From positions 4,219 to 68,218 of the forward strand of contig MEOL01000044.1 in NCBI GenBank assembly GCA_001769215.1: a stretch of DNA of 64,000 nt. Reading direction: 5' to 3'. The stretch comes from Bacteroidetes bacterium GWF2_41_31. Its GTDB lineage: Bacteria > Bacteroidota > Bacteroidia > Bacteroidales > F082. Below the pieces are notes generated by a model. That model made no database searches. It was not told where the DNA came from and saw nothing but the letters and a program-made list of their open reading frames with translations. A program made the position numbers and the translations under genes. The stretch's first letter is position 1. Every line of letters begins with the position of its first letter. Below, one piece after another: positions 1 to 64,000 of the stretch.

Positions 1-35
1 GTGATTTCTTCATCTTTTGGTTTTACGCGCGTGGC

Positions 36-1664
36 CTATTTTTTCTTGCTTTTTTTTGTGGTTGGTTCTTTCGTTTTCTCAATGTAATAACCTTCGCGTG
101 AAAGGAGGTGATCCAAATTGGCAATTCCATATACCAGCACCGCTGTGGCGATGGAAGCATGTTCTTGGTATTCGGGGATGCTTTTGTTGTATAAATCTCT
201 TTCGGTATGCCAAATTTCACCATAACTAAAATTGTAGCCTTTGGGATCGCCTGTCTGAAATCCGGTGGTGGGAACACCTTCCACCGCGAAAGGGCCACTG
301 TCGGTACCCCATGCTTTTTCGGGTTTTTCACCCGGCTCAGATTTTTCGAGTTTAAATGGAAACTCAGGGTTAATATCGTTTATGGGGGAACAAATGAGTG
401 CCATATCTTCCCACATGGCTTCCGAAACGCTCATTCCTGTTGGAACAGTTGGACCGCCATCCCGGTTTATCATGTTTGATATTTTGTCCAGCTTATCCTC
501 GTTTCGCTCAATCCAACTATGCGATCCATACAGTCCAAACTCTTCACCAGCCCACAACACAACAAGGATGGTGCGTTTAGGTTTTCCACCAGCTTCCATG
601 ATCAGTCGGGCGGCTTCCATGGTCACTGAAACACCGGAGCCATCATCGATGCCACCGGTTCCAACATCGTAGGCATCCAGGTGTCCGCTAACAATCACGT
701 ATTCATCCGGGAATTCCGTTCCCCGCATTATCCCGATGACATTGTGGTAGGGTACAGGCCCCATCTTAAAATGGTTCCTAATATCAAACTCAAGTTGAAA
801 ATAACGGCGTTCTTCTGCCATTTGGTAGATGATTTTGTATTGATGTTCATCGAGTTTGATGTCGGGAACAGTGGGTAAGGTTTCAAAAGCCATGGATTCC
901 AGGTTCTTACGATCGTATAATACCCGGATAGGTGTTTTGGCCGACTGGATAATGCCCAGGATACCGGCATCGCGCATTTCGTGATAAAAAAGGGCAGGCT
1001 CTTCAATCAAAGGGATTAATTCCTTTTTAGGGATCTTGCTGTTTTGCTGATCTCTGTTCTCCTTTTTTATCACCTTGTTTTTCTCCCTGATTTTTTCGTT
1101 TTCCATTTTGATGGAATCCCTTCTGATCCTGGCTTTTTCCGAATAGTTGACGGGCCATCCTTCACTTTCGCCTGAGATGAGCACCCATGCCCCTTTTAAA
1201 GCGCCTTTCATCTGGTCGAATTCGGCCTGTGTTTTAGGCTCGATGAGCACATGCCCGCGTTGCATCCCCTTTGTTCCCGAGGTATACGAAGGGGTGGCGA
1301 AATGTAGCGTCATGCCATTGTCGGAAAGCATTCGGCCAAACCAGGGACCGCGGTTAAAACCTACCGGGAGTTCTCCCGCCTGATCCATTTCTACTTCCAT
1401 GCCCCATTCCTTAAACTGGCTGGCTGCCCAATAAGCCGCGTTTTCAAAAGCATCGGAACCGATGAGGCGGCCCCCGAACCGGTTGCACAACACATCCAGG
1501 TGATGCATGGTTTCGTTATCTGTTTTAGCGATTTCAATCATTCTCAAAACAATGGAATCAGGAGCGTTTGCGACTGTTTTGTTGTGATTTGTATCGATAT
1601 TTTGAGCCATACCGGTCATGGAGCAGGCGAAGAAGAATACAAGACAAGAGTGAAAAAATTTCAT
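36..1664 (-). CDS. M28-family metallopeptidase (aminopeptidase with PA-like insert), secreted
   Basis: N-terminal signal-like MKFFHSCLVFFFACSMTGMAQ. Zn-ligand contexts HLDAYDVGTGGIDDGSG and WAGEEFGLYGS are typical of M28 peptidases. Confidence 0.8.
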   Translation of the reverse strand: MKFFHSCLVFFFACSMTGMAQNIDTNHNKTVANAPDSIVLRMIEIAKTDNETMHHLDVLCNRFGGRLIGSDAFENAAYWAASQFKEWGMEVEMDQAGELPVGFNRGPWFGRMLSDNGMTLHFATPSYTSGTKGMQRGHVLIEPKTQAEFDQMKGALKGAWVLISGESEGWPVNYSEKARIRRDSIKMENEKIREKNKVIKKENRDQQNSKIPKKELIPLIEEPALFYHEMRDAGILGIIQSAKTPIRVLYDRKNLESMAFETLPTVPDIKLDEHQYKIIYQMAEERRYFQLEFDIRNHFKMGPVPYHNVIGIMRGTEFPDEYVIVSGHLDAYDVGTGGIDDGSGVSVTMEAARLIMEAGGKPKRTILVVLWAGEEFGLYGSHSWIERNEDKLDKISNMINRDGGPTVPTGMSVSEAMWEDMALICSPINDINPEFPFKLEKSEPGEKPEKAWGTDSGPFAVEGVPTTGFQTGDPKGYNFSYGEIWHTERDLYNKSIPEYQEHASIATAVLVYGIANLDHLLSREGYYIEKTKEPTTKKSKKK

Positions 1665-1686
1665 AAGGTGATTTTATTGTAATGAT

Positions 1687-2382
1687 TTATTCTGATAATG
1701 CCCATTCCACGGCCTTTTCGGCATGAATGGCTGTGGTATCGAAGACTGGGATGGAAGCATCTTTGGCTGAGATAAGTAACGGAATTTCGGTGCAACCCAG
1801 GATAACGCCTTCAGCACCTGCGGTGATGAGTTGGTGAATAATCTTTTTGAAAATTGTCCGGCTTTTCGCTTTAATTTGTCCCTGAACCAACTCATCGAAG
1901 ATAATCCGGTGGATCAGATCCCGCTCTGCGAGCGGTGGGACAATGACCTCAATGTCAAAGTTATCGGACAGGTACTCTTTGTAAAAGTCTTTTTCCATGG
2001 TCCATTTCGTGCCCAGTAAAGCCACCTTCTTTATATTTTGTTCAGAAACAACCAGCCCGGTAGCCTCGGCAATGTGCAGGAAGGGAATGGAAATGGCTTC
2101 GGTAATGGCCGGGCTACTCAGATGCATGGTGTTGGTGCACAGGATCACCATATCTGCTCCAGCTGCTTCGAGTTGAAGGGCTGAATCCACCATCATTTTA
2201 TCGAGTTCATCCCAATGCTCCTGGTGTTGTAATGCTTCAATTTCCGCAAAATCAACGGTTACCATAATGCTCTTACACGAATGAAAACCGCCCAGTTTTT
2301 CTTTTACTTTTTTATTGATGAGTTGGTAATACACGGTAGATGATTCCCAACTCATCCCACCAATTAATCCTATGGTTTTCAT
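1687..2382 (-). CDS. aspartate/glutamate racemase family protein (aspartate racemase-like)
   Basis: MKTIGLIGGMSWESS start. The two catalytic Cys contexts ILCTNTMH and ILGCTEIP are present. Length of 231 aa fits the family. Confidence 0.85.
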   Translation of the reverse strand: MKTIGLIGGMSWESSTVYYQLINKKVKEKLGGFHSCKSIMVTVDFAEIEALQHQEHWDELDKMMVDSALQLEAAGADMVILCTNTMHLSSPAITEAISIPFLHIAEATGLVVSEQNIKKVALLGTKWTMEKDFYKEYLSDNFDIEVIVPPLAERDLIHRIIFDELVQGQIKAKSRTIFKKIIHQLITAGAEGVILGCTEIPLLISAKDASIPVFDTTAIHAEKAVEWALSE

Positions 2383-2537
2383 AGATACTTTGTAATGATA
2401 CTATTTTAGTAAGGGAAACAACAAGTCGCTTTCCCAATCTTTTACCTAAAGAGGAAAGGTCACAAAAGTAGGGATATTTTAACATGAATAACAGCATGAC
2501 CGGAACATCCCGTAAAATGGATTCAGACCCGATCGCG

Positions 2538-2963
2538 TTAGTAAATTGATGGTTCTTTACGATTCCGCTTTATCACATCGCTTACCAATAAGATATTGAA
2601 GAGTATCAGGTAAATCACCAATTGCGAGAAGGTATTGATTATCAATATAATTAAATACCCCATCCCAAAAAAAGTCAAGGCTGCAACCACCATCAGGACG
2701 GTATTTAGGAAGACTGACCAGATGAGTGCATTTACACGCATCTTCATGTAATGGTCTTTTTCGATCTTTTGTTTTGAAACAGCGAGCAGCGCCAATCCTA
2801 AAAGCAAAAGAATGATGGCCATTTCATCGGCGAAATTGGTTTGGGTGATACCAAAAATAACTTTGTTCAGGTATGATGAGTAGATGGCGAACACGGGAAC
2901 ATCAAGAAAATCGGGTTTAAAATTCCTACTGATCACCAAATACGCCATGATGCAGCCGGCCAT
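2538..2963 (-). CDS. small integral membrane protein, function unknown
   Basis: Several hydrophobic helices. The long ORF start at 3167 overlaps the upstream lipoprotein gene, so an internal ATG at 2963 (or GTG at 3017) is more likely. Confidence 0.45.
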   Translation of the reverse strand: MAGCIMAYLVISRNFKPDFLDVPVFAIYSSYLNKVIFGITQTNFADEMAIILLLLGLALLAVSKQKIEKDHYMKMRVNALIWSVFLNTVLMVVAALTFFGMGYLIILIINTFSQLVIYLILFNILLVSDVIKRNRKEPSIY

Positions 2964-3024
2964 TAAACTTCCAAAGCCCGGATACTTAAATTGGTATGAT
3001 AAAAGATGAAATTTCACCGGGGTT

Positions 3025-3684
3025 CTAATTCTCAGCGGTGCTATAAAGGTAAGAGCTGATTTCGGAACCATTTTGTAAAACGACCGTGGTGTACACGAGC
3101 CCAAAACGGTGATTGACCCGGTATTTGACATTCTTAATGGCCGGGTTGAACCGGCCTGCTCCTTCAATTGTCATCGTTTTAATGTTGTAGAATCCATAAG
3201 GAAAATCATCTACATCAGATTTTGCGGTAACTGTTCGGGTGAAGGTGCCGCCGGTGGAATTTTCGCAGGTATAGGTGTCGCCTACCTTGCCATCGAATTT
3301 GGCAAGAGTGAACGATTTGCCGTCAGCATCCAACTGGTCTGCAATTCCCTCCTTGGTGAACTTCATTTTCAGGTCGCCTGTGAAATTACCGGTAGTTTCA
3401 TCGTAGGTGCCAAAGACAACATTCGACATGGTAGCCGCCAATACCTTGATGTTTGGATCGGTAATGGTTCCGGCCACATGGATCGTTGAAATGCCATTTT
3501 CGAGTTTAGTCACGGTGGCACTTACGTTTGTAATTCCGGATAAGGATGAAATCGAAAAATTATTTCCAACTTCCCCAATGGAAGATTGATCTCCCCCAAT
3601 GTCAGAACTGGATTCTTTTTTACAGCCAATAAACACCAGAGAAGTGATGATGGCAAACAAGGTAATGAAAGCAAGGTTTTTCAT
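3025..3684 (-). CDS. hypothetical lipoprotein
   Basis: Internal start MKNLAFITLFAIITSLVFIGC gives a lipobox-like signal peptide. I recognised no family. Confidence 0.55.
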   Translation of the reverse strand: MKNLAFITLFAIITSLVFIGCKKESSSDIGGDQSSIGEVGNNFSISSLSGITNVSATVTKLENGISTIHVAGTITDPNIKVLAATMSNVVFGTYDETTGNFTGDLKMKFTKEGIADQLDADGKSFTLAKFDGKVGDTYTCENSTGGTFTRTVTAKSDVDDFPYGFYNIKTMTIEGAGRFNPAIKNVKYRVNHRFGLVYTTVVLQNGSEISSYLYSTAEN

Positions 3685-4103
3685 GGGATTTATTTTTATC
3701 CAAAAGTACCATTTTGAAGGCAAAAGTCAATAGGAAAAGTGCTATTTAAAGTGTTTCTATATTATGATATAAAACTGATATCGTGTAGTTTGAAGAATCC
3801 TTTAAGGACCTGTTGTTTGATGGGTAAACGGGTATCAACTGGCCCTCCCGGAATGATTCATTTGGACGTGATTGAAAGGTGAAATTCATGAATGGTTGGC
3901 TGGTAAAGCAACTGTGTTGCACTTGATGTCAGTTAAATGGGACACAATTCATTTTATTTCTGATGGGGTTTTACGATCGCATACAATTCAACGGGATTCG
4001 ATGGGCCGGACTTTTCAAGGGCACTTATTTTTTGAACCCCCATGTAAAAACGAAGGGATAATTCCCTAGATTTACCATCTCAACATCCGATGATCTGTTT
4101 GCA

Positions 4104-5006
4104 ATGAAAATACATTATCGAAATATTTACAATATCCTGATAAAAGCGCTTTCAAAATGGTGGATAAAAGATCCGTTTCGCGAAAGTGCGATAATTGCCT
4201 ATTACGCGATTTTTGCGTTGCCCGGGTTGCTGGTGGTAATTATAACATCTGCCGGGTATTTTTTTGGAAACGATGCTGTAAATAATCACATAACAATCCA
4301 GTTTACATCTACTATGGGCGTTGATACTGCCGAGCAGATTCAAAATATTATTTTGCAGGCCAGCGAAGCAAAAAATTCAGTCCTGGCAACCGTTATCGGA
4401 ATTATTGTCATGATTGTGGGCGCTACCACCGTTTTTGCTCAGTTTCAAAAATCATTAAATACCATATGGGACGTAAAGGTTGATGAATCGAAATATGGTA
4501 TCTGGAGTTTTATCAGGATTCGGTTGTTCTCATTCGGGCTAATCGTTACAATCGCGTTTTTACTTATTGTTTCACTTGTTATTTCCGCTTTGCTTTCGGC
4601 TTTTGGCGATTGGTTATCGGGTCATTTTTCCGAAACATTTTTTATAACACTCCAGGTAGTTAATGTCGTTTTATCTTTTGTAATTATTACAGTTTTGTTT
4701 GCATTGATGTTCAAATTCTTGCCCGATGCAAAAATTAAATGGAATCATGTTTGGATTGGTTCCATTGTTACTGCATTTCTGTTTGATATAGGAAAATTCG
4801 GTTTGGGATTATATTTTGGAAAATTAAACCCCGGCGATGGATATGGCGCTGCAGGTTCGATTATTTTAATCATGCTTTGGGTTTCATATTCTTCAATGAT
4901 TGTTTTTTTCGGCGCCGAATTTACCCGCGCCTATGCCGATTTTATTTCGGGCAGGGTGGTTCCGACAGAAATCGCAAAATCAGATGTTCATTCTGACTCC
5001 GAGTAG
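4104..5006 (+). CDS. YihY/BrkB family inner membrane protein
   Basis: N-terminal IIAYYAIFALPGLLVV motif region, about 6 TM helices and 300 aa, typical of the YihY/virulence factor BrkB family. Confidence 0.8.
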   Translation: MKIHYRNIYNILIKALSKWWIKDPFRESAIIAYYAIFALPGLLVVIITSAGYFFGNDAVNNHITIQFTSTMGVDTAEQIQNIILQASEAKNSVLATVIGIIVMIVGATTVFAQFQKSLNTIWDVKVDESKYGIWSFIRIRLFSFGLIVTIAFLLIVSLVISALLSAFGDWLSGHFSETFFITLQVVNVVLSFVIITVLFALMFKFLPDAKIKWNHVWIGSIVTAFLFDIGKFGLGLYFGKLNPGDGYGAAGSIILIMLWVSYSSMIVFFGAEFTRAYADFISGRVVPTEIAKSDVHSDSE

Positions 5007-5218
5007 TTGTGCCCTTTTCAAAAGTCCGGTCCTTCAAATTTTCTTTCGAAAAATGGCAACTTCTTATTCTGTTAATGCCGTAATAGTGATTACTAACTTA
5101 TTAAATGGTTGCATCCCGCAAAAGTGGGAATGATGTAATATATTCTAAAAATCATTTAAGGTTCACTTACTAAAACTCATTACCTTTGGTTAAGAGATTA
5201 ATCTTTAAACATGGTAAC

Positions 5219-6331
5219 ATGAATGTATCGTTTCAAAAGCTCTTTTACGCCATAGCTACCGCATTTTTGCTGTTTGCAATACTGGTTTTTGCGAAAGCAA
5301 TTCTCATTCCTTTAAGTATTGCTTTGCTTATTTCATTCATACTGCTTCCGTTGGCAAAAAAGTTTGAGAAATGGAAAATTGGTAAAACACTTGCTGCTTT
5401 TCTCTCCATTTTCGTTATGGTTTTATTAATTGGAGGTGTCACTTACTTTTTTTCAACTCAAATTATTAATGTAGCGCAAGAATTCACAAATTTTCAAGAT
5501 AAAATTATTCGTGCTTTTACCGATGTTACGCTATTTATCAATAACCATGTGAGTATTGTGGAAAATCTGGGAAAGGATGAACTCTTTAACCGGATGAAAG
5601 ACTGGATAACAGATTCAACAGGTTTCCTAGTGAGTAAAACAGTTAGCAATTCAGCTACTTTTATGGCCGGACTGATGGCGACCATTGTTTTTACTTTTCT
5701 ATTCCTCTTATACAGAGATGGATTGACAAAAGCATTTCTGGCTTTTTCGTCCGGGGATAATCATGAAAGGGTATTTAAAATGTTTAAATCGGTTCAACAG
5801 GTTGGACAAAAATACCTGTTCGGGATGGTAATTCTTACGGTTATAATAGGATTAGCCAACAGCATTGGGTTGTTGATTATCGGCATCGATAATCCTTTCC
5901 TTTTCGGATTTTTAGGTGCTGCATTGGCCATCATACCATACATTGGGACTACATTGGGAGCTGTAATTCCTGTAATTTATGCTTTTGTTTCTTACGATTC
6001 AATTTGGCCTGCCATTGCAGTTGCCATATTATTTTGGGCTGTTCAATTGGTTTCCGATAATTTTCTCACTCCACGAATTGTGGGAGGCAGTTTAAAAATT
6101 AATGCTTTAACAGCCATACTTAGTTTGTTTGTTGGCGCTGCAGTATGGGGCCTGGCAGGAATGATTTTGTTTTTGCCTTTTGCTGCCATGTTAAAAGTGG
6201 TTTGCGAAGAGTTTGAAGAGCTTAAACCAATTGCACTAATCATTGGCGAGAAAAATAAAAAAGAAGGCACCGGCAGCGAACTATTTTTGGTTGGTTGGTG
6301 GGGGAAAATTAAATCCAGGTTACACGGATAA
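5219..6331 (+). CDS. AI-2E family transporter (PerM/UPF0118)
   Basis: Multi-TM protein with LTPRIVGGSLKINALTAILSLFVGAAVWGLAGM, characteristic of the AI-2E family. The ATG at 5219 is preferred over the TTG at 5186. Confidence 0.85.
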   Translation: MNVSFQKLFYAIATAFLLFAILVFAKAILIPLSIALLISFILLPLAKKFEKWKIGKTLAAFLSIFVMVLLIGGVTYFFSTQIINVAQEFTNFQDKIIRAFTDVTLFINNHVSIVENLGKDELFNRMKDWITDSTGFLVSKTVSNSATFMAGLMATIVFTFLFLLYRDGLTKAFLAFSSGDNHERVFKMFKSVQQVGQKYLFGMVILTVIIGLANSIGLLIIGIDNPFLFGFLGAALAIIPYIGTTLGAVIPVIYAFVSYDSIWPAIAVAILFWAVQLVSDNFLTPRIVGGSLKINALTAILSLFVGAAVWGLAGMILFLPFAAMLKVVCEEFEELKPIALIIGEKNKKEGTGSELFLVGWWGKIKSRLHG

Positions 6332-6535
6332 TCTTGCCATTTGGTTTACCTGCGATGACAATTGCATACCCAAATTTTTAATCCACCTGTTTGCGGCATG
6401 CCCATTAAAAAACACTCTGATATTGGTTCACGGGCTTCGGTTTTTATACCCTCCCTCCGGAATGACACGCGTGGGTAGTTTTATTTTCCCAATCATGAAT
6501 CCATATTCCTTAAAGTCGCCTTTGTTCAGCATCCA

Positions 6536-6825
6536 GGTATCGGTTAGAGGTGAAATCAATCTCCATAATCCCCCCACATCAGCCCAAAAATAAATCACCA
6601 AAATAATGACTCTAAAAATCAAACCAATAAAATTAATTCTTAGATTTACACGACCAAACACCCGATGATCTATTTACAATGAAGAAGAAGGAAATCGTTT
6701 TAACTAATTATAAATGGTTATAATTGAAGCATATAGTGATAATGAAATTAAATGAAAACTAAAAGGAATTTTACCAACAAATCCTGTATAACAGGCATAG
6801 CGGCAATTGGCGGTATGCAGATTTT
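6536..6825 (+). repeat. conserved non-coding element, copy 1 (5' variant I), upstream of the metallophosphoesterase gene
   Basis: By eye it aligns with copies at 47943, 58921, 8860, 10876 and 61114. The shared core is AAACCAATAAAATTAATTCYTAGATTTAC..CCAAACACCCGATGATC.ATTT.CAATGAAGAAGAA...TAGTGATAATGAAATTAAATGAA...GCATAGCGRCAATTGKCGG. Confidence 0.85.
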
Positions 6826-6987
6826 AATCTATATAGTAACAGGTCTCGATTGAAAACAGGGATAATCCCATGAGTTGATAAATAGGGCTATGATGAATCA
6901 AAAAAAATGAAGACCAGAAATTAATGATAAAACCGAGCGGATTCCGAAAAGCTTTATGAGTAGGAAAAATTAAATAATAAGTGTCCT

Positions 6988-8310
6988 ATGAAAACCATTC
7001 TGCGATTGTTAAGTGCATTTTTTGTGATGATATTCTTAAATGTATTCGCATCATGCGATAAGACAGATCCGACAGATCCTGAAATAAACCCCTTTAGCAA
7101 TGGGGGTAATGAGAGGAATATGATAGTTATTATCAGCGATTTGCATCTCGGCGCCGACCTTGATTATGCCGAATGCAAGGTTAACCTTCCCGCTCTTGAA
7201 AAATTGCTTAAACAGATAAAAGCAGCTCCTGATGTTAAAGAGCTTGTTATCGCGGGAGACCTGGTCGATGAATGGTTTGTACCGGCTACAACAGATACGT
7301 ATCAGGGTAAAGACCAGGCTGATTTTGTACAGCGACTTGCGACAGCCAATAAAGGCGTATTTGATGCAATAAACAGCATCATTCTGGAAGGGAATATTCT
7401 GGTTACCTATGTCCCCGGAAATCATGATTTAACCATTACGGCGGCAAATATTGAAAGTGTCCTTCCCGGGATAAACCAGGTACGCGATGAAGTGCTGGGT
7501 TTGGGTACGTATTCCCCGGCCGACTATCCTAAAATAGCCATTGAGCATGGCCACCGCTACAATTTTTTCTGTGCACCCGATCCTTTTTCAAATCAGGATA
7601 TTGCTCCGGGTACCATCCTGCCTCCCGGTTATTTTTTTACAAGAATTGCCGCTCTTTACGTTCAACAAGGAATGCCGTTACCGGGTGATACCACGCCCGT
7701 TGTAACCCCAAATGTTTCTGGCGGGGAGTCCCAGGATTTATTGTATCGATATTGGAAGATGTGGTATATGACGATTAATACGTTCCCGATAGAAAACAGA
7801 TTTGATGAGAAAATAATACATACAAACGTAAATGGATTCACGGGAAATTATTCAGTTGATGATCTTGTTCCTTCTCAATTATCTCCGGGCGGAATGATTA
7901 ATGTGAATCTCTATAATGGAATTCAGGACAATTGGGAGGCGCGGCAAACCCACAACAATGTGCCTGTACACATTACCACTGCCCATGCAATCGATTCTGT
8001 AGATTCAAGTACCGAGACCGATCACCATGCTAATCTGCAATACTTTATGAATCCCGAATCAGATAAAAGAATTGTCGTATTTGGTCATACGCATGTACCC
8101 AGAATGGATTCGACTGAAAATGATATCAATCAGAAATGTATTTATGTCAATTCAGGAACATGGATTGATCATAACCCGGGTAGAACCACGATGAATTTTG
8201 TAGTCATCACGCCACAGGGCGTTGATGCTTCTTCTCAAACTCTGGTAAAACTTTATAACTTTGAAAATGAAGTTGTAACAAAAATGAAGGAAAACTCATT
8301 GCGCTATTAG
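6988..8310 (+). CDS. calcineurin-like metallophosphoesterase, lipoprotein
   Basis: Signal peptide plus Cys (FASCDK). Metallophosphoesterase motifs ISDLHLG, GDLVDEW, GNHD and GHTHVP are present. Confidence 0.8.
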   Translation: MKTILRLLSAFFVMIFLNVFASCDKTDPTDPEINPFSNGGNERNMIVIISDLHLGADLDYAECKVNLPALEKLLKQIKAAPDVKELVIAGDLVDEWFVPATTDTYQGKDQADFVQRLATANKGVFDAINSIILEGNILVTYVPGNHDLTITAANIESVLPGINQVRDEVLGLGTYSPADYPKIAIEHGHRYNFFCAPDPFSNQDIAPGTILPPGYFFTRIAALYVQQGMPLPGDTTPVVTPNVSGGESQDLLYRYWKMWYMTINTFPIENRFDEKIIHTNVNGFTGNYSVDDLVPSQLSPGGMINVNLYNGIQDNWEARQTHNNVPVHITTAHAIDSVDSSTETDHHANLQYFMNPESDKRIVVFGHTHVPRMDSTENDINQKCIYVNSGTWIDHNPGRTTMNFVVITPQGVDASSQTLVKLYNFENEVVTKMKENSLRY

Positions 8311-8326
8311 AGGTAAACGCATGTAA

Positions 8327-8500
8327 ATTTATACTGGCTTAGATAAAGGAATAATTCGGTTCAAGTATGTTAAAGGCGGTATTTCGCAAACCGATACAGA
8401 AGATGTACATTTTGCTCAGGCTATAAACTATTTGGAAGCATATAATCTTGAAATTGGGTTACTTATTAACTTTGGCGAAATAAGTTCAAAATCCAGCAGC
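8327..8500 (+). pseudogene. C-terminal fragment of a GxxExxY (PDDEXK_3) family protein
   Basis: The translated frame reads ..DTEDVHFAQAINYLEAYNLEIGLLINFGE.., which matches the conserved C-terminus of GxxExxY proteins. There is no N-terminal half and no start codon. Confidence 0.5.
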
Positions 8501-8525
8501 CTGAATAATAAAAAATACAGTTCAA

Positions 8526-8760
8526 ATGAATCAAAAAAATCATCTTTCAGACATCATAATATATCAAACTGAAGACGGAAATACAAAAATTGAAACTCGG
8601 TTAGAAGATGAAACTGTTTGGCTTACAATTGACCAAATGGCAGAACTTTTTCAAAAATCCCGCTCAACAATTAATGAACACATTCTGAATATTTACGAAG
8701 AGAAAGAACTTGACACAGAACAATCTATGAGAAAAATCGGAATTTCCGATTTTTCCGGAA
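8526..8760 (+). pseudogene. N-terminal fragment of a RhuM-family protein
   Basis: IIIYQTEDGNTKIETRLEDETVWLTIDQMAELFQKSRSTINEHILNIYEEKEL is the typical RhuM N-terminus. Similarity stops after about 75 aa, and the ORF then reads through REP hairpins and repeat sequence to 8930. Confidence 0.6.
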
Positions 8761-8820
8761 GTAAGTTGTCCTATTTTGGGGGACAAGCTCCTCTCAGCAA
8801 AGTTTCATGCTACCATGCCT

Positions 8821-8845
8821 CCTGCCTTCGGCAGGTAAACCTGCC
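8821..8845. repeat. REP-like nested hairpin (CCTGCC-TTCG-GCAGG / GGCAGG-TAAA-CCTGCC)
   Basis: Overlapping perfect palindromes read directly. It belongs to the same family as 10814, 14874, 44548 and 59844. Confidence 0.8.
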
Positions 8846-8859
8846 GACTAGTGCCACTA

Positions 8860-9198
8860 CCCTGTCATATTATTCCAAAGCAACTCTTTCTAAATTGTGC
8901 GCAGTTAGTGAATCGGAATGTGATACCTAAAGCATCCCGATAAACTTATTACCAAAACCTGACAAACAACTCCATAAATTCTTAACCCCCAATGTAAAAC
9001 CAAAAGTATTAATTCTTAGATTTACCCCACCAAACACCCGATGATCCATTTACAAGAATAGTAGAAACCGGATTAACAAATTATAAACGACTATGATTGG
9101 ACAATTTAGTGATAATGAGATTAAATGAATACTGAAAGATTATTTTACAACAAAGTTTATATAATAGACGTAGCGACAATTGGCGATATACGGATGTT
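8860..9198 (+). repeat. conserved non-coding element, copy 2 (5' variant II)
   Basis: It shares CTTATTACCAAAACCTGACAAACAACTCCATAAATTCTTAACCCCCAATGTAAAACC plus the common core. It ends at GATGTT, 96 nt before ATG 9295. Confidence 0.85.
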
Positions 9199-9294
9199 GT
9201 GTGGCATTAACCAGGGGTTCGCAACATTAGGAGTTATCTAAAATAACAAAATTAAACAGGACTTTTATTAAATTTTTAACCAAAAACATAAAAA

Positions 9295-10755
9295 ATGCTC
9301 AAGACTCTTATTTACGCAACTATTTTTTTATTTGTAAGCCAGGCTTACTCTCAGGGTCAAATAAAACAAATTGATTATGGAAAACTTCTTTTTAATTCAT
9401 ATCCAACATATGATATGGTTGTTGATCTTGGAGAAGGTAAATTTGTAATGCCAATTGTAACACTAAAAAAACAAGCTTTACTTGATTGCTATAGTTATGA
9501 TTTACAGAAGATTTATAGTACACCTTTTAGGCAGTCCATCAATTCAAAAAAAGACAAATTTGCTTTAATTACATCATTTCATGAAAATTCAAAGACGCTA
9601 TATGCATTAAGGCAGGATAATTCAAATAATAAGTATTTCATTGAATATCTAAAAATTGATCCGAAATCAGGTAAAACAATTGATCAGGAAATACTTTTAA
9701 AGGACCAGCAGTTCCCAAATGCGTATTATTTCTCCGATAATAAAGAATATTTTGTTGTTATACCTCTAATTAGTTTAAATGGTCTATACGAATATGAGCT
9801 ATTCAATTATAAAGGAGAAAAATTGTACACCTCAATAATAGAGAACAAAGAAGCTCAAAGTTTTTCTGGCTTATTAAATGTAATGACAGTTTCTGATCAT
9901 GGTGACGTTTATGTTGAACGCAGACTTGATGAAGGACACTATTCATTCGATGCTTTTGATGTTTCCGGGAAGGAGATTGTAAGACTCCCATTAAAAATTG
10001 AAAGTAAAAATGGAGAAGTTGTCGATCTTATTATGACTAAATCCGGCGATAGAGAGATCATAGTTACAGCATTACTCGGAGATAAAAAGAACTTTGAACT
10101 TAAAAATTGGGTTATTGATTTCAAAAAACAAGAATTGCAGTTGATTAGTTCTTTTGACATCAATGAAGAAATAATTGGCAAATATATGGCCAGTCTTGAT
10201 AAGGCTCAGATAGTGAGTGTTAAAACACCAAAACCAACCAATAATTTCAAGGACTTAAGTATAGTAAAGATACATTACGTGGAAGGCCAGATAATTGCTG
10301 TGCTTGAATCATATGAATACACAAGGGGAATGCTTGGAACAACTAGTGCGTGGGGTACAAGTAACGATACATATATTATTTCAACAAAATTGAATGGTGA
10401 TTTGAACTGGGTATTTGCGTTACCGAGAAAAGTTGCTCAAAGTCTGTCAAAATATAAATTATTTGGGCCAATGGGAGAAACGGTTAAAGTAAAAACTGAT
10501 GTAATTGATGGTGTTTTAAAAGTTATTACAACGGAAAATTACTCAAATGGAAATTACGGCTATGAAGTACTTAGGGAGATTGATTTATCAACGGGTGAAG
10601 TATCATTTCCAAAAAGATTGCAAAATAAAGAAAATGCAGTATTTGATTTTTCATTTTATGACTACTACAAATGGATAAGTACTGATGAAATAATAATGAT
10701 GACAGCAAAAGGATTTGGCTTTAAACTAGTCAAGATTAATACAAAAAATAAATAG
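9295..10755 (+). CDS. hypothetical secreted protein
   Basis: Signal peptide MLKTLIYATIFLFVSQAYSQ. The gene is AT-rich, and I recognised no family. Confidence 0.6.
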   Translation: MLKTLIYATIFLFVSQAYSQGQIKQIDYGKLLFNSYPTYDMVVDLGEGKFVMPIVTLKKQALLDCYSYDLQKIYSTPFRQSINSKKDKFALITSFHENSKTLYALRQDNSNNKYFIEYLKIDPKSGKTIDQEILLKDQQFPNAYYFSDNKEYFVVIPLISLNGLYEYELFNYKGEKLYTSIIENKEAQSFSGLLNVMTVSDHGDVYVERRLDEGHYSFDAFDVSGKEIVRLPLKIESKNGEVVDLIMTKSGDREIIVTALLGDKKNFELKNWVIDFKKQELQLISSFDINEEIIGKYMASLDKAQIVSVKTPKPTNNFKDLSIVKIHYVEGQIIAVLESYEYTRGMLGTTSAWGTSNDTYIISTKLNGDLNWVFALPRKVAQSLSKYKLFGPMGETVKVKTDVIDGVLKVITTENYSNGNYGYEVLREIDLSTGEVSFPKRLQNKENAVFDFSFYDYYKWISTDEIIMMTAKGFGFKLVKINTKNK

Positions 10756-10813
10756 CGCCACACCGCAATGCATTTACTTCATGGAAGTATACAGTCTGAA
10801 CCTTTCTGACTAC

Positions 10814-10848
10814 GGCAGGTTCACCTGCCTACGGCAGGTAAACCTGCC
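10814..10848. repeat. REP-like tandem hairpins GGCAGG-TTCA-CCTGCC-TAC-GGCAGG-TAAA-CCTGCC
   Basis: Two perfect 6-bp stems read directly, with a third pairing possible between them. Confidence 0.8.
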
Positions 10849-10875
10849 GTGGGTAGATAAACCGACATACAAGTT

Positions 10876-11243
10876 CCCCTGCGCTGTCATATTATTCCCA
10901 CGCAATTCTTCCTAAATTGTGCGCATTTATTCAATCGGATGGTGATACCAAAAGCATCCCGACAAACTTGTTACCAAAACCTGACAATCGAATCCGTAAT
11001 TTCTTAACCACCAATGTAAAACCAATAAAATTAATTCCTAGATTTACACCACCAAACACCCGATGATCTATTTACAATGAAGAAGAATGAAACCGATTAA
11101 ACAAATTATAAACGACTGAAATTGAATAATGTATTGAGAATGAAATTAAATAACTACCAAAAGGAACTACATCAACTGTACCCTTATTATATATATAGCG
11201 GAAATAAACACAATAGTAAGGTAGTTAGCACGTAGTTAGCTGC
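10876..11243 (+). repeat. conserved non-coding element, copy 3 (5' variant II, divergent 3' end)
   Basis: It aligns with copy 2 from CCCTG..GTCATATTATTCC through the core. It ends in GTAGTTAGCACGTAGTTAGCTGC, 20 nt before ATG 11264. Confidence 0.8.
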
Positions 11244-11263
11244 AACTTTAACAAAGTACATAT

Positions 11264-12307
11264 ATGAATAATAGTTCGAGTTCAAGTGTCTTAACAGTAT
11301 TTTATTCGTGGCAATCAGATCTTCCTCCGGAAAATAATAAAAAAGCAATAAAAGGAGTATTAAGAGATGTATTTACGAATATTGAAGAGGAAATTAATGA
11401 ATTGGAAATATTTCTTGATGAAGCCACAAGAAATACTGCTGGTAGTCCAGATATACCATCAACTATTTTTGATAAAATTGAAGCATCTGATATTTTCATT
11501 TGTGATCTTACGACAATAAACAGTGACTCACCAATAGGAACAAGAAAAGTTCCAAACCCAAATGTTTTAATCGAATTAGGTTATGCAATAGCTTTATTAG
11601 GTTGGAATCGAATTATCATGCTATTTAATAAAGCACACGGTATTTTTCCAGATGATTTACCATTTGATATTGCAAAAAGACGCATTACAAATTTCAAAAT
11701 GGAAAATGGAAATGATAAAAATTCAAAAGGAAACATACAAGCAATTTTAAAAAAAGCGATAATAACCATCATCGAACAAAAACCAGTTAAACCATTTGAA
11801 AACAAAGGTTTAAAACCTCTTGAAAAAAAAACTAGAAGAGATATTACAAATATCGTTTGGGCTCTAAAAACTATTAACATACCTATCTTGGACGAATTCA
11901 TTTCGGAGTTGCCTTTTAAAATCAACAGTAAGATATTTCATTTTTGGGAAGGATTTAACGGAGTAATAAATAGCAGTCTATTTCATGTATATGATAATAC
12001 AGTTATGTTATTATTTAAAGAAATACATACTCATTGGGAAAACACCTTATCATTTGGACATAAATATAACGCAATAGACAAATTTGGCAATGCTATATTT
12101 GGAAGTCCAGATGATCCACGAACTGACCAAAGAACACAAGATGATTATAAATTTATTGGCGAAGAAAGAATAAAATTAAAAAATGATTTTCGGACAATAT
12201 TGGATTATATAAGAATTAATTATATAGATATTGACTTGGAAGAAACGAGTCAATATGCTCTCGATGAGTATAATAATTTTTATAAAGGATTCCATTCAAA
12301 TTACTAA
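11264..12307 (+). CDS. TIR-like / nucleoside 2-deoxyribosyltransferase-like N-terminal domain protein with an unknown C-terminal domain
   Basis: N-terminus VFYSWQSDLP .. SDIFICDLT .. NPNVLIELGYAIALLGWNRIIMLFN resembles the Rossmann-like TIR/NDT/SLOG superfamily pattern. I did not recognise the C-terminal ~170 aa. Confidence 0.5.
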   Translation: MNNSSSSSVLTVFYSWQSDLPPENNKKAIKGVLRDVFTNIEEEINELEIFLDEATRNTAGSPDIPSTIFDKIEASDIFICDLTTINSDSPIGTRKVPNPNVLIELGYAIALLGWNRIIMLFNKAHGIFPDDLPFDIAKRRITNFKMENGNDKNSKGNIQAILKKAIITIIEQKPVKPFENKGLKPLEKKTRRDITNIVWALKTINIPILDEFISELPFKINSKIFHFWEGFNGVINSSLFHVYDNTVMLLFKEIHTHWENTLSFGHKYNAIDKFGNAIFGSPDDPRTDQRTQDDYKFIGEERIKLKNDFRTILDYIRINYIDIDLEETSQYALDEYNNFYKGFHSNY

Positions 12308-12314
12308 AAAAGCA

Positions 12315-12438
12315 GCAGCTAACAAAGATGCATATACTTTATGGCGGGTTACGTTATGAAAATGAGTATTTTAGTTCCAAATATAAATCATGGTAGACAG
12401 AAAGATTTGTCTTTCAAAGTCCGACACAAAGCATATGC
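12315..12438 (+). repeat. direct repeat S1 (upstream flank of the R-M unit)
   Basis: GCAGCTAACAAAGATGCATATACTTTATGGCGGGTTACGTTATGAAAATGAGTATTTTAGTTCCA...GACAGAAAGATTTGTCTTTCAAAGTCCGACACAAAGCATATGC recurs at 14812-15018. Confidence 0.85.
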
Positions 12439-12533
12439 ACGCCCGCTAGAGTCAATTTAAAGTGCGTCAGCGTAATGAAATACTTGATTTAAAAACACTA
12501 TTTTTGAAAAATTGCATTACTTAAAAAACTCTC

Positions 12534-13283
12534 ATGAAGAAATTAGATTTATCGAAAGTAAAGAAATATGTTGAGGATAATGTAGGTGAGTTCCACCAAA
12601 AAAGGATTGATAAGCTTGGACTATTGAAACTAAAAGATGTTTTAAGAAGAAAAAACCCTTATTTATTTAAGGCGAAAAATATTATGACAGCTCAAGAATT
12701 GATACAAGGAGTTGTTGATGCATATATTTCTTCTAGTGAAGAAGGGATTTTTGGGAATTGGCTTGAAGGATTAGCCGTATTCGTTAACAGACAAGTTTAT
12801 GGTGGTAGAAAATCTGGAATTCCGGGCGTTGACCTTGAATTTGACAAGGATAATATTAGATATATTGTTTCGATTAAATCAGGCCCAGACTGGGGAAATG
12901 ATGACCAAATTAAAAAGATGGTTGATAATTTTAACTCTGCACGAAAGGTCTTAAAAACATCAGGAGCCCAAATTAATGTTACTGCCATTAATGGTTGTTG
13001 TTATGGAAGGACAACACAAAGAAACAACTATAAGCCTAAAGGTGATTATTATAAATATTGCGGTCAAGTATTTTGGAGTTTTATCTCAGGAAATAATGAA
13101 TTATATAAAGAAATAGTTGAACCTCTTGGATATCTTGCAAAAGAAAAGAATGATGATTATTTGAAAGCATATGCACAAAAAATAAATCTTTTTACAAAAG
13201 AACTGGCCAATGATTTTTTTAAAGATTCTGGAGAAATTGATTGGGATAAGCTGCTCGAATTTAATTCAAAAGGAAATATTTAA
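12534..13283 (+). CDS. putative type II restriction endonuclease
   Basis: It lies immediately upstream of, and co-oriented with, a C5 DNA methyltransferase. A PD-(D/E)xK-like segment GVDLEF..IVSIKSG is present. I could not determine the family (Eco47II/TdeIII/PmeII-like) by eye. Confidence 0.55.
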   Translation: MKKLDLSKVKKYVEDNVGEFHQKRIDKLGLLKLKDVLRRKNPYLFKAKNIMTAQELIQGVVDAYISSSEEGIFGNWLEGLAVFVNRQVYGGRKSGIPGVDLEFDKDNIRYIVSIKSGPDWGNDDQIKKMVDNFNSARKVLKTSGAQINVTAINGCCYGRTTQRNNYKPKGDYYKYCGQVFWSFISGNNELYKEIVEPLGYLAKEKNDDYLKAYAQKINLFTKELANDFFKDSGEIDWDKLLEFNSKGNI

Positions 13284-13344
13284 TAATTTGCCAAAATTTT
13301 TGATAAAATCTAGCAAAAAGTATCTAATTTTGGTACTTTAATAT

Positions 13345-13360
13345 ATTTCGTTAACGAAAT
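13345..13360. promoter_or_regulatory. perfect 16-bp palindrome ATTTCGTTAACGAAAT, candidate operator
   Basis: The palindrome was read directly. It ends 15 nt upstream of the methyltransferase ATG, and that protein carries an N-terminal HTH. Confidence 0.4.
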
Positions 13361-13374
13361 TAAATAAGGTACCT

Positions 13375-14793
13375 ATGATAAGTGTTGAAGATGCATCAAA
13401 GAAATTAAATATTTCTCCACAGCAAGTGAGAAATCTGTGTAGGTCTGGAAAACTAAAAAGCGAGAAAGTTGGTAATACTTGGGTAATTGAGGATTCAATT
13501 CTTGAATACTATTTTGATACAACCTGTTCAGGGGTTGCAGAAGACCAAGTGAAATATGAAAAAACACCAGCCTCTAAAGAATCTCCTATAGCTTTGAGTT
13601 TTTTTAGTGGAGCTATGGGATTGGATATAGGCATTGAAAAAGCTGGTTTTAGAACAATATTTGCGAGCGAAATCAATAATGCTTGTAGAAAAACGATATT
13701 AAAAAATAAGCCAGAAATAAATCTAATTGGTGATATTAGAGATTATACGTCACATGAAATTCGTAATATATCGGGCTTATCTGAAAATGATGATATTGAT
13801 TTAATTATTGGAGGACCTCCTTGTCAATCTTTTAGTACCGCTGGAAAAAGGAAAGGTTTTGAAGATGAAAGAGGAAATGTTTTTCTCACATATATAGACA
13901 TAATAATTGCTCTTAGACCTAAATATGCTGTTATTGAAAATGTTAGGGGATTATTATCAGCGCCTTTAAAACATAGACCTCATAATTATAGAGGAGAAGG
14001 TTTTGAGGAATTAACAGAAGATGAATTACCTGGAGGAGCTTTAAATCATATCATTAAGAAATTAAAAGACAGTGGATATGCTACTTCATTTAATTTATAT
14101 AATTCAGCCAATTTTGGAACGCCACAAAAAAGAGAAAGAGTTATTTTAATATGTTCAAGAGATGGTAAAAAAGCTCCTTATTTAGAACCAACGCATTCTG
14201 AAAATGGAAATTTTAATTTGCCTAAATGGAAAACTTTTAGAGAGACAGTTAGTCATTTAGAAAATTGTCAACATGATTATATCAATTTCCCTGACAAGAG
14301 GTTACAATATTATAAACTTATAACACAAGGAAATAATTGGCGAAGTTTACCGATCGACCTACAAAAGAAAGCGATGGGAGCATCATTCTTTTCAGGAGGT
14401 GGCAAAACTGGTTTTCTAAGGAGGTTGGCTTGGGATGAACCAAGCCCAACACTATTAACTCATCCAGCTATGCCAGCAACGGATCTTTGCCATCCAGAAG
14501 AAAACAGACCACTAAGTATCCAAGAATATAAAGCAATTCAAGAATTTCCAGATGGTTGGAAAATAGAAGGAAGCATTCTTGAGCAATATAAACAAATTGG
14601 AAATGCTGTACCAGTAGGTTTGGGTTTTGCAGTAGGCAGTTTATTAATGAAATTAATCAAGGGGGTAAAAATTAAGAACTATATTGGCTTCAGATTTTCA
14701 AGATATTTAAATACTGATGAATTAAATTGGAAAAGAGACTTTGATAAGCAGAGAAAGATCGAAATTCAAGCTCAATTAGAGTTGCAAACATAA
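13375..14793 (+). CDS. DNA (cytosine-5)-methyltransferase with an N-terminal helix-turn-helix extension
   Basis: C5-MTase motifs I FFSGAMGLDIG, IV GGPPCQSFSTAG, VI ENVRGL, VIII QKRERV and X GNAVPV are present. The first ~50 aa (ISVEDASKKLNISPQQVRNLCRSGKLKSEKVGNTWVI) look like an excisionase/MerR-type HTH. Confidence 0.92.
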   Translation: MISVEDASKKLNISPQQVRNLCRSGKLKSEKVGNTWVIEDSILEYYFDTTCSGVAEDQVKYEKTPASKESPIALSFFSGAMGLDIGIEKAGFRTIFASEINNACRKTILKNKPEINLIGDIRDYTSHEIRNISGLSENDDIDLIIGGPPCQSFSTAGKRKGFEDERGNVFLTYIDIIIALRPKYAVIENVRGLLSAPLKHRPHNYRGEGFEELTEDELPGGALNHIIKKLKDSGYATSFNLYNSANFGTPQKRERVILICSRDGKKAPYLEPTHSENGNFNLPKWKTFRETVSHLENCQHDYINFPDKRLQYYKLITQGNNWRSLPIDLQKKAMGASFFSGGGKTGFLRRLAWDEPSPTLLTHPAMPATDLCHPEENRPLSIQEYKAIQEFPDGWKIEGSILEQYKQIGNAVPVGLGFAVGSLLMKLIKGVKIKNYIGFRFSRYLNTDELNWKRDFDKQRKIEIQAQLELQT

Positions 14794-14811
14794 TAGAATA
14801 AAAGGGAAACT

Positions 14812-15018
14812 GCCGCTAATAATGCATATACTTTATGGCGGGTTAAGTTGTGAATATAAGTATTTTAGTTCCACTTATCTGCCGGTTTACCTACCTTCAT
14901 GCCTTCGGTAGATAAATCGGTAGGTGAACCTACCGTAGGAACGGAGGCAGGAGGCATGAAATATAAATTATCTTGGACAGAAAGATTTGTCTTTTGAAGT
15001 CCGCCACAAAGTGTATGC
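14812..15018 (+). repeat. direct repeat S2 (downstream flank of the R-M unit), interrupted by a REP-like insertion
   Basis: It is collinear with S1 except for about 86 nt at 14874-14959, which carry REP hairpins bounded by TTCATGCC...GGCATGAA. Confidence 0.85.
14874..14959. repeat. REP-like hairpin cluster inserted in S2
   Basis: Contains GGTAGG-TGAA-CCTACC (14919-14934) and an 8-bp terminal inverted repeat TTCATGCC/GGCATGAA. This segment is absent from S1. Confidence 0.75.
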
Positions 15019-15159
15019 TTCCCATTAAATAAGGAATTTGAGATGAACCTACCGAAAATGAATGGAATTTTGTGCTTTCAGTCATTTCTGCAATACCTGT
15101 AAATCCCGCTTTTGAGGCGTAATAAGTGATTCGTTGATTAACAACAACTGGCCGTAACG

Positions 15160-15540
15160 CTATCTGAATACCACCAATAACCCACCTGTAATAAAGGCCA
15201 GTACCCACCAAATGTAGGCGTATCTTGAATAAAGATGCAGTTTTTTGGGTACTTCTGAGTTCATGCCTGATCGGGCAATGAGTTTCCACATGAAAATGGC
15301 GTCCATCATCATGCCCAGCAAGGAGGAATAACCAATAAAACCATGCAGGGTAAAACCGCCTTTATTCGATCCAATGATCATGAAAATGGTAGCCGTAATA
15401 TCCAAAAGAACCCCCAGCGTTAGAAATGTAATCACCCGTTGGCCAATATGTCTGGTCCGCTGTTCGGTTATAATTCCAATGGAGTAGGCTATCAAAGCGA
15501 AAAATACAACGCTGCTGCCAATTTGTAGATAGGTATTCAT
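15160..15540 (-). CDS. small integral membrane protein (4 TM), function unknown
   Basis: 126 aa with hydrophobic helices. I am not confident of any family assignment. Confidence 0.6.
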   Translation of the reverse strand: MNTYLQIGSSVVFFALIAYSIGIITEQRTRHIGQRVITFLTLGVLLDITATIFMIIGSNKGGFTLHGFIGYSSLLGMMMDAIFMWKLIARSGMNSEVPKKLHLYSRYAYIWWVLAFITGGLLVVFR

Positions 15541-15652
15541 TTATTCAATTATTCAGTACGACCGGCAAATATATCAAATATCGTGAAGTGTTTCATCCAT
15601 GTGAATCATTCCTCGAAACCGACTCAATATAAACCTGCGGGTGAGATTGGCT

Positions 15653-17656
15653 TTACCTGCCAATAAACACAACTCTTTTACCTATGGAACTTAATCCGGT
15701 CAACGCGTCTTCGGTAGCGAAGATCCTGGTCAGTTCTTTCAACTCCGATTCACAACCTGAGGCTTCGTTAATCAGCTTTTCAGCTGTTTGCAAGGCAAGA
15801 GGAGCTTTTTGACCTATCTTTTTTGAGAGTTGCTGAGCTTCCTCAACAGGTAAAAAATCATTTTCTGATATTCCTGAAAGTATTTCATTTACAGAATATT
15901 GATCAAAAAATGAACTCAATGCATTAAAATGACCGCTTAAATTGGATTTCCTTTTTTCGGGTATCGCTTTGTAGCCATGCAGAACATCAAACAGGTCGGC
16001 GGGGTCGATGATGGCATCGATCAGTCCCATTTCTAAAGCAATCGTGGAATTAATAAATTGCCCTGTATAGATTAAATATTTTGTTAAGCCTTTGCCAATT
16101 TTCTGCGCTGTTCGTTGTGTGCCGCCGAGTCCGGGATAGATGCCTATGCCCGTTTCAGGAAACGCCATAACAGCCTGTGGCAGGGCGAGGACCGTATCAG
16201 CGCAAAGGGCCAATTCGAGTCCGCCTCCCAGGGCAAGACCGTTAAGAACCGCGACTACATTTTTTGCCGAGTGATCAATTCTATCATACACCTGTTGACC
16301 GAATTTTGAAAACAATTCGATATCTTTAAGCTTTCCTGCTTTCATATTTTTAACGAAAAACCGGATGTCGGCACCCGCTACAAATGCTTTTCCGGTCCCG
16401 GTAATAAAAATGGTGCTGACCGCAGGGTCGGCCTCTGCATCGCTGAATTTTTGGTCCAACTGTGCCATCACCGTTTCGTTGAGTGCGTTCATATCCTCCG
16501 GCCTCGACATGGTGATGGTCGCTAGCGCGCCGTCTTTTTCAAGGCTCACATAATCCAGGTGCCATTTTTGCACTTGAATGCCGCGGGGTAGTTCCATTTT
16601 ATATAACCTGGCTATTTTTTTTACTAACCTGTTCACTTCTTCAACACCGAATTTCAGCATTAAATCAATGGGGCCCAATCGCCAACGCAAGCCTATCCGG
16701 GCACCTCTGTTCAAATCAGAAGCCGAACATACATTTTCGGCCAGTATCTGAGAACAAACGAAGAAAACAACTCCTGCCATTCGTTCGGTAATCAGTTTTT
16801 CAAGTTCGCTGCTGACGGCAGCATTTTCTATGTCTCCCAAATCCCATGGATTACCTGATTCAGCCTGTTTTTGTAATAATGGGCACGTATGGTATAAATT
16901 CCCAAACACTTCCAGGGTTTTTTGAGCGTGATAAGCAATGGGAACGCCTGTGGCATTCATCAATGCAAATGGCCCCATTCCAATTCCAAAGAGTTTCATG
17001 CAGACCTTTTCAACCTGAGGAATGGTAACTGTTTTTTCTTCGTATAACCTGACGGCCTCGTTTAACCAGGGTACAAAAAACCTGTTAACGGCAAAGCCGT
17101 ATGTGTCGGCAGTTGTGATGGCGTCTTTACCTGCCAGAACAGAAAATACCTGCATGGTTTTATATGTTTCAGCAGAAGTCTCTTTACCCGGGATGATCTC
17201 AACCAACCTGTTTTTGGCTGCATGGTAAAAATAGTGCAAACCTATAAAACGGGCAGGATTTGAAATGGATTTGGAGAGTTCTGTAACAGAGAACGATGAG
17301 GTATTGGTGGCGATGATGGTATCCTGACCGACGATCGAATCCAGTGTTTTAAAAAGTTCGCATTTAGCGTCAAAGTTTTCGAAAATAGCCTCCACGATCA
17401 AATCACAGGCTTTTAATCGTTCAAGCTGATGCGTTCCCGAGATGTTCGAAACAATCGATTCAACTTGTTTTGCTGAGAATAGTCCGCGCTCAACACCTTG
17501 ATTTAAAATGTCTTTTATTCCGTTGATTCCTTTATCAACATATTTCATTTCCCTGTCGGCAAGAATCACCTTAAAACCTTGTTGAGCAAATTTTTGTGCA
17601 ATTGCCGAGCCCATGGTTCCTGCGCCAACAACACCTACCGTGTTAATTTTTTTCAT
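15653..17656 (-). CDS. bifunctional 3-hydroxyacyl-CoA dehydrogenase / enoyl-CoA hydratase
   Basis: N-terminal NAD fold VGVVGAGTMGSAIAQ (3HCDH). The C-terminal crotonase domain shows ITGTGKAFVAGADI .. LALGGGLELAL. Confidence 0.85.
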   Translation of the reverse strand: MKKINTVGVVGAGTMGSAIAQKFAQQGFKVILADREMKYVDKGINGIKDILNQGVERGLFSAKQVESIVSNISGTHQLERLKACDLIVEAIFENFDAKCELFKTLDSIVGQDTIIATNTSSFSVTELSKSISNPARFIGLHYFYHAAKNRLVEIIPGKETSAETYKTMQVFSVLAGKDAITTADTYGFAVNRFFVPWLNEAVRLYEEKTVTIPQVEKVCMKLFGIGMGPFALMNATGVPIAYHAQKTLEVFGNLYHTCPLLQKQAESGNPWDLGDIENAAVSSELEKLITERMAGVVFFVCSQILAENVCSASDLNRGARIGLRWRLGPIDLMLKFGVEEVNRLVKKIARLYKMELPRGIQVQKWHLDYVSLEKDGALATITMSRPEDMNALNETVMAQLDQKFSDAEADPAVSTIFITGTGKAFVAGADIRFFVKNMKAGKLKDIELFSKFGQQVYDRIDHSAKNVVAVLNGLALGGGLELALCADTVLALPQAVMAFPETGIGIYPGLGGTQRTAQKIGKGLTKYLIYTGQFINSTIALEMGLIDAIIDPADLFDVLHGYKAIPEKRKSNLSGHFNALSSFFDQYSVNEILSGISENDFLPVEEAQQLSKKIGQKAPLALQTAEKLINEASGCESELKELTRIFATEDALTGLSSIGKRVVFIGR

Positions 17657-17712
17657 TTTATCGTGTGTATGAATAATTGAATTAATTCAAAGGGTTTCAT
17701 GCTTAAAAGTGG

Positions 17713-18486
17713 CTATGAATTTTTCCATTCGGGTTTTCTTTTTTCCATGAATGAAAGGATGCCTTCATTGGCATCATGCGTTTCCATCAGCTCTTTGATG
17801 AAAACCTTCTCCAGCTTCCTGAGGTTTTTTCTGAACAGTTTATTTAAAATAATCCGGCCCGAACGGACTGAATACCTCAAAGAACTGGCACTTTTGGGAA
17901 GTATGTGTTTTTGAATCCAACCATCAGTTTCCAGAATCAGGGTTTCCTTGTCCTCATAAACATGGTTTAGAAGCCCGATTTTTTCAGCCTCACCGGCATC
18001 AATTGTTTTTCCGGTAATTAACAATTCCTCGGCCCTGGCGCTACCAATTTTTAGTGGCAACAAAATGGAAGCAGGCGGCGGGAACACGCCCAGCATAATC
18101 TCAGGCTGACCGAGTTTTGCAGTGCTATCGGCAAACATGAAATTGCAGATTAAGGCAAGTTCGTGGCCACCACCAAGACATTGGCCCGAAATTTTTGCTA
18201 AAGTCGGAATCGACAAATTGACCAGATTGTAAAACATCCCGTGAAAGCTGTGAAGCATTTCCGCAACCTGGTCTTTGGTATGTTCTTCAACCGATGCCCC
18301 GAAGGAAAAGTGTTTTCCGGCACCTTCAAAAGTAATGATTTTAAGATCCGGCTTTTTCTTAAATTCTTTGAACAGTTGGTTTAATTCCCGCATCATGATG
18401 CTGTCCAAAACATTTCCTTTGCCATCGTTCAGGATGATTTCTGCCACCTGACCATCGTATTTATAATTGAGTTCTACCTTTTGCAT
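17713..18486 (-). CDS. dch: enoyl-CoA hydratase family; candidate cyclohexa-1,5-diene-1-carbonyl-CoA hydratase
   Basis: Crotonase fold of 257 aa with GAGKHFSFGASVEEH. It sits next to oah and had in a bcr cluster. The specific function is inferred from context. Confidence 0.55.
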   Translation of the reverse strand: MQKVELNYKYDGQVAEIILNDGKGNVLDSIMMRELNQLFKEFKKKPDLKIITFEGAGKHFSFGASVEEHTKDQVAEMLHSFHGMFYNLVNLSIPTLAKISGQCLGGGHELALICNFMFADSTAKLGQPEIMLGVFPPPASILLPLKIGSARAEELLITGKTIDAGEAEKIGLLNHVYEDKETLILETDGWIQKHILPKSASSLRYSVRSGRIILNKLFRKNLRKLEKVFIKELMETHDANEGILSFMEKRKPEWKNS

Positions 18487-18551
18487 TTATTTGATATTTA
18501 GTGTATTGAATTGACGGGTAACGAATATTCAATAGTTAATCATTAACTCAT

Positions 18552-19634
18552 TCACCCTTTTACGGGAGAAATTGCCTTTTGCATATCCTCGTCCCAGCCC
18601 ATACCTTTTGCAAGCATTTGCCTTAGTTTAATAAAGTCCACTTCCCGGTTTTCGCGCGGACCATCGTTAAAGGCTTTAAATCCGGCACGGCCTTCAGTCA
18701 TCATGTTTAAGGCCAGCCAATCCCTGTTCGATTCTTTGTTTTTGTCCCAATGTTCGAGTTTTTTCTTTCTGATGGAGTTGATGGTTTTACTCAGGCAATT
18801 GGGCATTAAATACAGGAGTTTTGTGCACATCCTTTCAACGGCAGCGTCCAACAATGATAAATCAATAACTCCTGCTTTAAGCAGTTCTTTTGCATTGGAC
18901 AGTTCTGCTCCTTGTTTTGGTGTTCCGTAAATAATTTCGCCCTGTTGATTAACCCATTGGGTAGTATAGACCATTGGGTTTTGAATAAATTCGCCGTTCA
19001 CCTTTAATGCAGGAACGATTTCCGATAACAGGCCGTATCTTTTTGCTTCATGCGCCGACCAGGGATCGCATACGGTGCAGGAATACATGGCCAACTCAAC
19101 ACCTACAAACAGGTTTAGGAAATCCGTTGAGCCACCATCCGGGGCACTTCCGTGTTTGGGGCCGGCCTGGCCAAAACGCGCTAAATCCTGTGCTATCGAA
19201 AAATCACAGGCCATGCCAATTTCCTGTCCGCCGCCTATCCTCATGCCATTCACCCGGTTTATAACGGGTTTGTCGCTCATTAATATGCCAGAAACCATGT
19301 CGTTAAACAACCTCATATACTGTTTGTACTCTTGTGGGTTTCCGGCGTAATATTCGGCATATTCCTTTGTGTTTCCACCCGTACAAAAGGCTTTGTCGCC
19401 CACGGCAGTAAATACAATGGCTACCACGCTCCGGTCGTTTGACGCTTCCCTGAAAGCAAGGATGACTTCTTTTACGGCCTGTGTAGTATACGAATTGAAT
19501 TGTGCAGGATTGTTTAAAATAATCCAGGCATTAAATAACCCCTCAACCGGCTTGCCTTCTTTATCAAGGCAGGCTCTTTTTTCGAATAGAATTTCCTTGT
19601 ATTCTACTTCAGTTAAATTGTGGTTTACAAGCAT
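18552..19634 (-). CDS. oah: 6-oxocyclohex-1-ene-1-carbonyl-CoA hydrolase (ring-cleaving, BamA/Oah)
   Basis: It contains QFNSYTT and GGGQEIGMACDF, the regions targeted by the widely used bamA marker primers, plus FCTGGNTKEYAEYYAGNPQEY. Confidence 0.85.
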   Translation of the reverse strand: MLVNHNLTEVEYKEILFEKRACLDKEGKPVEGLFNAWIILNNPAQFNSYTTQAVKEVILAFREASNDRSVVAIVFTAVGDKAFCTGGNTKEYAEYYAGNPQEYKQYMRLFNDMVSGILMSDKPVINRVNGMRIGGGQEIGMACDFSIAQDLARFGQAGPKHGSAPDGGSTDFLNLFVGVELAMYSCTVCDPWSAHEAKRYGLLSEIVPALKVNGEFIQNPMVYTTQWVNQQGEIIYGTPKQGAELSNAKELLKAGVIDLSLLDAAVERMCTKLLYLMPNCLSKTINSIRKKKLEHWDKNKESNRDWLALNMMTEGRAGFKAFNDGPRENREVDFIKLRQMLAKGMGWDEDMQKAISPVKG

Positions 19635-19667
19635 CTTTTTATTTTTTATTGATTAATATTCAATTAT

Positions 19668-20729
19668 TTAAAAATCAGGAAATAACACTGACCTGCGGGT
19701 GTATTTATGATCCAACGTATTCATGAAAACCTCGTTTATTTTCGACATGGGGAAAGTCTCGATAAAGGGCCCGATCTTTAGTTTCCCCTGATCGATGAAC
19801 TCCAGCACATCTCCATAGAGTTCAGGTTTGCAGCCCCATGTTCCAATCAATTTAGCGTCAAAAGCCATCAGGTTGCTTAACCTCACCTGTGTTTTGTCCA
19901 TTGTAAAACCAACAATCGACATGGTTGAGGCATAGGTAATTAAGTTAAAACCAAGTTCCTGGCCTTGCGGGGTTCCTGACATTTCAAATATCTTCCACCC
20001 ATATTTTGAAGCACCCAGTTCTTTCGCGATCTCCCTTACTTTTTGTTTTACCTCTCTAACATCCAATCCTTTAACGTTTAATATGGCATCAACACCATGT
20101 TTTTTTGCTAAATCGAGTTTTTCATCGCTGATATCCAACGCGAGTACCCTGGCACCAAGAATTTTAGCTAACAACGATCCATAAATACCAACCCCGCCAA
20201 CGCCTATAACAATCGCGAAGTCACCTATTTGTAATTCCGATTTTTTTAACACCTGATACGGCGTCGTAATGGCATCGGCAACCACAGCCAGTTCAGCGAG
20301 TTTGTATTTGTCGAGGACACTCTCAGGCACATGACATAAGCTCCTGTGGGGCACTTTGATATGTGAAGCAAAGCCTCCATCAAAGTCATTGCCGGGCATC
20401 AGCTGATTTTGACAAATATTTCCCCTGTCGTTTTTGCATAATTCACATTTGCCGCATGGCAGCACGGCTGGGATAATCACTTTTTTATTTATCAGGTGCC
20501 CGGGGCCTGAAAAGATCGTGCCACTAATTTCATGTCCGAGTGTAAGTGGAAGTGAATGTTTTGTTTGAACTCCATAATGCCAAAAACTCAGGTCGGTATG
20601 ACATACCCCGCAGCCAGCGATTTTTACAATTACTTCGTCCTCATTTATCTCAGGAAAATCACTTTCTGTGAGTATAAAATCAGATTTTAACTCTGTCATT
20701 TTCCATGACTTAATCTTATTAGGTTCCAT
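19668..20729 (-). CDS. had: Zn-dependent alcohol dehydrogenase family; candidate 6-hydroxycyclohex-1-ene-1-carbonyl-CoA dehydrogenase
   Basis: GCGVCHTDLSFWHYG zinc-ADH signature and GVGGVG NAD fold. It is adjacent to oah. Confidence 0.7.
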   Translation of the reverse strand: MEPNKIKSWKMTELKSDFILTESDFPEINEDEVIVKIAGCGVCHTDLSFWHYGVQTKHSLPLTLGHEISGTIFSGPGHLINKKVIIPAVLPCGKCELCKNDRGNICQNQLMPGNDFDGGFASHIKVPHRSLCHVPESVLDKYKLAELAVVADAITTPYQVLKKSELQIGDFAIVIGVGGVGIYGSLLAKILGARVLALDISDEKLDLAKKHGVDAILNVKGLDVREVKQKVREIAKELGASKYGWKIFEMSGTPQGQELGFNLITYASTMSIVGFTMDKTQVRLSNLMAFDAKLIGTWGCKPELYGDVLEFIDQGKLKIGPFIETFPMSKINEVFMNTLDHKYTRRSVLFPDF

Positions 20730-20757
20730 ACTTTGTTAATGATTAAATGAGGGATGA

Positions 20758-22020
20758 TTAAATATTTACATTTTCAAACAATACAGCAGTACCTTGTCCG
20801 CCGCCAATACATGCAGAAGCAATTCCATATTTTACTTTGCGGATGTTCATCTCACGCGAAATAGTGAGTGAAAGCCTAAGTCCGGTGGCTCCCAAAGGAT
20901 GGCCCAGGGCGATGGCACCACCATTTACGTTGGCAATGGCCCTGTCGAATCCCAGTTCTTTTTCACAGCCAATAAATTGAGCCGCAAACGCCTCATTGAT
21001 TTCAATAAGGCCGATTTCATCCATCGATAAACCTGTTATTTCGAGCAATAACCTGATAGCGGGAACCGGTCCCAATCCCATTAATTTCGGATCGATGGCG
21101 CTGGTGGCCGAAGCAACTACTTTGGTCAGTACTTTCCTGTTGAGGGAGTTGGCTACCTCTTTGTTCCCAATAACCACCGAGGCAGCGCCATCGACAATGC
21201 CACTGGAATTTCCGGCGGTTTGAACTCCATCTTTGCCAAATACCGGTGGTAATTTGGCGAGTTTTTCCAAATCTGTAGGGCGTATGTTTTCGTCCGTAAT
21301 AAAATGTTCTACTCCCCGGGGTAATCTCACTTTTCGGGGAACCAAACCTTCTGCTTCAAATACCGTTGAGTTGACGGCCATTATTTCATCATCGAAAAAT
21401 CCATTTTCCCTGGCGGCGATAGCGGTATCGAAAGATCTCTTTGCGAAGACATCTACTTCTTCGCGGGTTATATTGTATTTTTTCGCTACATTTTCAGCCG
21501 TAACCCCCATGGGATAACCGGCTGCCGTGTCGTTTAACGATTCCCATAGCATATCTTTAAAGTTCGGTTGCCCAAAGGCATATCCCATCCTGTTTCCAAA
21601 ACTTACCGTAGGGGATTGGCTCATGCTTTCGGTACCTGCGCACAGCACGGTAGCTGCTTTTCCTAAAATAATTTGTTCAGCGCCCGTGACGATGGTTTCA
21701 AAGCCGGAACCACAAATCCTTTGCACCATGAGTGAAGGAATGGTTTGTGGAATGCCCGAGAACAACGAAATATGGCGGGGTAAAAAGTAAGTGTCAGCCG
21801 AACTTTGTCCAATGTTGGCGATGATGACCTGATCGATATTTTGCGGGTTTACAGATGATTTTTCAAGAGCCGATTTCGCGGCAAATATCCCTAAGTCGGT
21901 GGGAGATACAGAACCCAACGTTCCACTAAGTTTGCCAAAGGGAGTCCTGGCTCCGCCGATTAAAAAAATATCATCATAGATGATAGCTATTCCTTTTACT
22001 TTGTCATGGATTGATTTCAT
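20758..22020 (-). CDS. acetyl-CoA C-acyltransferase (thiolase)
   Basis: Thiolase active-site contexts QRICGSGFE and GIASACIGGGQG. The ATG at 22020 overlaps the upstream stop (ATGA). Confidence 0.85.
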   Translation of the reverse strand: MKSIHDKVKGIAIIYDDIFLIGGARTPFGKLSGTLGSVSPTDLGIFAAKSALEKSSVNPQNIDQVIIANIGQSSADTYFLPRHISLFSGIPQTIPSLMVQRICGSGFETIVTGAEQIILGKAATVLCAGTESMSQSPTVSFGNRMGYAFGQPNFKDMLWESLNDTAAGYPMGVTAENVAKKYNITREEVDVFAKRSFDTAIAARENGFFDDEIMAVNSTVFEAEGLVPRKVRLPRGVEHFITDENIRPTDLEKLAKLPPVFGKDGVQTAGNSSGIVDGAASVVIGNKEVANSLNRKVLTKVVASATSAIDPKLMGLGPVPAIRLLLEITGLSMDEIGLIEINEAFAAQFIGCEKELGFDRAIANVNGGAIALGHPLGATGLRLSLTISREMNIRKVKYGIASACIGGGQGTAVLFENVNI

Positions 22021-22799
22021 GGTTCTGGATTTAAATGATTGACAAATGACTTTTGGGCTATACATGCTGCACCAAAAGCGTTGATTAATTGCGGGTTTTC
22101 AGGAATGGTTACCCGAACATTGAATTTCTCCCCGATGATGTTTTGTAGGTAAGGGTGATATTGAGCAACTCCCCCGATCAGATAAACAGGTAGTGAATTG
22201 TCTGTCGGGATTTTTTGTATTCTGTTGGCAATTGAAATATAGATTCCCTTGGCCAGGTCTTCATCTGATGTATCGTCGAAAATCCATTTCATGATTTCGG
22301 TTTTTGCAAACACCGTACAAAAACTGTTTAACTCTTTGTCGGAAGTTGATTTGGCAGCAAGCCGGCTCATATCAAGAACATCCAATTCGGCCCTTTCGGC
22401 CACTTCGGTTATAAACGCTCCCGTGCCCGCGGCACATTTGCTGTTCATGTAAAAGTCAATGACTTTACCGTTTTTATCGCTTTTTAAAAGTTTAATATCC
22501 TCTCCACCAATATCAATAATGGTTTTATCAATTGGATTGAGTTGTGTGACCCCGGCAGAAGCGCAGTACAGTTCAGTTTTAATTAAATCAGCAGATTTCA
22601 GTAGTTTTCTCCCATAACCGGTTGAACAAGTGTATTCAACTTTAAATTGATTTATCACCTGGTCGATCACATCATCCCTTTTGTTGTTTCGGGCCATGGT
22701 TTTGAAAATATCGCTGTGTACAATACCACAATTGGAATTGATCACAACCAATTTTGTGTAAAGTGACCCGATATCAACACCTAAGAAAAACTTCTGCAT
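22017..22799 (-). CDS. BcrA/BcrD/HgdC-type ATPase (acyl-CoA dehydratase/reductase activase)
   Basis: GVDIGSLYTKLVVI and CAAGTGAFI (ASKHA fold with a cluster-bridging Cys). 260 aa. Confidence 0.8.
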   Translation of the reverse strand: MQKFFLGVDIGSLYTKLVVINSNCGIVHSDIFKTMARNNKRDDVIDQVINQFKVEYTCSTGYGRKLLKSADLIKTELYCASAGVTQLNPIDKTIIDIGGEDIKLLKSDKNGKVIDFYMNSKCAAGTGAFITEVAERAELDVLDMSRLAAKSTSDKELNSFCTVFAKTEIMKWIFDDTSDEDLAKGIYISIANRIQKIPTDNSLPVYLIGGVAQYHPYLQNIIGEKFNVRVTIPENPQLINAFGAACIAQKSFVNHLNPEP

Positions 22800-22807
22800 G
22801 GTTTTTA

Positions 22808-23791
22808 TTAATCTAAAAAAGCATCTTTTGCATGGCTTTCAATATAATTCTTCTGAGTAATGGCCTTTACCAAGTTAGTGAAAACTAAGTTTATAGGAGT
22901 TTTAATGTAGTGTTTCCTACCATAATCAACAAATTTTCCGTTCATGTAATCTATTTCTGTTTCTCTTTTGTTGATGAGGTCGACGGCCAGTGAAGGGAAG
23001 TGGTTTCCGGCTTTTTTCAGGTAACGAATACAGAGTTTAATAAAATTTTGTTCGAATACAATATCCTCTGCTTTAGCCACCTCCATAGCCTCGGCTATTA
23101 TTTGTTCAACTATTTCAAGAGTATCCGGATTCGCCATGGCTTCCTTCATCGTATGAGCCGAAATGGCACACAAAGGGCTTAGGGCCGCGTTTAAAATAGT
23201 TTTAATCCACGCTTGTTCTACCACTTTGAATGAGTTGACACTGGTGGTTTGCAAATCCTGCGAAGTCAGGATATCGGCTATTAAATTCGCGAGTTCACTC
23301 TGACTGTCGTCGATGGAGCCCACATAGTTTGGCGGATTAAAAAATGTTACATTAACCACATTTGGGGCATTCAGGTTTCCGGCAAAATTTACGATCATTC
23401 TAAAAATCCGGGAATCGTCAAAATGACTTTGATATTTTATTCTGATGTCAATCCCGTTTTGTGCAATCAATAATTTAAGTCCGTTGTGATTTGATGCATC
23501 AATTTGATTTAAAACGGAATCTACATGATATGCTTTTACCGAACTAATCAACAGGTCAAATTTGTGCTCCATCAGTTCGGGAATTGATGAATAGATGTGT
23601 TTTAAGTAGGCAGTCTTGGTGATGGCCCCGACCAGTTCTATCCCTTCTTCTTTAATTAAATTGAGTTTTCTTTTGTCGACATCGCAAACGGCCACTTCAC
23701 AGCCTGCCTGTTTAAAGTGAACGGCCAAAATCAAGCCTACAGGTCCCAGGCCAATAATTCCTACTTTAAAGTCTTCTGGTTTCATATTCAA
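22808..23791 (-). CDS. ketopantoate reductase (ApbA/PanE) family NAD(P)-dependent oxidoreductase
   Basis: GIIGLGPVGL Rossmann start. C-terminal PSLAVDLINKRETEIDYMNG is typical of the KPR family. Confidence 0.75.
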   Translation of the reverse strand: MNMKPEDFKVGIIGLGPVGLILAVHFKQAGCEVAVCDVDKRKLNLIKEEGIELVGAITKTAYLKHIYSSIPELMEHKFDLLISSVKAYHVDSVLNQIDASNHNGLKLLIAQNGIDIRIKYQSHFDDSRIFRMIVNFAGNLNAPNVVNVTFFNPPNYVGSIDDSQSELANLIADILTSQDLQTTSVNSFKVVEQAWIKTILNAALSPLCAISAHTMKEAMANPDTLEIVEQIIAEAMEVAKAEDIVFEQNFIKLCIRYLKKAGNHFPSLAVDLINKRETEIDYMNGKFVDYGRKHYIKTPINLVFTNLVKAITQKNYIESHAKDAFLD

Positions 23792-23802
23792 GTCTATTTA
23801 AA

Positions 23803-25005
23803 TTACGAAGATATTTGTTCGAGTAACGTTTCGATTTTAATGGTGGATTGCTCTTCGGAGAAAAACCTTAAATCACACAAGTCTCCCTCTATAATCAATG
23901 TTTCAACACCTGTTTCTTCTTTCAATTTGGCAGGCATCCCAAATCTTGAATTTGAATTATTGAAGCATGTTTTAGCTTCATGAAAAATAACCCCGGTAAT
24001 CCTAAAATCATTTATCAGATCTTTAAGTATTGCCAATTTGGCCCGTTCGCTTCGGTTGATAAAAATTTTGGTATAGGCAAGTGCCGAGGATTCAAAAGGC
24101 GTTCGTTCGTCGAAATCGTCAAAAATCCAGCTGTTGCAATAGGTAGATGCCACCACTGCCGAATGGTGATGCGTGAAAAGATCTGATAAAAACCGGAGCC
24201 TGCCCCAAATAGGCATTCCTTCCCAATATATCCTGCTTGTTTCTTTGGGTAAAAAGCCCACTTTATTCTTAACGTTCACTTCAAGTTCATCCGACAGCAC
24301 TTTATAATAAGCTTTCGCGGTTTCTGTTCCTCTTAAAACAACTATGGGGCCCATGTGAATGGTAGCATCAAAAAAACTAATGGGTGCCGGGGTATGGATG
24401 GAGGTTTCGAGTGTTTTTTTCCATAAAAGGGTGGCCTCTTTACTGAGCCGAAGTGTTTCACGAAACTGGTCGATATCAAATTTATTACCGCTAACACGTT
24501 CACATTCGGGTATTAAAGATTTAAACTGACTCGATACATTGTCAATATCGGCTTGTTTTACCTCATCCATGTGCCTGGGAGGTACAATTCCCAGGATTGG
24601 ACATTTGTACTGATCGGCAAAGTAACTAAACCAGTCCTGGACTTCTCGGCACTGATTGGTGTTGTATACTATTAAATCAGGAATGGGTTGGGCATCCAAA
24701 CCATAATGTTTTGTTAATGGAGTTGATTTTTGAATGTGCGATCCGATGTCGGAAGTGAGGTATGAACAAATGTCGGAAGGATAACCGATTTTTGACGCAA
24801 CCGGGATATAGTCCATTGCTTTTCGGGTAGCTCCCAGCAGGGCCCCGTGGTTTTCAGGAAAATAAACTTCAAACCCAAAAGAACGTAACAACTCCGCCGG
24901 CCCAACGCTGGTGCACCAGACAAGGGGTTTGGATCTGGATTTCAAATCCCGGAAATAATTGTTCATTACCTCTTTAAGTAAGGCGGATGCTGCTATTTCA
25001 TACAT
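23803..25005 (-). CDS. single-subunit benzoyl-CoA reductase / 2-hydroxyacyl-CoA dehydratase family protein (double-cubane-cluster-protein-like)
   Basis: Family-typical N-terminus (PLVWCTSVGPAELLRSFGFEVYFPENH) and many conserved-looking Cys. 400 aa, with no partner subunit gene adjacent. Confidence 0.65.
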   Translation of the reverse strand: MYEIAASALLKEVMNNYFRDLKSRSKPLVWCTSVGPAELLRSFGFEVYFPENHGALLGATRKAMDYIPVASKIGYPSDICSYLTSDIGSHIQKSTPLTKHYGLDAQPIPDLIVYNTNQCREVQDWFSYFADQYKCPILGIVPPRHMDEVKQADIDNVSSQFKSLIPECERVSGNKFDIDQFRETLRLSKEATLLWKKTLETSIHTPAPISFFDATIHMGPIVVLRGTETAKAYYKVLSDELEVNVKNKVGFLPKETSRIYWEGMPIWGRLRFLSDLFTHHHSAVVASTYCNSWIFDDFDERTPFESSALAYTKIFINRSERAKLAILKDLINDFRITGVIFHEAKTCFNNSNSRFGMPAKLKEETGVETLIIEGDLCDLRFFSEEQSTIKIETLLEQISS

Positions 25006-25009
25006 TTAT

Positions 25010-26740
25010 TTAGTATTGGTCAACCAATGGTATCATATAATATTCTTCTTCTATTTCTTTATCTTCTCCATAAATCCTCTGTATATGAGCTTTAAAAACC
25101 TCTTTTACACTGTTGGGCATCATTTTCATGGAGGCGGTAAGGGTCTTATCTTCTACACTTAAATCTCCGTTGATCAGCATGGCGCTGTTGATACGGGCAA
25201 ATTTTTCAACAATTTCGCCATTGACTTTTAATAAACATTTATTTAGGCAAAATGCAAGATCCTGCATGTTATGGGGGCATGCGCAGTTTTCAATAGAAAT
25301 GTTGTTGCCGTTACCCGAGGAATTTAAGAGTGTTTTATTTGGAAATAATAAGGCTACAGGAAATTGCCGGCCACTGCCTTCAACCAAAACATAAGATAGA
25401 AATGAGCATCTGCCAAGTATGAGTTTCTCGAGATCGGATGGGATTACTTTCTCGGCGTTTAACAGCTTAAAAATCCTGTCTTTTCTGGCGATAAGTTTTA
25501 ATCCTGTTTCGGTAAACTCGCCAACGTCGCCCGTGCAAAACCATCCGTCGGCAGAAAAAGCTTTGGCGTTGGCTTCGTCATTTTTATAATAGCCTTTCAT
25601 TACGTTGGGGCCGAGTATGTGTATTTCATTGTCTTCTGCCAGCCTTATTTTCACTCCGGGAATCGGCTTGCCGACAACACCGGAGACCCTTTTTACAGTT
25701 GGATCGGTAAGTGTACAACAGGGGGTTGTTTCGGTGAGTCCCCATCCTTCTATAACCCGCACTCCTCTTTTTTCAAATTCATCAGAAATATTTTTTGGCA
25801 ATGGTGCGGCTGCAGTGAAAACAAATTTTAAGTCAGAATGGAAAAATAATTCTTCCGCTTCTTTACTCTCTTTAGCCAGGGTGTAGAGTGATTGATAAAC
25901 CATGGGGACACTAAAAAAGATCGTAGGTTTGACCAATTTCCAGTTTTCCAAAATTTCCAGTGCATCAATACCGTAGCTCGATTCAAGATACATTTCGGCT
26001 CCATTGTGAATGGCTGTTATTTTCTCGAAGATTCCGCCAAAACTGTGGTGCCAGGGTAAATAGCTGAGAAATCTGTCGTGCTCGTTCACATCCCACAGAG
26101 TATCCAGGGCGGCTTGCTGCGACAAGATATTCTTGTGCGTAAGTTGCACGCATTTTTGTTCGCCCATAGTGCCTGAGGTGTACATATTTAAGCAAACCTC
26201 TTCGGGATCTGCTTCAAAATCCAAGCTAAAGCTGCCAAAATCAACGGGGGCAATAAGTTCTTTAAATGGAATAATTTCGGGGAAACTGTCGTGTTTAATC
26301 TCGTCAAACGAAAAAATCTTTGTAAAGTTTAAATTGGGGTTAATTCTTTCGATTTGAACATCCCCACCTACAAAAATATATTTTGAATCGGAATGTTGAA
26401 AGAGTTTGGTAACTACTTCTTCTTTTAAGTTGTGAAAAATGGGAACAATGATGCCTCCCGAGGCCTGGATTGCAAATTCAGTTTGGAGCATTTCGACCCG
26501 GTTTTTCGAAAAGATGAGAACCTTTTCACCTTTTAAGAATCCTGATTTTTGCAGGTTAAAAGCGATTCGCTTAATATTTGTATAAAATTCCGGCCATTTA
26601 ATTCCTTCATAAACATGGTTGTGCTTTTGTTTGAAAACATATCTTGTACTGAATTTTTTTACATTCGTCCTCAGCATTTGCGCCATATTTGGAGTCATTG
26701 TGCCTAATTCATGTTCCGATTCAAGAATGGTTTTACGCAT
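25010..26740 (-). CDS. AMP-dependent acyl-CoA synthetase/ligase
   Basis: AMP-binding motif YTSGTMGEQKCV, later GWFCTGD. 576 aa, so more like long-chain acyl-CoA ligases than canonical benzoate-CoA ligase. Substrate unknown. Confidence 0.8.
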   Translation of the reverse strand: MRKTILESEHELGTMTPNMAQMLRTNVKKFSTRYVFKQKHNHVYEGIKWPEFYTNIKRIAFNLQKSGFLKGEKVLIFSKNRVEMLQTEFAIQASGGIIVPIFHNLKEEVVTKLFQHSDSKYIFVGGDVQIERINPNLNFTKIFSFDEIKHDSFPEIIPFKELIAPVDFGSFSLDFEADPEEVCLNMYTSGTMGEQKCVQLTHKNILSQQAALDTLWDVNEHDRFLSYLPWHHSFGGIFEKITAIHNGAEMYLESSYGIDALEILENWKLVKPTIFFSVPMVYQSLYTLAKESKEAEELFFHSDLKFVFTAAAPLPKNISDEFEKRGVRVIEGWGLTETTPCCTLTDPTVKRVSGVVGKPIPGVKIRLAEDNEIHILGPNVMKGYYKNDEANAKAFSADGWFCTGDVGEFTETGLKLIARKDRIFKLLNAEKVIPSDLEKLILGRCSFLSYVLVEGSGRQFPVALLFPNKTLLNSSGNGNNISIENCACPHNMQDLAFCLNKCLLKVNGEIVEKFARINSAMLINGDLSVEDKTLTASMKMMPNSVKEVFKAHIQRIYGEDKEIEEEYYMIPLVDQY

Positions 26741-26772
26741 AATTCAAAGTAATTATATGAGGACAAACAGTT

Positions 26773-27618
26773 TCACTTTTCCGCCATCGCTTTTAATTTG
26801 AGTTTATTGTGCCTGAACCCGCCCCAAATGGCAGCTCCAATGGCACCTGCAAAAATGGAGTCGTCGAAAGCCACAATGTTTTCGGGATTCATGTTTGCTT
26901 TTTCGGCCAATTCTTTAACGGTTTGAACCATCCCGGTGTTAGAGGCCATACCTCCTGTTAATACGATGGTTCCGTTGGCATTTAAAGAATTAAGCAGCTT
27001 GATCACCCTGTTCGAGATGGAGATATGGATCCCTTTCACTATATCAGGTGTTGAGATTCCCCTTGAAACCATATTGATTACATCCGTTTCGGCCAGTACG
27101 GCACATATTCCTGATGGCGTTTCGGGATGGGTCGATTTTAACGACATATCGCCTACTTCGCTAATTGCCAGCCCTAAGTACCTGGAAATATTTTCGATAA
27201 ATTGTCCCGAACCGCTGGCACACTGACCTGTCATTTTGTAGTCCATGACTTTGCCTTGGTGGTCAATCTTTATCGCTTTAACATATAAAGCGCCCATGTC
27301 GACTACGTAGTCTGCTGTCGGGTATAAGTACAGTGCGCCCCGGGCATGGGTGGTCATGCTGTAAAAGTGGCCTTTTTTTCGGGCAACCATTTCCCCTTCG
27401 CCGGTAGAGGCCAGGTAAGCAATGTGCTCGTGCGTTAATTTATTTTTTTCCAGCAGGTAGTTTATCGATTCTTCTGCAACGGTGGCCGGATTTCGTTTTC
27501 TGATTTTTTCAATGTGTTTATCCAGAATTTGGATCGCAGTATCAGAATAATTCATGAGTACGGTTTTAATGTAGCTACTTCCTACATCAATTCCCATCGT
27601 ATAAATACTTTCGTTCAT
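26773..27618 (-). CDS. bcrD: benzoyl-CoA reductase ATPase subunit delta (BcrD/BadG-like)
   Basis: MGIDVGSSYIK and CASGSGQFIE. At 281 aa it is the last gene of a C-B-A-D ordered set. Confidence 0.75.
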   Translation of the reverse strand: MNESIYTMGIDVGSSYIKTVLMNYSDTAIQILDKHIEKIRKRNPATVAEESINYLLEKNKLTHEHIAYLASTGEGEMVARKKGHFYSMTTHARGALYLYPTADYVVDMGALYVKAIKIDHQGKVMDYKMTGQCASGSGQFIENISRYLGLAISEVGDMSLKSTHPETPSGICAVLAETDVINMVSRGISTPDIVKGIHISISNRVIKLLNSLNANGTIVLTGGMASNTGMVQTVKELAEKANMNPENIVAFDDSIFAGAIGAAIWGGFRHNKLKLKAMAEK

Positions 27619-27633
27619 ATTAAAGAAATTTAT

Positions 27634-29022
27634 TTAGTTCTTTTTTAACGATGCCCTTCTGGCGAACATGGCACCTCCCAGTGCTCCCATGAAAATCGAA
27701 TCGGCATGAATATTTATTTTAATATCTTTTCCGTAATTGTCATTCACCATTTGACTTACATATTTTATTACGGCTTGGTTTCGGGCCACACCGCCAGTAA
27801 AAGTGAATTCATTCTTAACTCCTCCTGAACGCGCTATCAGCGACATGGCCCTCATCACGATTGATTTATGAAGGCCCGCGAGGATATTGGATCGTTCTTC
27901 ACCTACATTGAGTAATTCTCTTACTTCTGCTCCTGCGAAAACCGTGCAGGTAGAACAAATGGTTACTTCTTTAGTGGCTTCCAATGCTTCAGGTCCCAAT
28001 TCGTTTAGCGATATGCTGAATTCATCGGCTATGTATCCTAAATATCTGCCACAGCCCGCCGCGCACCGGTCGTTCATGTTAAAACTGGTAACCAGTCCGT
28101 AGCTGTCAACCTGAATGGCTTTGGTGTCTTGTCCGCCGATATCCAATACAGTGCGGGTAAATGGAAAAATGGCATGTGCACCAAACGCGTGGCATAAAAT
28201 TTCTGATTTGATCGAGTCTGCCGGAAAAGGAAGCAGGGCACGGCCATAACCTGTTCCCACCATATTGGCTATATTAAACTCGAAATCGGCAATAAAATCG
28301 ATGTGTTTTTTTAAAGAGTCAGACACATTTTCGTAATTTCCTGTCAGGATATTCAGTTCTGCATCAAAATGCCCACTTATTTCTCCTGTGTGTTTGTTTG
28401 ATCGGTCCTTATATTTTTCCTTCAATAACTCCACCGAATTGGTCAGGAGGTCTTTAAAATTGAAGTCGACCATTTCGTTTTCAACCGGGGTGATACTTTT
28501 ATCATAAACAAGCATCATGGGCTCGAAAAGTTCTTTATCAAGTTTTGCAATCTCTTCATTGTACTTTTCACTAATGATATCCCTGAAAAACTGATTGGAA
28601 TTGGCCAGATTACCATCAACAAATTCCAACTTTAACATCGGGTTTATTTTAGTGAAGATATTTTCAATATGTTGAATTATCTTGTCTTTCAGTCCATCAT
28701 TAAACGATTGGTTTGCAGTTTCCAATAACGCTGCATGAAATATGTCGCTCCTTCTTTTAAATTGCAGGTACTGGAATAGGGATTCAATATCATCGATGTA
28801 TTTTTTAAATTCAGGATGTTGTTTTATTTCATCTTCCAATTGTTTTTTCAACAAATAAAACCTTGCATTAAATATGGCTTCCAGTTTAGCAATTTCGACA
28901 GCGACCCGGTAATTGGCCCTTGTGTTGGTAATCCCCCTGCCAACGATTTCGTCTTTTTCGTTAATAATAATGGCTTTTGAGGTAGTTGAACCTAAATCGA
29001 CGCCTAAATAGAATCTTTTCAC
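27634..29022 (-). CDS. bcrA: benzoyl-CoA reductase ATPase subunit alpha (BcrA/BadF-like)
   Basis: GVDLGSTTSKAIII and CAAGCGRYLGY. A long insertion between the ASKHA halves gives 462 aa, as in the Thauera-type alpha subunit. Confidence 0.75.
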   Translation of the reverse strand: MKRFYLGVDLGSTTSKAIIINEKDEIVGRGITNTRANYRVAVEIAKLEAIFNARFYLLKKQLEDEIKQHPEFKKYIDDIESLFQYLQFKRRSDIFHAALLETANQSFNDGLKDKIIQHIENIFTKINPMLKLEFVDGNLANSNQFFRDIISEKYNEEIAKLDKELFEPMMLVYDKSITPVENEMVDFNFKDLLTNSVELLKEKYKDRSNKHTGEISGHFDAELNILTGNYENVSDSLKKHIDFIADFEFNIANMVGTGYGRALLPFPADSIKSEILCHAFGAHAIFPFTRTVLDIGGQDTKAIQVDSYGLVTSFNMNDRCAAGCGRYLGYIADEFSISLNELGPEALEATKEVTICSTCTVFAGAEVRELLNVGEERSNILAGLHKSIVMRAMSLIARSGGVKNEFTFTGGVARNQAVIKYVSQMVNDNYGKDIKINIHADSIFMGALGGAMFARRASLKKN

Positions 29023-29068
29023 TGGATTTTTTTTAATGATTACAACTGGATTTCAATAATGATAAAGC

Positions 29069-30346
29069 TTAAACATTAATTAGTTTTCTCTGTTCGAGCA
29101 TTTGGAAAAATGATTCGAGCCGGTTTTTAATATTGGAATACGAGAAATATCGCGGGTCAACCAGGTCTGATTCGATAAACCCGACCGGTATTCCCATTCT
29201 GTCTTCTAAAGTCCTCATAATTAATAATTGTCCGGCAGAGAACGAATTGCAGCTTTTAATAGAATTAACTAAAAAGCCATCCGCCTTATAGTCTTTAATT
29301 TCCTTTGCAAGCATTTCCACTCTTTGTGGAAGGTTCATGTTGGTGTAGCATCCCATACAGTATTCGGATAGACTTTCGAGCAACCTGTCGGGATCGTGTC
29401 TGAATCCATTTTTATATACTCCGCCAACCCGCGTATAGGATGATGCAACAATGACCGCCCCCATATCATAAAAAAGTTTCCAAAATTCCCTAAAACTGGT
29501 CCAGTTGGGCGGGCCTTCCACAACAAGCCGGTATCTTTCCTCTTCCATTTCGCCTTCAGGGGTTACCGGTCCCAAACCCAGACGGACGCGTTCCAGAATC
29601 TCGCTGTATAGTTCTTTGTAATATTCGGTGGCCTCGGGGGTTCCTCTGAAACCAATATTAATGGGTCCTATATAATAAACGCCTGCAAAATAGGCATCAA
29701 TAGGGGAGGGAACATTCTTGGTGGTATCGAAAATTTTAACGATTAAATCTTCTATGTCAGCTGAATGCTGAAGAATGGTCTTCAGCTTTTCGGGGTCGAA
29801 CTTTTGCCCCGAAACCTGCTCCATTTTCGGGATCACATCATTTTTAAGTTGCTTAACCATGTATTCGGTCATTTCGGCGGTTATTTCACCATTCTCCTGA
29901 TAAGGAGTGTGGATTAAAGCCACAGGAACGCCGGGATACAGTTTCTCCAGGTTTTCAAACCATTTCAAGAAGGTAAAACAACCTGTATAACTTAATAGCA
30001 ACAAATCGGGATCGGGAACTTTTTCGCCGGTAGGTCCAATATTTCCTTTCAGCATCATACCAATATCGCACTTTACATAAGTACAAACATCTTCTGAGTG
30101 TCCCCATTTTTCGGCCTCCCGGATGTAAGCATCCGATTTTTTTCTCATGCCCGATTGCAAGGCATTAATTTCGGGATAAACAGGAAGCATATCGAACGAA
30201 CGGATGAGCTCTGATAAATTTCCCGGAACAAAGGTGTACACCACTTTTTTCCCGGTTTGTTTCACGTTGCCAAGTTCTTTAAACAAATTTCCGATCATCT
30301 CCTTTTGGAGAATCATACTTCTTTCCTTTTTTACGTTTTCCGGCAT
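29069..30346 (-). CDS. bcrB: benzoyl-CoA reductase subunit beta (BcrB/BadE-like)
   Basis: BCR/HAD-family D-component fold. 425 aa, positioned between bcrC and bcrA. Confidence 0.72.
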   Translation of the reverse strand: MPENVKKERSMILQKEMIGNLFKELGNVKQTGKKVVYTFVPGNLSELIRSFDMLPVYPEINALQSGMRKKSDAYIREAEKWGHSEDVCTYVKCDIGMMLKGNIGPTGEKVPDPDLLLLSYTGCFTFLKWFENLEKLYPGVPVALIHTPYQENGEITAEMTEYMVKQLKNDVIPKMEQVSGQKFDPEKLKTILQHSADIEDLIVKIFDTTKNVPSPIDAYFAGVYYIGPINIGFRGTPEATEYYKELYSEILERVRLGLGPVTPEGEMEEERYRLVVEGPPNWTSFREFWKLFYDMGAVIVASSYTRVGGVYKNGFRHDPDRLLESLSEYCMGCYTNMNLPQRVEMLAKEIKDYKADGFLVNSIKSCNSFSAGQLLIMRTLEDRMGIPVGFIESDLVDPRYFSYSNIKNRLESFFQMLEQRKLINV

Positions 30347-30415
30347 ATTATTTTTCTTTCAAATTTCTTTTAAGAATTTCCTTTAACAATGAACGATCGC
30401 AAATAAACAGGTGTT

Positions 30416-31624
30416 CTAGGCCCAAAGTTTTATTGAGTCTGAAAAGGCGCCCACTTGTTCTTTTATAACTTTAAATTGCCCTATGTTTTCATGGTATTGA
30501 AAATTGATGTACCTGATTCCTGCTTTGTCGCACTCCTTGTTATAGGTAGGATTGTCGAGCAAGGCGGGATCGCAAAAACTTGGGGCGGCAAAAATAACGC
30601 CATCGGCCTCTCTTCTTTTAATCAGGTTGATGAGTCTTTTGCTTTTTGGGTTTCCAATGTCATACACGGAGGAAGAAAAGGTGCTAAAATTTAAATAAGC
30701 TTCAGAAAGGGCCTTTAACGGATTGTCGGTGGTGTTGTCCACATCACCTTGAATCCAACGCGATCCAAGCATAAAGTCATCATCCACGATATAGCAGCCG
30801 GCCAGTTCAATGGTTTTTATCAGCGAAACAGGGGGTTGTTCACAAAAAGCGCCTGTAATAACCACTTTGATCTTATCCAGTGGTTCGCCGATGTCCTGCC
30901 TTATTTCATACAGAACTTCTTCCAGAATCCGGTTGTGTTCTTCAACAGGAATCACCATGCCGGCCCTGACAATATGATAAGTTTCAACGGCTGTTAATCT
31001 CCAGGGGAAAGCTTGTTTAATGTCATATATTTCCTCAATCAACTGCCTGTTTTTATTGTACAAGCCAATTGAATGATTTAACCTTTCGGTTGTTAGTTCA
31101 ACTTCGTTAATTTCTTTTATTTTAGAAAGCACGGAGTTCATTTCCTGTATATAAAATTCACCGCCGATATCGGAATTAAAGTCTTGTGGGAAGTCGATGT
31201 ATTTTGCGAATTTCCCGATGTTGGACATTTGAAACATACCTGAGAGGTTCCTGATTACGTCGCAAATTGCCGGAAAAACAAAGCCATCGAAATTGGTAAA
31301 ATGCCCGGAAAGGGCCATCTCGATAATTCCTCTGGGAATATGACATATATACGATTGATAATAAGCATCTCCAATAACAATTTGCTTTCGATCGCCCCCG
31401 CCCATGATTCCAACCGGAAGGCCATCAACCGCGTGAATTATTTCTCTCGGGAAATAAATCGGCATATAGCCAACCAAAACCCTGTTTTCCTTCTCAGCTT
31501 TCCATTTTTTTGCTGCATTAAAATTCAAATCAAATGCAAGATGCTCGCATTTATCCGTAAGTTCTTTTAATTTTGACATCTTAAAACCAGGTTGTGAATT
31601 CCTAACATTGTTATTCATTAACAT
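30416..31624 (-). CDS. bcrC: benzoyl-CoA reductase subunit gamma (BcrC/BadD-like)
   Basis: BCR/HAD-family fold. 402 aa, or 387 aa from MSKLKEL at 31579. It is the first gene of the set. Confidence 0.72.
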   Translation of the reverse strand: MLMNNNVRNSQPGFKMSKLKELTDKCEHLAFDLNFNAAKKWKAEKENRVLVGYMPIYFPREIIHAVDGLPVGIMGGGDRKQIVIGDAYYQSYICHIPRGIIEMALSGHFTNFDGFVFPAICDVIRNLSGMFQMSNIGKFAKYIDFPQDFNSDIGGEFYIQEMNSVLSKIKEINEVELTTERLNHSIGLYNKNRQLIEEIYDIKQAFPWRLTAVETYHIVRAGMVIPVEEHNRILEEVLYEIRQDIGEPLDKIKVVITGAFCEQPPVSLIKTIELAGCYIVDDDFMLGSRWIQGDVDNTTDNPLKALSEAYLNFSTFSSSVYDIGNPKSKRLINLIKRREADGVIFAAPSFCDPALLDNPTYNKECDKAGIRYINFQYHENIGQFKVIKEQVGAFSDSIKLWA

Positions 31625-31753
31625 TGTGAAATATTAACATTAAAAAATTGAGGCTAATGTAAAGCTTTATTTTATGTTTAACCTAAGAGATACTTAAATT
31701 ATTATATGACATATTATAACTTTTGAGGACTTAACACTTAATTAGAAAGTAAG

Positions 31754-32503
31754 ATGATGATAGGTAAAAAAATTTCAATTGTTACCGGTGCCGCCAATGG
31801 GATCGGGAAAAGTATTGCAAAAAAACTGATTGAAGACCATTTTTTTGTCGTGGTTGTTGATTTGGATCATACCAATCCGGATTCGATGACGGATTATTTT
31901 GGAAAAGAAAATTTTGAATTTGTGAAATGCGATATTAAAAATCAGAAGGACATCCAATCAATGTTTAAGGAATTAATGAATAAGTACGGACAAGTTGATG
32001 TGCTGGTCAATAATGCCGGAGTTATCAGGGACAATATGATTTGGAAAATGCCAAAGGAAGATTTTGATTTTGTGATCGATGTAAATTTAAAAGGAACCTG
32101 GATGATGTGCCGGGAAGCGGCCATCATCATGAAAGAGCAAAAATCGGGCAAAATAGTCAACATTTCGTCGCGTGCCTGGTTAGGTAACAACATGGGGCAG
32201 TCGAACTATACGGCATCAAAAGCCGGGATAGTTGGACTTACCAGGGTACTGGCACTTGAACTGGGTTATTACAACGTAAATGTAAATGCGGTAGCTCCCG
32301 GACTTATTGACACACCTTTAACGCAGGCCCTTTCGGAAGAAGTCATGCAAAAACTCATCAGTGCCCAACCCACGAAAAAAATGGGCAAACCAGATGACAT
32401 CGCCAACGCGGTTTCATTCTTAGTATCTGAGAAAAGTAATTTTATAACCGGACAAATCATTCATGTGGATGGGGGCAGGAGTATAGGGAGTACTATATTT
32501 TAG
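31754..32503 (+). CDS. SDR-family oxidoreductase (FabG-like 3-oxoacyl/3-hydroxyacyl reductase)
   Basis: TGAANGIGKS cofactor motif, NNAG, and catalytic YTASKAG. Confidence 0.85.
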   Translation: MMIGKKISIVTGAANGIGKSIAKKLIEDHFFVVVVDLDHTNPDSMTDYFGKENFEFVKCDIKNQKDIQSMFKELMNKYGQVDVLVNNAGVIRDNMIWKMPKEDFDFVIDVNLKGTWMMCREAAIIMKEQKSGKIVNISSRAWLGNNMGQSNYTASKAGIVGLTRVLALELGYYNVNVNAVAPGLIDTPLTQALSEEVMQKLISAQPTKKMGKPDDIANAVSFLVSEKSNFITGQIIHVDGGRSIGSTIF

Positions 32504-32592
32504 TGAGTTGGTTAAATGTTTGGAAATCGGCAATGGAGTAATTGAGATAATGAAATGAGTTAATTCCATTAAATCCTGATCCATTTCCCCAC

Positions 32593-33795
32593 TTATACTT
32601 TTTCAAAAATCACAGCAGCACCCTGACCTACACCGATGCAAAGTGTGGCCAGGCCATAGCGAACGTCATCACGGCGGCACATTTCATGAACCAGGGTAGT
32701 AATTATCCTGGCGCCTGAGCAACCCAATGGATGTCCCAGGGCTATGGCTCCACCGTTTACGTTGATGAGTCTCTCGTCCAGGCCCAATTCCCTGATGCAC
32801 GCTATGGATTGCGCCGAAAAAGCCTCGTTAAGTTCTGTTAAATCTATTTGGCTTATGTCAAGCCCTGCTCTTTTCAACGCTTTGCGAGTTGCCGGAACAG
32901 GACCAATTCCCATATAAGCAGGATCAACACCTGCCACGGCAGAAGATAAAATTTTAACTTTTGGTTTTAGGCCGTATTGCTTTACAATATCTTCGGATAC
33001 GATGATTAAGGCGGCGGCGCCGTCATTAATGCCGGATGAGTTGCCAGCGGTAACCGTTCCATCAGCAGAAAAAGCGGGTTTAAGTTTTGAAAGTTGTTCC
33101 GGCGTTACGTCCGGCCTGGGATGTTCATCAAGTGTAACAATCAATGGATCTTTTTTACCTTGTGGAATTGAAACCGGAATAATTTCGTCATTAAATTTAC
33201 CCTGGTCAATCGCATTTTTATACTTTAATTGTGATGAGTAAGCAAACTCATCCTGTTCTTGCCGGCTAATTCCATATTTTTGGGCCACATTTTCTGCCGT
33301 CTCACCCATTGAATAGGGGAAGTACATTTCTGTCAGTTTTTTATTGGGGAACCGCCAACCTATGGTCGAATCAGCTATTTGTGGTTCACGACCAAAAGGA
33401 GTTTCACTTTTGGCGACAATCCATGGTGCCCTCGACATGCTTTCGGTACCTCCTGCGATAAAGATATCCCCTTCATCCAGTTTTATAGCCCTGGAGGCAT
33501 CTATCACGGCCTGCATTCCGGAAGCACATAGTCTGTTGATGGTAACTCCCGCAGTTTCTACAGGAAGTCCCGCCAGCAAAGCCGCCATTCGGGCAACATT
33601 TCGGTTGTCTTCACCAGCTTGGTTGGTACAACCCAGGATCACATCTTCGATTTCGTTTTTTGGAATTCTGGGATTTCTTGCCAACAATGATTTTATCACC
33701 AGAGCAGCCAGGTCGTCGGGCCGGATTTTGCTTAACACTCCTCCGTATTTCCCAATGGGTGTTCTAACGGCATCAATTATATAGGCAGTTTTCAT
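32593..33795 (-). CDS. acetyl-CoA C-acyltransferase (thiolase II-like)
   Basis: NRLCASGMQA, NVNGGAIALGHPLG and CIGVGQG thiolase signatures. Confidence 0.9.
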   Translation of the reverse strand: MKTAYIIDAVRTPIGKYGGVLSKIRPDDLAALVIKSLLARNPRIPKNEIEDVILGCTNQAGEDNRNVARMAALLAGLPVETAGVTINRLCASGMQAVIDASRAIKLDEGDIFIAGGTESMSRAPWIVAKSETPFGREPQIADSTIGWRFPNKKLTEMYFPYSMGETAENVAQKYGISRQEQDEFAYSSQLKYKNAIDQGKFNDEIIPVSIPQGKKDPLIVTLDEHPRPDVTPEQLSKLKPAFSADGTVTAGNSSGINDGAAALIIVSEDIVKQYGLKPKVKILSSAVAGVDPAYMGIGPVPATRKALKRAGLDISQIDLTELNEAFSAQSIACIRELGLDERLINVNGGAIALGHPLGCSGARIITTLVHEMCRRDDVRYGLATLCIGVGQGAAVIFEKV

Positions 33796-33925
33796 GGTTG
33801 ACTCTTTATTTTAAACTTTTTTTACCATTGAAGGTGATGTTAAGTCAGAGGTCGGGAGTCAGAAGACCGAAGTCTGTGAATCGGAGAATTAATCTCCCAC
33901 TTCCCACTTCCGGCTTCCAGCTTCC

Positions 33926-35104
33926 CTACAAAAAGGCATTAATTCCGGTAATATCCATTCCGGTGATCAACAAATGAATATCATGTGTTCCTTCGTACGT
34001 AATTACAGATTCCAGGTTCATCATGTGACGCATCATGGGGAAATCACCTGTAATTCCCATCGCACCCAGAATTTGTCTGGAATCCCTGGCAATCTTCAGG
34101 GCAATCTCCACATTGTTTCTTTTGGTCATCGATATTTGGCCGGGTGTGGCCCTGTCCTCATTTCTCAACGTGCCCAAACGCCATGCAAGAAGCTGGGCCT
34201 TGGTAATTTCGGTAATCATCTCGGCTAATTTTTTCTGGGTAAGTTGAAAGCCGGCGATTGGTTTGTCGAATTGTTTTCTTTCGAGGGCATAACGCAATGC
34301 TGTATCGTAGCAATCGCAAGCCGCACCAATAACTCCCCAGGCAATGCCATACCTGGCTGAATTAAGGCACATTAACGGCCCTTTCAATCCATGTACATTC
34401 GGCAATATATTTTCTTTTGGAACCTTGACATTGTCAAAAACCAGTTCGCCGGTAATGGATGCCCTCAACGACCATTTGTTTAAAGTCTCAGGAGCTGAAA
34501 AGCCCGGCATCCCTTTTTCGACAATCAGACCCCGCACGACTTTGTGCTCATCTTTTGCCCAAACAACACAAACGTCTGCAATCGCGGCATTTGTAATCCA
34601 CATTTTAGCTCCGTTTAGCAGAAAATGATCTCCTTTATCTTCGAACCTGGTTTTCATGCTTCCAGGATCGGAGCCATGATCGGGTTCGGTTAAACCAAAG
34701 GCTCCGACCAATTCCCCTTTTGCCAGGGCAGGTAAGTACTTTACCCTTTGTTCCTCCGTTCCGAATTGATAAATCGGGTACATGACCAGCGACGATTGAA
34801 CCGATGCTGCCGAACGCAAGGCCGAATCACCTCTTTCGAGTTCCTGCATGATCAGACCATAAGAAATCTGGTCCAAACCTGCACCACCATATTTTTCTGG
34901 AATATAGGAGCCAAACGCGCCAATTTCGCCCAGTTCTTTCATCAGATGTCCCGGGAATTCATGCTTTTGACAAGCCTCGTCGATGATTGGTTTTACACGC
35001 CTGTTTACCCACTCTCTTACGGAGTTTCTAATCAGTTTATGTTCTTCGGTAAGGAGTTCATCCACACAAAAGTAGTCGGGATGGTGATATTGAGCAGTTG
35101 CCAT
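33926..35104 (-). CDS. gcdH: glutaryl-CoA dehydrogenase (acyl-CoA dehydrogenase family)
   Basis: N-terminal and middle regions (AFGLTEPDHGSDPGSMKT, YGIAWG) look like glutaryl-CoA dehydrogenases, and the context fits the benzoyl-CoA lower pathway. Confidence 0.8.
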   Translation of the reverse strand: MATAQYHHPDYFCVDELLTEEHKLIRNSVREWVNRRVKPIIDEACQKHEFPGHLMKELGEIGAFGSYIPEKYGGAGLDQISYGLIMQELERGDSALRSAASVQSSLVMYPIYQFGTEEQRVKYLPALAKGELVGAFGLTEPDHGSDPGSMKTRFEDKGDHFLLNGAKMWITNAAIADVCVVWAKDEHKVVRGLIVEKGMPGFSAPETLNKWSLRASITGELVFDNVKVPKENILPNVHGLKGPLMCLNSARYGIAWGVIGAACDCYDTALRYALERKQFDKPIAGFQLTQKKLAEMITEITKAQLLAWRLGTLRNEDRATPGQISMTKRNNVEIALKIARDSRQILGAMGITGDFPMMRHMMNLESVITYEGTHDIHLLITGMDITGINAFL

Positions 35105-35121
35105 ATTCCTGAGTTTATTAT

Positions 35122-36069
35122 TTAAAGAGAATTTAGTTCGGTTAAGGATTCAACTAAGTATGTTGTTAGCATTGTTTTTCTGTATTGGCGATCAAAAAAA
35201 TCGTTGTTAATAATTTTTGCTTTTCTATTAATTTCTTCATAAATGGCGTCGAAAGGGACCCCTTTTTTTGTGTTGACAACAACTGGATTTGGTGCAATCC
35301 CGGAAATGGCCATCTTAATGCGATGGTTAATATGAAGAGTTGAGGCTATCGTGAGCGAAGTAAATTCCAGGGTTTTTCTTTGTCTAAGCTTCTTGAAAGT
35401 GGATTTGATATGCTGGTTTAGAGGTAAAAGTATGAATTTTAAGATACTTTTCCTGTCAATCATTTTTGATTTTATTCCGTCCCCCGAATACAGGTCCTCC
35501 AAAGGAATTACGCTTTCAGAATCCTTATCCACCATCACCACTTTGGCATTTAAACTAATTAACGCGGGTGCCATATCTGACACAAATTTTGATAAACATG
35601 ATTTTTTTCCTCCGGTGGCAATACAAATGTCGCCTCCGCATTTCAGGCAATAACCGGCGGCTTCTCTCCATAGTGCGCTCTGGTTGTAGAAAATGCACCT
35701 GTTTTCACATAAGAGATTTCCTCCAATGGTTGCCTGATTTCTTATTAAAGGTGTGGCTACTGATTTTGCCGCCTCTATGATCACCTGAAAATATTCGTTG
35801 ATATATGGATTGGCGATTATTTCAGACAATTTTACTGCGGCACCTATTTTATACTCATCGCCATCCGGACTTGAAGTTGTTAGTTCAATTATATTGGTCA
35901 AATCGACCAGCCCATCAGATTCAAAGTTGCCCTGTTGCCGATTAACCATTATATCAGTGGCGCCTGAGATAAACGATAGGTTGCTTTTATTATTTATTAA
36001 TTCCAGCGCTTCCGAAATGGTTTCGGGGGTAAAATATGGTACTGAATCCGGTGGAGTTGTCATCTTCAT
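35122..36069 (-). CDS. hcrB: FAD-binding subunit of a xanthine-oxidase-family enzyme with a Cys-rich insertion; 4-hydroxybenzoyl-CoA reductase beta-like
   Basis: CoxM-type FAD domain (ISGATDIMV, ATIGGNL). A 35-40-aa insert follows with Cys at residues 121, 125, 141, 144, 149 and 158. Confidence 0.65.
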   Translation of the reverse strand: MKMTTPPDSVPYFTPETISEALELINNKSNLSFISGATDIMVNRQQGNFESDGLVDLTNIIELTTSSPDGDEYKIGAAVKLSEIIANPYINEYFQVIIEAAKSVATPLIRNQATIGGNLLCENRCIFYNQSALWREAAGYCLKCGGDICIATGGKKSCLSKFVSDMAPALISLNAKVVMVDKDSESVIPLEDLYSGDGIKSKMIDRKSILKFILLPLNQHIKSTFKKLRQRKTLEFTSLTIASTLHINHRIKMAISGIAPNPVVVNTKKGVPFDAIYEEINRKAKIINNDFFDRQYRKTMLTTYLVESLTELNSL

Positions 36070-36082
36070 GTTGTATAAAAAA

Positions 36083-38851
36083 TTAGGTTTCCAACAAGGC
36101 TTTCAGCACTTTGTCTGGTGTAATGGGCAACGACATCATTCTTTTTCCGATGGCATCGAAAATGGCATTTCCTATGGCAGGTATTACAGGATGAAGAGCG
36201 CCTTCGCCACATTCTTTTGCACCAAAGGGGCCTTCAGGGTCACCGCTTTCGACGATCGAGGCATGAATATTCGGGGTATCCAGGCTGGTAGGGATTTTAT
36301 AGTCAAGAAAATTACTGTTCAACAGCAACCCTTTGTGGTATTTCATTTCTTCACTAATGGCCTGTCCCAAACCCATGTGCCATGAACCTTCCAGTTGCCC
36401 TTCCACTGCCAAAGGATTGATGGCCAATCCGCAATCGTGCGAACCCCAGATATCCAGGATTTCGACCTCGCCTGTTTGCAGGTTCACCTTTACTTCTGCA
36501 ATTACACTTCCGAAAGAATAGGAAGGACTCAGACCTGCTCCCGCACCTTTAAAGGTGCCTCCCAGTTTTGGGGAATTGTAATAACCACTAACGGTTAAGG
36601 CACCAATATTCCGGGTGGCCATATCAATGGCTTCAACCCAGGATAAATCTACTTTCCTGTCGTTGGAGAAAACCCGGCTATTTTCAAAATTCAATTCATC
36701 GGCTGAGATGTCAAATTTTTTGGTGACAGAATCAACAATGAGATTTTTAAGATTCTCCGCGGCATGTTTGGCAGCATTGCCGGCCATAAAAGTTACCCTG
36801 CTCGAATAGCTGCCCAAATCTACCGGGGTAAGCACGGTGTCGGCGGCAAGAACAAAAATGTTTTCAAAACCCAGGCCCAATACCTCGGCCACAACAATGG
36901 CCAACATGGTATCGCTGCCTTGTCCCATATCGCTTGCCCCCGAAGAAATGACAACCCTTCCATCGAAATCCACTTTTAAATGAACAACCGACTGGGGATA
37001 CTCATTCCAATGAATGGGTAAAGCACTTCCGCTAATGAAAAATCCTGAGGCCACTCCAATACCATGGCCATAGGGGAGTTTTCCGTATTTGCTTTTCCAT
37101 CCCGATTGCTCCATCACAACTTTCAATGCGTCGATGCTCCCATTTGAGGTAATCCGGTATTCACCCACTGTTAAAGTATTTGACTCCAAAAAATTTGTAA
37201 GTCGGATTTCACATGGATCCTGACCGGCTTTTCGTGCGAGTATATCGATCGATGTTTCCATGGCATATCGCGGATTAACGGCTCCATGACCTCTCATGGC
37301 ACCGCATTGTGGTTTGTTGGTGTACACCCTTCTGGTCCTAAACCCAAAATTATTCACTTTGTAAGGGCCTTGTAAGAGTACCCCGTTATAATAACTTGTT
37401 ACCACACCAAAACTGCCATAAGCACCGCCATCAATCACGATATCGGTATCGATCACTTCCAGTTTTAAATCCCGGTTCATCCCTAGTTTGAAATTCATTT
37501 TTGTTGGATGTCGTCCGTGATTGGTCAGAAACACTTCCTCTCTTGAAAGAACAGTTCTTACAGGAATACCAAGTTGTTTGGCCATAAAGGCAATAATGAT
37601 TTCATGAGGAAAGGGATCGCTTTTTCCGCCGAACCCACTGCCTAAAGTTGGTTTAATGACCCTGACTTTATTGAGTGGAAGTTCCAACACTTTTGCCAGT
37701 GTTTTGTGTAAATAGTGAGGAACCTGCGTGGCGGTAATAATAGTTAATCCGTTTTCGTCCCAGAAAGCAGTGGCCGCATGTGGTTCAATAAAACCATGGT
37801 TGATGCCTTGAAAAGTAAAATCGTTGTCGGTTTTGTAATATGAATCCTCAAACCCTTGTTTTTGGTCGCCAAAGCGCAACTCGGACTTTTTATGTATGTT
37901 GTTATTGAATTTGCCATCGCGATGGCTATCGGGATGAATCTTTTCATTCTCACCTAAGTCCGCCAGGGATTCATCAGGATCGAAATATTCTTTTAACGGT
38001 TGATAGTGAACTTTTATTTTTTCAACCGCTTGTCGGGCTATCTCAGCAGTATCGGCAGCCACGGCAGCAACAATCTCACCAATGTACCTTGTTTTTTCAA
38101 CCGCCAGGGCTGTTTCATCTTCTGAGATAGGAAGTACACCGAATTTATTTTCTAACTGCTTACCTGTGACGATGAGGCGAACCCCTTCCATTTTTTCTGC
38201 TTCACTTATGTCGATGGATATGATGTTTGCATGAGCAAAAGTGCTTCGGAGGAACCGGCAATGTAGAGCGTTCTTCGTGTAAATATCATCGGCATAATCA
38301 GCGGTGCCTTTTGCCTTTTTTACAGCATCCAGATAGGGTTTTGGCTTGCCGACCACCTGATATTTTCCATGATGATTTTCCGGTTGGTCCTCTTTTTCCT
38401 TTGAACATGCTGAAACGGCTTCGATGATTTTTTTGTAACCGGTACATCTGCATAAATTACCTGAGAGCGCTTCTTTTATTTCTTCTTTGGCAGGATCAGG
38501 ATTTGCTTTTAAAAGCGCGTACGAAGTAAGGATCATTCCTGGTGTACAGAACCCGCATTGTATGGCACCTTTCTCTATGAATTTTTTTTGAATTTGATCT
38601 AATTCGTTTTTGTCGGAAAGACCTTCGATTGTGATAATGCTTTTGTTGTGGCATTTTACAACGGGTAATATACAACTCAAAACAGGTTTATCGTCTAATA
38701 ATACGGTACATGCTCCACAGGTTCCTTGTTCGCAACCAATTTTTGTACCTGTTAAATCAAGTTGCTCCCTCAGTACTTTTGCAAGTGTAATATCTTCCTT
38801 TACCAGTATCCTGTATAGCCGACCATTGACGGTTAAATTGATTTCCCTCAT
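36083..38851 (-). CDS. fused [2Fe-2S] small subunit plus molybdopterin large subunit of a xanthine-oxidase-family enzyme; 4-hydroxybenzoyl-CoA reductase gamma-alpha-like
   Basis: The N-terminal ~160 aa carry CEQGTCGACTV, QCGFCTPGM and CRCTGY. They continue without a stop into a ~760-aa Mo-binding aldehyde oxidase/xanthine dehydrogenase domain. Confidence 0.7.
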   Translation of the reverse strand: MREINLTVNGRLYRILVKEDITLAKVLREQLDLTGTKIGCEQGTCGACTVLLDDKPVLSCILPVVKCHNKSIITIEGLSDKNELDQIQKKFIEKGAIQCGFCTPGMILTSYALLKANPDPAKEEIKEALSGNLCRCTGYKKIIEAVSACSKEKEDQPENHHGKYQVVGKPKPYLDAVKKAKGTADYADDIYTKNALHCRFLRSTFAHANIISIDISEAEKMEGVRLIVTGKQLENKFGVLPISEDETALAVEKTRYIGEIVAAVAADTAEIARQAVEKIKVHYQPLKEYFDPDESLADLGENEKIHPDSHRDGKFNNNIHKKSELRFGDQKQGFEDSYYKTDNDFTFQGINHGFIEPHAATAFWDENGLTIITATQVPHYLHKTLAKVLELPLNKVRVIKPTLGSGFGGKSDPFPHEIIIAFMAKQLGIPVRTVLSREEVFLTNHGRHPTKMNFKLGMNRDLKLEVIDTDIVIDGGAYGSFGVVTSYYNGVLLQGPYKVNNFGFRTRRVYTNKPQCGAMRGHGAVNPRYAMETSIDILARKAGQDPCEIRLTNFLESNTLTVGEYRITSNGSIDALKVVMEQSGWKSKYGKLPYGHGIGVASGFFISGSALPIHWNEYPQSVVHLKVDFDGRVVISSGASDMGQGSDTMLAIVVAEVLGLGFENIFVLAADTVLTPVDLGSYSSRVTFMAGNAAKHAAENLKNLIVDSVTKKFDISADELNFENSRVFSNDRKVDLSWVEAIDMATRNIGALTVSGYYNSPKLGGTFKGAGAGLSPSYSFGSVIAEVKVNLQTGEVEILDIWGSHDCGLAINPLAVEGQLEGSWHMGLGQAISEEMKYHKGLLLNSNFLDYKIPTSLDTPNIHASIVESGDPEGPFGAKECGEGALHPVIPAIGNAIFDAIGKRMMSLPITPDKVLKALLET

Positions 38852-38909
38852 TTAAGATCAAATTATTCCGCTCGAAAATATTAAAAATATCCCGAATAAA
38901 GCCTATTAA

Positions 38910-39443
38910 TCAAAAAAGACTTAGTTGAGGTTCGTTTAAAGCTGTTTCCAGAGTGAGTAATCTCCTCTTTGTGAGCAGTCCTCCGGCATATCCAACCAGG
39001 TGGCCATTGCTGCCAACAATCCGGTGACAGGGCACGATAATCGAAATGGCATTGGCTCCGTTGGCTGCTGCCACCGCCCGAATGGCTTTCTCGTCGCCTA
39101 CTATTTTCGATAATCCCAAATAGGTTTCTGTTTTCCCATAAGGAATTTCCAGAAGGGCATTCCAAACCCTTTTCTGGAAATCGGATCCTGCCAGTAACAA
39201 CGGAAGTTCAAATTGGGTTCTTTCTTGTTTGAAATATTGATCAAGTTGGAGTTTCGTCTCCCGGATAATGGAAGAGTTTTCTTCTGTGAAAGAGGCATTT
39301 AACAATGTCTGGATTCGCTTGTCAATGGAAATGCGCATCTTGCGATAGCGCCAGTCGCAAAGGCACAATTGTTCATTGTACGAACCAACAATCAACTCTC
39401 CCAAAGGCGTCCTGGCATATTGTATAAAAATGGTATTTTGCAT
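38910..39443 (-). CDS. ogt: methylated-DNA--protein-cysteine methyltransferase
   Basis: Active-site IIVPCHRIVGSNG. 177 aa. Confidence 0.85.
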   Translation of the reverse strand: MQNTIFIQYARTPLGELIVGSYNEQLCLCDWRYRKMRISIDKRIQTLLNASFTEENSSIIRETKLQLDQYFKQERTQFELPLLLAGSDFQKRVWNALLEIPYGKTETYLGLSKIVGDEKAIRAVAAANGANAISIIVPCHRIVGSNGHLVGYAGGLLTKRRLLTLETALNEPQLSLF

Positions 39444-39486
39444 GAAGATTCCTTTGAGGTGTTAATTGTGAAGATCGAATTTGGTT

Positions 39487-41100
39487 TTATCGTCTGTAAA
39501 ACTCAATCAGGGCATTGGTGGAACTATCGTGGTGCAAGGGTTTTTTGTTATCCTGTATCTCGGGAATAATATTTTGCGCCAGGACTTTCCCCAGTTCAAC
39601 ACCCATTTGGTCGAAGGGATTGATATCCCAGATCACACCCTGAACAAAAACACAATGCTCGTACATGGCTACCAGTTTACCCAGGTTTTCAGGGCTCAGC
39701 TTATCCAAAAAGAAAGTGGAGGAGGGCCTGTTGCCTTCAAAAACCTTGTGGGGCACCATTTCTTCTGCAACGCCTTCGGCCCGGACTTCATCGGCCGTTT
39801 TGCCAAAAGCCAGCGCCTCGCCTTGTGCAATCATGTTGGCTATCAGGTAATCCTGATGCGGTGGCAACAGGTTGAGCGATTCTTTAAATCCGATAAAATC
39901 AACCGGAATCAATTTGGTTCCCTGATGAATCAACTGATAAAACGAATGTTGCCCGTTGGTACCGGGTTCACCCCAGTAAATGGCACCTGTTTGATAGTCA
40001 GTCGCCTGTCTGCCGAGTGTAACATGCTTTCCCATGCTTTCCATGGTTAATTGTTGTAAATAAGCAGGAAAGCGGTGGAGGTATTTATCATAGGGAAAAA
40101 CAGCCTGAGTTTCTGCCCCAAAGAAATTGTTGTACCAAACGCCGAGCAGCGCCATGATGACCGGGATGTTTTTTTCAACGGGAGCCGTCCTGAAATGTTC
40201 ATCCATTTTGTGTAATCCGGCCAGCATTTCGTGGTAATTTTCAGGGCCGATGGCGATCATGGTCGAAAGTCCGATGGCTGCGCTCATGGAGTAACGGCCG
40301 CCCACCCAATCCCAGAATCCAAACATGTTCTGCGGGTTGATGCCGAATCGGGTTACTTCCTTTTCGTTGGTCGAAACAGCCACAAAATGTTTGGCTATTG
40401 CCGATTCATCGCCCAGATTTTTCAATGCCCATTCCCGTGCTGTTTGTGCATTGGCCATGGTTTCGAGGGTGGTAAATGTTTTTGATGAGATGATAAAGAG
40501 GGTTTCGTCGGCCCGCAATCCTTCTACCGCTTCTGCGAAATCGCTTCCATCCACGTTGGACACAAACCTGAAATCCAGGCTTCTCATGCTAAAATACTTC
40601 AGGGCTTCGTAAGCCATTACCGGACCTAAATCCGATCCGCCAATTCCAATGTTGATGATGGTTTTGATGGGTTTTCCCGAATGTCCTTTCCACTCGCCGC
40701 TTCTGATTTTGTTGGCAAAACCGGACATTTTATCCAGTACGGCATGTACATCAGGCACTACGTTGTGGCCATCCACCAGAATGGTCGATCCTTTGGGAGC
40801 CCGCAAAGCCGTATGCAGCACAGCACGGTTTTCGGTGATATTGATTTTTTCACCACCAAACATGGCCTGGCGCTTTTTGGCAAAGTCTCTGTTTTCCAAC
40901 AACTGAGAAAGCAATTTTAGGGTTACTCCGGTGATTCTGTGTTTTGAAAAATCAAAGTAGATACCTTCATCCTTCACTACCAATTGCTGACCACGGTTTT
41001 TGTCGTTTTCAAACAGGGTTTTTATCGACACCTGCTTGATTTCGTTAAAATGTTTCTCAAGCGATTTCCAGCTTTCTGTATTCGTTAACGTCGTTTTCAT
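39487..41100 (-). CDS. pgi: glucose-6-phosphate isomerase
   Basis: Full-length PGI-like sequence ([32 protein letters not shown]). Confidence 0.95.
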
Positions 41101-41101
41101 G

Positions 41102-41863
41102 TTAGTTCAATTGATCAGTATTATGTAAATTTTGTGCTGCTTTTTTATCAAGAAGCCAGTAAAGAAGCTCGTTTTCCGGATGAACCAGCGACGCCGGAAG
41201 GTGTTCCCAACCTGGTTTTTTCTCCAGAATGCGGGCCACCATTTCGGCCTTGGCTTCTCCGGTGACAATAAACGAAACCATCCTTGCCTGGTTGATTACG
41301 CTGCCTGTGACCGAAATACGTTTTTGTCCGGATTGTGGATGGGTAGCAACATCATAAAGCCGGTTACTTTGAAAAAGCCGAATTTGATCAGGAAAAATGG
41401 ACGCCGTATGTCCATCTTCGCCAAGTCCGAGCAGGATGTAATCGAACTGCGGTATTCCGTGAAGTGACGGGAGGTGCTTTTTTACGGTTTCCGCATAGCG
41501 AATGGCCTCTTCAGCAGGATCGTTTTCACCCATAATCCGGAAGATATTTTCCTTTGGAACGGGAACCAGATCAAGTAAATTCTCACGGGCCATTCTGTAA
41601 TTGCTCTCGTCACTTTCGGGTGCCACGCAGCGTTCATCTCCCCAAAACACCAGCAATTTCTTCCAGTCGATTTGTTCCAAATAGTTGAGCGCCAAATACC
41701 GGAATAAGGATTTTGGTGTCGATCCACCGGATAAAGCAACAGAAAAAAATTGACCTTCATACAAATCCGCCATCTGTTTAATTAGTTGTTGTGCAACAAA
41801 TTGCGATAAGTCATCCGTCGTTTCAAATATGTTAATGATCCTCTTCATATTTACAGTTCGCAA
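41102..41863 (-). CDS. pgl: 6-phosphogluconolactonase
   Basis: [10 protein letters not shown] and [15 protein letters not shown] motifs. The start may be the ATG at 41848. Confidence 0.85.
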
Positions 41864-43371
41864 TAAATGCCATCGTTCGACAGGTTTTTACAAGGATAAC
41901 GCCAGGTTATTTTTTTGTCTCCAATCAAATCGTCGGCGTTTTCGGGCCCCCAGGTTCCTGCCGGATATCCATATAAAGGTGCTTCATGTTCGTTTTTCCA
42001 ACAATCGATCACGGGTGATAGAAATTTCCAGGCTTCCAGTACTTCTTCTGTACGGGCAAACAAAGTGGAATCCCCTTTGATGGAATCGTAAATCAGTCGC
42101 TCGTAGGCTGAAGGGATGCGTTGATGTGCAAGATCAGAGTAGTGAAAATCCATGTTCACCGTCTGCACTTCAAACCCTGCACCTGGTGTTTTCATGCCAA
42201 ATTTCAACAAGATTCCTTCGTCGGGTTGAATTCTGATAACCAACTGGTTACTTGAATTATTTTGAGTGCCGCGAGAGAAAAGAAAATGGGGGGTAGCCTT
42301 AAAATGAATAACCACCTCCATAACACGTGTAGGCAATCGTTTACCTGTGCGTATATAAAATGGTACGCCTCCCCAACGCCAATTATCGATGTAGAATTTC
42401 AATGCGGCATAAGTTTCCGTAACTGAATTGGGGTTCACTCCTTCTTCTTCGCGATAACCGGGAATGGGTTCGTTCTTGATGTGTGAAGCCACGTACTGCC
42501 CCCTGATTGCATTGGTTTTAACATCCTCTTTTCGAATAGGACGCAGCGACTGAAACACCTTTAATATTTCATTCCGTATGGCGCCGGGTTCGAGCGAGGA
42601 GGGCGATTCCATGGCTGCGATGGCAGCTACCTGGAGCAAATGGTTTTGAACCATGTCGCGCAAAGCGCCTGAGGTTTCATAATAACCACCCCGCTGCTCA
42701 ACACCGATGCTTTCGGCGGAGGTAATTTCAACATGATGGATGTAGTTTCGGTTCCACAAAGGTTCAAATATTCCATTGGAAAATCGGGTAACAAGCAGGT
42801 TTTGAACGGTTTCCTTACCCAGATAATGGTCTATCCTGAATAATTGTTCCTCAGCCCAGTCGCACAACAGCTGGTCTTTAAGTTGGATAGCCGATTCCAG
42901 GTCGTATCCGAATGGCTTTTCGATGATGATGCGTTTCCATCCATCGGTCTGATTATTTAATCCAATGGAAGCCAGTTGTTGGGGAATAATTCCGTATAAA
43001 CTGGGCGGGGTTGATAAATAAAAGATGGTGTTTCCATTGATATTTTTTTGTTCGCGCAATTTCTCAATCCGTTCTTTTAACGGAACATAGGTGACACCAT
43101 CATCAAATTTAAGGGAGGTGTAATGGAGGTGTTGAACGAATGCTTCAATTTCGGAGGTGTCGTCAATTTCTTTAAATTCGAGGATGGCCGATTTCATGGC
43201 TGTTCTGAATTCATCATCAGTGAATTGCGAACGTGATGCACCCAACAGGGCAAATTTTTCCGGCAGCAGTTTCTGGACAAACAGCGAATACAACGCCGGG
43301 ACCAGTTTTCTCTTCGTGAGGTCGCCAGAAGCGCCAAAAATTACGTAGATAAGGCTGTCGTTTTCGTTCAT
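41851..43371 (-). CDS. zwf: glucose-6-phosphate 1-dehydrogenase
   Basis: IFGASGDLTKRKL and RIDHYLGKE signatures. Confidence 0.95.
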   Translation of the reverse strand: MNENDSLIYVIFGASGDLTKRKLVPALYSLFVQKLLPEKFALLGASRSQFTDDEFRTAMKSAILEFKEIDDTSEIEAFVQHLHYTSLKFDDGVTYVPLKERIEKLREQKNINGNTIFYLSTPPSLYGIIPQQLASIGLNNQTDGWKRIIIEKPFGYDLESAIQLKDQLLCDWAEEQLFRIDHYLGKETVQNLLVTRFSNGIFEPLWNRNYIHHVEITSAESIGVEQRGGYYETSGALRDMVQNHLLQVAAIAAMESPSSLEPGAIRNEILKVFQSLRPIRKEDVKTNAIRGQYVASHIKNEPIPGYREEEGVNPNSVTETYAALKFYIDNWRWGGVPFYIRTGKRLPTRVMEVVIHFKATPHFLFSRGTQNNSSNQLVIRIQPDEGILLKFGMKTPGAGFEVQTVNMDFHYSDLAHQRIPSAYERLIYDSIKGDSTLFARTEEVLEAWKFLSPVIDCWKNEHEAPLYGYPAGTWGPENADDLIGDKKITWRYPCKNLSNDGIYCEL

Positions 43372-44279
43372 TTTGCCTCCTGGTCTTTGGTTTTAATGGC
43401 ATGTCCGCCAAACTGGTTTCTCAGGGCGGCCAGCATCTTCATGGCAAAGGATTCCTTTTGCCGTGATTGGAACCGGGTAAACAATGAAGCGGTGATCACA
43501 TGCGCGGGAACATCAAAGTCCATGGCTGTTTGTACGGTCCATCTTCCTTCGCCACTGTCAGAAACATAATCCTGGAGTTGGTCCAGTTTAGGATCTTCCT
43601 TTAAAGCGCTAACGGCCAATTCGAGCAACCATGAACGAACCACACTTCCATATTGCCATGCATCGGCCACCTTGGTCAGGTCGATGTCGTAGGGTGATTT
43701 TTCAAGAATTTCGAAGCCCTCAGCATAGGATTGCATCATCCCATATTCAATGCCGTTGTGAACCATTTTGACCATGTGACCGGTTCCTGAGGGGCCGCAG
43801 TAAACAGCCCCTTTTTCGGGAGCCAGCGATTTAAATACAGGATCGACATAGTCTGCCGCTTCTTTCAATCCGCCGTACATCAGGCAATAACCGTTTTGCA
43901 ATCCCCATACGCCACCGCTGGTTCCGCAGTCCAGGTAGATCACACCTTTTTCGGCTGCTTTTTCGGCGCGTTGTTGGGTTTCTCTCCAGTATGAATTGCC
44001 GCCATCTATCACAATATCATTTTTATTGAGAAGTTCGAGCAATGCATTTAAGGTGTCATCAACTGGTTTCCCGGCGGGTACCATCATCCATACTACCCTG
44101 CGGCCTGGTAGTTTATCAACCAAATCGGCGATTGATTTTGCCCCGATGGCTCCCAATTTTTCAATTTCATGGATGCTCTCTACCGATCTGTTCCATGCCA
44201 CTATTTCATGGTGGTGATCCAATAACCGATGGGCCATGTTAAAGCCCATTTTTCCGAGTCCTACAAAGCCAATTTTCAT
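43368..44279 (-). CDS. gnd: 6-phosphogluconate dehydrogenase, short (about 300 aa) decarboxylating type
   Basis: IGFVGLGKMGFNMA Rossmann start and a 6PGDH C-terminal region. It overlaps the zwf start. Confidence 0.85.
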   Translation of the reverse strand: MKIGFVGLGKMGFNMAHRLLDHHHEIVAWNRSVESIHEIEKLGAIGAKSIADLVDKLPGRRVVWMMVPAGKPVDDTLNALLELLNKNDIVIDGGNSYWRETQQRAEKAAEKGVIYLDCGTSGGVWGLQNGYCLMYGGLKEAADYVDPVFKSLAPEKGAVYCGPSGTGHMVKMVHNGIEYGMMQSYAEGFEILEKSPYDIDLTKVADAWQYGSVVRSWLLELAVSALKEDPKLDQLQDYVSDSGEGRWTVQTAMDFDVPAHVITASLFTRFQSRQKESFAMKMLAALRNQFGGHAIKTKDQEAK

Positions 44280-44547
44280 TTTAAGTGTGTTTTAAGATAA
44301 TATGAGTTTAATGGTGGTGATTTACATTTGAGTTTAAAGAACGATTCCCGGACGGGATTGTTGTGGCATCGGAACCTTCCAAAATAAGAAAATCGAAGGT
44401 GAAAACCGATGGTTGAGCAACAGGCGTCAAAATTAGGTAAATAATTGCCCATGGATGTTTTAAATATTGTTTATGTTGTGAAAAAACAGCATACGGTACA
44501 TTATTACAGCGGTTTATGATGGTGAAGAGATTGTTTGGGATGAAATG

Positions 44548-44570
44548 TCTACCTACCGTAGGCAGGTAGA
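44548..44570. repeat. REP-like hairpin TCTACCT-ACCGTAGGC-AGGTAGA
   Basis: A 7-bp perfect stem, related to the GGTAGG/CCTACC variants at 14919. Confidence 0.7.
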
Positions 44571-44725
44571 CGAGAATTTAATGATGAGAATTTGTAAATA
44601 TTTGGAACATGTTATGCGTTAGGTAACAATTACATACTCCATATATTAAACTATCCGTTTTCAAGACAAATCAACAGGGACGGAGTACCGCCAATATTTA
44701 TAGAAAACAAGAATAAATTTGTTAA

Positions 44726-44914
44726 GGTGCAGAGCACCGTCCTATTTTCACCTTTATATAACCGTATAAGAATCAAAATAGTACCCAATGGAATTTTTCT
44801 TTAAGCTAAGGCTAAATATAAAAATAGAATGTTTTTTAAATCAATATTACGGTGCTCCGCACCTTGAATCCATTGATATTTGATTGGCTATAAATATTTT
44901 CGGTGCGCTGCACC
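44726..44914. promoter_or_regulatory. three copies of the palindrome GGTGC-N3-GCACC in the long ORF-free region upstream of gnd
   Basis: The copies are at 44726-44738, 44851-44863 and 44902-44914. The first two sit in a 17-nt inverted repeat, AAGGTGCAGAGCACCGT / ACGGTGCTCCGCACCTT. Confidence 0.3.
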
Positions 44915-45051
44915 TCAGAATTGAGCCTCAAAACCAAAACAAAATATTTTTGTATTTTGATTATAGCAATAACATTTCACCTTTTACAACCTGACTTATA
45001 TACACAAAAAGGCGATGTATTCATTTATCCAATTAAGTTGAAAAACTTTGT

Positions 45052-45504
45052 TTAATCCCAGACAAACCTCCACCTGCCATCAGGTTGTTTACGCCAAACC
45101 GTGTGAAAAATACCGGTGTAAATATGTTCGTTTCCAATTGAGTCGGTTGAGGTGTAGGTGTATTTGCCATAGGTATATCCCAGATCGCCCGAAGCAGCTA
45201 CTTCTACAAAATCCGGTTTCCAGACCAGGCTGGCTTTATTAGAAACAGTTTTTTTCAGGTTGAAATAATTGGCAACCGCGCTTTTTCCAACGATTACACT
45301 GTCGTTTCGCATCAGAACGGCATCGTCAGCAGCAAAGGCCAGAAATGCCTTTGGAATGCCTTCTTTTTGGGCATAGTCGTTAAATTCCTGCTCGGTATTT
45401 AAGATTTCACTTTTCCATTTGTCGATAGATTTTTTCTGTGAATCCAAGTTACACGAAACGAAAACAAGGGGTATGAAAAGGGTTAGCAGCTGATTTTTTT
45501 TCAT
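45052..45504 (-). CDS. SnoaL-like / DUF4440 family lipoprotein
   Basis: Lipobox LVFVSC. C-terminal WRKQPDGRWRFVWD is typical of NTF2-like DUF4440 proteins. Confidence 0.7.
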   Translation of the reverse strand: MKKNQLLTLFIPLVFVSCNLDSQKKSIDKWKSEILNTEQEFNDYAQKEGIPKAFLAFAADDAVLMRNDSVIVGKSAVANYFNLKKTVSNKASLVWKPDFVEVAASGDLGYTYGKYTYTSTDSIGNEHIYTGIFHTVWRKQPDGRWRFVWD

Positions 45505-45557
45505 CTTTTTTTCTAGCCAAGATAAGTACTTTAACTGAATGATTTAGCGAGGATAGG

Positions 45558-47657
45558 TCATTCTTTCAATTCGTTCATGATAAACCCAAAAATTTCTGCT
45601 TTGTCCTTAATTCGTGAACTCAGTGTAAATGATCCATAATGCCCCACATCTTTCATGACTTTAAGCAGTACGGGATTGGTTTGAACGGCTCTGTTTTGCA
45701 GTCGTGCCACGAATTTATACGAATGAAAGGGGGGTACACGATCGTCATTTTCGGATGTAACTACCAACATCACAGGATAGTTGATTTCCTCCTTAATATT
45801 TTGATAAGGTGAATAGGTCAAAAGGTTAACAAAACTGGCGCTGTCTGTCGTTGTGCCAAATTCGGGTGTGTTAAAATGTCCAACCGTAAATTGTTCACTT
45901 CTGATCATATCCATTGGGGCTACAACGGGAACCACCACTTTAAACAAATCAGGCCGTTGTATGGCTGCTGCGGCCACTACCAGACCTCCGTTGGAGATTC
46001 CCGTGATGGCCAGCCTATCGGGATTTGTATATTTTTTTTCGATGAGAAATTCGGCTGCCGAAATAAAGTCATCAAAGGAGGTTTGTTTGTGTTTACCTCT
46101 TCCCTGTTTTGCCCAAACGATGCCTTTTTCGCCGCCGCCGCGGATGCTTGCAAAGGCATAAATTCCACCCTCATGAATAAAATGAACGATGGCCGGATCG
46201 AAGGATGGCTTTTCAACAACCCCAAATCCACCATAAGCTTCCAGAATCATCGGATTATTTCCATCCGGTATTAACCCTTTCTCATACACCAGGATTATGG
46301 GGATGGTTACACTATCGGAAGTGAGACATTCCAGCTCTTTATATTCGATGTTCTGGTAATCGAAAGTTACTCTTGTTGTTTTGGTAGGTTTATCTTTAAA
46401 TGTCTTGATATTAAAACGATAAACGACAGGGGGGATGGTATATGTCGACACACTGTACAGTACTTCTTCATCGTTGGGATTGCCGTTAAAACCGCGCACA
46501 GTGGTGGCAAGTTGAAAATCCATCCGGTGTAATAACTTTCCGTCATAATCAGCTATTGTGATGAGCTGATGCTGACCCTCCTTATAAATCAGTATCATGC
46601 GATCGGCGAAAGGAATCGCTTTTATAAGCAGTGCCTGTTTATATTCAGGTACAATTTCGCGCCAGTTATATAGGTTTGACGGATCAATTTCCACAATATT
46701 TCCATTGTTGTTTAAATAGGTATTGAAGCCAATAAATTTGCCGTTATGGTATTCGATGAGGTTCAGGTTGAACGATATATTGGACAGTAAAGGTCGCAGC
46801 TGAGTTGTTTCGGATTCGTAATCAATAAAGTAAAAGTTGATTTTATTGATTTCTTTGTTGTATTCCTTCAGAATAAAAAACCGCTCTTCGTCCAGTGTCT
46901 GAAAACTGAATTCCCTGTCGGGATGCTCACTTCTTTCAAAAATGAGTACGTCGTCACCTTGTTCGGTTTCTAATGAATGGTAAAACACCTTCTGTCCATA
47001 AGTTTTTCCAAAAGTCCCCTGTTGTTCGTAGGTTGAATAAAAGAAACCGTTGTCCCGCCATACGATATCAGAAAATTTGAGGCCGGTCAAATGATCATTC
47101 AAGTATCGCCGGGTAATGAGTGAAACGATCTTTAATTCGACAAAATCGCTGCCATCCCGGTTATAAGTAAACGCCATGTATTTTGAACCTTTCGATACAG
47201 TGTAATCTTTAATATCGATATAGTTGGCACTCGAAATATCCATGGGGTTCACGATAATCATGGGATCGGCATTCACCGATTTTTGATAAAATAGTGCCGG
47301 TACATTGTTGTCGTTGTAGTAGGCATAGGTAAAATAGTAGTCGCCTACTTTATGAGGAAACTCGAAATCAGCGTGCCTGTATTTATCAATACTTGGATAC
47401 GACTGGGTTTTGTTGGATGATATTGCAAGATATCTTTTTGCCAGTTTTTCCTCGCTTTTGAGCCAGTCCTGGGTTTCCGGGCTTGTTACGTTTTCCATCC
47501 GCCGGTATTTATCTTCCACAATGTAGTGATGATAAAATGTGTCTGTTACAGTAGATTCCGGGGCAACAATGCGTTCGTAGGTTTGTGCCCGGGTGTTTAA
47601 ACTTACTATCAGAATGGCTATACACAGGATAGTTCTATTCATTTTTCTATTGATCAT
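45558..47657 (-). CDS. S9-family prolyl oligopeptidase
   Basis: N-terminal beta-propeller region plus a C-terminal alpha/beta hydrolase with the nucleophile context GISNGGLVV. Confidence 0.9.
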   Translation of the reverse strand: MINRKMNRTILCIAILIVSLNTRAQTYERIVAPESTVTDTFYHHYIVEDKYRRMENVTSPETQDWLKSEEKLAKRYLAISSNKTQSYPSIDKYRHADFEFPHKVGDYYFTYAYYNDNNVPALFYQKSVNADPMIIVNPMDISSANYIDIKDYTVSKGSKYMAFTYNRDGSDFVELKIVSLITRRYLNDHLTGLKFSDIVWRDNGFFYSTYEQQGTFGKTYGQKVFYHSLETEQGDDVLIFERSEHPDREFSFQTLDEERFFILKEYNKEINKINFYFIDYESETTQLRPLLSNISFNLNLIEYHNGKFIGFNTYLNNNGNIVEIDPSNLYNWREIVPEYKQALLIKAIPFADRMILIYKEGQHQLITIADYDGKLLHRMDFQLATTVRGFNGNPNDEEVLYSVSTYTIPPVVYRFNIKTFKDKPTKTTRVTFDYQNIEYKELECLTSDSVTIPIILVYEKGLIPDGNNPMILEAYGGFGVVEKPSFDPAIVHFIHEGGIYAFASIRGGGEKGIVWAKQGRGKHKQTSFDDFISAAEFLIEKKYTNPDRLAITGISNGGLVVAAAAIQRPDLFKVVVPVVAPMDMIRSEQFTVGHFNTPEFGTTTDSASFVNLLTYSPYQNIKEEINYPVMLVVTSENDDRVPPFHSYKFVARLQNRAVQTNPVLLKVMKDVGHYGSFTLSSRIKDKAEIFGFIMNELKE

Positions 47658-47942
47658 TTATGATTAGTGATGTTGGTTTCTGCTTGTTTCGTGACAATCA
47701 TGCCTTGCTCATGTTCATTTATTTTTAATCATTTGGTTGGCTAAAATACAAAATTTGCCTGAATGCTTGTGCGAAAAATAATTGGTAGATAGATAGATTC
47801 ATGGGATTGTGAATTATAACTTGTAAGGCCTTTAATTCAACAATTCACAAATCGATAAACGAATGCTGGTTAAATTCTGGCAACCAGGCTATGTTTTGTT
47901 TGAAGTTTAAGAAAACGGTAGTTGATACCGGTTAGGGTTGTT

Positions 47943-48228
47943 GGTATAGGGTTTTAGACGTGAGATCAATCTCAATACCCCACATCGCCCAAAAGTAATT
48001 CACCAAAATAATGACTCTAAAAATCAAACCATTAAAATAAATCCCTAGATTTACCCCGCCAAACACCCGATGATCCATTTGCAATGAAAACAAAGAACCG
48101 ATTTAACTAATTATAAACGGTTATGATTGGATAATATAGTGACGATGAAATTAAATGAATACTAAAAGGAATTTTAACAACAAAGGCTTTATAATAGGCA
48201 AAGCGACAATTGTCGGTTCACAGATGTT
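47943..48228 (+). repeat. conserved non-coding element, copy 4 (5' variant I)
   Basis: It aligns with copies 1 and 5 along the full length. It contains the perfect palindrome CGACAATTGTCG (48204-48215) and ends at GATGTT, 35 nt before ATG 48264. Confidence 0.85.
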
Positions 48229-48263
48229 GGGTACAATTTTACGAAAGACAACAAAACAAACCA

Positions 48264-49271
48264 ATGACACATTTTCCAGTAACAAATTCTAATCTTTCAG
48301 CAACACATATAGGACTGTTTTTACAGGAAAAATATTCCTTGAGCAAAGACACCAAATGCCAATTAATAAAAGCTGGTATCAATGACACATACCTGGTAAC
48401 CGACAACATAGACAAATTTGTATTTAGAGTTTATAGTTTAAATTGGCGTTCAAAAACGGAGATTGATGAAGAAATTAAATTGCTGAATCAACTAAAAGCA
48501 AATGCCCTTTCAATTTCCTATCCACTTTCAGACAAAGAAAGCAACTACATACAAACACTAAACGCCCCGGAAGGTGACAGATTTGCAGTGCTTTTTACAT
48601 TTGCATCTGGTGAAAAACAACACGTAATTTCAGAACAAACTCATTTTCAAATTGGTCAACTTATGGCTCGACTTCATAAGATAACCAATAATCAGAAATT
48701 AAATCGCATAGACTATACACCCGAAGTAATTCTTATTGACTCATTAAAAAAAGTATCAGTCTTTTTGAAGAGTGATACAGAAGAAATGAACTTTATGAGA
48801 TCGGCTCAAACATACTTGTTAAAGGAGTTTGAAAATGCTGACATTTCGCAAATTAGACAAGGAATTGTTCATCTTGATATTTGGTTTGACAATCTAAACA
48901 TCACCACCGACAACCAGGTAACTATTTTCGACTTCGATTTCTGCGGAAACGGTTGGCTTTGCTTAGATATTGCTTACTATATTTTACAGCTTCACAACCT
49001 TGAGAAATATGAAGCTAAAGATTATCAACCTAAAGTTGACAGTTTTATTAAAGGGTATGAATCTGTAACATCAATAAAAGCAGAAGAAAAACGACTTACT
49101 CCAATGCTTGGTGTAAGTTTATACTTTTTCTATTTAGGTGTTCAATGTCAGCGTTACGACAATTGGTCGAACTCCTTTTTGAGTGAGAACTATTTGAAAA
49201 GATTTATCAATGGACTTGTTAAAAGGTACTATGATATTTATAAACTTGGGGACAATAAAAACTGTGCCTAA
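48264..49271 (+). CDS. phosphotransferase enzyme family protein (APH / homoserine-kinase-II-like)
   Basis: Catalytic loop HLDIWFDN and IFDFDF (DFG-like). The TTG at 48210 lies inside the repeat, so the ATG at 48264 is preferred. Confidence 0.75.
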   Translation: MTHFPVTNSNLSATHIGLFLQEKYSLSKDTKCQLIKAGINDTYLVTDNIDKFVFRVYSLNWRSKTEIDEEIKLLNQLKANALSISYPLSDKESNYIQTLNAPEGDRFAVLFTFASGEKQHVISEQTHFQIGQLMARLHKITNNQKLNRIDYTPEVILIDSLKKVSVFLKSDTEEMNFMRSAQTYLLKEFENADISQIRQGIVHLDIWFDNLNITTDNQVTIFDFDFCGNGWLCLDIAYYILQLHNLEKYEAKDYQPKVDSFIKGYESVTSIKAEEKRLTPMLGVSLYFFYLGVQCQRYDNWSNSFLSENYLKRFINGLVKRYYDIYKLGDNKNCA

Positions 49272-49466
49272 CAGCAGCTTCCCAAAAGTGGCAGTTCAAT
49301 GGTTAAATCATCCCGAAGCTTGCGGGATTGTGCTTCTATCAAGGTTTGCGGTATATTTGCAGTGAAGTGCTTCGAAATCGCCACCTTCGTATGCAAAACA
49401 TTATACACATGGTTGAGTACCCAAAATCCAACCCATGGATGAATAGAAATTAAAAAAGTAAGTCCT

Positions 49467-49757
49467 ATGAAAAGATTATTTATTCTTGTTATAGCCATGA
49501 CAACAGGTATTTGTATTTCTATTGCACAGAATCCTGTTTGGATGAATTACACCAATGGTGAGACCATTTCAGCAATAGCAGAAGATAACAAAAGTGTTTG
49601 GATAAGAACAATGGCCGGTTTAGTAAAATTTGACAAAACGTCGGAAATGTTAACCTATTTTACAGCTGCAAATTCGCCATTACCTCACAACATGATTTCT
49701 TCAATTGCCATCGACGGGTCTTTTATTCCCGGCAGATCTCATATCCAAATAGAGTAG
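49467..49757 (+). pseudogene. N-terminal fragment of a two-component-regulator-propeller (Reg_prop) sensor protein
   Basis: A signal peptide is followed by WMNYTNGETISAIAEDNKSVWIRTMAGLVKFDKTSE..NMISSIAIDG, typical of Reg_prop repeats. It ends after 96 aa at a G9 tract. Confidence 0.55.
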
Positions 49758-49812
49758 GGGGGGGGATTGTCCCATTTGTTGGAGGGTGGAGTTAAAGCAA
49801 TCACCTGAGACT

Positions 49813-49852
49813 GGCAAGCCTTAGAATTTTTTTAAGAGCTCTAAGGCTTGCC
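49813..49852. terminator. 13-bp perfect hairpin between convergent genes
   Basis: GGCAAGCCTTAGA-N14-TCTAAGGCTTGCC. The loop is T-rich and there is no trailing U-tract, so it is not a canonical intrinsic terminator. Confidence 0.4.
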
Positions 49853-49944
49853 CTAGATCAGGAACATTATTAATGGTATTGCCACAATTTTACAAGAAAA
49901 GGTTTCTTGCTTTTAAACCTTGTTGCGTTCTATAACTCTGATAG

Positions 49945-52467
49945 TTACTGAATCACCACCTTCCTTACTTCTGTGAAGTCATTTATTTGGATCTTTACGA
50001 AATAAAACCCTTTCGAAAGGTTGGTCAGGTTCAGAGTGGTTTTTTCGCCATACCAGTCAAATTGATTGATCGTGTTGCCCGTAAGGCTGGTGATGCGAAC
50101 ATCCGCTTTCTCAAAGGTAGTTTCTCCGTGAAATTCAAGCTGCATCAAACCATTGGAAGGGTTTGGAAAAAGAGAAATATAGGAGCCGAGGTTGTAATAG
50201 TTTTCGTCAATTGAAACGATCTCACCACCATCAATCGGCATGTCAGCAAAGGTAACCAGATTACAGGCTACATTCAACTCAGGGTTAAAGCCGGCACTGC
50301 AATCATCACAAGTAACTCCGGTTTCGCAATTGGGGTTGTTCGGATGGCATAAATCAACATAATTTTCATAAAAAACATAGCGCAACCCCAGTGTTTCGCC
50401 GGCAATATAGGGCGTTAAATTGTAATCGAACCAGGGGGCGATCGATCCCGGGCACCATCCGGCGCGGTCGTAGTACCATGTTCCGTTCTGTGGTTGACAG
50501 GCATCAGGATTGGGGTTGCAATCGACCCAGTTATGCTGTTCGAAAGTTTCTACCCCGTTTATCCATACGTGGTGCGTCGCTTCATAAAATTCGGCAGCAT
50601 TTGAGGTGTTGAGGTCGCCCCATCCATGGCCTGTAGAAACAAGTTTCAATTTTGCAGCTGCTGCGTTTTCTGCAAAGGTATGGCTCTTAACTTCCACGGG
50701 TTGTAAATCGGCATAGTCGCCAAATGGATAGACATCCCACCAAATATTGTCAATCAGGCTGTAATTGTGTTGTGGACTTCCTTCGTTGAAATTAAATTTT
50801 AGGTCGTATAAGTATCCATTGTCCAGCGTACCGCAATTTAACCTGAAAGAAACCTTACCCTGAAGTATCGACATATAATCTGTCAGGTCGATGGTGTGAG
50901 AACAGGCTACGCCATAAGGAGTGATATACCTGATAATTTCAACCCATTTTCCATCGTAACCCCTTGCATCGACACTTGCAACCCGGTCCCATTCACCGCA
51001 ACCGCCATCGGGGCAATTTACCTCCAAAGTGGCCACTATTTGATCAAATGCACCCATATAGCAGGGTAATTCGGCATCCACCACTTCCGAGGTATTGCCC
51101 GGGTTGAGCCATACATCGTCAACAGCCAGTACCTCCACGTCAGAAACAGCACTCACGACATTAATGTTGACATTTTTAGTGGCTGTGTAGCCGTAATTAT
51201 TGGTGGCTGTAATGGTTATCACATAATTGCCATAAGCGGGTACGGGCCACCATCCTGAATAATAACCTTCGCCCCAATCTGTGGGATCCAATTCCTGCCC
51301 ATTAACGCTAAACCGCACACTTGTTACCGAAAACAAATCAGGATATTCGATGTTTACATAAGCAGCCAGTTGAATATATCCAAGTTCAGGAACCATTACA
51401 TTTCCGGTAAGTGGGTTAACTGCCTCAATTTGGGGGACATGAGTAGACGGGTCAATGACCATAAATGAATTTAAAACAGGGGAGGCCGGGTCATAGGTGC
51501 CATTTCCTGGTTGGGTAGCTTCAATAACTACCTGGCCGGGACTTCCGGTCAGGGTTACGGTATTGCCGTCAATGGTTGCCGGACCTGATATCACTTCAAA
51601 AAATACTTCCAGACCAGAGGTTGCAGTGGCTACAAGGTCAAATGGTGCATCAGTTGTCAGGTGATGTGGTATCTGAGGGAAGGAAATAGCCTGATAACCA
51701 GGGTCGAGGGTGCCGTTAAAGTTGGAAGTAGCTCCTATTAGCGCGAAATTCATTAACTCAGCATTCCTTTCACCGGAGCCGGTTTCAGAAATGAGATGGG
51801 TTATGGAAGTGTTATCACCTCCGGGTTCTCCCTGATTAAACTTGTAATACAATTGCAGGTGTTCTTCAGTGCCCGTTAGCTCATTGTTCTTTATATCCTG
51901 TACTTCACTTTGTGACAGTCCTTTATCCCATACGCTAACCTCGTCGATCCTTCCTCCATAAACAAAATTGTATCCTCCAAGCAAACTTTTGCCGATACCA
52001 AAAGGTACATCGGGATTTGAAAACTGGCCAGAAGCAGGAGAACTACCCTTAAGAGCACCATTGACATACAGTAATACTGAGCTACCGTCATAGACCCATG
52101 CAAAATGTTGCCAAACCTGAGGTATGGCCGTATTAGCGGGTGCTACATATTCATGAAGTCCGGTGGTGGTTCTCAATCGACATTCCATTACGCCGTTATT
52201 CAATTGAATCATGTAAAATTCACCATTACCTGAACCCAGTCTGAATCCCATATAACCTTGTCCATAGGCCAGCTCATCGCACCAAAACCATCCGGTAATG
52301 GACAATGCATTTCCGGTTGGAACATACTGACCGGCTCCTTCAAGTATTACATAATCGTCTACCATATCGAAATGGAGGTACTGATTGGATTGGGACATTA
52401 AAAATACAGGCTGCAAAAAAGTTAAGAAGAGCAGCGTAAGTCGGAATACTTTGTAGATTTTTTTCAT
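49945..52467 (-). CDS. secreted LamG-like / PNGase-F-like multidomain protein with a T9SS type A sorting domain
   Basis: Signal peptide and an N-terminal concanavalin/LamG-like region. DRAGWCPG is a motif I associate with PNGase F C-terminal-like domains. The C-terminal FPNPSNG...GFYFVKIQ...VVIQ is the T9SS signal. Confidence 0.65.
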   Translation of the reverse strand: MKKIYKVFRLTLLFLTFLQPVFLMSQSNQYLHFDMVDDYVILEGAGQYVPTGNALSITGWFWCDELAYGQGYMGFRLGSGNGEFYMIQLNNGVMECRLRTTTGLHEYVAPANTAIPQVWQHFAWVYDGSSVLLYVNGALKGSSPASGQFSNPDVPFGIGKSLLGGYNFVYGGRIDEVSVWDKGLSQSEVQDIKNNELTGTEEHLQLYYKFNQGEPGGDNTSITHLISETGSGERNAELMNFALIGATSNFNGTLDPGYQAISFPQIPHHLTTDAPFDLVATATSGLEVFFEVISGPATIDGNTVTLTGSPGQVVIEATQPGNGTYDPASPVLNSFMVIDPSTHVPQIEAVNPLTGNVMVPELGYIQLAAYVNIEYPDLFSVTSVRFSVNGQELDPTDWGEGYYSGWWPVPAYGNYVITITATNNYGYTATKNVNINVVSAVSDVEVLAVDDVWLNPGNTSEVVDAELPCYMGAFDQIVATLEVNCPDGGCGEWDRVASVDARGYDGKWVEIIRYITPYGVACSHTIDLTDYMSILQGKVSFRLNCGTLDNGYLYDLKFNFNEGSPQHNYSLIDNIWWDVYPFGDYADLQPVEVKSHTFAENAAAAKLKLVSTGHGWGDLNTSNAAEFYEATHHVWINGVETFEQHNWVDCNPNPDACQPQNGTWYYDRAGWCPGSIAPWFDYNLTPYIAGETLGLRYVFYENYVDLCHPNNPNCETGVTCDDCSAGFNPELNVACNLVTFADMPIDGGEIVSIDENYYNLGSYISLFPNPSNGLMQLEFHGETTFEKADVRITSLTGNTINQFDWYGEKTTLNLTNLSKGFYFVKIQINDFTEVRKVVIQ

Positions 52468-52554
52468 GATAAAAGGATTTTGTAGTGACTAATTTATATT
52501 AAAGGTACTTCATTTTGAACTTATTATAAGTGGGTTTCTTCTAAATAATATTTT

Positions 52555-54198
52555 TTAAGGTATCCACCAGAGTTTGGTTTCCGGCGTATCGCCCCCTTGA
52601 TTTGCAACAGCATCAGCCCAGTTGGAGGTGTTGTATTCAACTTCGGATGGGGGATATGGCAATCTGTAATGACTAATAGGCTCGCCTTCCCTGGGGGTCA
52701 TCCCTGTACGTCGTGCCAAAGCATAGGCTTCGCCGGGTTGTCTGAAGGCATCCAGCCACCGCTGAGTATAAATAAAAGCCAATTTCTCTTCATCGGTGGT
52801 GACATTCCATAATCCAAACGCGTTTTGTACTGAAAACTGACCTAAGTTAGATGGAATTTGAATTAAAACAGGAAAAGTCATTCCTGAAGAAGGTAACTTG
52901 GACTTATCGGCTACCTCCATCCACCAATCAACAGAAGCGTTGAGCCCGTTCATATATTCATTTTCTCCCTGATCAGGATCCTGAGGAAGGCCAATTCCTC
53001 TGAAATAAGCTTCTGCAAGAATAAAATGAATTTCAGCCCCGGTAATTAACGGAATGGGCATGAAATCTTCATCCCTTACAATAAAATAATTGAAAGGTGA
53101 ATAAATACAGGTTTCACCCTTTATGTCAAAGGCTCCTGTCTGGTCGCGGTGTGAATCGTAAGGTATGCCTCCTGAAGGTGGTGTACTTGCTTCAGGAATT
53201 TGTGGATAAGCCACCCACTTGCTCACATTGTTTGTTTCAAAGAAGACATAGGCACGGGGATCGAAAATCCCACTTCCATCGGTACTGTCGTTGTACGACA
53301 TCTGATGCCAGATATTGGAACCCATACGCAGGTTTTTGTGTTCCCGGAACGACCAGTTCAAACTGGTATTTTTAAACCCCATTTGTAACGGCCATAAACA
53401 GGCACTTTCACCTAAATATTCTGTAAAATGATACCCCACAAATACAGGTCTTGCATTTTCAACAATTCCTTTTATGATCTCTCCTGCAAGGGCGGGTTCT
53501 TTTTCGCTCATGCGCATAGCATATCTCAATCTTAAGGAGTTGGCGAATTTTTGCCATTTTATCATATCACCACTAAATAGCGCATCGAAGCCGGAAAATG
53601 TCGGGAAAGGTTCTTCGGTAACGGCGGTTACATCGATGTTTTCGTCACACCACTTTAGTTCATCCAGCAAGAAGGTATAGATGGATTTCTGGGAATCGAA
53701 TTTTGGCCGAAGATATTCCAAGTCCTGAAAACCGTAGCCGGCATCTGAAAAGGGCATGTCTCCAAACATATCGGTCATCTTAAAGGTTTTGTAGGCAAGT
53801 GCAATCTTCAGCATGGCTCTCATATTGTTCGCCTCTGCTGAGTCAGGCAATAGTTTAAACCGGTTTTCCAATTCGCGAATGGCAGGCAGTGTATGATAAT
53901 AATTGCCCCACATATCTTCTGTACCAATGGTGAAGTTTCCCCATGCCTCTTTGGTTAATGCGGCTAACTGCGTTTGTTTGTACAATATTTCGTTGTTAAT
54001 ATACATCTGTTCATTTCCACTTAATACCAACGACTCAATTACACCATTAAACAGCGATCCATCACTGGCGGTGGTAAAACCATAAGGGTTGGTATTTATT
54101 TTATCAAAATCCTTGGTGCAGGAATCGAAAAATAAAGTGAGAATCAACACGAAGGTGATATAGGACAGTGACGATTTTATATGATTTGTGTTATACAT
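52555..54198 (-). CDS. SusD/RagB-family nutrient-binding outer membrane lipoprotein
   Basis: Lipobox FFDSC. Its position immediately downstream of SusC and its length of 547 aa fit the family. Confidence 0.85.
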   Translation of the reverse strand: MYNTNHIKSSLSYITFVLILTLFFDSCTKDFDKINTNPYGFTTASDGSLFNGVIESLVLSGNEQMYINNEILYKQTQLAALTKEAWGNFTIGTEDMWGNYYHTLPAIRELENRFKLLPDSAEANNMRAMLKIALAYKTFKMTDMFGDMPFSDAGYGFQDLEYLRPKFDSQKSIYTFLLDELKWCDENIDVTAVTEEPFPTFSGFDALFSGDMIKWQKFANSLRLRYAMRMSEKEPALAGEIIKGIVENARPVFVGYHFTEYLGESACLWPLQMGFKNTSLNWSFREHKNLRMGSNIWHQMSYNDSTDGSGIFDPRAYVFFETNNVSKWVAYPQIPEASTPPSGGIPYDSHRDQTGAFDIKGETCIYSPFNYFIVRDEDFMPIPLITGAEIHFILAEAYFRGIGLPQDPDQGENEYMNGLNASVDWWMEVADKSKLPSSGMTFPVLIQIPSNLGQFSVQNAFGLWNVTTDEEKLAFIYTQRWLDAFRQPGEAYALARRTGMTPREGEPISHYRLPYPPSEVEYNTSNWADAVANQGGDTPETKLWWIP

Positions 54199-54239
54199 TG
54201 TACTGTGTTTTTAAATAACTCAGGTGATTAATATTAACG

Positions 54240-57200
54240 TTAGAAAGAGGCATTGATAGCAAAAGTAAATGATCTGGAACTTGGCATCGATGCCCATTCA
54301 AATCCCTGTGCATTTCCCGAACCCATGATTCCTTCCGGATTAATTTTGTCAGGCAGTGTGGTGTAAATGTAAAACAGATCTCTTCCTACAATGGAGAGCT
54401 TCAGGTTTTGAAAAACCTTTGTTTTATTGATAAATTTCTGAGGAAATGAGTAGGACAATGAGATCTCCCGCATTTTTACCCATGTGTTTTCAACAATACC
54501 CGGGGTGGATAGAAATTTTCCCCAACCTCCGGCATTTGGCAAATATTTATAATAATAATGGACCACCTTGTCGTTGGGAGTTCCATCTTCGTGCACCCCA
54601 TCAAGTATGATTCCAATGTTACTCATATTGCCGGCAGGATCGGTATAGGGCAATCCTCCTCCTTCTCTTTCAATCAATGTTTCAGGGCTTTGACCCGATT
54701 GAAGGCCAATAACATAGGATCCCGAATAGATATCTCCCCCCCATTTTGTATCAATCAGAGTACCTAACCGAAATCCCTTGTAATACAGTTCGGTATACCA
54801 GCCGCCGATAAAGTCTGGTGATGCATTTCCAATGGCGACCCTTGTATCGGTAGTCAGATATTTCGTGCCTTCATCGTTTACCACCCGCTGTCCGTTTTCG
54901 TTATAAATATAATCATAACCGTAAATCGTACCATATTCATCTCCCTCGCGCAGAGCCATCGCCGGTCCGTTTAATCCCCATATATCAGCAAGTGGAAATA
55001 CTTCGGCATTTTCACCGAGGCTTATAATATGGTTTCTGTTTCTTGACAGGTTAATTCCTGTTTTAAACAAAATGGTAGGTGTTTGAATAGGAACCGCATT
55101 CAGTACAATTTCAAACCCTTTATTGGAAAGTGTTCCTTCGTTTATGGTAATATATGAGGAACCGGAGGAAGACGGTATTGGTAATCCTGGAAGAATCTGA
55201 GAATAGCTATAAGAATAATAGTAAGTAAAGTCAAAATCGATGCGGTTTTCAAAAAAGCCCAGGTTGAGGCCTCCTTCGTAGGCATCTACCCATTTGGGTG
55301 TTAAATTGAATGGGGGTATTGATCTGGGAAAGTAAGTTGTTTGCTCTCCTCCAAAGTTACCTGTTGAATAATAAAAGTCGGTCATATAAGGCGTATCCGT
55401 ACCTGATGCTGTTTGTGCAACGCCTCCCCGTAGTTTTACAAAATTCAGCCAGGATGCTTTGTCCTGGATATGAAATGCCTCTGAAGCAATGAAACTTACA
55501 GAAACTGAAGGATAAAAGAAGGAATTGCTATATGCAGGCAGGGTAGACGACCAGTCGTTTCTTCCGGTAAACTCTACAAATAGATAGTTATCGTATGATA
55601 AGTTTACAAACGAAAATACCGAATTAGTTCTTTGTCTGTTAATTCCTTCACCTGCTACCATTTCAGAGGCAGTATTTCCTGGCCGATCAACAATGGTATT
55701 ACCGTATTCATCTGTTGTATAGGTGGTTTCAGTAAAATTGCCAAACATATACATGTTCGGATAATACCAGGTTCCTGAATGTCCGCTCATGGTGTAGAAA
55801 TCGTAGTCCCAACGGCTGGCTCCAACCATAACTTTAGTGCTTATTTTGGAGTTGAAGATATTTGATTGTTCTCCGGTAAGAAAGGCTTCGAAAATATCAG
55901 AATAAGTCCGGCTTAAACTTTTTCCATAATAGCCTTCCTTTAAACCGATAACATCAATTGGTTTATCGCGGGTTTCAGATTGCTCCAGTGTAAAATCCCT
56001 TCCTACCCGTCCCGACAAATTTAACCAGGAGGTAATGTCGTAGGTAAGGGTAAGTCCTCCAAGATAATTATCTCGCTTCAACGTAGTATTGTTGTTGTAG
56101 TAATTCCACCATAAATTGGGATTTATATCATTGTACGGGTATCCTTCCTGCGGGTTCCGTGAACCATCAGCGTAAGCATAATGTTCTTTTTCTAAACCCT
56201 TGTAACTTCTTGGCCATGAATACAGATAGCCCTTGCTAAATGAATTGGCATCTTCACCCAATAAAGGACTGTTTAAGCGGTTATAGTTGGTGTAGGTCAA
56301 AGAAAGATCTGCTCTTACCTTATCTGATATTTTTAGATTGGTTCCCAGGTTAATGGTGGTGCGATCGTAATCACTGTTGTCAATAATGGCTTTGTGGTCT
56401 TGCCGTGTAATGGAAACGCGCATGGTTCCTACATCTCCACCACCTGATGCGGCAATATTATGTGTTTTTGTAGTTCCGGTATGAAAGTTCGATTTATAAT
56501 TATCCGGCTGGGGTGAATAGGGCCGCATTTCGCCATCCCACCATTTCACCATCTGCCCTTCCATTTTTGGTCCCCACGAAACCGCAGAACCATAATATCC
56601 AAATTCTGCAGTGGTAGAGGAGGTTCCGCCTTGTTGGTTGATGATTAAATTGCTGTTTCCATAGTTGGGGAGTAGTGCAGTGTCGCCATTCATGGGGAAA
56701 GTTGGAGGTGTAAAGGATACCGGGCCTCCGAACCCATAGGTGTTTTGAACTTCTCGAAAACGATAGGGTTGTATCATTTTTTGGCTAAAGTTGTATGTTA
56801 GGCCAATGCCTTTTCCTTTTTTACCCCTTTTGGTGGTAATTAAAATCACGCCATTGGCTCCCCTTGAACCATATAATGCAGAAGCAGCACCCCCTTTTAG
56901 TACAGTATAGTCTTCAATGTCCAGCGGGTTAATGTCTCCGATCGGGTTGCCCCAATCGGTGCCCCTTCCAATGTTTTCCAGTCCGGATGTGTTTTCCATC
57001 GGAACATTGTCGACTACAATTAAGGGTTGGTTATTACCAGAAAGGTTATTGTTTCCCCGGATGGTAATTCGTGTGGATCCTCCATCCACACCATCGCCTT
57101 GTGAAACCTGCACACCAGCTGATCTGCCGACAATGGCATCAATTACATTGGGAGTGTTGGATTGTACGATCAGGTCGATATCCATTTTCTGGGTTGAATA

Positions 57201-57560
57201 ACCAATCTCACGTTGCTGGCGTTTTACGCCCAAAGCTGTAACCACTACCTCACCTAATTCATTGACAGAAACCTGCATAACAATGTTGATCACTTTATGT
57301 GTTCCAACCAGAATTTCCTGAGGAGCATACCCCAGATAAGTAACCGCCAGCGTATCAGTATCCTCAACACCGGATAGTGAAAAATCACCCTCTATATTGG
57401 TAACGATTCCGGTCAGGGTGCCTTTAATCATGATGGATACTCCGGGCAAACCCAGGTCATCTTCTGCAGAGGTTATCTTACCGGTAACTGTGTGTTCCTG
57501 AGCCTTAACACTCAAAACAACAACGAGTAAAAAAGTTAGAGTAAGTAGAATTTTTTTCAT
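54240..57560 (-). CDS. SusC/RagA-family TonB-dependent outer membrane transporter
   Basis: N-terminal carboxypeptidase-regulatory-like domain (VTGKITSAEDDLGLPGVSIMIKGT), a plug domain, a ~1100-aa barrel and a terminal F. Confidence 0.92.
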   Translation of the reverse strand: MKKILLTLTFLLVVVLSVKAQEHTVTGKITSAEDDLGLPGVSIMIKGTLTGIVTNIEGDFSLSGVEDTDTLAVTYLGYAPQEILVGTHKVINIVMQVSVNELGEVVVTALGVKRQQREIGYSTQKMDIDLIVQSNTPNVIDAIVGRSAGVQVSQGDGVDGGSTRITIRGNNNLSGNNQPLIVVDNVPMENTSGLENIGRGTDWGNPIGDINPLDIEDYTVLKGGAASALYGSRGANGVILITTKRGKKGKGIGLTYNFSQKMIQPYRFREVQNTYGFGGPVSFTPPTFPMNGDTALLPNYGNSNLIINQQGGTSSTTAEFGYYGSAVSWGPKMEGQMVKWWDGEMRPYSPQPDNYKSNFHTGTTKTHNIAASGGGDVGTMRVSITRQDHKAIIDNSDYDRTTINLGTNLKISDKVRADLSLTYTNYNRLNSPLLGEDANSFSKGYLYSWPRSYKGLEKEHYAYADGSRNPQEGYPYNDINPNLWWNYYNNNTTLKRDNYLGGLTLTYDITSWLNLSGRVGRDFTLEQSETRDKPIDVIGLKEGYYGKSLSRTYSDIFEAFLTGEQSNIFNSKISTKVMVGASRWDYDFYTMSGHSGTWYYPNMYMFGNFTETTYTTDEYGNTIVDRPGNTASEMVAGEGINRQRTNSVFSFVNLSYDNYLFVEFTGRNDWSSTLPAYSNSFFYPSVSVSFIASEAFHIQDKASWLNFVKLRGGVAQTASGTDTPYMTDFYYSTGNFGGEQTTYFPRSIPPFNLTPKWVDAYEGGLNLGFFENRIDFDFTYYYSYSYSQILPGLPIPSSSGSSYITINEGTLSNKGFEIVLNAVPIQTPTILFKTGINLSRNRNHIISLGENAEVFPLADIWGLNGPAMALREGDEYGTIYGYDYIYNENGQRVVNDEGTKYLTTDTRVAIGNASPDFIGGWYTELYYKGFRLGTLIDTKWGGDIYSGSYVIGLQSGQSPETLIEREGGGLPYTDPAGNMSNIGIILDGVHEDGTPNDKVVHYYYKYLPNAGGWGKFLSTPGIVENTWVKMREISLSYSFPQKFINKTKVFQNLKLSIVGRDLFYIYTTLPDKINPEGIMGSGNAQGFEWASMPSSRSFTFAINASF

Positions 57561-57601
57561 ATTGTAGATTTATATTGCTTTTTCCACTCAATTATTTCAT
57601 T

Positions 57602-58627
57602 TTATACATCTCTCCCACACGACCGTCGCTTTATTAGTTTCACGGGTAATAGTACCTGTTTTTTATCTTTTGTTAAGCCATTGATTTCATCCAGCAGAAT
57701 ATTAACCGCGAATTCACCTATTTCCTCAATAGGCTGGGCAACAGCAGTTATGGTAGGACAGCTCAATCGAAATAAATCAATATCATCAAAACTCACTATG
57801 GCAACATCCAGGGGTATACTGATATTCATTTCATTCAGATATTCCATACAGGCCACCGTTATGTTATTATTAACCGAGAACAGGGCGTCGATTTTATACG
57901 GAGGTTCCAGTAACTCACTTAATACAGCCCTTACTTGTTGCCGTATGTCAGAACAGTTAATGGTTCGGATTAATTTATTGTTGCATCTCATCCCATTATC
58001 TTTAAGCGCGCTCCGGTATCCGCGTTCCCTGTCTGCAATTGTACTTAAGTATGAAGGTGAAATTTTCAGCAAACCGATTTTCTGGTGTCCGTTTTTTATA
58101 AGTTGTTCCGTGGCTTCATAAGCCCCGGTAAAATTGTCGACACCAGCAAAATTTGTTGATAATTTGGGTAATTTCCGGTCGATTAAAACAAATGGATAGT
58201 TTTCCTTCTTTAGCCACGAAAAAACAGCACCATTTTTCTGAGTGGTAGAAACGATAATCCCGTCAACCTGCCGTTCTTTTAACATGTTGATCAATTCAAT
58301 TTCTTTTTCAGGATTTTCGTCAGAGCTGCAAAAAATCAAATTGTAGTGATGTTGGTTTGCCACCTCTTCGATTTTTTTGGCCATTTTAGCATAAAATGTA
58401 TTTGAGATATCGGCTACAATAAGTCCAAGGGTTTGCGTTTTTCCAAGTCGTAGACCTCTTGCCATGTGATTTGGCTTGTAGTTCATTTCTTTGGCTCTCT
58501 CCAACACGATTTTCTGTGTTTTGGAACTGATGCCATTTTTATCTCCCTGATCATTTAAAACGAAAGAGACCAGCGTTTTAGATACGTTTAGGCTTTTGGC
58601 GATATCGCTGAGAGATTTTTTTTTCAA
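57602..58627 (-). CDS. LacI-family transcriptional regulator
   Basis: N-terminal HTH LSDIAKSLNVSKTLVSFVLN plus a periplasmic-binding-protein-like sugar-binding core. Confidence 0.9.
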   Translation of the reverse strand: MKKKSLSDIAKSLNVSKTLVSFVLNDQGDKNGISSKTQKIVLERAKEMNYKPNHMARGLRLGKTQTLGLIVADISNTFYAKMAKKIEEVANQHHYNLIFCSSDENPEKEIELINMLKERQVDGIIVSTTQKNGAVFSWLKKENYPFVLIDRKLPKLSTNFAGVDNFTGAYEATEQLIKNGHQKIGLLKISPSYLSTIADRERGYRSALKDNGMRCNNKLIRTINCSDIRQQVRAVLSELLEPPYKIDALFSVNNNITVACMEYLNEMNISIPLDVAIVSFDDIDLFRLSCPTITAVAQPIEEIGEFAVNILLDEINGLTKDKKQVLLPVKLIKRRSCGRDV

Positions 58628-58920
58628 AGCATGAAATTTTACTAAATCAATTTAGATTTAACTTTCTTATGCATATTAGCTGATATACAACATCTTAAAA
58701 AAAATAAATGTAACAGTGTGTAAAAATAAAATATTAAATAATACAATCCGTTTTTCTTCCAGTATTTTTTTTCAGGTTCCACAAAATATTTGATTCAGTC
58801 TTGCTAAAAAGATGCAGATTTCTCTCGTAAAAAAAATAAAAAAGAACCGCCGAATTTATCCCTGACATGCATGTCAGCAACTGCCAGACTCAGTAGTGGG
58901 AGGATGATTCTCCTGGCGGA

Positions 58921-59162
58921 CAGGTTTTAAAAGTGAAATCAACCTCCATAACCTCCCATTGCCCCAAAAATAAATCACCAGAATAATGACTCTAAAATTT
59001 AAACCAATAAAATTAATTTCTAGATTTACACCCTCCAAACACCCGGTGATCCATTGCAATGAAGAAGAAAGAAACCGATTTGACTAATTTTAAAAGAAAA
59101 TAATTGATGCATATAGTGATAATGAAATTTTAGCGATCACCTTAATGCTCCCATGCAGACTT
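58921..59162 (+). repeat. conserved non-coding element, copy 5 (5' variant I, internal deletion of about 55 nt)
   Basis: It aligns with copies 1 and 4 to AATGAAATT, then resumes at TAGCGATCACC..ATGCAGAC. It ends 41 nt before ATG 59204. Confidence 0.8.
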
Positions 59163-59203
59163 GAACTGACTATACTAAACTAACAGTAACTAAAAAGCTA
59201 AAA

Positions 59204-59770
59204 ATGAAACGGGGAACATTTATTTTATCGGCACTTGCACTCATTCCATTGGGTATTTTTGCTAAAATCAGAACCAGCATTTTTATGAGAACAGAAAAAG
59301 GGTTCAAAGTAAAAGCTGGCGAAGCCCGATTTGGGGAACACTATAAAATGAAAGGCGTCACACTAAATAACTTAGACATAAAAATCTCCGGGGCTGACAC
59401 CGATCATGATTTAGCTGTGTTTGAGCAAACCGGATTTACACCAAATGGCGGGCCTCCATTGCATATTCATCCATTTCAGGACGAATGGTTTTATGTAATT
59501 GAAGGAGAATATTTATTTCAGGTTGGTGATGACAAATATCAAATGAAATCAGGAGACACCATTTTTCTTCCACGAAATGCGCAACACGCCTTCATGCAGT
59601 TATCGGAAAAAGGAAAAATGATCGTATCTTATTTGCCGGCAGGAAAGATGGAAGCCTTTTTTAAGGTTACGGACAAATGGACCTCTCCACCGACAAAAGA
59701 AGAAATCGTACAAGTTTTTGCTGACCACGACATGGAAGTTGTGGGCGAACCACTTAAAGCTGACAATTAG
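59204..59770 (+). CDS. cupin-domain protein with signal peptide
   Basis: HIHPFQDEWFYVIEGE ... GDTIFLPRNAQHAF form the two cupin motifs. Confidence 0.75.
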   Translation: MKRGTFILSALALIPLGIFAKIRTSIFMRTEKGFKVKAGEARFGEHYKMKGVTLNNLDIKISGADTDHDLAVFEQTGFTPNGGPPLHIHPFQDEWFYVIEGEYLFQVGDDKYQMKSGDTIFLPRNAQHAFMQLSEKGKMIVSYLPAGKMEAFFKVTDKWTSPPTKEEIVQVFADHDMEVVGEPLKADN

Positions 59771-59843
59771 TATAAACCACGAACCGCTAACAACATGTAT
59801 TTGGAACTGAAAGAATTCGGGATGGGTAAATTGGTAAACCTTT

Positions 59844-59912
59844 CTGCCGGCCAGGCAGGTATAAGTCCAATGCATCCCTGTCTCTGCCTTCGGCAGGAAA
59901 TCCGGCAGGCAG
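59844..59912. repeat. REP-like hairpin cluster
   Basis: CTGCC-GGCCA-GGCAG, CTGCCTTCGGCAG and CCGGCAGGCAGG, the same family as 8821 and 10814. Confidence 0.7.
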
Positions 59913-60007
59913 GAAATAAACATTGTGCTAATCAGTAAGGAAGATGAATTTAATCAGCTAATGCACATAGCGATGAAAGTTACTCAACAGTTAAAAACAA
60001 CTTTAAA

Positions 60008-60889
60008 ATGAAATATCTGATTTTTCTACTATTTTTTTACTTTTCCTTGATTTCGAAAGGACAAGAAAGTTTGGGCTTTCGCCAGAAATTGGCGTACGAT
60101 TTCTACAACAATGGTGTCCAGGCATTTAGATTGAACAAATATATCATGGCGGACTCCTTATTTTCCCAATCTCTTAATTATGAAATCAACGGAGATGCCT
60201 TATTCAATCGTGGAATATTAAGGTTCATTTTAAATGATACCTGTTCGGGATGTTCCGATTTATTTTTTGCAGCTAGTGGATTTTCGGATAAAGAAGCATT
60301 AGGTATTTTTTATAAAACTTGCGTTAAATCAGTCGACACGACTTATTATGATAAAAAATTTCAAATTTTAAATAGTAAAACTGATTACAAGTATTACGAT
60401 GAGTTATTAATTCTTAAATGTGATAGCTCTGTACAAGGGTATGTCCATAAAAAGAATCATAATAAAACGCATCAATCGCCAGTCGATTATAGAATCGATA
60501 CTAAAAATGTGGATATCATTGCATCCTATTCTTCACATAATTCGCTTAAATATTATGATTTTATTTATTTTTCAACATTTGAGGAAGACAATAAAAAAGT
60601 AATCGAAAAATTTAAAAGTGAACTTGAAAAATTTTTAAATTCAAAGTATAATTTTGAAGATATCCCATATAAGGATCGATATTGTACAGTTACAATTTAT
60701 ATAAATCCAATAGGTGAGACTATTGATTATGAGTTAAATGAAAATCCATTTGATTTTTTTGACGAATCACTTAAAGAAAATATTAAAAAAGATATTGTCA
60801 TTTACTTCAAAAAAATACCACAGTTGAAACCAGCTTTACATTTCGAAAAACCTGTAAACTTTGAATATACATTTTACTTTGGAATATAA
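60008..60889 (+). CDS. hypothetical secreted protein
   Basis: Signal peptide, very AT-rich, no family recognised. It is followed by ACCTAAC and a 9-bp inverted repeat, CATTTAGAT/ATCTAAATG. Confidence 0.55.
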   Translation: MKYLIFLLFFYFSLISKGQESLGFRQKLAYDFYNNGVQAFRLNKYIMADSLFSQSLNYEINGDALFNRGILRFILNDTCSGCSDLFFAASGFSDKEALGIFYKTCVKSVDTTYYDKKFQILNSKTDYKYYDELLILKCDSSVQGYVHKKNHNKTHQSPVDYRIDTKNVDIIASYSSHNSLKYYDFIYFSTFEEDNKKVIEKFKSELEKFLNSKYNFEDIPYKDRYCTVTIYINPIGETIDYELNENPFDFFDESLKENIKKDIVIYFKKIPQLKPALHFEKPVNFEYTFYFGI

Positions 60890-61113
60890 CATTAACCTAA
60901 CAAATCATTTAGATTATTAAAATGCTCAGTTTCTACTGTTCATCTAAATGTCAATTCCGGGTTTTTTTATCGAACTTATTCAATCGGTATTTAATGGTTA
61001 TCATGGCATATTTGTAGTTATCCCCCCAAGTGAACTCCCCTTTCTATCCCCTGTTTGTTAATGCATAACAGAATTACCTACCTTTATGCGATTAATATCA
61101 AACTAAATGATAA

Positions 61114-61477
61114 CCCCCCGCTGGCGCAAGTTTGCAACTTGTGCCTTTCCTTCACCCAAGCCCTGTTAACCCAACTTGTGCGCATTTCGCCAGGCATAGC
61201 ATGTAACTTAGAGAATCTCAACTACCTTATTACCAAAACCTGACAAACAACTCCATAAATTCTTAGCCCCCAATGTAAAACCAATAACATTAATTCCTAG
61301 ATTTACCATTCCAACTCCCGATGATTGGTTACAATGAAGAAGAAAGAAACCAATTTGACTAATTATAAACGGTAATAATTGGAGCATAAAAGATAATGAG
61401 GTTAAATGAAAACCAAAGGACGTTATAACAATAAAGTCTATAACAGTCATAGCGACAAGTGACGGCATGTGGATGTT
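61114..61477 (+). repeat. conserved non-coding element, copy 6 (5' variant II with P module)
   Basis: The P module (GGCGCAAGTTTGCAACTTGTGCC...AACTTGTGCGC) is followed by CTTATTACCAAAACCTGACAAAC and the common core. It ends at GATGTT, 12 nt before ATG 61490. Confidence 0.85.
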
Positions 61478-61489
61478 ACCAGAAAATTT

Positions 61490-62077
61490 ATGAACGAACA
61501 TAATAATTATCTTGCTGACATTTTTGGAATCAACAAAAATTATTTCGTTGACTTTTTTTCTTTACTGTCAGTTAAAAATGTTAATAAATCAGAATTTATC
61601 TTGCAAGCAGGTGATGTTTGTAACTATATCGGAATTGTAATTGAGGGTTCGTTAAGAACTTATTACATTAACGAAAATGGAGAAGATGTTAGTTTCTTAT
61701 TCCATTTTAATCATAAGTTAGAAAATTTGGTTTTCACAGACTATGAAAGTGTACTACTTGGAAATAAATCAAAATTGAATATCCAGGCTTTGGAAAATTC
61801 TACTGTGTTTTTGCTTTCAAAAAATGATTTAGAGAGTCTTTATCTGAAAGATATATATTGGCAAAATTTTGGCAAAAGAATGACTGAAAGAATTTATTTA
61901 TCTGCTAAAAAGAGGGTTGAAGATTTACTCTACTATTCACCAGAAAAACGCTATCTCAACTTACTTACAGATAATCCATTGATATTTCAAAAAATCCCTC
62001 AAAAGTTTATTGCCAGTTATTTGGGCATTACACCACAATCATTAAGTAGAATCCGAAAGCGCATTACTATTTATTAA
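61490..62077 (+). CDS. Crp/Fnr-family transcriptional regulator
   Basis: cNMP-binding-like N-terminal domain and a C-terminal HTH, IASYLGITPQSLSRIRKR. The GTG at 61469 lies inside the repeat, so the ATG at 61490 is preferred. Confidence 0.85.
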   Translation: MNEHNNYLADIFGINKNYFVDFFSLLSVKNVNKSEFILQAGDVCNYIGIVIEGSLRTYYINENGEDVSFLFHFNHKLENLVFTDYESVLLGNKSKLNIQALENSTVFLLSKNDLESLYLKDIYWQNFGKRMTERIYLSAKKRVEDLLYYSPEKRYLNLLTDNPLIFQKIPQKFIASYLGITPQSLSRIRKRITIY

Positions 62078-62124
62078 CTTAAGTGAACGTTTCTTTCTTG
62101 TCTCTATAATATCTTTGCCTCAAA

Positions 62125-63282
62125 ATGATTAAAATAGATAGCACAATGACAGAAACTGTAACCATAATCGGAGGAGGAATTGGAGGCCTCACTACCGCTT
62201 TAACTCTAAAGCAAAAAGGATTGTTCATAAATATTTTTGAAGCTTCTGCCGAAATTAAAGCTGTTGGTGCCGGAATTATTATTGCAAACAACGCAATGCA
62301 GGTTTTTAAAGAATTAGGAATTCAAGACAAAATTGAAAAGGCCGGAAACAAAATTTCCTATATGAACATTACGGATCCTCAACTCAAGAATATTTTCGCA
62401 GTCGATTTAACTGAATATGAAAAAAAATATAGCGCTCATAATATTGCAATTCACAGGGGCGATTTGCAAAAAATACTTGCCAAAGAAATTGGCTACGACC
62501 ACATAAACCTATCAAAGCGACTTTCTAAAATTGAAAAAGGCAAATTATTTAAACTCACCTTTGAAGACAATTCAACCATAGAAAGTAATCTTGTGATTGG
62601 TGCGGACGGAATAAAATCAGTAGTTAGGAATCAACTTTTTGAAAAAAGTACTTTGAGAAATGCCAAACAAAAATGTTGGAGAGGAATTTGTGAAATTGAT
62701 TTACCAGAAAAATATCACAACGAACTTAACGAAGCATGGGGAAAAGGAAAGAGATTTGGTTTTGTTAAAATTAGCAATAAAAAAGTTTATTGGTATGCTT
62801 TGATAAACTCAAAAAACGCAGTATCTGATGATGTAAATCTACACGAATTGTTTGGCGCGTTTCACAGTGATATCTTAAATATGATTTCTGTGACAAACAA
62901 AGAACAAATAATTGTAAGCAATATTATTGACCTAAAACCAATTGACAAATGGCAAAGCGGAAATGTCTGTTTATTGGGAGATGCGGCTCACGCTACAACG
63001 CCAAATTTGGGTCAAGGTGCTTGCCAGGCTATTGAAGACGCTTATGTTTTAGGTAAACTTCTCGACAATGGAACTGCACTTGAAAATACTTTTAAAGAGT
63101 ATGAAAAATTAAGGCTAAAAAAAGCCCATACAATTGTAAACACAAGTTGGACAGTTGGGAAAATAGCACACATAGAAAACAGTCTTGGGATTTGGGCGAG
63201 GAATACCATTATGCAAAACCTGCTAAAATCAAGCAACAAAAAGCAAATGAATATGATTTTTAACTTAACAAAAATAATATGA
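62125..63282 (+). CDS. FAD-dependent aromatic-ring monooxygenase (UbiH/salicylate hydroxylase-like)
   Basis: IIGGGIGGLTTAL dinucleotide fold and GDAAHATTPNLGQGACQAIEDA. Confidence 0.88.
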   Translation: MIKIDSTMTETVTIIGGGIGGLTTALTLKQKGLFINIFEASAEIKAVGAGIIIANNAMQVFKELGIQDKIEKAGNKISYMNITDPQLKNIFAVDLTEYEKKYSAHNIAIHRGDLQKILAKEIGYDHINLSKRLSKIEKGKLFKLTFEDNSTIESNLVIGADGIKSVVRNQLFEKSTLRNAKQKCWRGICEIDLPEKYHNELNEAWGKGKRFGFVKISNKKVYWYALINSKNAVSDDVNLHELFGAFHSDILNMISVTNKEQIIVSNIIDLKPIDKWQSGNVCLLGDAAHATTPNLGQGACQAIEDAYVLGKLLDNGTALENTFKEYEKLRLKKAHTIVNTSWTVGKIAHIENSLGIWARNTIMQNLLKSSNKKQMNMIFNLTKII

Positions 63283-63677
63283 AAATGTACAAAATAGGAT
63301 CTATCGCATTTATCGCACTTGGCTTACTGCACATTATAGCTCACTTTTTGGGTACTTTAAATCCTGACAAAGCGACTTTTGATCTTCTAAATCAGATGGC
63401 TAATCATAAGATTCAACTGTTAGGAGAGCATAGTCTATTGAAATTTCATACAGGTTTTAGTCTTACGATGGGCTTTTTACTTTCAGTTTTTGGTGTTCAA
63501 AATTTATTGGTTGCTAAAACGGTCAACAAGAAGTATTTAATTTCAACAATAATCATTACAGCAATAACCTTCATATTATCAATAGCTTATTTCCATTTAT
63601 TAGCCACAACATTTATTTTTGTGTCTTTAATCTGTTATATTTTATCTTATTATAAATTATCGCTATCATCCGACTAA
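63279..63677 (+). CDS. small integral membrane protein, function unknown
   Basis: Four hydrophobic helices. An ATGA overlap with the monooxygenase stop suggests co-translation. Confidence 0.55.
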   Translation: MKMYKIGSIAFIALGLLHIIAHFLGTLNPDKATFDLLNQMANHKIQLLGEHSLLKFHTGFSLTMGFLLSVFGVQNLLVAKTVNKKYLISTIIITAITFILSIAYFHLLATTFIFVSLICYILSYYKLSLSSD

Positions 63678-63815
63678 ATTACAAACACAATCAAATACTA
63701 TCGTAACATATTGTTTATTAACGTCCATATTTCTGTTTTCGAAAAGCCCCCCTCTCTCGTCCTCGTTTGAGCGCAGTGGTAACGAGCTTGCAATTTTGCC
63801 AATCATTTTGGAAAG

Positions 63816-63931
63816 CCCCACCTGGCGCAAGTTTGCAACTTGTGCCTTTCTCTTCAGCCAAGCCCTGTTAACCCAACTTGTGCGCATTTAGCCAGGAATA
63901 GAATGTAACATAGAGAATCTCAACATACTTA
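63816..63931 (+). repeat. conserved non-coding element, copy 7 (P module only; diverges before the window end)
   Basis: CCTGGCGCAAGTTTGCAACTTGTGCCTTTC..CAGCCAAGCCCTGTTAACCCAACTTGTGCGCATTTAGCCAGG..GAGAATCTCAAC matches 61120-61230. Confidence 0.8.
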
Positions 63932-64000
63932 GGGTCTGCTGATTTTTCAAAAAATCAATCATTATCAACTGATATTCACATCATTATGTTGATAAGTTCA

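Follow-up and report, generated by a model that had tools for sequence, protein, structure and literature searches.

The closest described systems to the genes analysed here are the (R)-2-hydroxyisocaproyl-CoA dehydratase of Clostridioides difficile (HadBC, with HadI, LdhA and HadA) and the phenyllactate dehydratase of Clostridium sporogenes (FldABC, with FldI and FldH). Each has its own HgdC-type ATPase and is encoded in one cluster with enzymes for 2-oxo-acid reduction and CoA activation, and in the case of FldABC enzymes of such a pathway are known to form a multi-enzyme complex. To our knowledge, all characterised 2-hydroxyacyl-CoA dehydratases are heterodimers. Three other groups have to be compared, namely, the catalytic subunits of class I benzoyl-CoA reductases (BCR), which are Thauera-type BcrB, MbdO and BzdO; DCCP/DCCP-R of Carboxydothermus hydrogenoformans and YjiM/YjiL of E. 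coli, which have one HGD-D gene and one ATPase gene and are presumably homomeric; and the PanE/ApbA ketopantoate reductases (KPR), which include D-mandelate and 2-ketoisovalerate/2-ketoisocaproate reductases.

We analysed a 64,000-nt stretch of contig MEOL01000044.1 (GCA_001769215.1) from Bacteroidetes bacterium GWF2_41_31, hereafter the window. We propose, with a probability of about one half, that it carries an atypical (R)-2-hydroxyacyl-CoA dehydratase system without a beta subunit that probably acts on aryl-lactates. The combination of a dehydrogenase, a CoA-activating enzyme, a dehydratase and an activator is that of the had and fld clusters and supports this proposal. Unlike those clusters, the module does not have a gene for a beta subunit (HadC/FldC), its dehydrogenase belongs to the KPR family and not to the D-2-hydroxyacid-dehydrogenase family and in relatives forms a fusion with either the activator or the dehydratase, CoA activation would be by a ligase or an ADP-forming synthetase and not by a transferase, and it lies in a benzoyl-CoA degradation operon of the FCB group and not in a fermentative reductive branch.

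Gene content and conservation of the module

The genes for the HGD-D protein (HGDX), the KPR-family protein (KPR) and the ATPase (ACT) are three closely spaced ORFs between bcrCBAD and an acyl-CoA ligase on one side and thiolase-had-oah-dch on the other, exactly where a sequence-only reading had placed them (Table 1). The intergenic gaps from the ligase through HGDX, KPR and ACT to the thiolase are 4, 11-17, 8 and -4 nt. The 327-aa KPR reading frame begins with a TTG (23791), but translation more probably starts two codons later, at the ATG at 23785. The true start of the thiolase is 22020, its ATGA overlaps the stop codon of the ATPase gene, and the two genes are translationally coupled, which we count in favour of the dehydratase proposal. 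BcrB, BcrC and BcrD are above the NCBIfam equivalog cut-offs, TIGR02259 is the top NCBIfam match of BcrA, and had and oah, which are followed by dch and the fusion gene, both exceed their equivalog cut-offs.

Table 1. Features of the locus, with positions in the window
Feature	Position	Strand	Remarks
thiolase, had, oah, dch, bifunctional 3-hydroxyacyl-CoA dehydrogenase/enoyl-CoA hydratase (3HCDH/ECH fusion)	15653..22020	-	lower benzoyl-CoA pathway
ACT, putative HgdC/HadI-type ATP-dependent electron-transfer ATPase ("activase")	22017..22799	-	260 aa; PF01869
KPR, putative KPR-family NAD(P)-dependent 2-oxo-acid reductase/(R)-2-hydroxy-acid dehydrogenase	22808..23791	-	327 aa; ApbA and ApbA_C
HGDX	23803..25005	-	400 aa; PF06050 (HGD-D), 184.5 bits
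AMP-forming acyl-CoA ligase	25010..26740	-	576 aa; Pfam and NCBIfam; counted in the module
CxCP-x9-C-x3-C motif of ligase C-terminal domain	25235..25285	-	aa 486-502
bcrD	26773..27618	-	upstream of module
bcrA	27634..29022	-	upstream of module
bcrB	29069..30346	-	upstream of module
bcrC	30416..31624	-	upstream of module
bcrC-bcrB-bcrA-bcrD, Thauera-type class I BCR	26773..31624	-	TIGR02263, TIGR02260, TIGR02261; BcrA TIGR02259
4-hydroxybenzoyl-CoA-reductase-like (Hcr-like) Mo enzyme	35122..38851	-	FAD subunit; gamma/alpha fused in 922 aa

The gene set was found again in 80 sampled FCB-group genomes, across which HGDX is 64-98% conserved, and among species-representative genomes at least 579 stretches encode a relative. 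KPR and the ATPase lie downstream of HGDX in nearly every locus that extends that far, and a CoA synthetase lies immediately upstream of HGDX in 65 of 72 FCB loci (37 AMP-forming, 28 ADP-forming). This linkage also holds in two distant loci on contigs without BCR: in L091 HGDX, the ATPase and an ADP-forming synthetase are together, and in L092 the four genes are in a changed order and HGDX is 49% identical. Since the CoA synthetase travels along even on BCR-free contigs, the conserved unit is four genes, CoA synthetase, HGDX, KPR and ATPase, and not the three of the earlier reading. Nor is KPR a loose neighbour: KPR and the ATPase are a single fused ORF in 51 of 65 loci and KPR is fused to HGDX in another lineage (P0121/L090). 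The two fusions suggest that KPR, ATPase and HGDX form one physical complex; a literature search found no report of a KPR fused to an Fe-S ATPase.

The ligase is of the FACS/feruloyl-CoA-synthetase type and not of the benzoate-CoA-ligase type, its C-terminal domain is AMP-binding_C_3, and its top PDB matches are feruloyl-CoA synthetase and fatty-acyl-CoA synthase. Its four-cysteine motif is conserved among the FCB ligases, and many loci with an ADP-forming synthetase have a separate ORF of about 150-160 aa that retains the ligase C-terminal domain with this motif (for example 11244-11726 of L029, which matches PF23562).

Thauera-type bcrCBAD is the neighbour of the module in most loci, a Bzd-type BCR in L015 and a Bam-like electron module in L001, and possibly the module also adjoins a class II BCR. 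No BCR was present on the recovered contigs of the other-lineage loci L090-L093. The link to benzoyl-CoA metabolism holds whatever the type of reductase; we count this, and the joint occurrence of the four genes, in favour of the dehydratase proposal.

Class and conserved residues of HGDX, KPR and ACT

By sequence and fold comparison HGDX is assigned to the substrate-binding type of HGD-D protein (alpha/HadB, BcrB/MbdO/BzdO) and not to the DCCP type. Its nearest relative is HadB (PDB 3o3m_A, E = 1e-47; 27% identity), which counts for a dehydratase, and its score with the HadB equivalog model NF052455, 200 bits, is far under the cut-off of 750, which counts against one. The Foldseek TM-scores are 0.90 with HadB, 0.84-0.88 with MbdO and BzdO, 0.77-0.80 with DCCP and about 0.71 with beta-type subunits. 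The pairing with DCCP and YjiM that had been suggested holds in that HGDX looks homomeric and is accompanied by a dedicated ATPase. It fails in that the 7-Cys motif of DCCP was absent from HGDX in a motif check, NF040772 (cut-off 350) gave 48.7 bits, and the top matches in sequence and fold are HadB, MbdO and BzdO.

The cluster-ligating cysteines, whose absence would have told against the sequence-only reading, are kept; as the triad is also conserved as a unit far beyond this genome and HGDX is no degenerate duplicate (see below), none of the three outcomes named in that reading as refuting it was obtained. Cys80, Cys119 and Cys347, the predicted [4Fe-4S] ligands, occupy the ligand positions of HadB, BzdO and MbdO, and Ser33 and Glu51 match Ser37 and Glu55 of HadB, the pair beside the cluster. 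Five extra cysteines (31, 135, 168, 290 and 377) are invariant in the clade, and MbdO likewise carries cysteines where HGDX has C31, C135 and C168; our proposal offers no explanation for the five, and we count them against it.

The main alternative is that HGDX and the ATPase are a stoichiometric ATP-driven reductase, like BCR or DCCP, whose substrate, supplied by the adjacent ligase, would be an alicyclic CoA ester or a substituted aroyl-CoA such as a hydroxybenzoyl-CoA, and that the KPR domain would either reduce a keto tautomer of the product or contribute to the complex in another way. Since HGDX is nearly as close to Thauera-type BcrB and MbdO (27-28% identity) as it is to HadB, sequence alone cannot tell a dehydratase from a reductase. 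Benzoyl-CoA genes accompany the module in almost all genomes, and both kinds of KPR fusion would suit a stoichiometric need for the ATPase. In addition, C31 and C290 align with distal-cubane ligand positions of BzdN and DCCP, and Gly35 stands where BzdO and HadB have a space-filling Trp or Phe, so that a second, electron-storing cluster is conceivable. However, cysteines are present at no more than two of the three distal-cubane ligand positions, and in the wider clade just two extra cysteines are semi-conserved, too few for a cubane. At the position of the Bzd-type proton donor, His131 of BzdO, HGDX has a Val (HadB an Ala). One HgdC-type gene encodes the ATPase, and the module contains genes for neither a ferredoxin nor another electron donor. 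We think such a reductase unlikely, and KPR adds to this. HGDX further differs from the catalytic subunits of class I BCR in that it is far under the TIGR02260 and TIGR03191 cut-offs and has neither an N/C-type partner nor a two-gene ATPase.

KPR passes TIGR00745 (151.6 bits; cut-off 141.35) and is below all PanE equivalog cut-offs, and the PDB structures most similar to it are those of KPR and D-mandelate dehydrogenase; it shares both Pfam domains with PanE/ApbA but lies in an aromatic-catabolic operon. The residues that serve catalysis and substrate binding in E. coli KPR, K72, N98, K176, N180, S244, D248 and E256 (PMC3478992), map to K86, N112, K197, N201, S267, D271 and E279, each at least 95% conserved in 72 KPR orthologues. 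The catalytic Lys, Asn and Glu are retained together with the Ser and Asn that bind the carboxylate of ketopantoate (PMC3478992). The conserved carboxylate-binding residues point to a free 2-oxo acid and not a CoA ester as the substrate, and this favours dehydratase chemistry over a low-potential reductase. Of the earlier suggestion of an ATP-driven reductase or dehydratase feeding the benzoyl-CoA pathway, the general idea of an ATP-dependent radical enzyme stands while the reductase is disfavoured. ACT scores 172 bits with TIGR00241 (acyl-CoA dehydratase activase; cut-off 125.4), is 29% and 28% identical to BcrD and BcrA of the operon, and has predicted cluster cysteines at Cys122 and Cys161; across 65 orthologues its motifs KCAxGTG and SFCTVFAKTE show a conservation of 95% or more.

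Proposed route and remaining alternatives

From the gene content and the conserved residues we infer the following route. The KPR-family enzyme, using NAD(P)H, would turn a 2-oxo acid into the (R)-2-hydroxy acid by reduction, and the CoA synthetase, AMP-forming here and ADP-forming in many relatives, would convert this to the (R)-2-hydroxyacyl-CoA. KPR-family enzymes yield (R)-hydroxy acids, which is the stereochemistry used by HAD-type dehydratases. The presumably homodimeric HgdC-type ATPase would inject one low-potential electron into HGDX, powered by ATP, the thioester would bind the cysteine-free iron of the [4Fe-4S] cluster, and the 2-hydroxyl would be eliminated via a ketyl radical to give the 2-enoyl-CoA, the electron being recycled. 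In a benzoyl-CoA operon the likeliest substrates would be phenylpyruvate/phenyllactate and their 4-hydroxy analogues, from Phe and Tyr, and the products cinnamoyl-CoA and 4-coumaroyl-CoA. The hydratase/dehydrogenase and thiolase of the operon, whose lower-pathway genes could also beta-oxidise the enoyl-CoA product, would then lead from the former to benzoyl-CoA and from the latter to 4-hydroxybenzoyl-CoA, which the Hcr-like enzyme would dehydroxylate.

Several neighbours agree with this route. In L015, L017 and L020 two KPR copies flank a HisC-family aminotransferase, and a PLP enzyme and RidA lie downstream of the module in L001 and L005; as makers of 2-oxo acids they support a dehydratase, although an aminotransferase in just 3 of 80 loci also counts against it. 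Hcr-like genes are inserted between KPR and the ATPase in Ignavibacteria and follow the KPR-HGDX fusion and the ATPase in L090, which fits a route from Tyr to 4-hydroxybenzoyl-CoA. The top NCBIfam matches of the Hcr-like enzyme in the window are TIGR03194, TIGR03193 and TIGR03195, each below cut-off. HGDX probably works as a homodimer of HadB-like subunits. A tblastn search of the window found no HGD-D genes beyond bcrB, bcrC and HGDX, and hence the view that HGDX has no partner subunit is upheld for the window; no beta-type gene was found beside HGDX in the 80 loci examined, which counts against a dehydratase given the known heterodimers. Two other points against it are that the ligase may simply be the benzoate-CoA ligase of the operon, and that the fusions of KPR, be it with the ATPase or with HGDX, would unusually combine steps that do not follow each other in the proposed route.

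A role in the lower pathway is quite improbable. Here HGDX would interconvert glutaconyl-CoA and (R)-2-hydroxyglutaryl-CoA, or act on a related dicarboxylate such as 2-hydroxyadipate, and KPR would link 2-hydroxyglutarate to 2-oxoglutarate, so that the C5-dicarboxylate from ring cleavage is tied to the TCA cycle and to a 2-oxoglutarate:ferredoxin oxidoreductase that re-reduces the BCR ferredoxin. The top match of the acyl-CoA dehydrogenase (ACAD) of the operon is the non-decarboxylating glutaryl-CoA dehydrogenase model, but at 276 against a cut-off of 470; no glutaconyl-CoA decarboxylase gene was found in the cluster, an orthologous ACAD (56% identical) adjoins HGDX in L092, and in L008 and L015 the cluster is succeeded by genes for 2-oxoacid:ferredoxin oxidoreductase. 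ADP-forming synthetases usually run toward ATP formation, whereas the AMP-forming ligase in half of the loci implies acid activation. Oxidation of 2-hydroxyglutarate by NAD(P)+ is thermodynamically unfavourable, and the Hcr and aminotransferase associations would be left unexplained.

That HGDX serves the neighbouring BCR as an additional or substitute catalytic subunit (with BcrC and BcrAD), or is a decaying duplicate of bcrB or bcrC as the sequence-only reading had allowed, is very improbable and largely refuted: it shares its subunit type with BcrB, its gene is 2 kb away from bcrCBAD, and five loci retain a bcrD orthologue beside the module with bcrCBA not nearby, but it is only 27-28% identical to BcrB and 18% to BcrC, has its own ATPase, occurs beside a Bzd-type BCR (L015), beside a Bam-like module (L001) and on BCR-free contigs (L090-L093), and is intact and under purifying selection, with a dN/dS of 0.07 (against L010) that equals the BcrB value.

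If the dehydratase proposal is true, the module would channel 2-oxo and 2-hydroxy acids, probably those derived from Phe and Tyr, as enoyl-CoA esters into benzoyl-CoA.

Gene layout and operon context

A sequence-only reading had called three ORFs between a CoA ligase gene and the lower-pathway genes, and they were found exactly where it had put them, on the minus strand. They code for an HGD-D protein (HGDX), a protein of the ketopantoate reductase family (KPR) and an HgdC-type ATPase (ACT). The genes are tightly packed, with 4 nt between the ligase gene and HGDX, 11-17 nt between HGDX and KPR, and 8 nt between KPR and ACT. The thiolase ORF as called mechanically begins 45 nt too early; its true start at 22020, which agrees with the orthologues, overlaps the stop codon of ACT as ATGA.

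Features of the window
Feature	Positions	Strand	Description
HGDX	23803-25005	minus	400 aa; sole Pfam match HGD-D, 184.5 bits
KPR	22808-23791	minus	ApbA + ApbA_C; likelier start ATG 23785, not TTG
ACT	22017-22799	minus	260 aa, BcrAD_BadFG ATPase; passes TIGR00241 'acyl-CoA dehydratase activase'
Thiolase ORF	20758-22065		as called mechanically
Cys motif of the ligase C-terminal domain	25235-25285		aa 486-502 of the ligase
Mo enzyme	36083-38851		[2Fe-2S] gamma and Mo alpha parts fused in a single 922-aa ORF
pgi, pgl, zwf, gnd	39487-44279	minus	oxidative pentose-phosphate block
Low-GC island	8000-14800		GC 0.31-0.33 vs ~0.42 elsewhere
TIR-domain protein	11264-12307		CAP12/Pycsar-type
Restriction endonuclease	12534-13283		EcoO109I-like
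C5 cytosine methylase	13375-14793		

BcrB, BcrC, BcrD, Had and Oah all exceed their NCBIfam equivalog cut-offs, and the operon also holds Dch, a 3HCDH/ECH fusion, two thiolases, a glutaryl-CoA-dehydrogenase-like ACAD and a Mo enzyme resembling 4-hydroxybenzoyl-CoA reductase (Hcr). Judged by the sequences of its products, the operon around HGDX is a genuine benzoyl-CoA pathway. The three subunit models of the Hcr-like enzyme all score below the equivalog cut-offs and therefore its substrate may differ from 4-hydroxybenzoyl-CoA. SusC/SusD genes and genes with T9SS tails mark the organism as a member of the Bacteroidota; the closest genome is that of Bacteroidetes bacterium HGW-Bacteroidetes-16, with protein identities of 97-99% and a dS of about 0.15. 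A sigma-70 scan for promoters and terminators of the operon gave weak intragenic matches only, and in a member of the Bacteroidota such a scan tells nothing. The pgi-pgl-zwf-gnd block lies upstream of the aromatic operon, with an O6-methylguanine methyltransferase gene between the two. The low-GC region abutting the 3' end of the operon, with its restriction endonuclease, methylase and TIR-domain genes, is probably a defence island.

HGDX among the HGD-D proteins

Class I benzoyl-CoA reductases (BCR) and 2-hydroxyacyl-CoA dehydratases (HAD) are the textbook case of ATP-driven ketyl-radical chemistry. To our knowledge, every characterised member of this family that converts a CoA ester is a heterodimer, and for the sole homomeric branch, DCCP/YjiM, no physiological substrate is known. 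HGDX belongs to the HGD-D superfamily by its profile and by the two-domain alpha/beta fold of its model, its match to PF06050 covering residues 34-398 at 184.5 bits against a cut-off of 28.4. Its top-scoring named family is the HadB equivalog NF052455, although the score of 200.3 bits lies below the cut-off of 750, and public annotations label its relatives '2-hydroxyacyl-CoA dehydratase family protein' only. HadB is also a sequence match to HGDX in the PDB (E = 1e-47). When the AF2 model of HGDX was compared by Foldseek, the TM-score was 0.90 with HadB, 0.84-0.88 with MbdO and BzdO, 0.77-0.80 with DCCP and about 0.71 with the beta-type subunits HadC, MbdN and BzdN. Thus, by sequence and by predicted fold, HGDX groups with the substrate-binding subunits.

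The cysteine pattern was examined by alignment. C80, C119 and C347 of HGDX, which are invariant in 28 orthologues, match the cluster cysteines of HadB, MbdO and BzdO, those of BzdO being Cys95/128/380 (PMC11971306), and they are the predicted ligands of a [4Fe-4S] cluster that leaves one iron free, as in the HadB-type alpha subunit. S33 and E51 align with Ser44/Glu65 of BzdO and Ser37/Glu55 of HadB. Five more cysteines, at positions 31, 135, 168, 290 and 377, are invariant across the HGDX proteins of the FCB clade, the bacterial group of the sampled genomes; relatives that are 36-52% identical to HGDX retain just C31 and C290. These two align with distal-cubane ligand positions of BzdN and DCCP, and Gly35 stands where BzdO and HadB have a Trp or Phe that fills the space of the lost sub-cluster. 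A second metal site in HGDX is therefore conceivable from the alignment, which also places C31, C290 and C377 near the cluster.

The sequence-only reading had likened HGDX and its ATPase to the DCCP and YjiM/YjiL systems, and this likeness was not borne out at the level of the protein. The seven-cysteine motif of DCCP is CX19CX18-19CX29CX166-170CX32-34CX32C (PMC7317905). A regular-expression search did not find it in HGDX, in which the cysteine spacings are 48, 38, 15, 32, 121, 56 and 29, and NF040772 gave 48.7 bits against a cut-off of 350. HGDX is thus not a member of the DCCP family, although its gene content, one HGD-D gene and one ATPase gene, is compatible with a homodimer that has a dedicated ATPase. 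Nor is it an equivalog of the class I BCR B/O subunit (TIGR02260, 145.9 bits, cut-off 486.55; TIGR03191, 52.8 bits, cut-off 448.6). It stands outside the four-subunit BcrCBAD/BzdNOPQ architecture, having its own single-gene ATPase and being 27-28% identical to the BcrB of the operon. This identity, together with 18% identity to BcrC and a dN/dS of 0.07, rules out a degenerate duplicate of bcrB or bcrC, which had been named as an outcome that would overturn the sequence-only reading. This dN/dS is against the near relative L010, for which the values are 0.03 for KPR, 0.08 for ACT and 0.06 for BcrB.

The claim that HGDX is without a partner subunit stood for the window and for the neighbourhoods surveyed. 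The HGD-D genes in the 64-kb window are bcrB, bcrC and HGDX, and within 10 kb on either side of HGDX at 80 loci no HGD-D gene was found beyond bcrB/bcrC or bzdN/bzdO. A HadC-type beta subunit, which in the heterodimers is encoded alongside, was therefore not found either in the window or at these loci.

Conservation and fusions of the unit

Orthologues of HGDX of about 400 aa, 64-98% identical, are present in all 80 sampled species genomes, which are all MAGs of the FCB group, and at least 579 stretches of species-representative genomes match HGDX-specific peptide patterns and encode a relative. A tblastn survey of synteny over the 80 loci showed the near-invariant order bcrC-bcrB-bcrA-bcrD, CoA synthetase, HGDX, KPR, ACT, thiolase, had, oah, dch and 3HCDH-ECH. 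The slot directly upstream of HGDX holds an AMP-forming ligase at 37 loci and a non-homologous ADP-forming CoA_binding/ATP-grasp_5 synthetase at 28, which by sequence is a non-orthologous displacement (L010-L089). The module also lies beside a Bzd-type BCR with BzdN and BzdO above their equivalog cut-offs (L015) and beside genes which, from Pfam content only, resemble the class II Bam electron module (L001). In distant lineages, contigs of 6.5-43 kb bear module genes without a BCR on the contig, in the order KPR, ACAD, HGDX, ACT and AMP ligase in L092, HGDX, ACT and ADP-forming synthetase in L091, and a KPR-HGDX fusion, ACT and Hcr-like Mo-enzyme genes in L090. This recurrence across BCR types and on BCR-less contigs points to CoA synthetase, HGDX, KPR and ACT as the evolutionary unit. 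The triad that the sequence-only reading had proposed thus recurs both in the 80 FCB genomes and in distant lineages, but the unit is one of four genes because it includes the CoA synthetase. From the same gene contents, BcrC is not borrowed by HGDX as a partner.

The surroundings vary. In five loci (L030, L044, L065, L071, L021) a bcrD orthologue, 63-66% identical, immediately precedes the CoA synthetase, while bcrC, bcrB and bcrA are missing from the 5-7 kb upstream and regulators, T9SS proteins or hcr genes are found there. Beside the Bzd-type BCR (L015, L017, L020) the order is ADP-forming synthetase, HGDX, KPR, HisC-family aminotransferase and second KPR, accompanied by MobA-like, XdhC, 2-oxoacid:acceptor oxidoreductase and hcr-like genes; no dedicated ATPase was found within 10 kb in these three. 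Upstream of the module in L001 and L002 (1-5220) are HdrA-like, FlpD, NuoE-like, NuoF-like and Fer2 genes which resemble BamEFGHI; a BamB-type subunit would fall outside the region retrieved. Downstream of ACT in seven loci (L001, L005, L028, L048, L051, L059, L068) hydantoinase A/B, a TrpB-like PLP enzyme, RidA, an ACAD and a B12-dependent mutase take the place of thiolase-had-oah-dch. HGDX stands alone in L045 and L080, where the housekeeping or efflux genes around it are uninformative.

KPR and ACT form a single ORF of about 620 aa in 51 of the 65 FCB loci that hold both (for example L029, 11797-13650, 617 aa). They are separate but adjacent in 10, including the window type, so that ACT is adjacent or fused to KPR in 61; in the other four, all from Ignavibacteria, the two are split by hcr genes. 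P0121 (728 aa), from a different lineage, carries KPR at the N-terminus of HGDX. Since KPR can be joined to one or the other of its partners, the three proteins are likely to act together in one physical complex. The KPR-HGDX fusions P0128 and P0142 (L094, 4477-6783) are 33-39% identical to HGDX and have other residues in place of each of the three canonical cluster cysteines; presumably they carry no cluster and do no radical chemistry.

The C-terminal domain of the ligase, AMP-binding_C_3 (PF23562), carries a clade-specific CxCP-x9-C-x3-C motif that the ligase of the distant L092 does not have. In many loci with the ADP-forming synthetase this domain is retained as a separate ORF of some 150-160 aa (for example L029, 11244-11726), which lies either upstream of the synthetase or in the stretch from HGDX to KPR-ACT, and its survival beside HGDX suggests an independent function within the complex. 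The first PDB neighbour of the ligase is feruloyl-CoA synthetase, the neighbours being too weakly separated for a substrate to be assigned.

A proposed route from 2-oxo acids and its alternatives

KPR belongs to the PanE/ApbA family, which is marked by the ApbA and ApbA_C domains, a GxGxxG motif and a catalytic Lys/Asn/Glu set. It scores 72.5 bits with PF02558 and 97.4 bits with PF08546 and passes the TIGR00745 subfamily model (151.6 bits, cut-off 141.35). It falls below every PanE equivalog cut-off (for example NF005091, 109.8 against 252) and its context is catabolic, and so it was rejected as the pantothenate-pathway enzyme itself. K197, N112, E279, S267, D271 and N201 are at least 95% conserved in the orthologues, which keep all the catalytic and substrate-binding residues known from E. 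coli KPR, in which Ser244 and Asn98 bind the substrate carboxylate (PMC3478992). Since these residues are kept, the most likely substrate of KPR is a free 2-oxo acid. KPR was set aside as a means of passing electrons from NAD(P)H to the ATPase cluster because its domain has no flavin or other converter of hydride to electrons. ACT scores 172 bits with TIGR00241 (cut-off 125.4), and its Cys122 and Cys161 are at least 95% conserved. Thus the cluster has an HgdC/HadI-type ATPase with two cluster cysteines, as a dehydratase system does.

In the 2-hydroxyacyl-CoA dehydratase system water is removed by syn-elimination from an (R)-2-hydroxyacyl-CoA, with ATP and electrons needed merely in catalytic amounts, and enzymes of the KPR family yield (R)-2-hydroxy acids. 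Based on this stereochemistry, the free-acid residues of KPR and the had/fld-like gene content, we propose a route from a 2-oxo acid to an enoyl-CoA. KPR would reduce the 2-oxo acid to the (R)-2-hydroxy acid, the synthetase would convert this to its CoA ester, ACT would drive one electron into HGDX with ATP, and HGDX would convert the 2-hydroxyacyl-CoA to the 2-enoyl-CoA. HGDX would probably be a homodimer, with its second protomer, or else an extra metal site, standing in as the relay for the absent beta subunit. Going by the operon context, aryl-pyruvates and aryl-lactates are the favoured substrates, and the cinnamoyl-CoA or 4-coumaroyl-CoA formed could be taken to benzoyl-CoA or 4-hydroxybenzoyl-CoA by the co-transcribed hydratase/dehydrogenase and thiolase. 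Hcr-like genes stand repeatedly within or beside the module, the aminotransferase lies between two KPR copies in three loci, and a PLP enzyme with RidA follows the module in some others. The earlier suggestion of an ATP-driven enzyme that feeds the benzoyl-CoA pathway holds in its general form, and the residues of KPR favour a free 2-oxo acid as the starting substrate of the module.

A reductase driven by ATP, with a substituted aroyl-CoA as substrate, would suit the fusions and the extra cysteines, and HGDX is almost as close to BcrB as to HadB; with the dehydratase-like features of KPR and ACT on the other side, we consider it plausible but less likely. A bolder alternative, which we regard as a long shot, is that HGDX would be a homomeric form that stands in evolution between DCCP and the heterodimeric BCR/HAD enzymes, with a part-ancestral second-cubane site (C31, C290, perhaps also C377, and open space at Gly35) and an ATPase fused to an NAD(P)-dependent dehydrogenase, a self-contained three-enzyme machine for undescribed ATP-driven radical chemistry on an aromatic or alicyclic CoA ester entering the FCB benzoyl-CoA pathway. 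Also improbable is a role in the lower pathway, on glutaconyl-CoA, 2-hydroxyglutaryl-CoA or 2-oxoglutarate, which would fit the ACAD and 2-oxoacid:ferredoxin oxidoreductase neighbours but has the AMP-forming ligases and thermodynamics against it. That HGDX is an accessory BCR subunit or a pseudogene is essentially excluded.

The proposed dehydratase route works most like HadBC/HadI and FldABC/FldI, with which the module shares a dehydrogenase, a CoA-activating enzyme, a HadB-like protein and an HgdC-like ATPase. It lacks one of their defining features, the beta subunit, and differs in the dehydrogenase family, the mode of CoA activation, the fusions and the metabolic setting. A literature search gave nothing relevant on this gene combination, on BCR in Ignavibacteria or on MbdONPQ; a 2026 paper put forward the sequence phenylpyruvate, phenyllactyl-CoA, cinnamoyl-CoA, benzoyl-CoA as a hypothesis only and for another organism.

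The module is widespread and well conserved. It occurs in hundreds of genomes of uncultured Bacteroidota, Ignavibacteria, Chlorobiota and Kapaibacteria, nearly always wired into benzoyl-CoA degradation, and in most cases the activator is fused to the dehydrogenase, a fusion with no known precedent. Its HGD-D protein seems to be of the substrate-binding type and yet homomeric, and its metabolic context is clear. If the aryl-lactate route is true, phenylalanine and tyrosine would have a new way to benzoyl-CoA under anaerobic conditions, which would account for benzoyl-CoA reductases in proteolytic FCB bacteria. If HGDX were a reductase instead, the ATP-dependent enzymes that dearomatise or dehydroxylate would gain a new member. 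In both cases the module would offer a tractable system in which to study how electrons are delivered to the catalytic cluster without a beta subunit.

Follow-up and report, generated by a model that had tools for sequence, protein, structure and literature searches.

The small-molecule kinase gene at 48264..49271 (plus strand) of the stretch analyzed here, a 64,000-nucleotide window of the genome of Bacteroidetes bacterium GWF2_41_31, is best explained as an integron gene cassette now immobilized through the decay of its recombination site. We place the probability of this reading at roughly 0.8. The gene is intact and belongs to the APH family (335 aa; Pfam APH, 2.8e-16), and it lies between a ~275-nt non-coding repeat element and a degenerate attC site in an interval bounded by two minus-strand genes, one for an S9 peptidase on the left (45558-47657) and one for a PNGase-like protein on the right (49945-52467). 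The reading draws together the spread of the gene, its occurrence in cassette arrays of other genomes, the covarying attC hairpins of those arrays, a shared GTT boundary, the covariance-model score of the segment that follows the gene, copies of the cassette outside arrays, and a parallel case at a TIR-domain gene in the same window. Direct support exists for the cassette identity, for both boundaries by homology, for attC membership by covariance model, for the decay of pairing, and for the presence or absence of the whole block in relatives. A first-pass annotation of this DNA, made from the letters alone, had proposed that the phosphotransferase gene is a cassette of integron type; copies in arrays, the shared GTT boundary and the attC model score now bear this out.

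The start of the kinase gene is most likely the ATG at 48264, as the resulting length of 335 aa is that of its homologues; the same consideration led us to reject the TTG at 48210 given as the start in a mechanical list of open reading frames. From its sequence, the product is assigned to the superfamily of small-molecule kinases that comprises APH, type II homoserine kinase and amicoumacin kinase. Matches to type II homoserine kinase models are distant and all below cut-off, and those to structures of amicoumacin kinase and aminoglycoside phosphotransferases are likewise distant and fall below the family cut-offs. The search returned 1555 homologues, the best 120 of which share 77-93% amino acid identity with the window protein and derive from Pedobacter, Daejeonella, Flavobacterium, Saprospiraceae, Crocinitomicaceae and Bacteroidales. 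Kinases at this level of identity are thus found in Sphingobacteriales, Flavobacteriales, Saprospiraceae and Bacteroidales, often in cassette arrays. In contrast, the adjoining S9 peptidase is 95-96% identical in three close relatives (loci L006, L008 and L017) and only 51% and 45% identical in the next nearest genomes. By this comparison, the kinase gene is horizontally mobile across several Bacteroidota orders. The window also holds SusC/SusD genes and genes with T9SS tails.

In the genomes at L022 (Flavobacterium terrigena), L027/L028, L030 and L034, the kinase gene is one unit in arrays of short genes that share a direction. The genes of the arrays at L022, L027/L028 and L030 are spaced by repeats of ~137 nt with the form RYYYAAC...AAAACGTTRRRY, which start with RYYYAAC just past a stop codon and end in AAAAC-GTTRRRY. 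Alignment of 16 array repeats yields a two-arm hairpin in which 16 of the 18 predicted pairs show compensatory changes, and intact repeats, including the L030 sites, fold as a long-range hairpin when modeled as single-stranded DNA (ssDNA). At the L030 junctions that we checked, the first bases of a cassette complement the cassette's own R'' box, for example GTTAGCGGC with GCCGCTAAC. Given their RYYYAAC and GTTRRRY ends, the covarying hairpin, the ssDNA fold and the R'' complementarity, these intergenic repeats are identified as attC sites. A covariance model that we built from 16 Bacteroidota attC sites (R1) detects 12 such sites over the 13 kb of L030; a second model built here (R2) is the same but omits the orthologous attC. 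The kinase cassette also occurs outside arrays, beside a biotin carboxylase gene in L031 and with one other gene in L024, and insertion off-array is therefore recurrent. The gene tables of L020-L035 contain no recombinase domain. In the Flavobacterium terrigena locus, a separate repeated module that is not an attC occurs three times with the right end ...GAG/TTA (here and below, a slash within a motif marks a boundary).

The 5' end of the cassette is defined by where homology begins. In eight independent genomic contexts, similarity upstream of the kinase gene starts at a GTT box (GTTAGGCAC, GTTAGGTAC, GTGAGGCAC and similar), which in the window is the R'-type core site GTTGGGTAC (48226..48234, plus strand). 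The cassette start reads G/TTAGGCAC and G/TTAGGTAC elsewhere and G/TTGGGTAC in the window, and the crossover would fall between G48226 and T48227. Over these eight contexts the 36 nt that precede the ATG have a mean pairwise identity of 0.82, as against 0.55 for the region from -80 to -45, which is about the score of unrelated sequences with the aligner used. By this cross-context identity, a 37-nt leader (48227..48263, plus strand) travels with the gene. The placement of the cassette's 5' end at the G/TT that closes the conserved element, also suggested by the first-pass annotation, is thus the position at which upstream homology starts in all eight contexts.

As expected of a G/TTRRRY cassette start, the 5' box complements the R'' box of this cassette, TGTGCCTAAC, with 10 of 10 positions matched in L030, 9 of 10 in L031 and 8 of 10 in the window. 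The L030 box GTTAGGCACA is the perfect complement of TGTGCCTAAC; the window box GTTGGGTACA differs from the reverse complement of TGTGCCTAAC by two transitions, which account for the resemblance at 7 of 9 positions that had been flagged earlier. Taken alone, boxes of this kind are weak evidence. Allowing at most one mismatch, we count 18 occurrences of GTTGGGTAC in the window, where 9.5 are expected; for GTTRRRYAC the count is 8, with 6 expected. At these frequencies a second copy would arise by chance within about 150 nt of the gene with a probability of a few percent.

Downstream of the gene, the segment 49263..49408 (plus strand) is, by descent and by covariance-model score, an attC site. 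It scores 43.4 bits with R1 (E 3e-7) and 39.5 bits with R2, from which the ortholog is left out (E 1.4e-6; 39.6 bits with filters off), and it is the top match of both models in the 64-kb window even with filters off. After the stop codon the sequence is collinear with the intact attC that this cassette carries in L030, sharing the R'' box GCCTAAC (49266-72, plus strand), which overlaps the stop TAA at 49269-71; the inner stem AAAAGTGGC...GCCACCTT (49284-92 and 49380-87, plus strand), which is conserved in the attC family; and AAAAC followed by R'. The GCCTAAC box also follows the kinase gene in L017, L020, L024, L030 and L031. Alignment to intact relatives and the family model place R' at 49400-06 (plus strand), where the window retains a relic, ATTATAC; the corresponding sequence is GTTATAC in L017, followed by GTTGAGAAC, and GTTAGCG in L030. 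A GTTRRRY at the homologous position is thus absent from the window copy. A second R'-like box, GTTGAGTAC (49412..49420, plus strand), lies 12 nt past the homologous R', and its GTTGAGT (49412-18) matches the R' consensus away from the homologous position; the homology boundary is elsewhere.

The strings on which the first-pass annotation had relied are all present: CACAGATGTTGGGTAC at 48219-48234, CACATGGTTGAGTAC at 49406-49420 and GTGCCTAAC, which contains the stop, at 49264-49272. The internal pairings it described are located at 49285-92 with 49380-87 (AAAGTGGC with GCCACCTT) and at 49310-15 with 49323-28 (ATCCCG with CGGGAT). Three of its four features, namely the 5' GTT box, GCCTAAC at the stop and the pairing of AAAGTGGC with GCCACCTT, are backed by comparative data. 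The fourth, a 3' boundary at GTTGAGTAC, is not supported, since the homologous R' is the ATTATAC 12 nt upstream.

The attC of the window copy has decayed. Eight of its 22 model pairs are non-standard and the L''/L' stem is destroyed. The long-range attC hairpin is absent from both the minimum-free-energy and the centroid structure of the model-defined segment (z +0.30), and the interval 49264-49420, folded as ssDNA on both strands, is no better than its shuffled versions (z +0.68 and +0.16). Intact attC controls scored only z -0.8 and -1.4 in these ssDNA folds with a shuffle test, so the test is a weak criterion alone. The earlier description of the 3' segment as attC-like therefore holds for descent and for the covariance score (39.5-43.4 bits on 49263-49408, with models derived from Bacteroidota sites), but not for the fold, in which 8 of 22 pairs are broken. 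With these pairs broken, the L''/L' stem gone and the GTT of R' changed to ATT, the site is very probably inactive, and it would probably fail the structural filters of IntegronFinder. Rfam gives no match at the locus at either gathering or E-value thresholds. Over the whole window Rfam gives a single match, to a DUF805 RNA (6902-6970).

The kinase gene had been described as a solo unit, a description that does not survive comparison with L017. Directly downstream, a second cassette-like unit of which only the start is preserved (49401..49786, plus strand) carries a 96-aa open reading frame (49467-49757), a truncated propeller-repeat gene with a T9SS tail. In L017, which has the same flanks, this gene is full-length, with ~1.9 kb more. 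The ~70-nt filler that follows it in the window (49720-49786) is identical in five independent assemblies.

A TIR-domain gene (11264-12307, plus strand) repeats the pattern of the kinase gene at a second copy of the repeat element, and at the level of sequence it confirms that pattern. Its cassette start, G/TTAGCTGC (11235-43), is the exact complement of its own R'' box, GCAGCTAAC (12315-23), and its attC (12314-12453, plus strand) scores 31-33 bits with R1 and R2 and still folds as expected in ssDNA. The junction of this cassette has tandem R'-like boxes as well, at 11224 and 11235, 11 nt apart. Weaker cassette-like signs accompany a restriction enzyme/methyltransferase (RE/MTase) pair (relic at 14808-15030) and a cupin gene (ACCGCTAAC at 59783-91, compared with TTTAGCGAT at 59129-37). 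In all, at least two copies of the element, and possibly four, precede cassettes that start with bases complementary to their own R''. One attC is detectable at the kinase locus and one at 12314-12453 in the 64-kb window, with no accompanying integrase, which is the arrangement of SALIN and CALIN clusters; no integron integrase or other tyrosine recombinase is present among the window ORFs scanned.

The copy of the element upstream of the kinase gene (47952..48226, plus strand) runs from a left end G/TTTTAGA to a right end ...CACAGATG/TT. It is one of seven copies in the window, all of them on the plus strand and all upstream of plus-strand accessory genes (repeat families D1-D8; alignments A1, A6 and A10). 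Its core, AACACCCGATGATC, occurs seven times where 0.55 occurrences are expected. In four of the five full copies, homology stops at the terminal GTT and unrelated sequence lies beyond; copies of type 1 also begin at G/TT. The kinase cassette begins exactly at this terminal GTT and the TIR cassette 11 nt past the corresponding GTT, and cassettes are thus joined at a fixed G/TT at the 3' end of the element, as they are at an attI. The cargo of the copy at 8948 is a 486-aa gene with a single homologue (75% identical) whose flanks are not conserved. The left end, G/TTTTAGA, coincides with three independent rearrangement breakpoints. These separate the window from L006 at 47950; fall at 47952 in L017, where most of the S9 peptidase gene is lost and 21 nt of filler are present; and separate the window from HGW-16 at ~58925-58966, where 8.6 kb are found only in HGW-16.

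The copies of the element share no conserved fold. Their RNAalifold consensus (-5.6 kcal/mol) contains nothing beyond local stems, with a covariation term that is positive, there is no end-to-end pairing, and ssDNA folds of three sub-segments give z-scores of 0.05, -1.88 and -0.87. Models R1 and R2 do not match it, and searches of Rfam, plasmids, phages and viral contigs gave no match. On these grounds (no conserved fold or end-to-end hairpin, no match to R1 or R2) we rejected both a structured RNA and an attC. We also rejected a protein-coding remnant, because ORFs on the minus strand (MDHRVFGGVNL...) and small ones on the plus strand shift frame or lose their start between copies. None of the seven copies has a recombinase gene beside it, and among the window ORFs scanned there is no transposase or recombinase in or near any copy. 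A scan for sigma-70 promoters and terminators, which does not cover Bacteroidota promoters, gave nothing over background. The element does contain TAGATTTAC, which resembles the Bacteroidota -7 box, TAnnTTTG.

By analogy, the element might be a multi-copy docking and expression platform that lacks an integrase, a functional counterpart of attI plus Pc with G/TT at both ends. What suggests this is homology that ends at GTT, cassettes positioned at element copies, varied cargo in relatives and the GAG/TTA module of L022; we regard the proposal as speculative and rather doubtful. If it applied, the lineage could maintain, through copies dispersed around the chromosome, numerous "mini-integrons", each with one to three cassettes, in place of one array, an extension that we hold with equally low confidence. 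Alternatively, the element may act as a mobile promoter accompanying the cassettes, or it may form one end of another mobile unit.

Comparison with the closest relative shows a single block (47950..49786, no strand assigned) that is either present or absent; it comprises the element together with the kinase cassette and the remnant of the second cassette. L006 (HGW-Bacteroidetes-16), in which the flanking genes are 93-96% identical, joins window position 47949 to 49787 and contains neither the element nor the kinase cassette, nor any of the sequence that reaches to the terminator of the PNGase-like gene. In L008 the left part of the element is retained at the kinase locus, with different sequence from 48122 on, and L017 has the element, the kinase cassette and the full-length second gene. 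Among these three relatives we found no allele in which the element is joined directly to the sequence after the attC, and none that differs from the window by exactly the kinase cassette. The empty site that the first-pass annotation had anticipated at its proposed boundaries did not appear; the sole empty allele is that of L006. For 47950-49786, neither a clean target-site duplication nor a junction of G/TT to G/TT could be resolved, several alignments being possible, and short similar sequences flanking the block (TTGTTGG..AG.G) blur the junctions. The L006 difference may reflect an insertion in the window or a deletion in L006.

For the history of the locus, we infer an integrase-mediated insertion step, a role for the element, and expression. 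An integron integrase, encoded elsewhere or in a former host, would have joined the folded attC to the terminal GATG/TT of the element, the route that cassettes take into attI or off-target attG sites, and the element may supply transcription. The cassette has the classical structure, with the TT of G/TTRRRY (from the 48226/48227 junction), the 37-nt leader, a promoterless ORF and an attC whose first box overlaps the stop. A second cassette, with the propeller/T9SS gene, lies directly downstream and was truncated later in this lineage. After insertion, the attC lost its L''/L' stem and the GTT of its R' became ATT, so that the cassette is probably no longer excisable; the intact kinase ORF suggests retention of the gene as an ordinary resident. 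The locus is best described as a domesticated cassette in a small cluster without an integrase, of the SALIN/CALIN type.

A different route of arrival is conceivable, in which the mobile unit is the whole block, element plus cargo, moved or deleted by a mechanism that acts at the left end of the element. This could be an unrecognized recombinase, an event resembling transposition, or recombination of one repeat copy with another, and the cassette features would be relics of an earlier integron life. Such a history is compatible with the origin of the gene proposed above and differs from it in the route by which the gene arrived. It would account for the loss of 47950-49786 in one piece from the only empty allele, for the three breakpoints at the left ends of type-1 copies, for the short similar sequences on either side of the block and for the position of the element upstream of accessory genes in seven of seven copies. 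Yet no transposase or recombinase was seen in or near any copy, neither terminal inverted repeats nor a clean target duplication was seen, and L008, which keeps the left part of the element and differs downstream, favors exchange within the element or at its end over movement of a fixed block. We consider this account possible but unlikely.

The arrangement first proposed for the locus, a single intact and currently mobile cassette delimited by the 9-mer direct repeat GTTGGGTAC / GTTGAGTAC and equipped with a functional 157-nt attC (49264-49420), is much harder to sustain. The repeat is real, with 8 of 9 positions identical and CACA upstream of both copies, and a chance copy so near has a probability of a few percent; moreover, R'-like boxes 11-12 nt apart recur at the TIR junction, and the second box could be a crossover that has been used. 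Against this, the intact ortholog and the family model both place R' at 49400-06, eight of the 22 model pairs are disrupted, with a fold that does not exceed shuffles, the downstream gene is itself cassette-like and shared with L017, and no empty site exists at the proposed boundaries. We judge this version improbable. An ordinary, vertically inherited chromosomal gene with chance matches to GTT and AAC boxes would agree with how common the boxes are individually and with a local fold that is not significant, but it is refuted by the absence of the kinase from the closest relative, by homologues with 77-93% identity in distant orders, by the coincidence of the gene boundary with attC ends in arrays and by a covariance-model E of ~1e-6; we give it almost no weight.

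Integrons are best known from Proteobacteria and have been little described in Bacteroidota. The kinase cassette shares with integron cassettes a G/TTRRRY 5' boundary, a promoterless ORF and an R' complementary to its own R''; at the family level, its attC extends from RYYYAAC at the stop to an AAAAC-GTTRRRY end and forms an imperfect, covarying hairpin, and the same gene is found within multi-cassette arrays of other genomes. Unlike the members of sedentary chromosomal integron arrays, the window copy stands outside an array with no intI or recognized attI nearby; its attC is degenerate (R' beginning with ATT, L stem lost), and its upstream partner is a 275-nt repeat rather than an attC or a known attI. 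Integrons have been reported in Bacteroidota (PMC8618304, PMC9668308), and isolated cassettes in the form of SALIN and small CALIN are documented (bioRxiv 10.1101/2022.09.11.507474; PMC9024848; PMC8618304). Work in other bacteria has demonstrated integrase-mediated insertion at GWT sites in the genome (attG) and expression driven by promoters nearby (bioRxiv 10.1101/2022.09.11.507474). The locus resembles such clusters in its one or two cassettes, its chromosomal intergenic position, the lack of an integrase and a GTT junction of the GWT class, and its cassettes adjoin a candidate promoter-bearing sequence. It differs in the docking point, where the cassette abuts not a random GWT but the conserved terminus of an element with several copies, which also precedes other cassette relics in the same genome.

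The element itself invites comparison with two kinds of upstream sequence. Like an attI plus Pc platform, it occupies the attI/Pc position, points toward its cargo and is abutted by cassettes at its terminal G/TT; unlike one, it recurs at least seven times in 64 kb without an intI beside it, and its sequence bears no similarity to known attI sites. Putative mobile promoters and repeated 5' regions provide the other likeness, in that the same ~275-nt sequence lies in the same orientation upstream of unrelated genes. Here the difference is that homology of the element ends at GTT, that type-1 copies begin with G/TT and that integron cassettes are associated with it.

Integron cassettes are already known, and what is unusual here is their setting, next to a repeat element in a Bacteroidota genome. 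If the element is a preferred docking site, it would represent a new way to organize cassettes. The homologues and arrays described above show the movement of a single kinase cassette between several orders of Bacteroidota, and since the family includes antibiotic kinases (amicoumacin kinase and the aminoglycoside phosphotransferases), the substrate of this kinase is worth testing. The locus also illustrates the fate of a cassette that lands off-array, in which the gene is kept and the recombination site erodes. An eroded attC with broken stems, recognized here mainly by genome comparison, may escape structure-based integron tools.

The second integron-type cassette in the window spans 11235-12453 and carries a gene (11264-12307) with a weak Pfam match to the CAP12/Pycsar TIR domain. 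Its R'' box, GCAGCTAAC (12315-23), which is the RYYYAAC-type outer box of attC, is exactly complementary to the 5' box of the cassette, GTTAGCTGC. Covariance models built from 15-16 Bacteroidota attC sites score the attC relic at 12314-12453 at 31-33 bits; folding shows that the relic still forms the family hairpin, but GCTAGAG occupies the R' position. Both confirmed cassette junctions, at 11224-11243 and 49400-49420, contain paired tandem R'-like boxes with a spacing of 11-12 nt, GTTAGCACGTAGTTAGCTGC and ATTATACACATGGTTGAGTAC. Such pairs may be scars left by cassettes since lost, or core sites that have been duplicated.

A third attC-like relic, at about 14808-15030 (GCCGCTAAT...), lies 3' of an EcoO109I-type restriction endonuclease and a C5 cytosine methylase, the stretch as a whole extending from 12534 to 15030. 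The relic resembles the TIR attC, is split by a REP-like insert of ~80 nt, and was not detected by the covariance models. Short GC-rich, REP-like hairpin repeats (CCTGCCTTCGGCAGGTAAACCTGCCG; 8821-8846, 10805-10868, 14898-14923 and 59883-59908), one copy of which breaks up an attC relic, are dispersed between the genes of the accessory clusters.

The non-coding element of ~275 nt is present in seven copies, all on the + strand (~4037, 6572, 8948, 10970, 47952, 58925 and 61229), and falls into two subtypes with different left ~100 nt. Sequences within it include TAGATTTAC and the near-invariant CCAAACACCCGATGATC. Unrelated accessory genes are found 3' of each copy in the window; this cargo comprises BrkB/AI-2E transporters, a metallophosphoesterase, a 486-aa unknown, the TIR protein, the kinase, a cupin and a cNMP-binding regulator. 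The sole Rfam match in the window, a DUF805 RNA motif (RF03081; 6902-6970, 58.4 bits), sits 5' of a gene for a calcineurin-like phosphoesterase, not of a DUF805 gene.

The cupin gene (59204-59770) may represent a fourth cassette, one inserted inside the element and not at its end. The box ACCGCTAAC, 13 nt past the stop codon (59783-59791), is complementary at 7/9 positions to TTTAGCGAT (59129-59137), which lies within the element copy 5' of the gene, at the point where that copy departs from the family. The close relative HGW-Bacteroidetes-16 has 8.6 kb (L036 1125-9760) that is absent from the window at 58870-58965. In that genome the segment separates the LacI gene from the unit of element and cupin gene, and it encodes a 1205-aa T9SS protein as well as a hybrid two-component sensor; the breakpoint of this difference is at the element copy's left end. 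A direct repeat of 120 nt (61112-61229 and 63813-63931, about 90% identical), containing the palindrome-like GGCGCAAGTTTGCAACTTGTGCC, flanks one element copy and three genes (cNMP-binding, FAD monooxygenase and a 132-aa ORF).

Within a textbook array at locus L030, an ORF-less cassette of ~560 nt with a short (~60-nt) attC is present in two copies (2905-3518 and 10443-11052), and its R'' CCTACATAAC is perfectly complementary to the cassette start GTTATGTAGG. Flavobacterium terrigena has, at locus L022, its own non-attC repeat in three copies (TTTTTTGTGGGAATTATTTTATATTTACAA...; 1080-1200, 3420-3585 and 4850-5012), two of which have the terminus ...TATGAG|TTA with different cassette sequences directly after it, a parallel to the ~275-nt element of the window.
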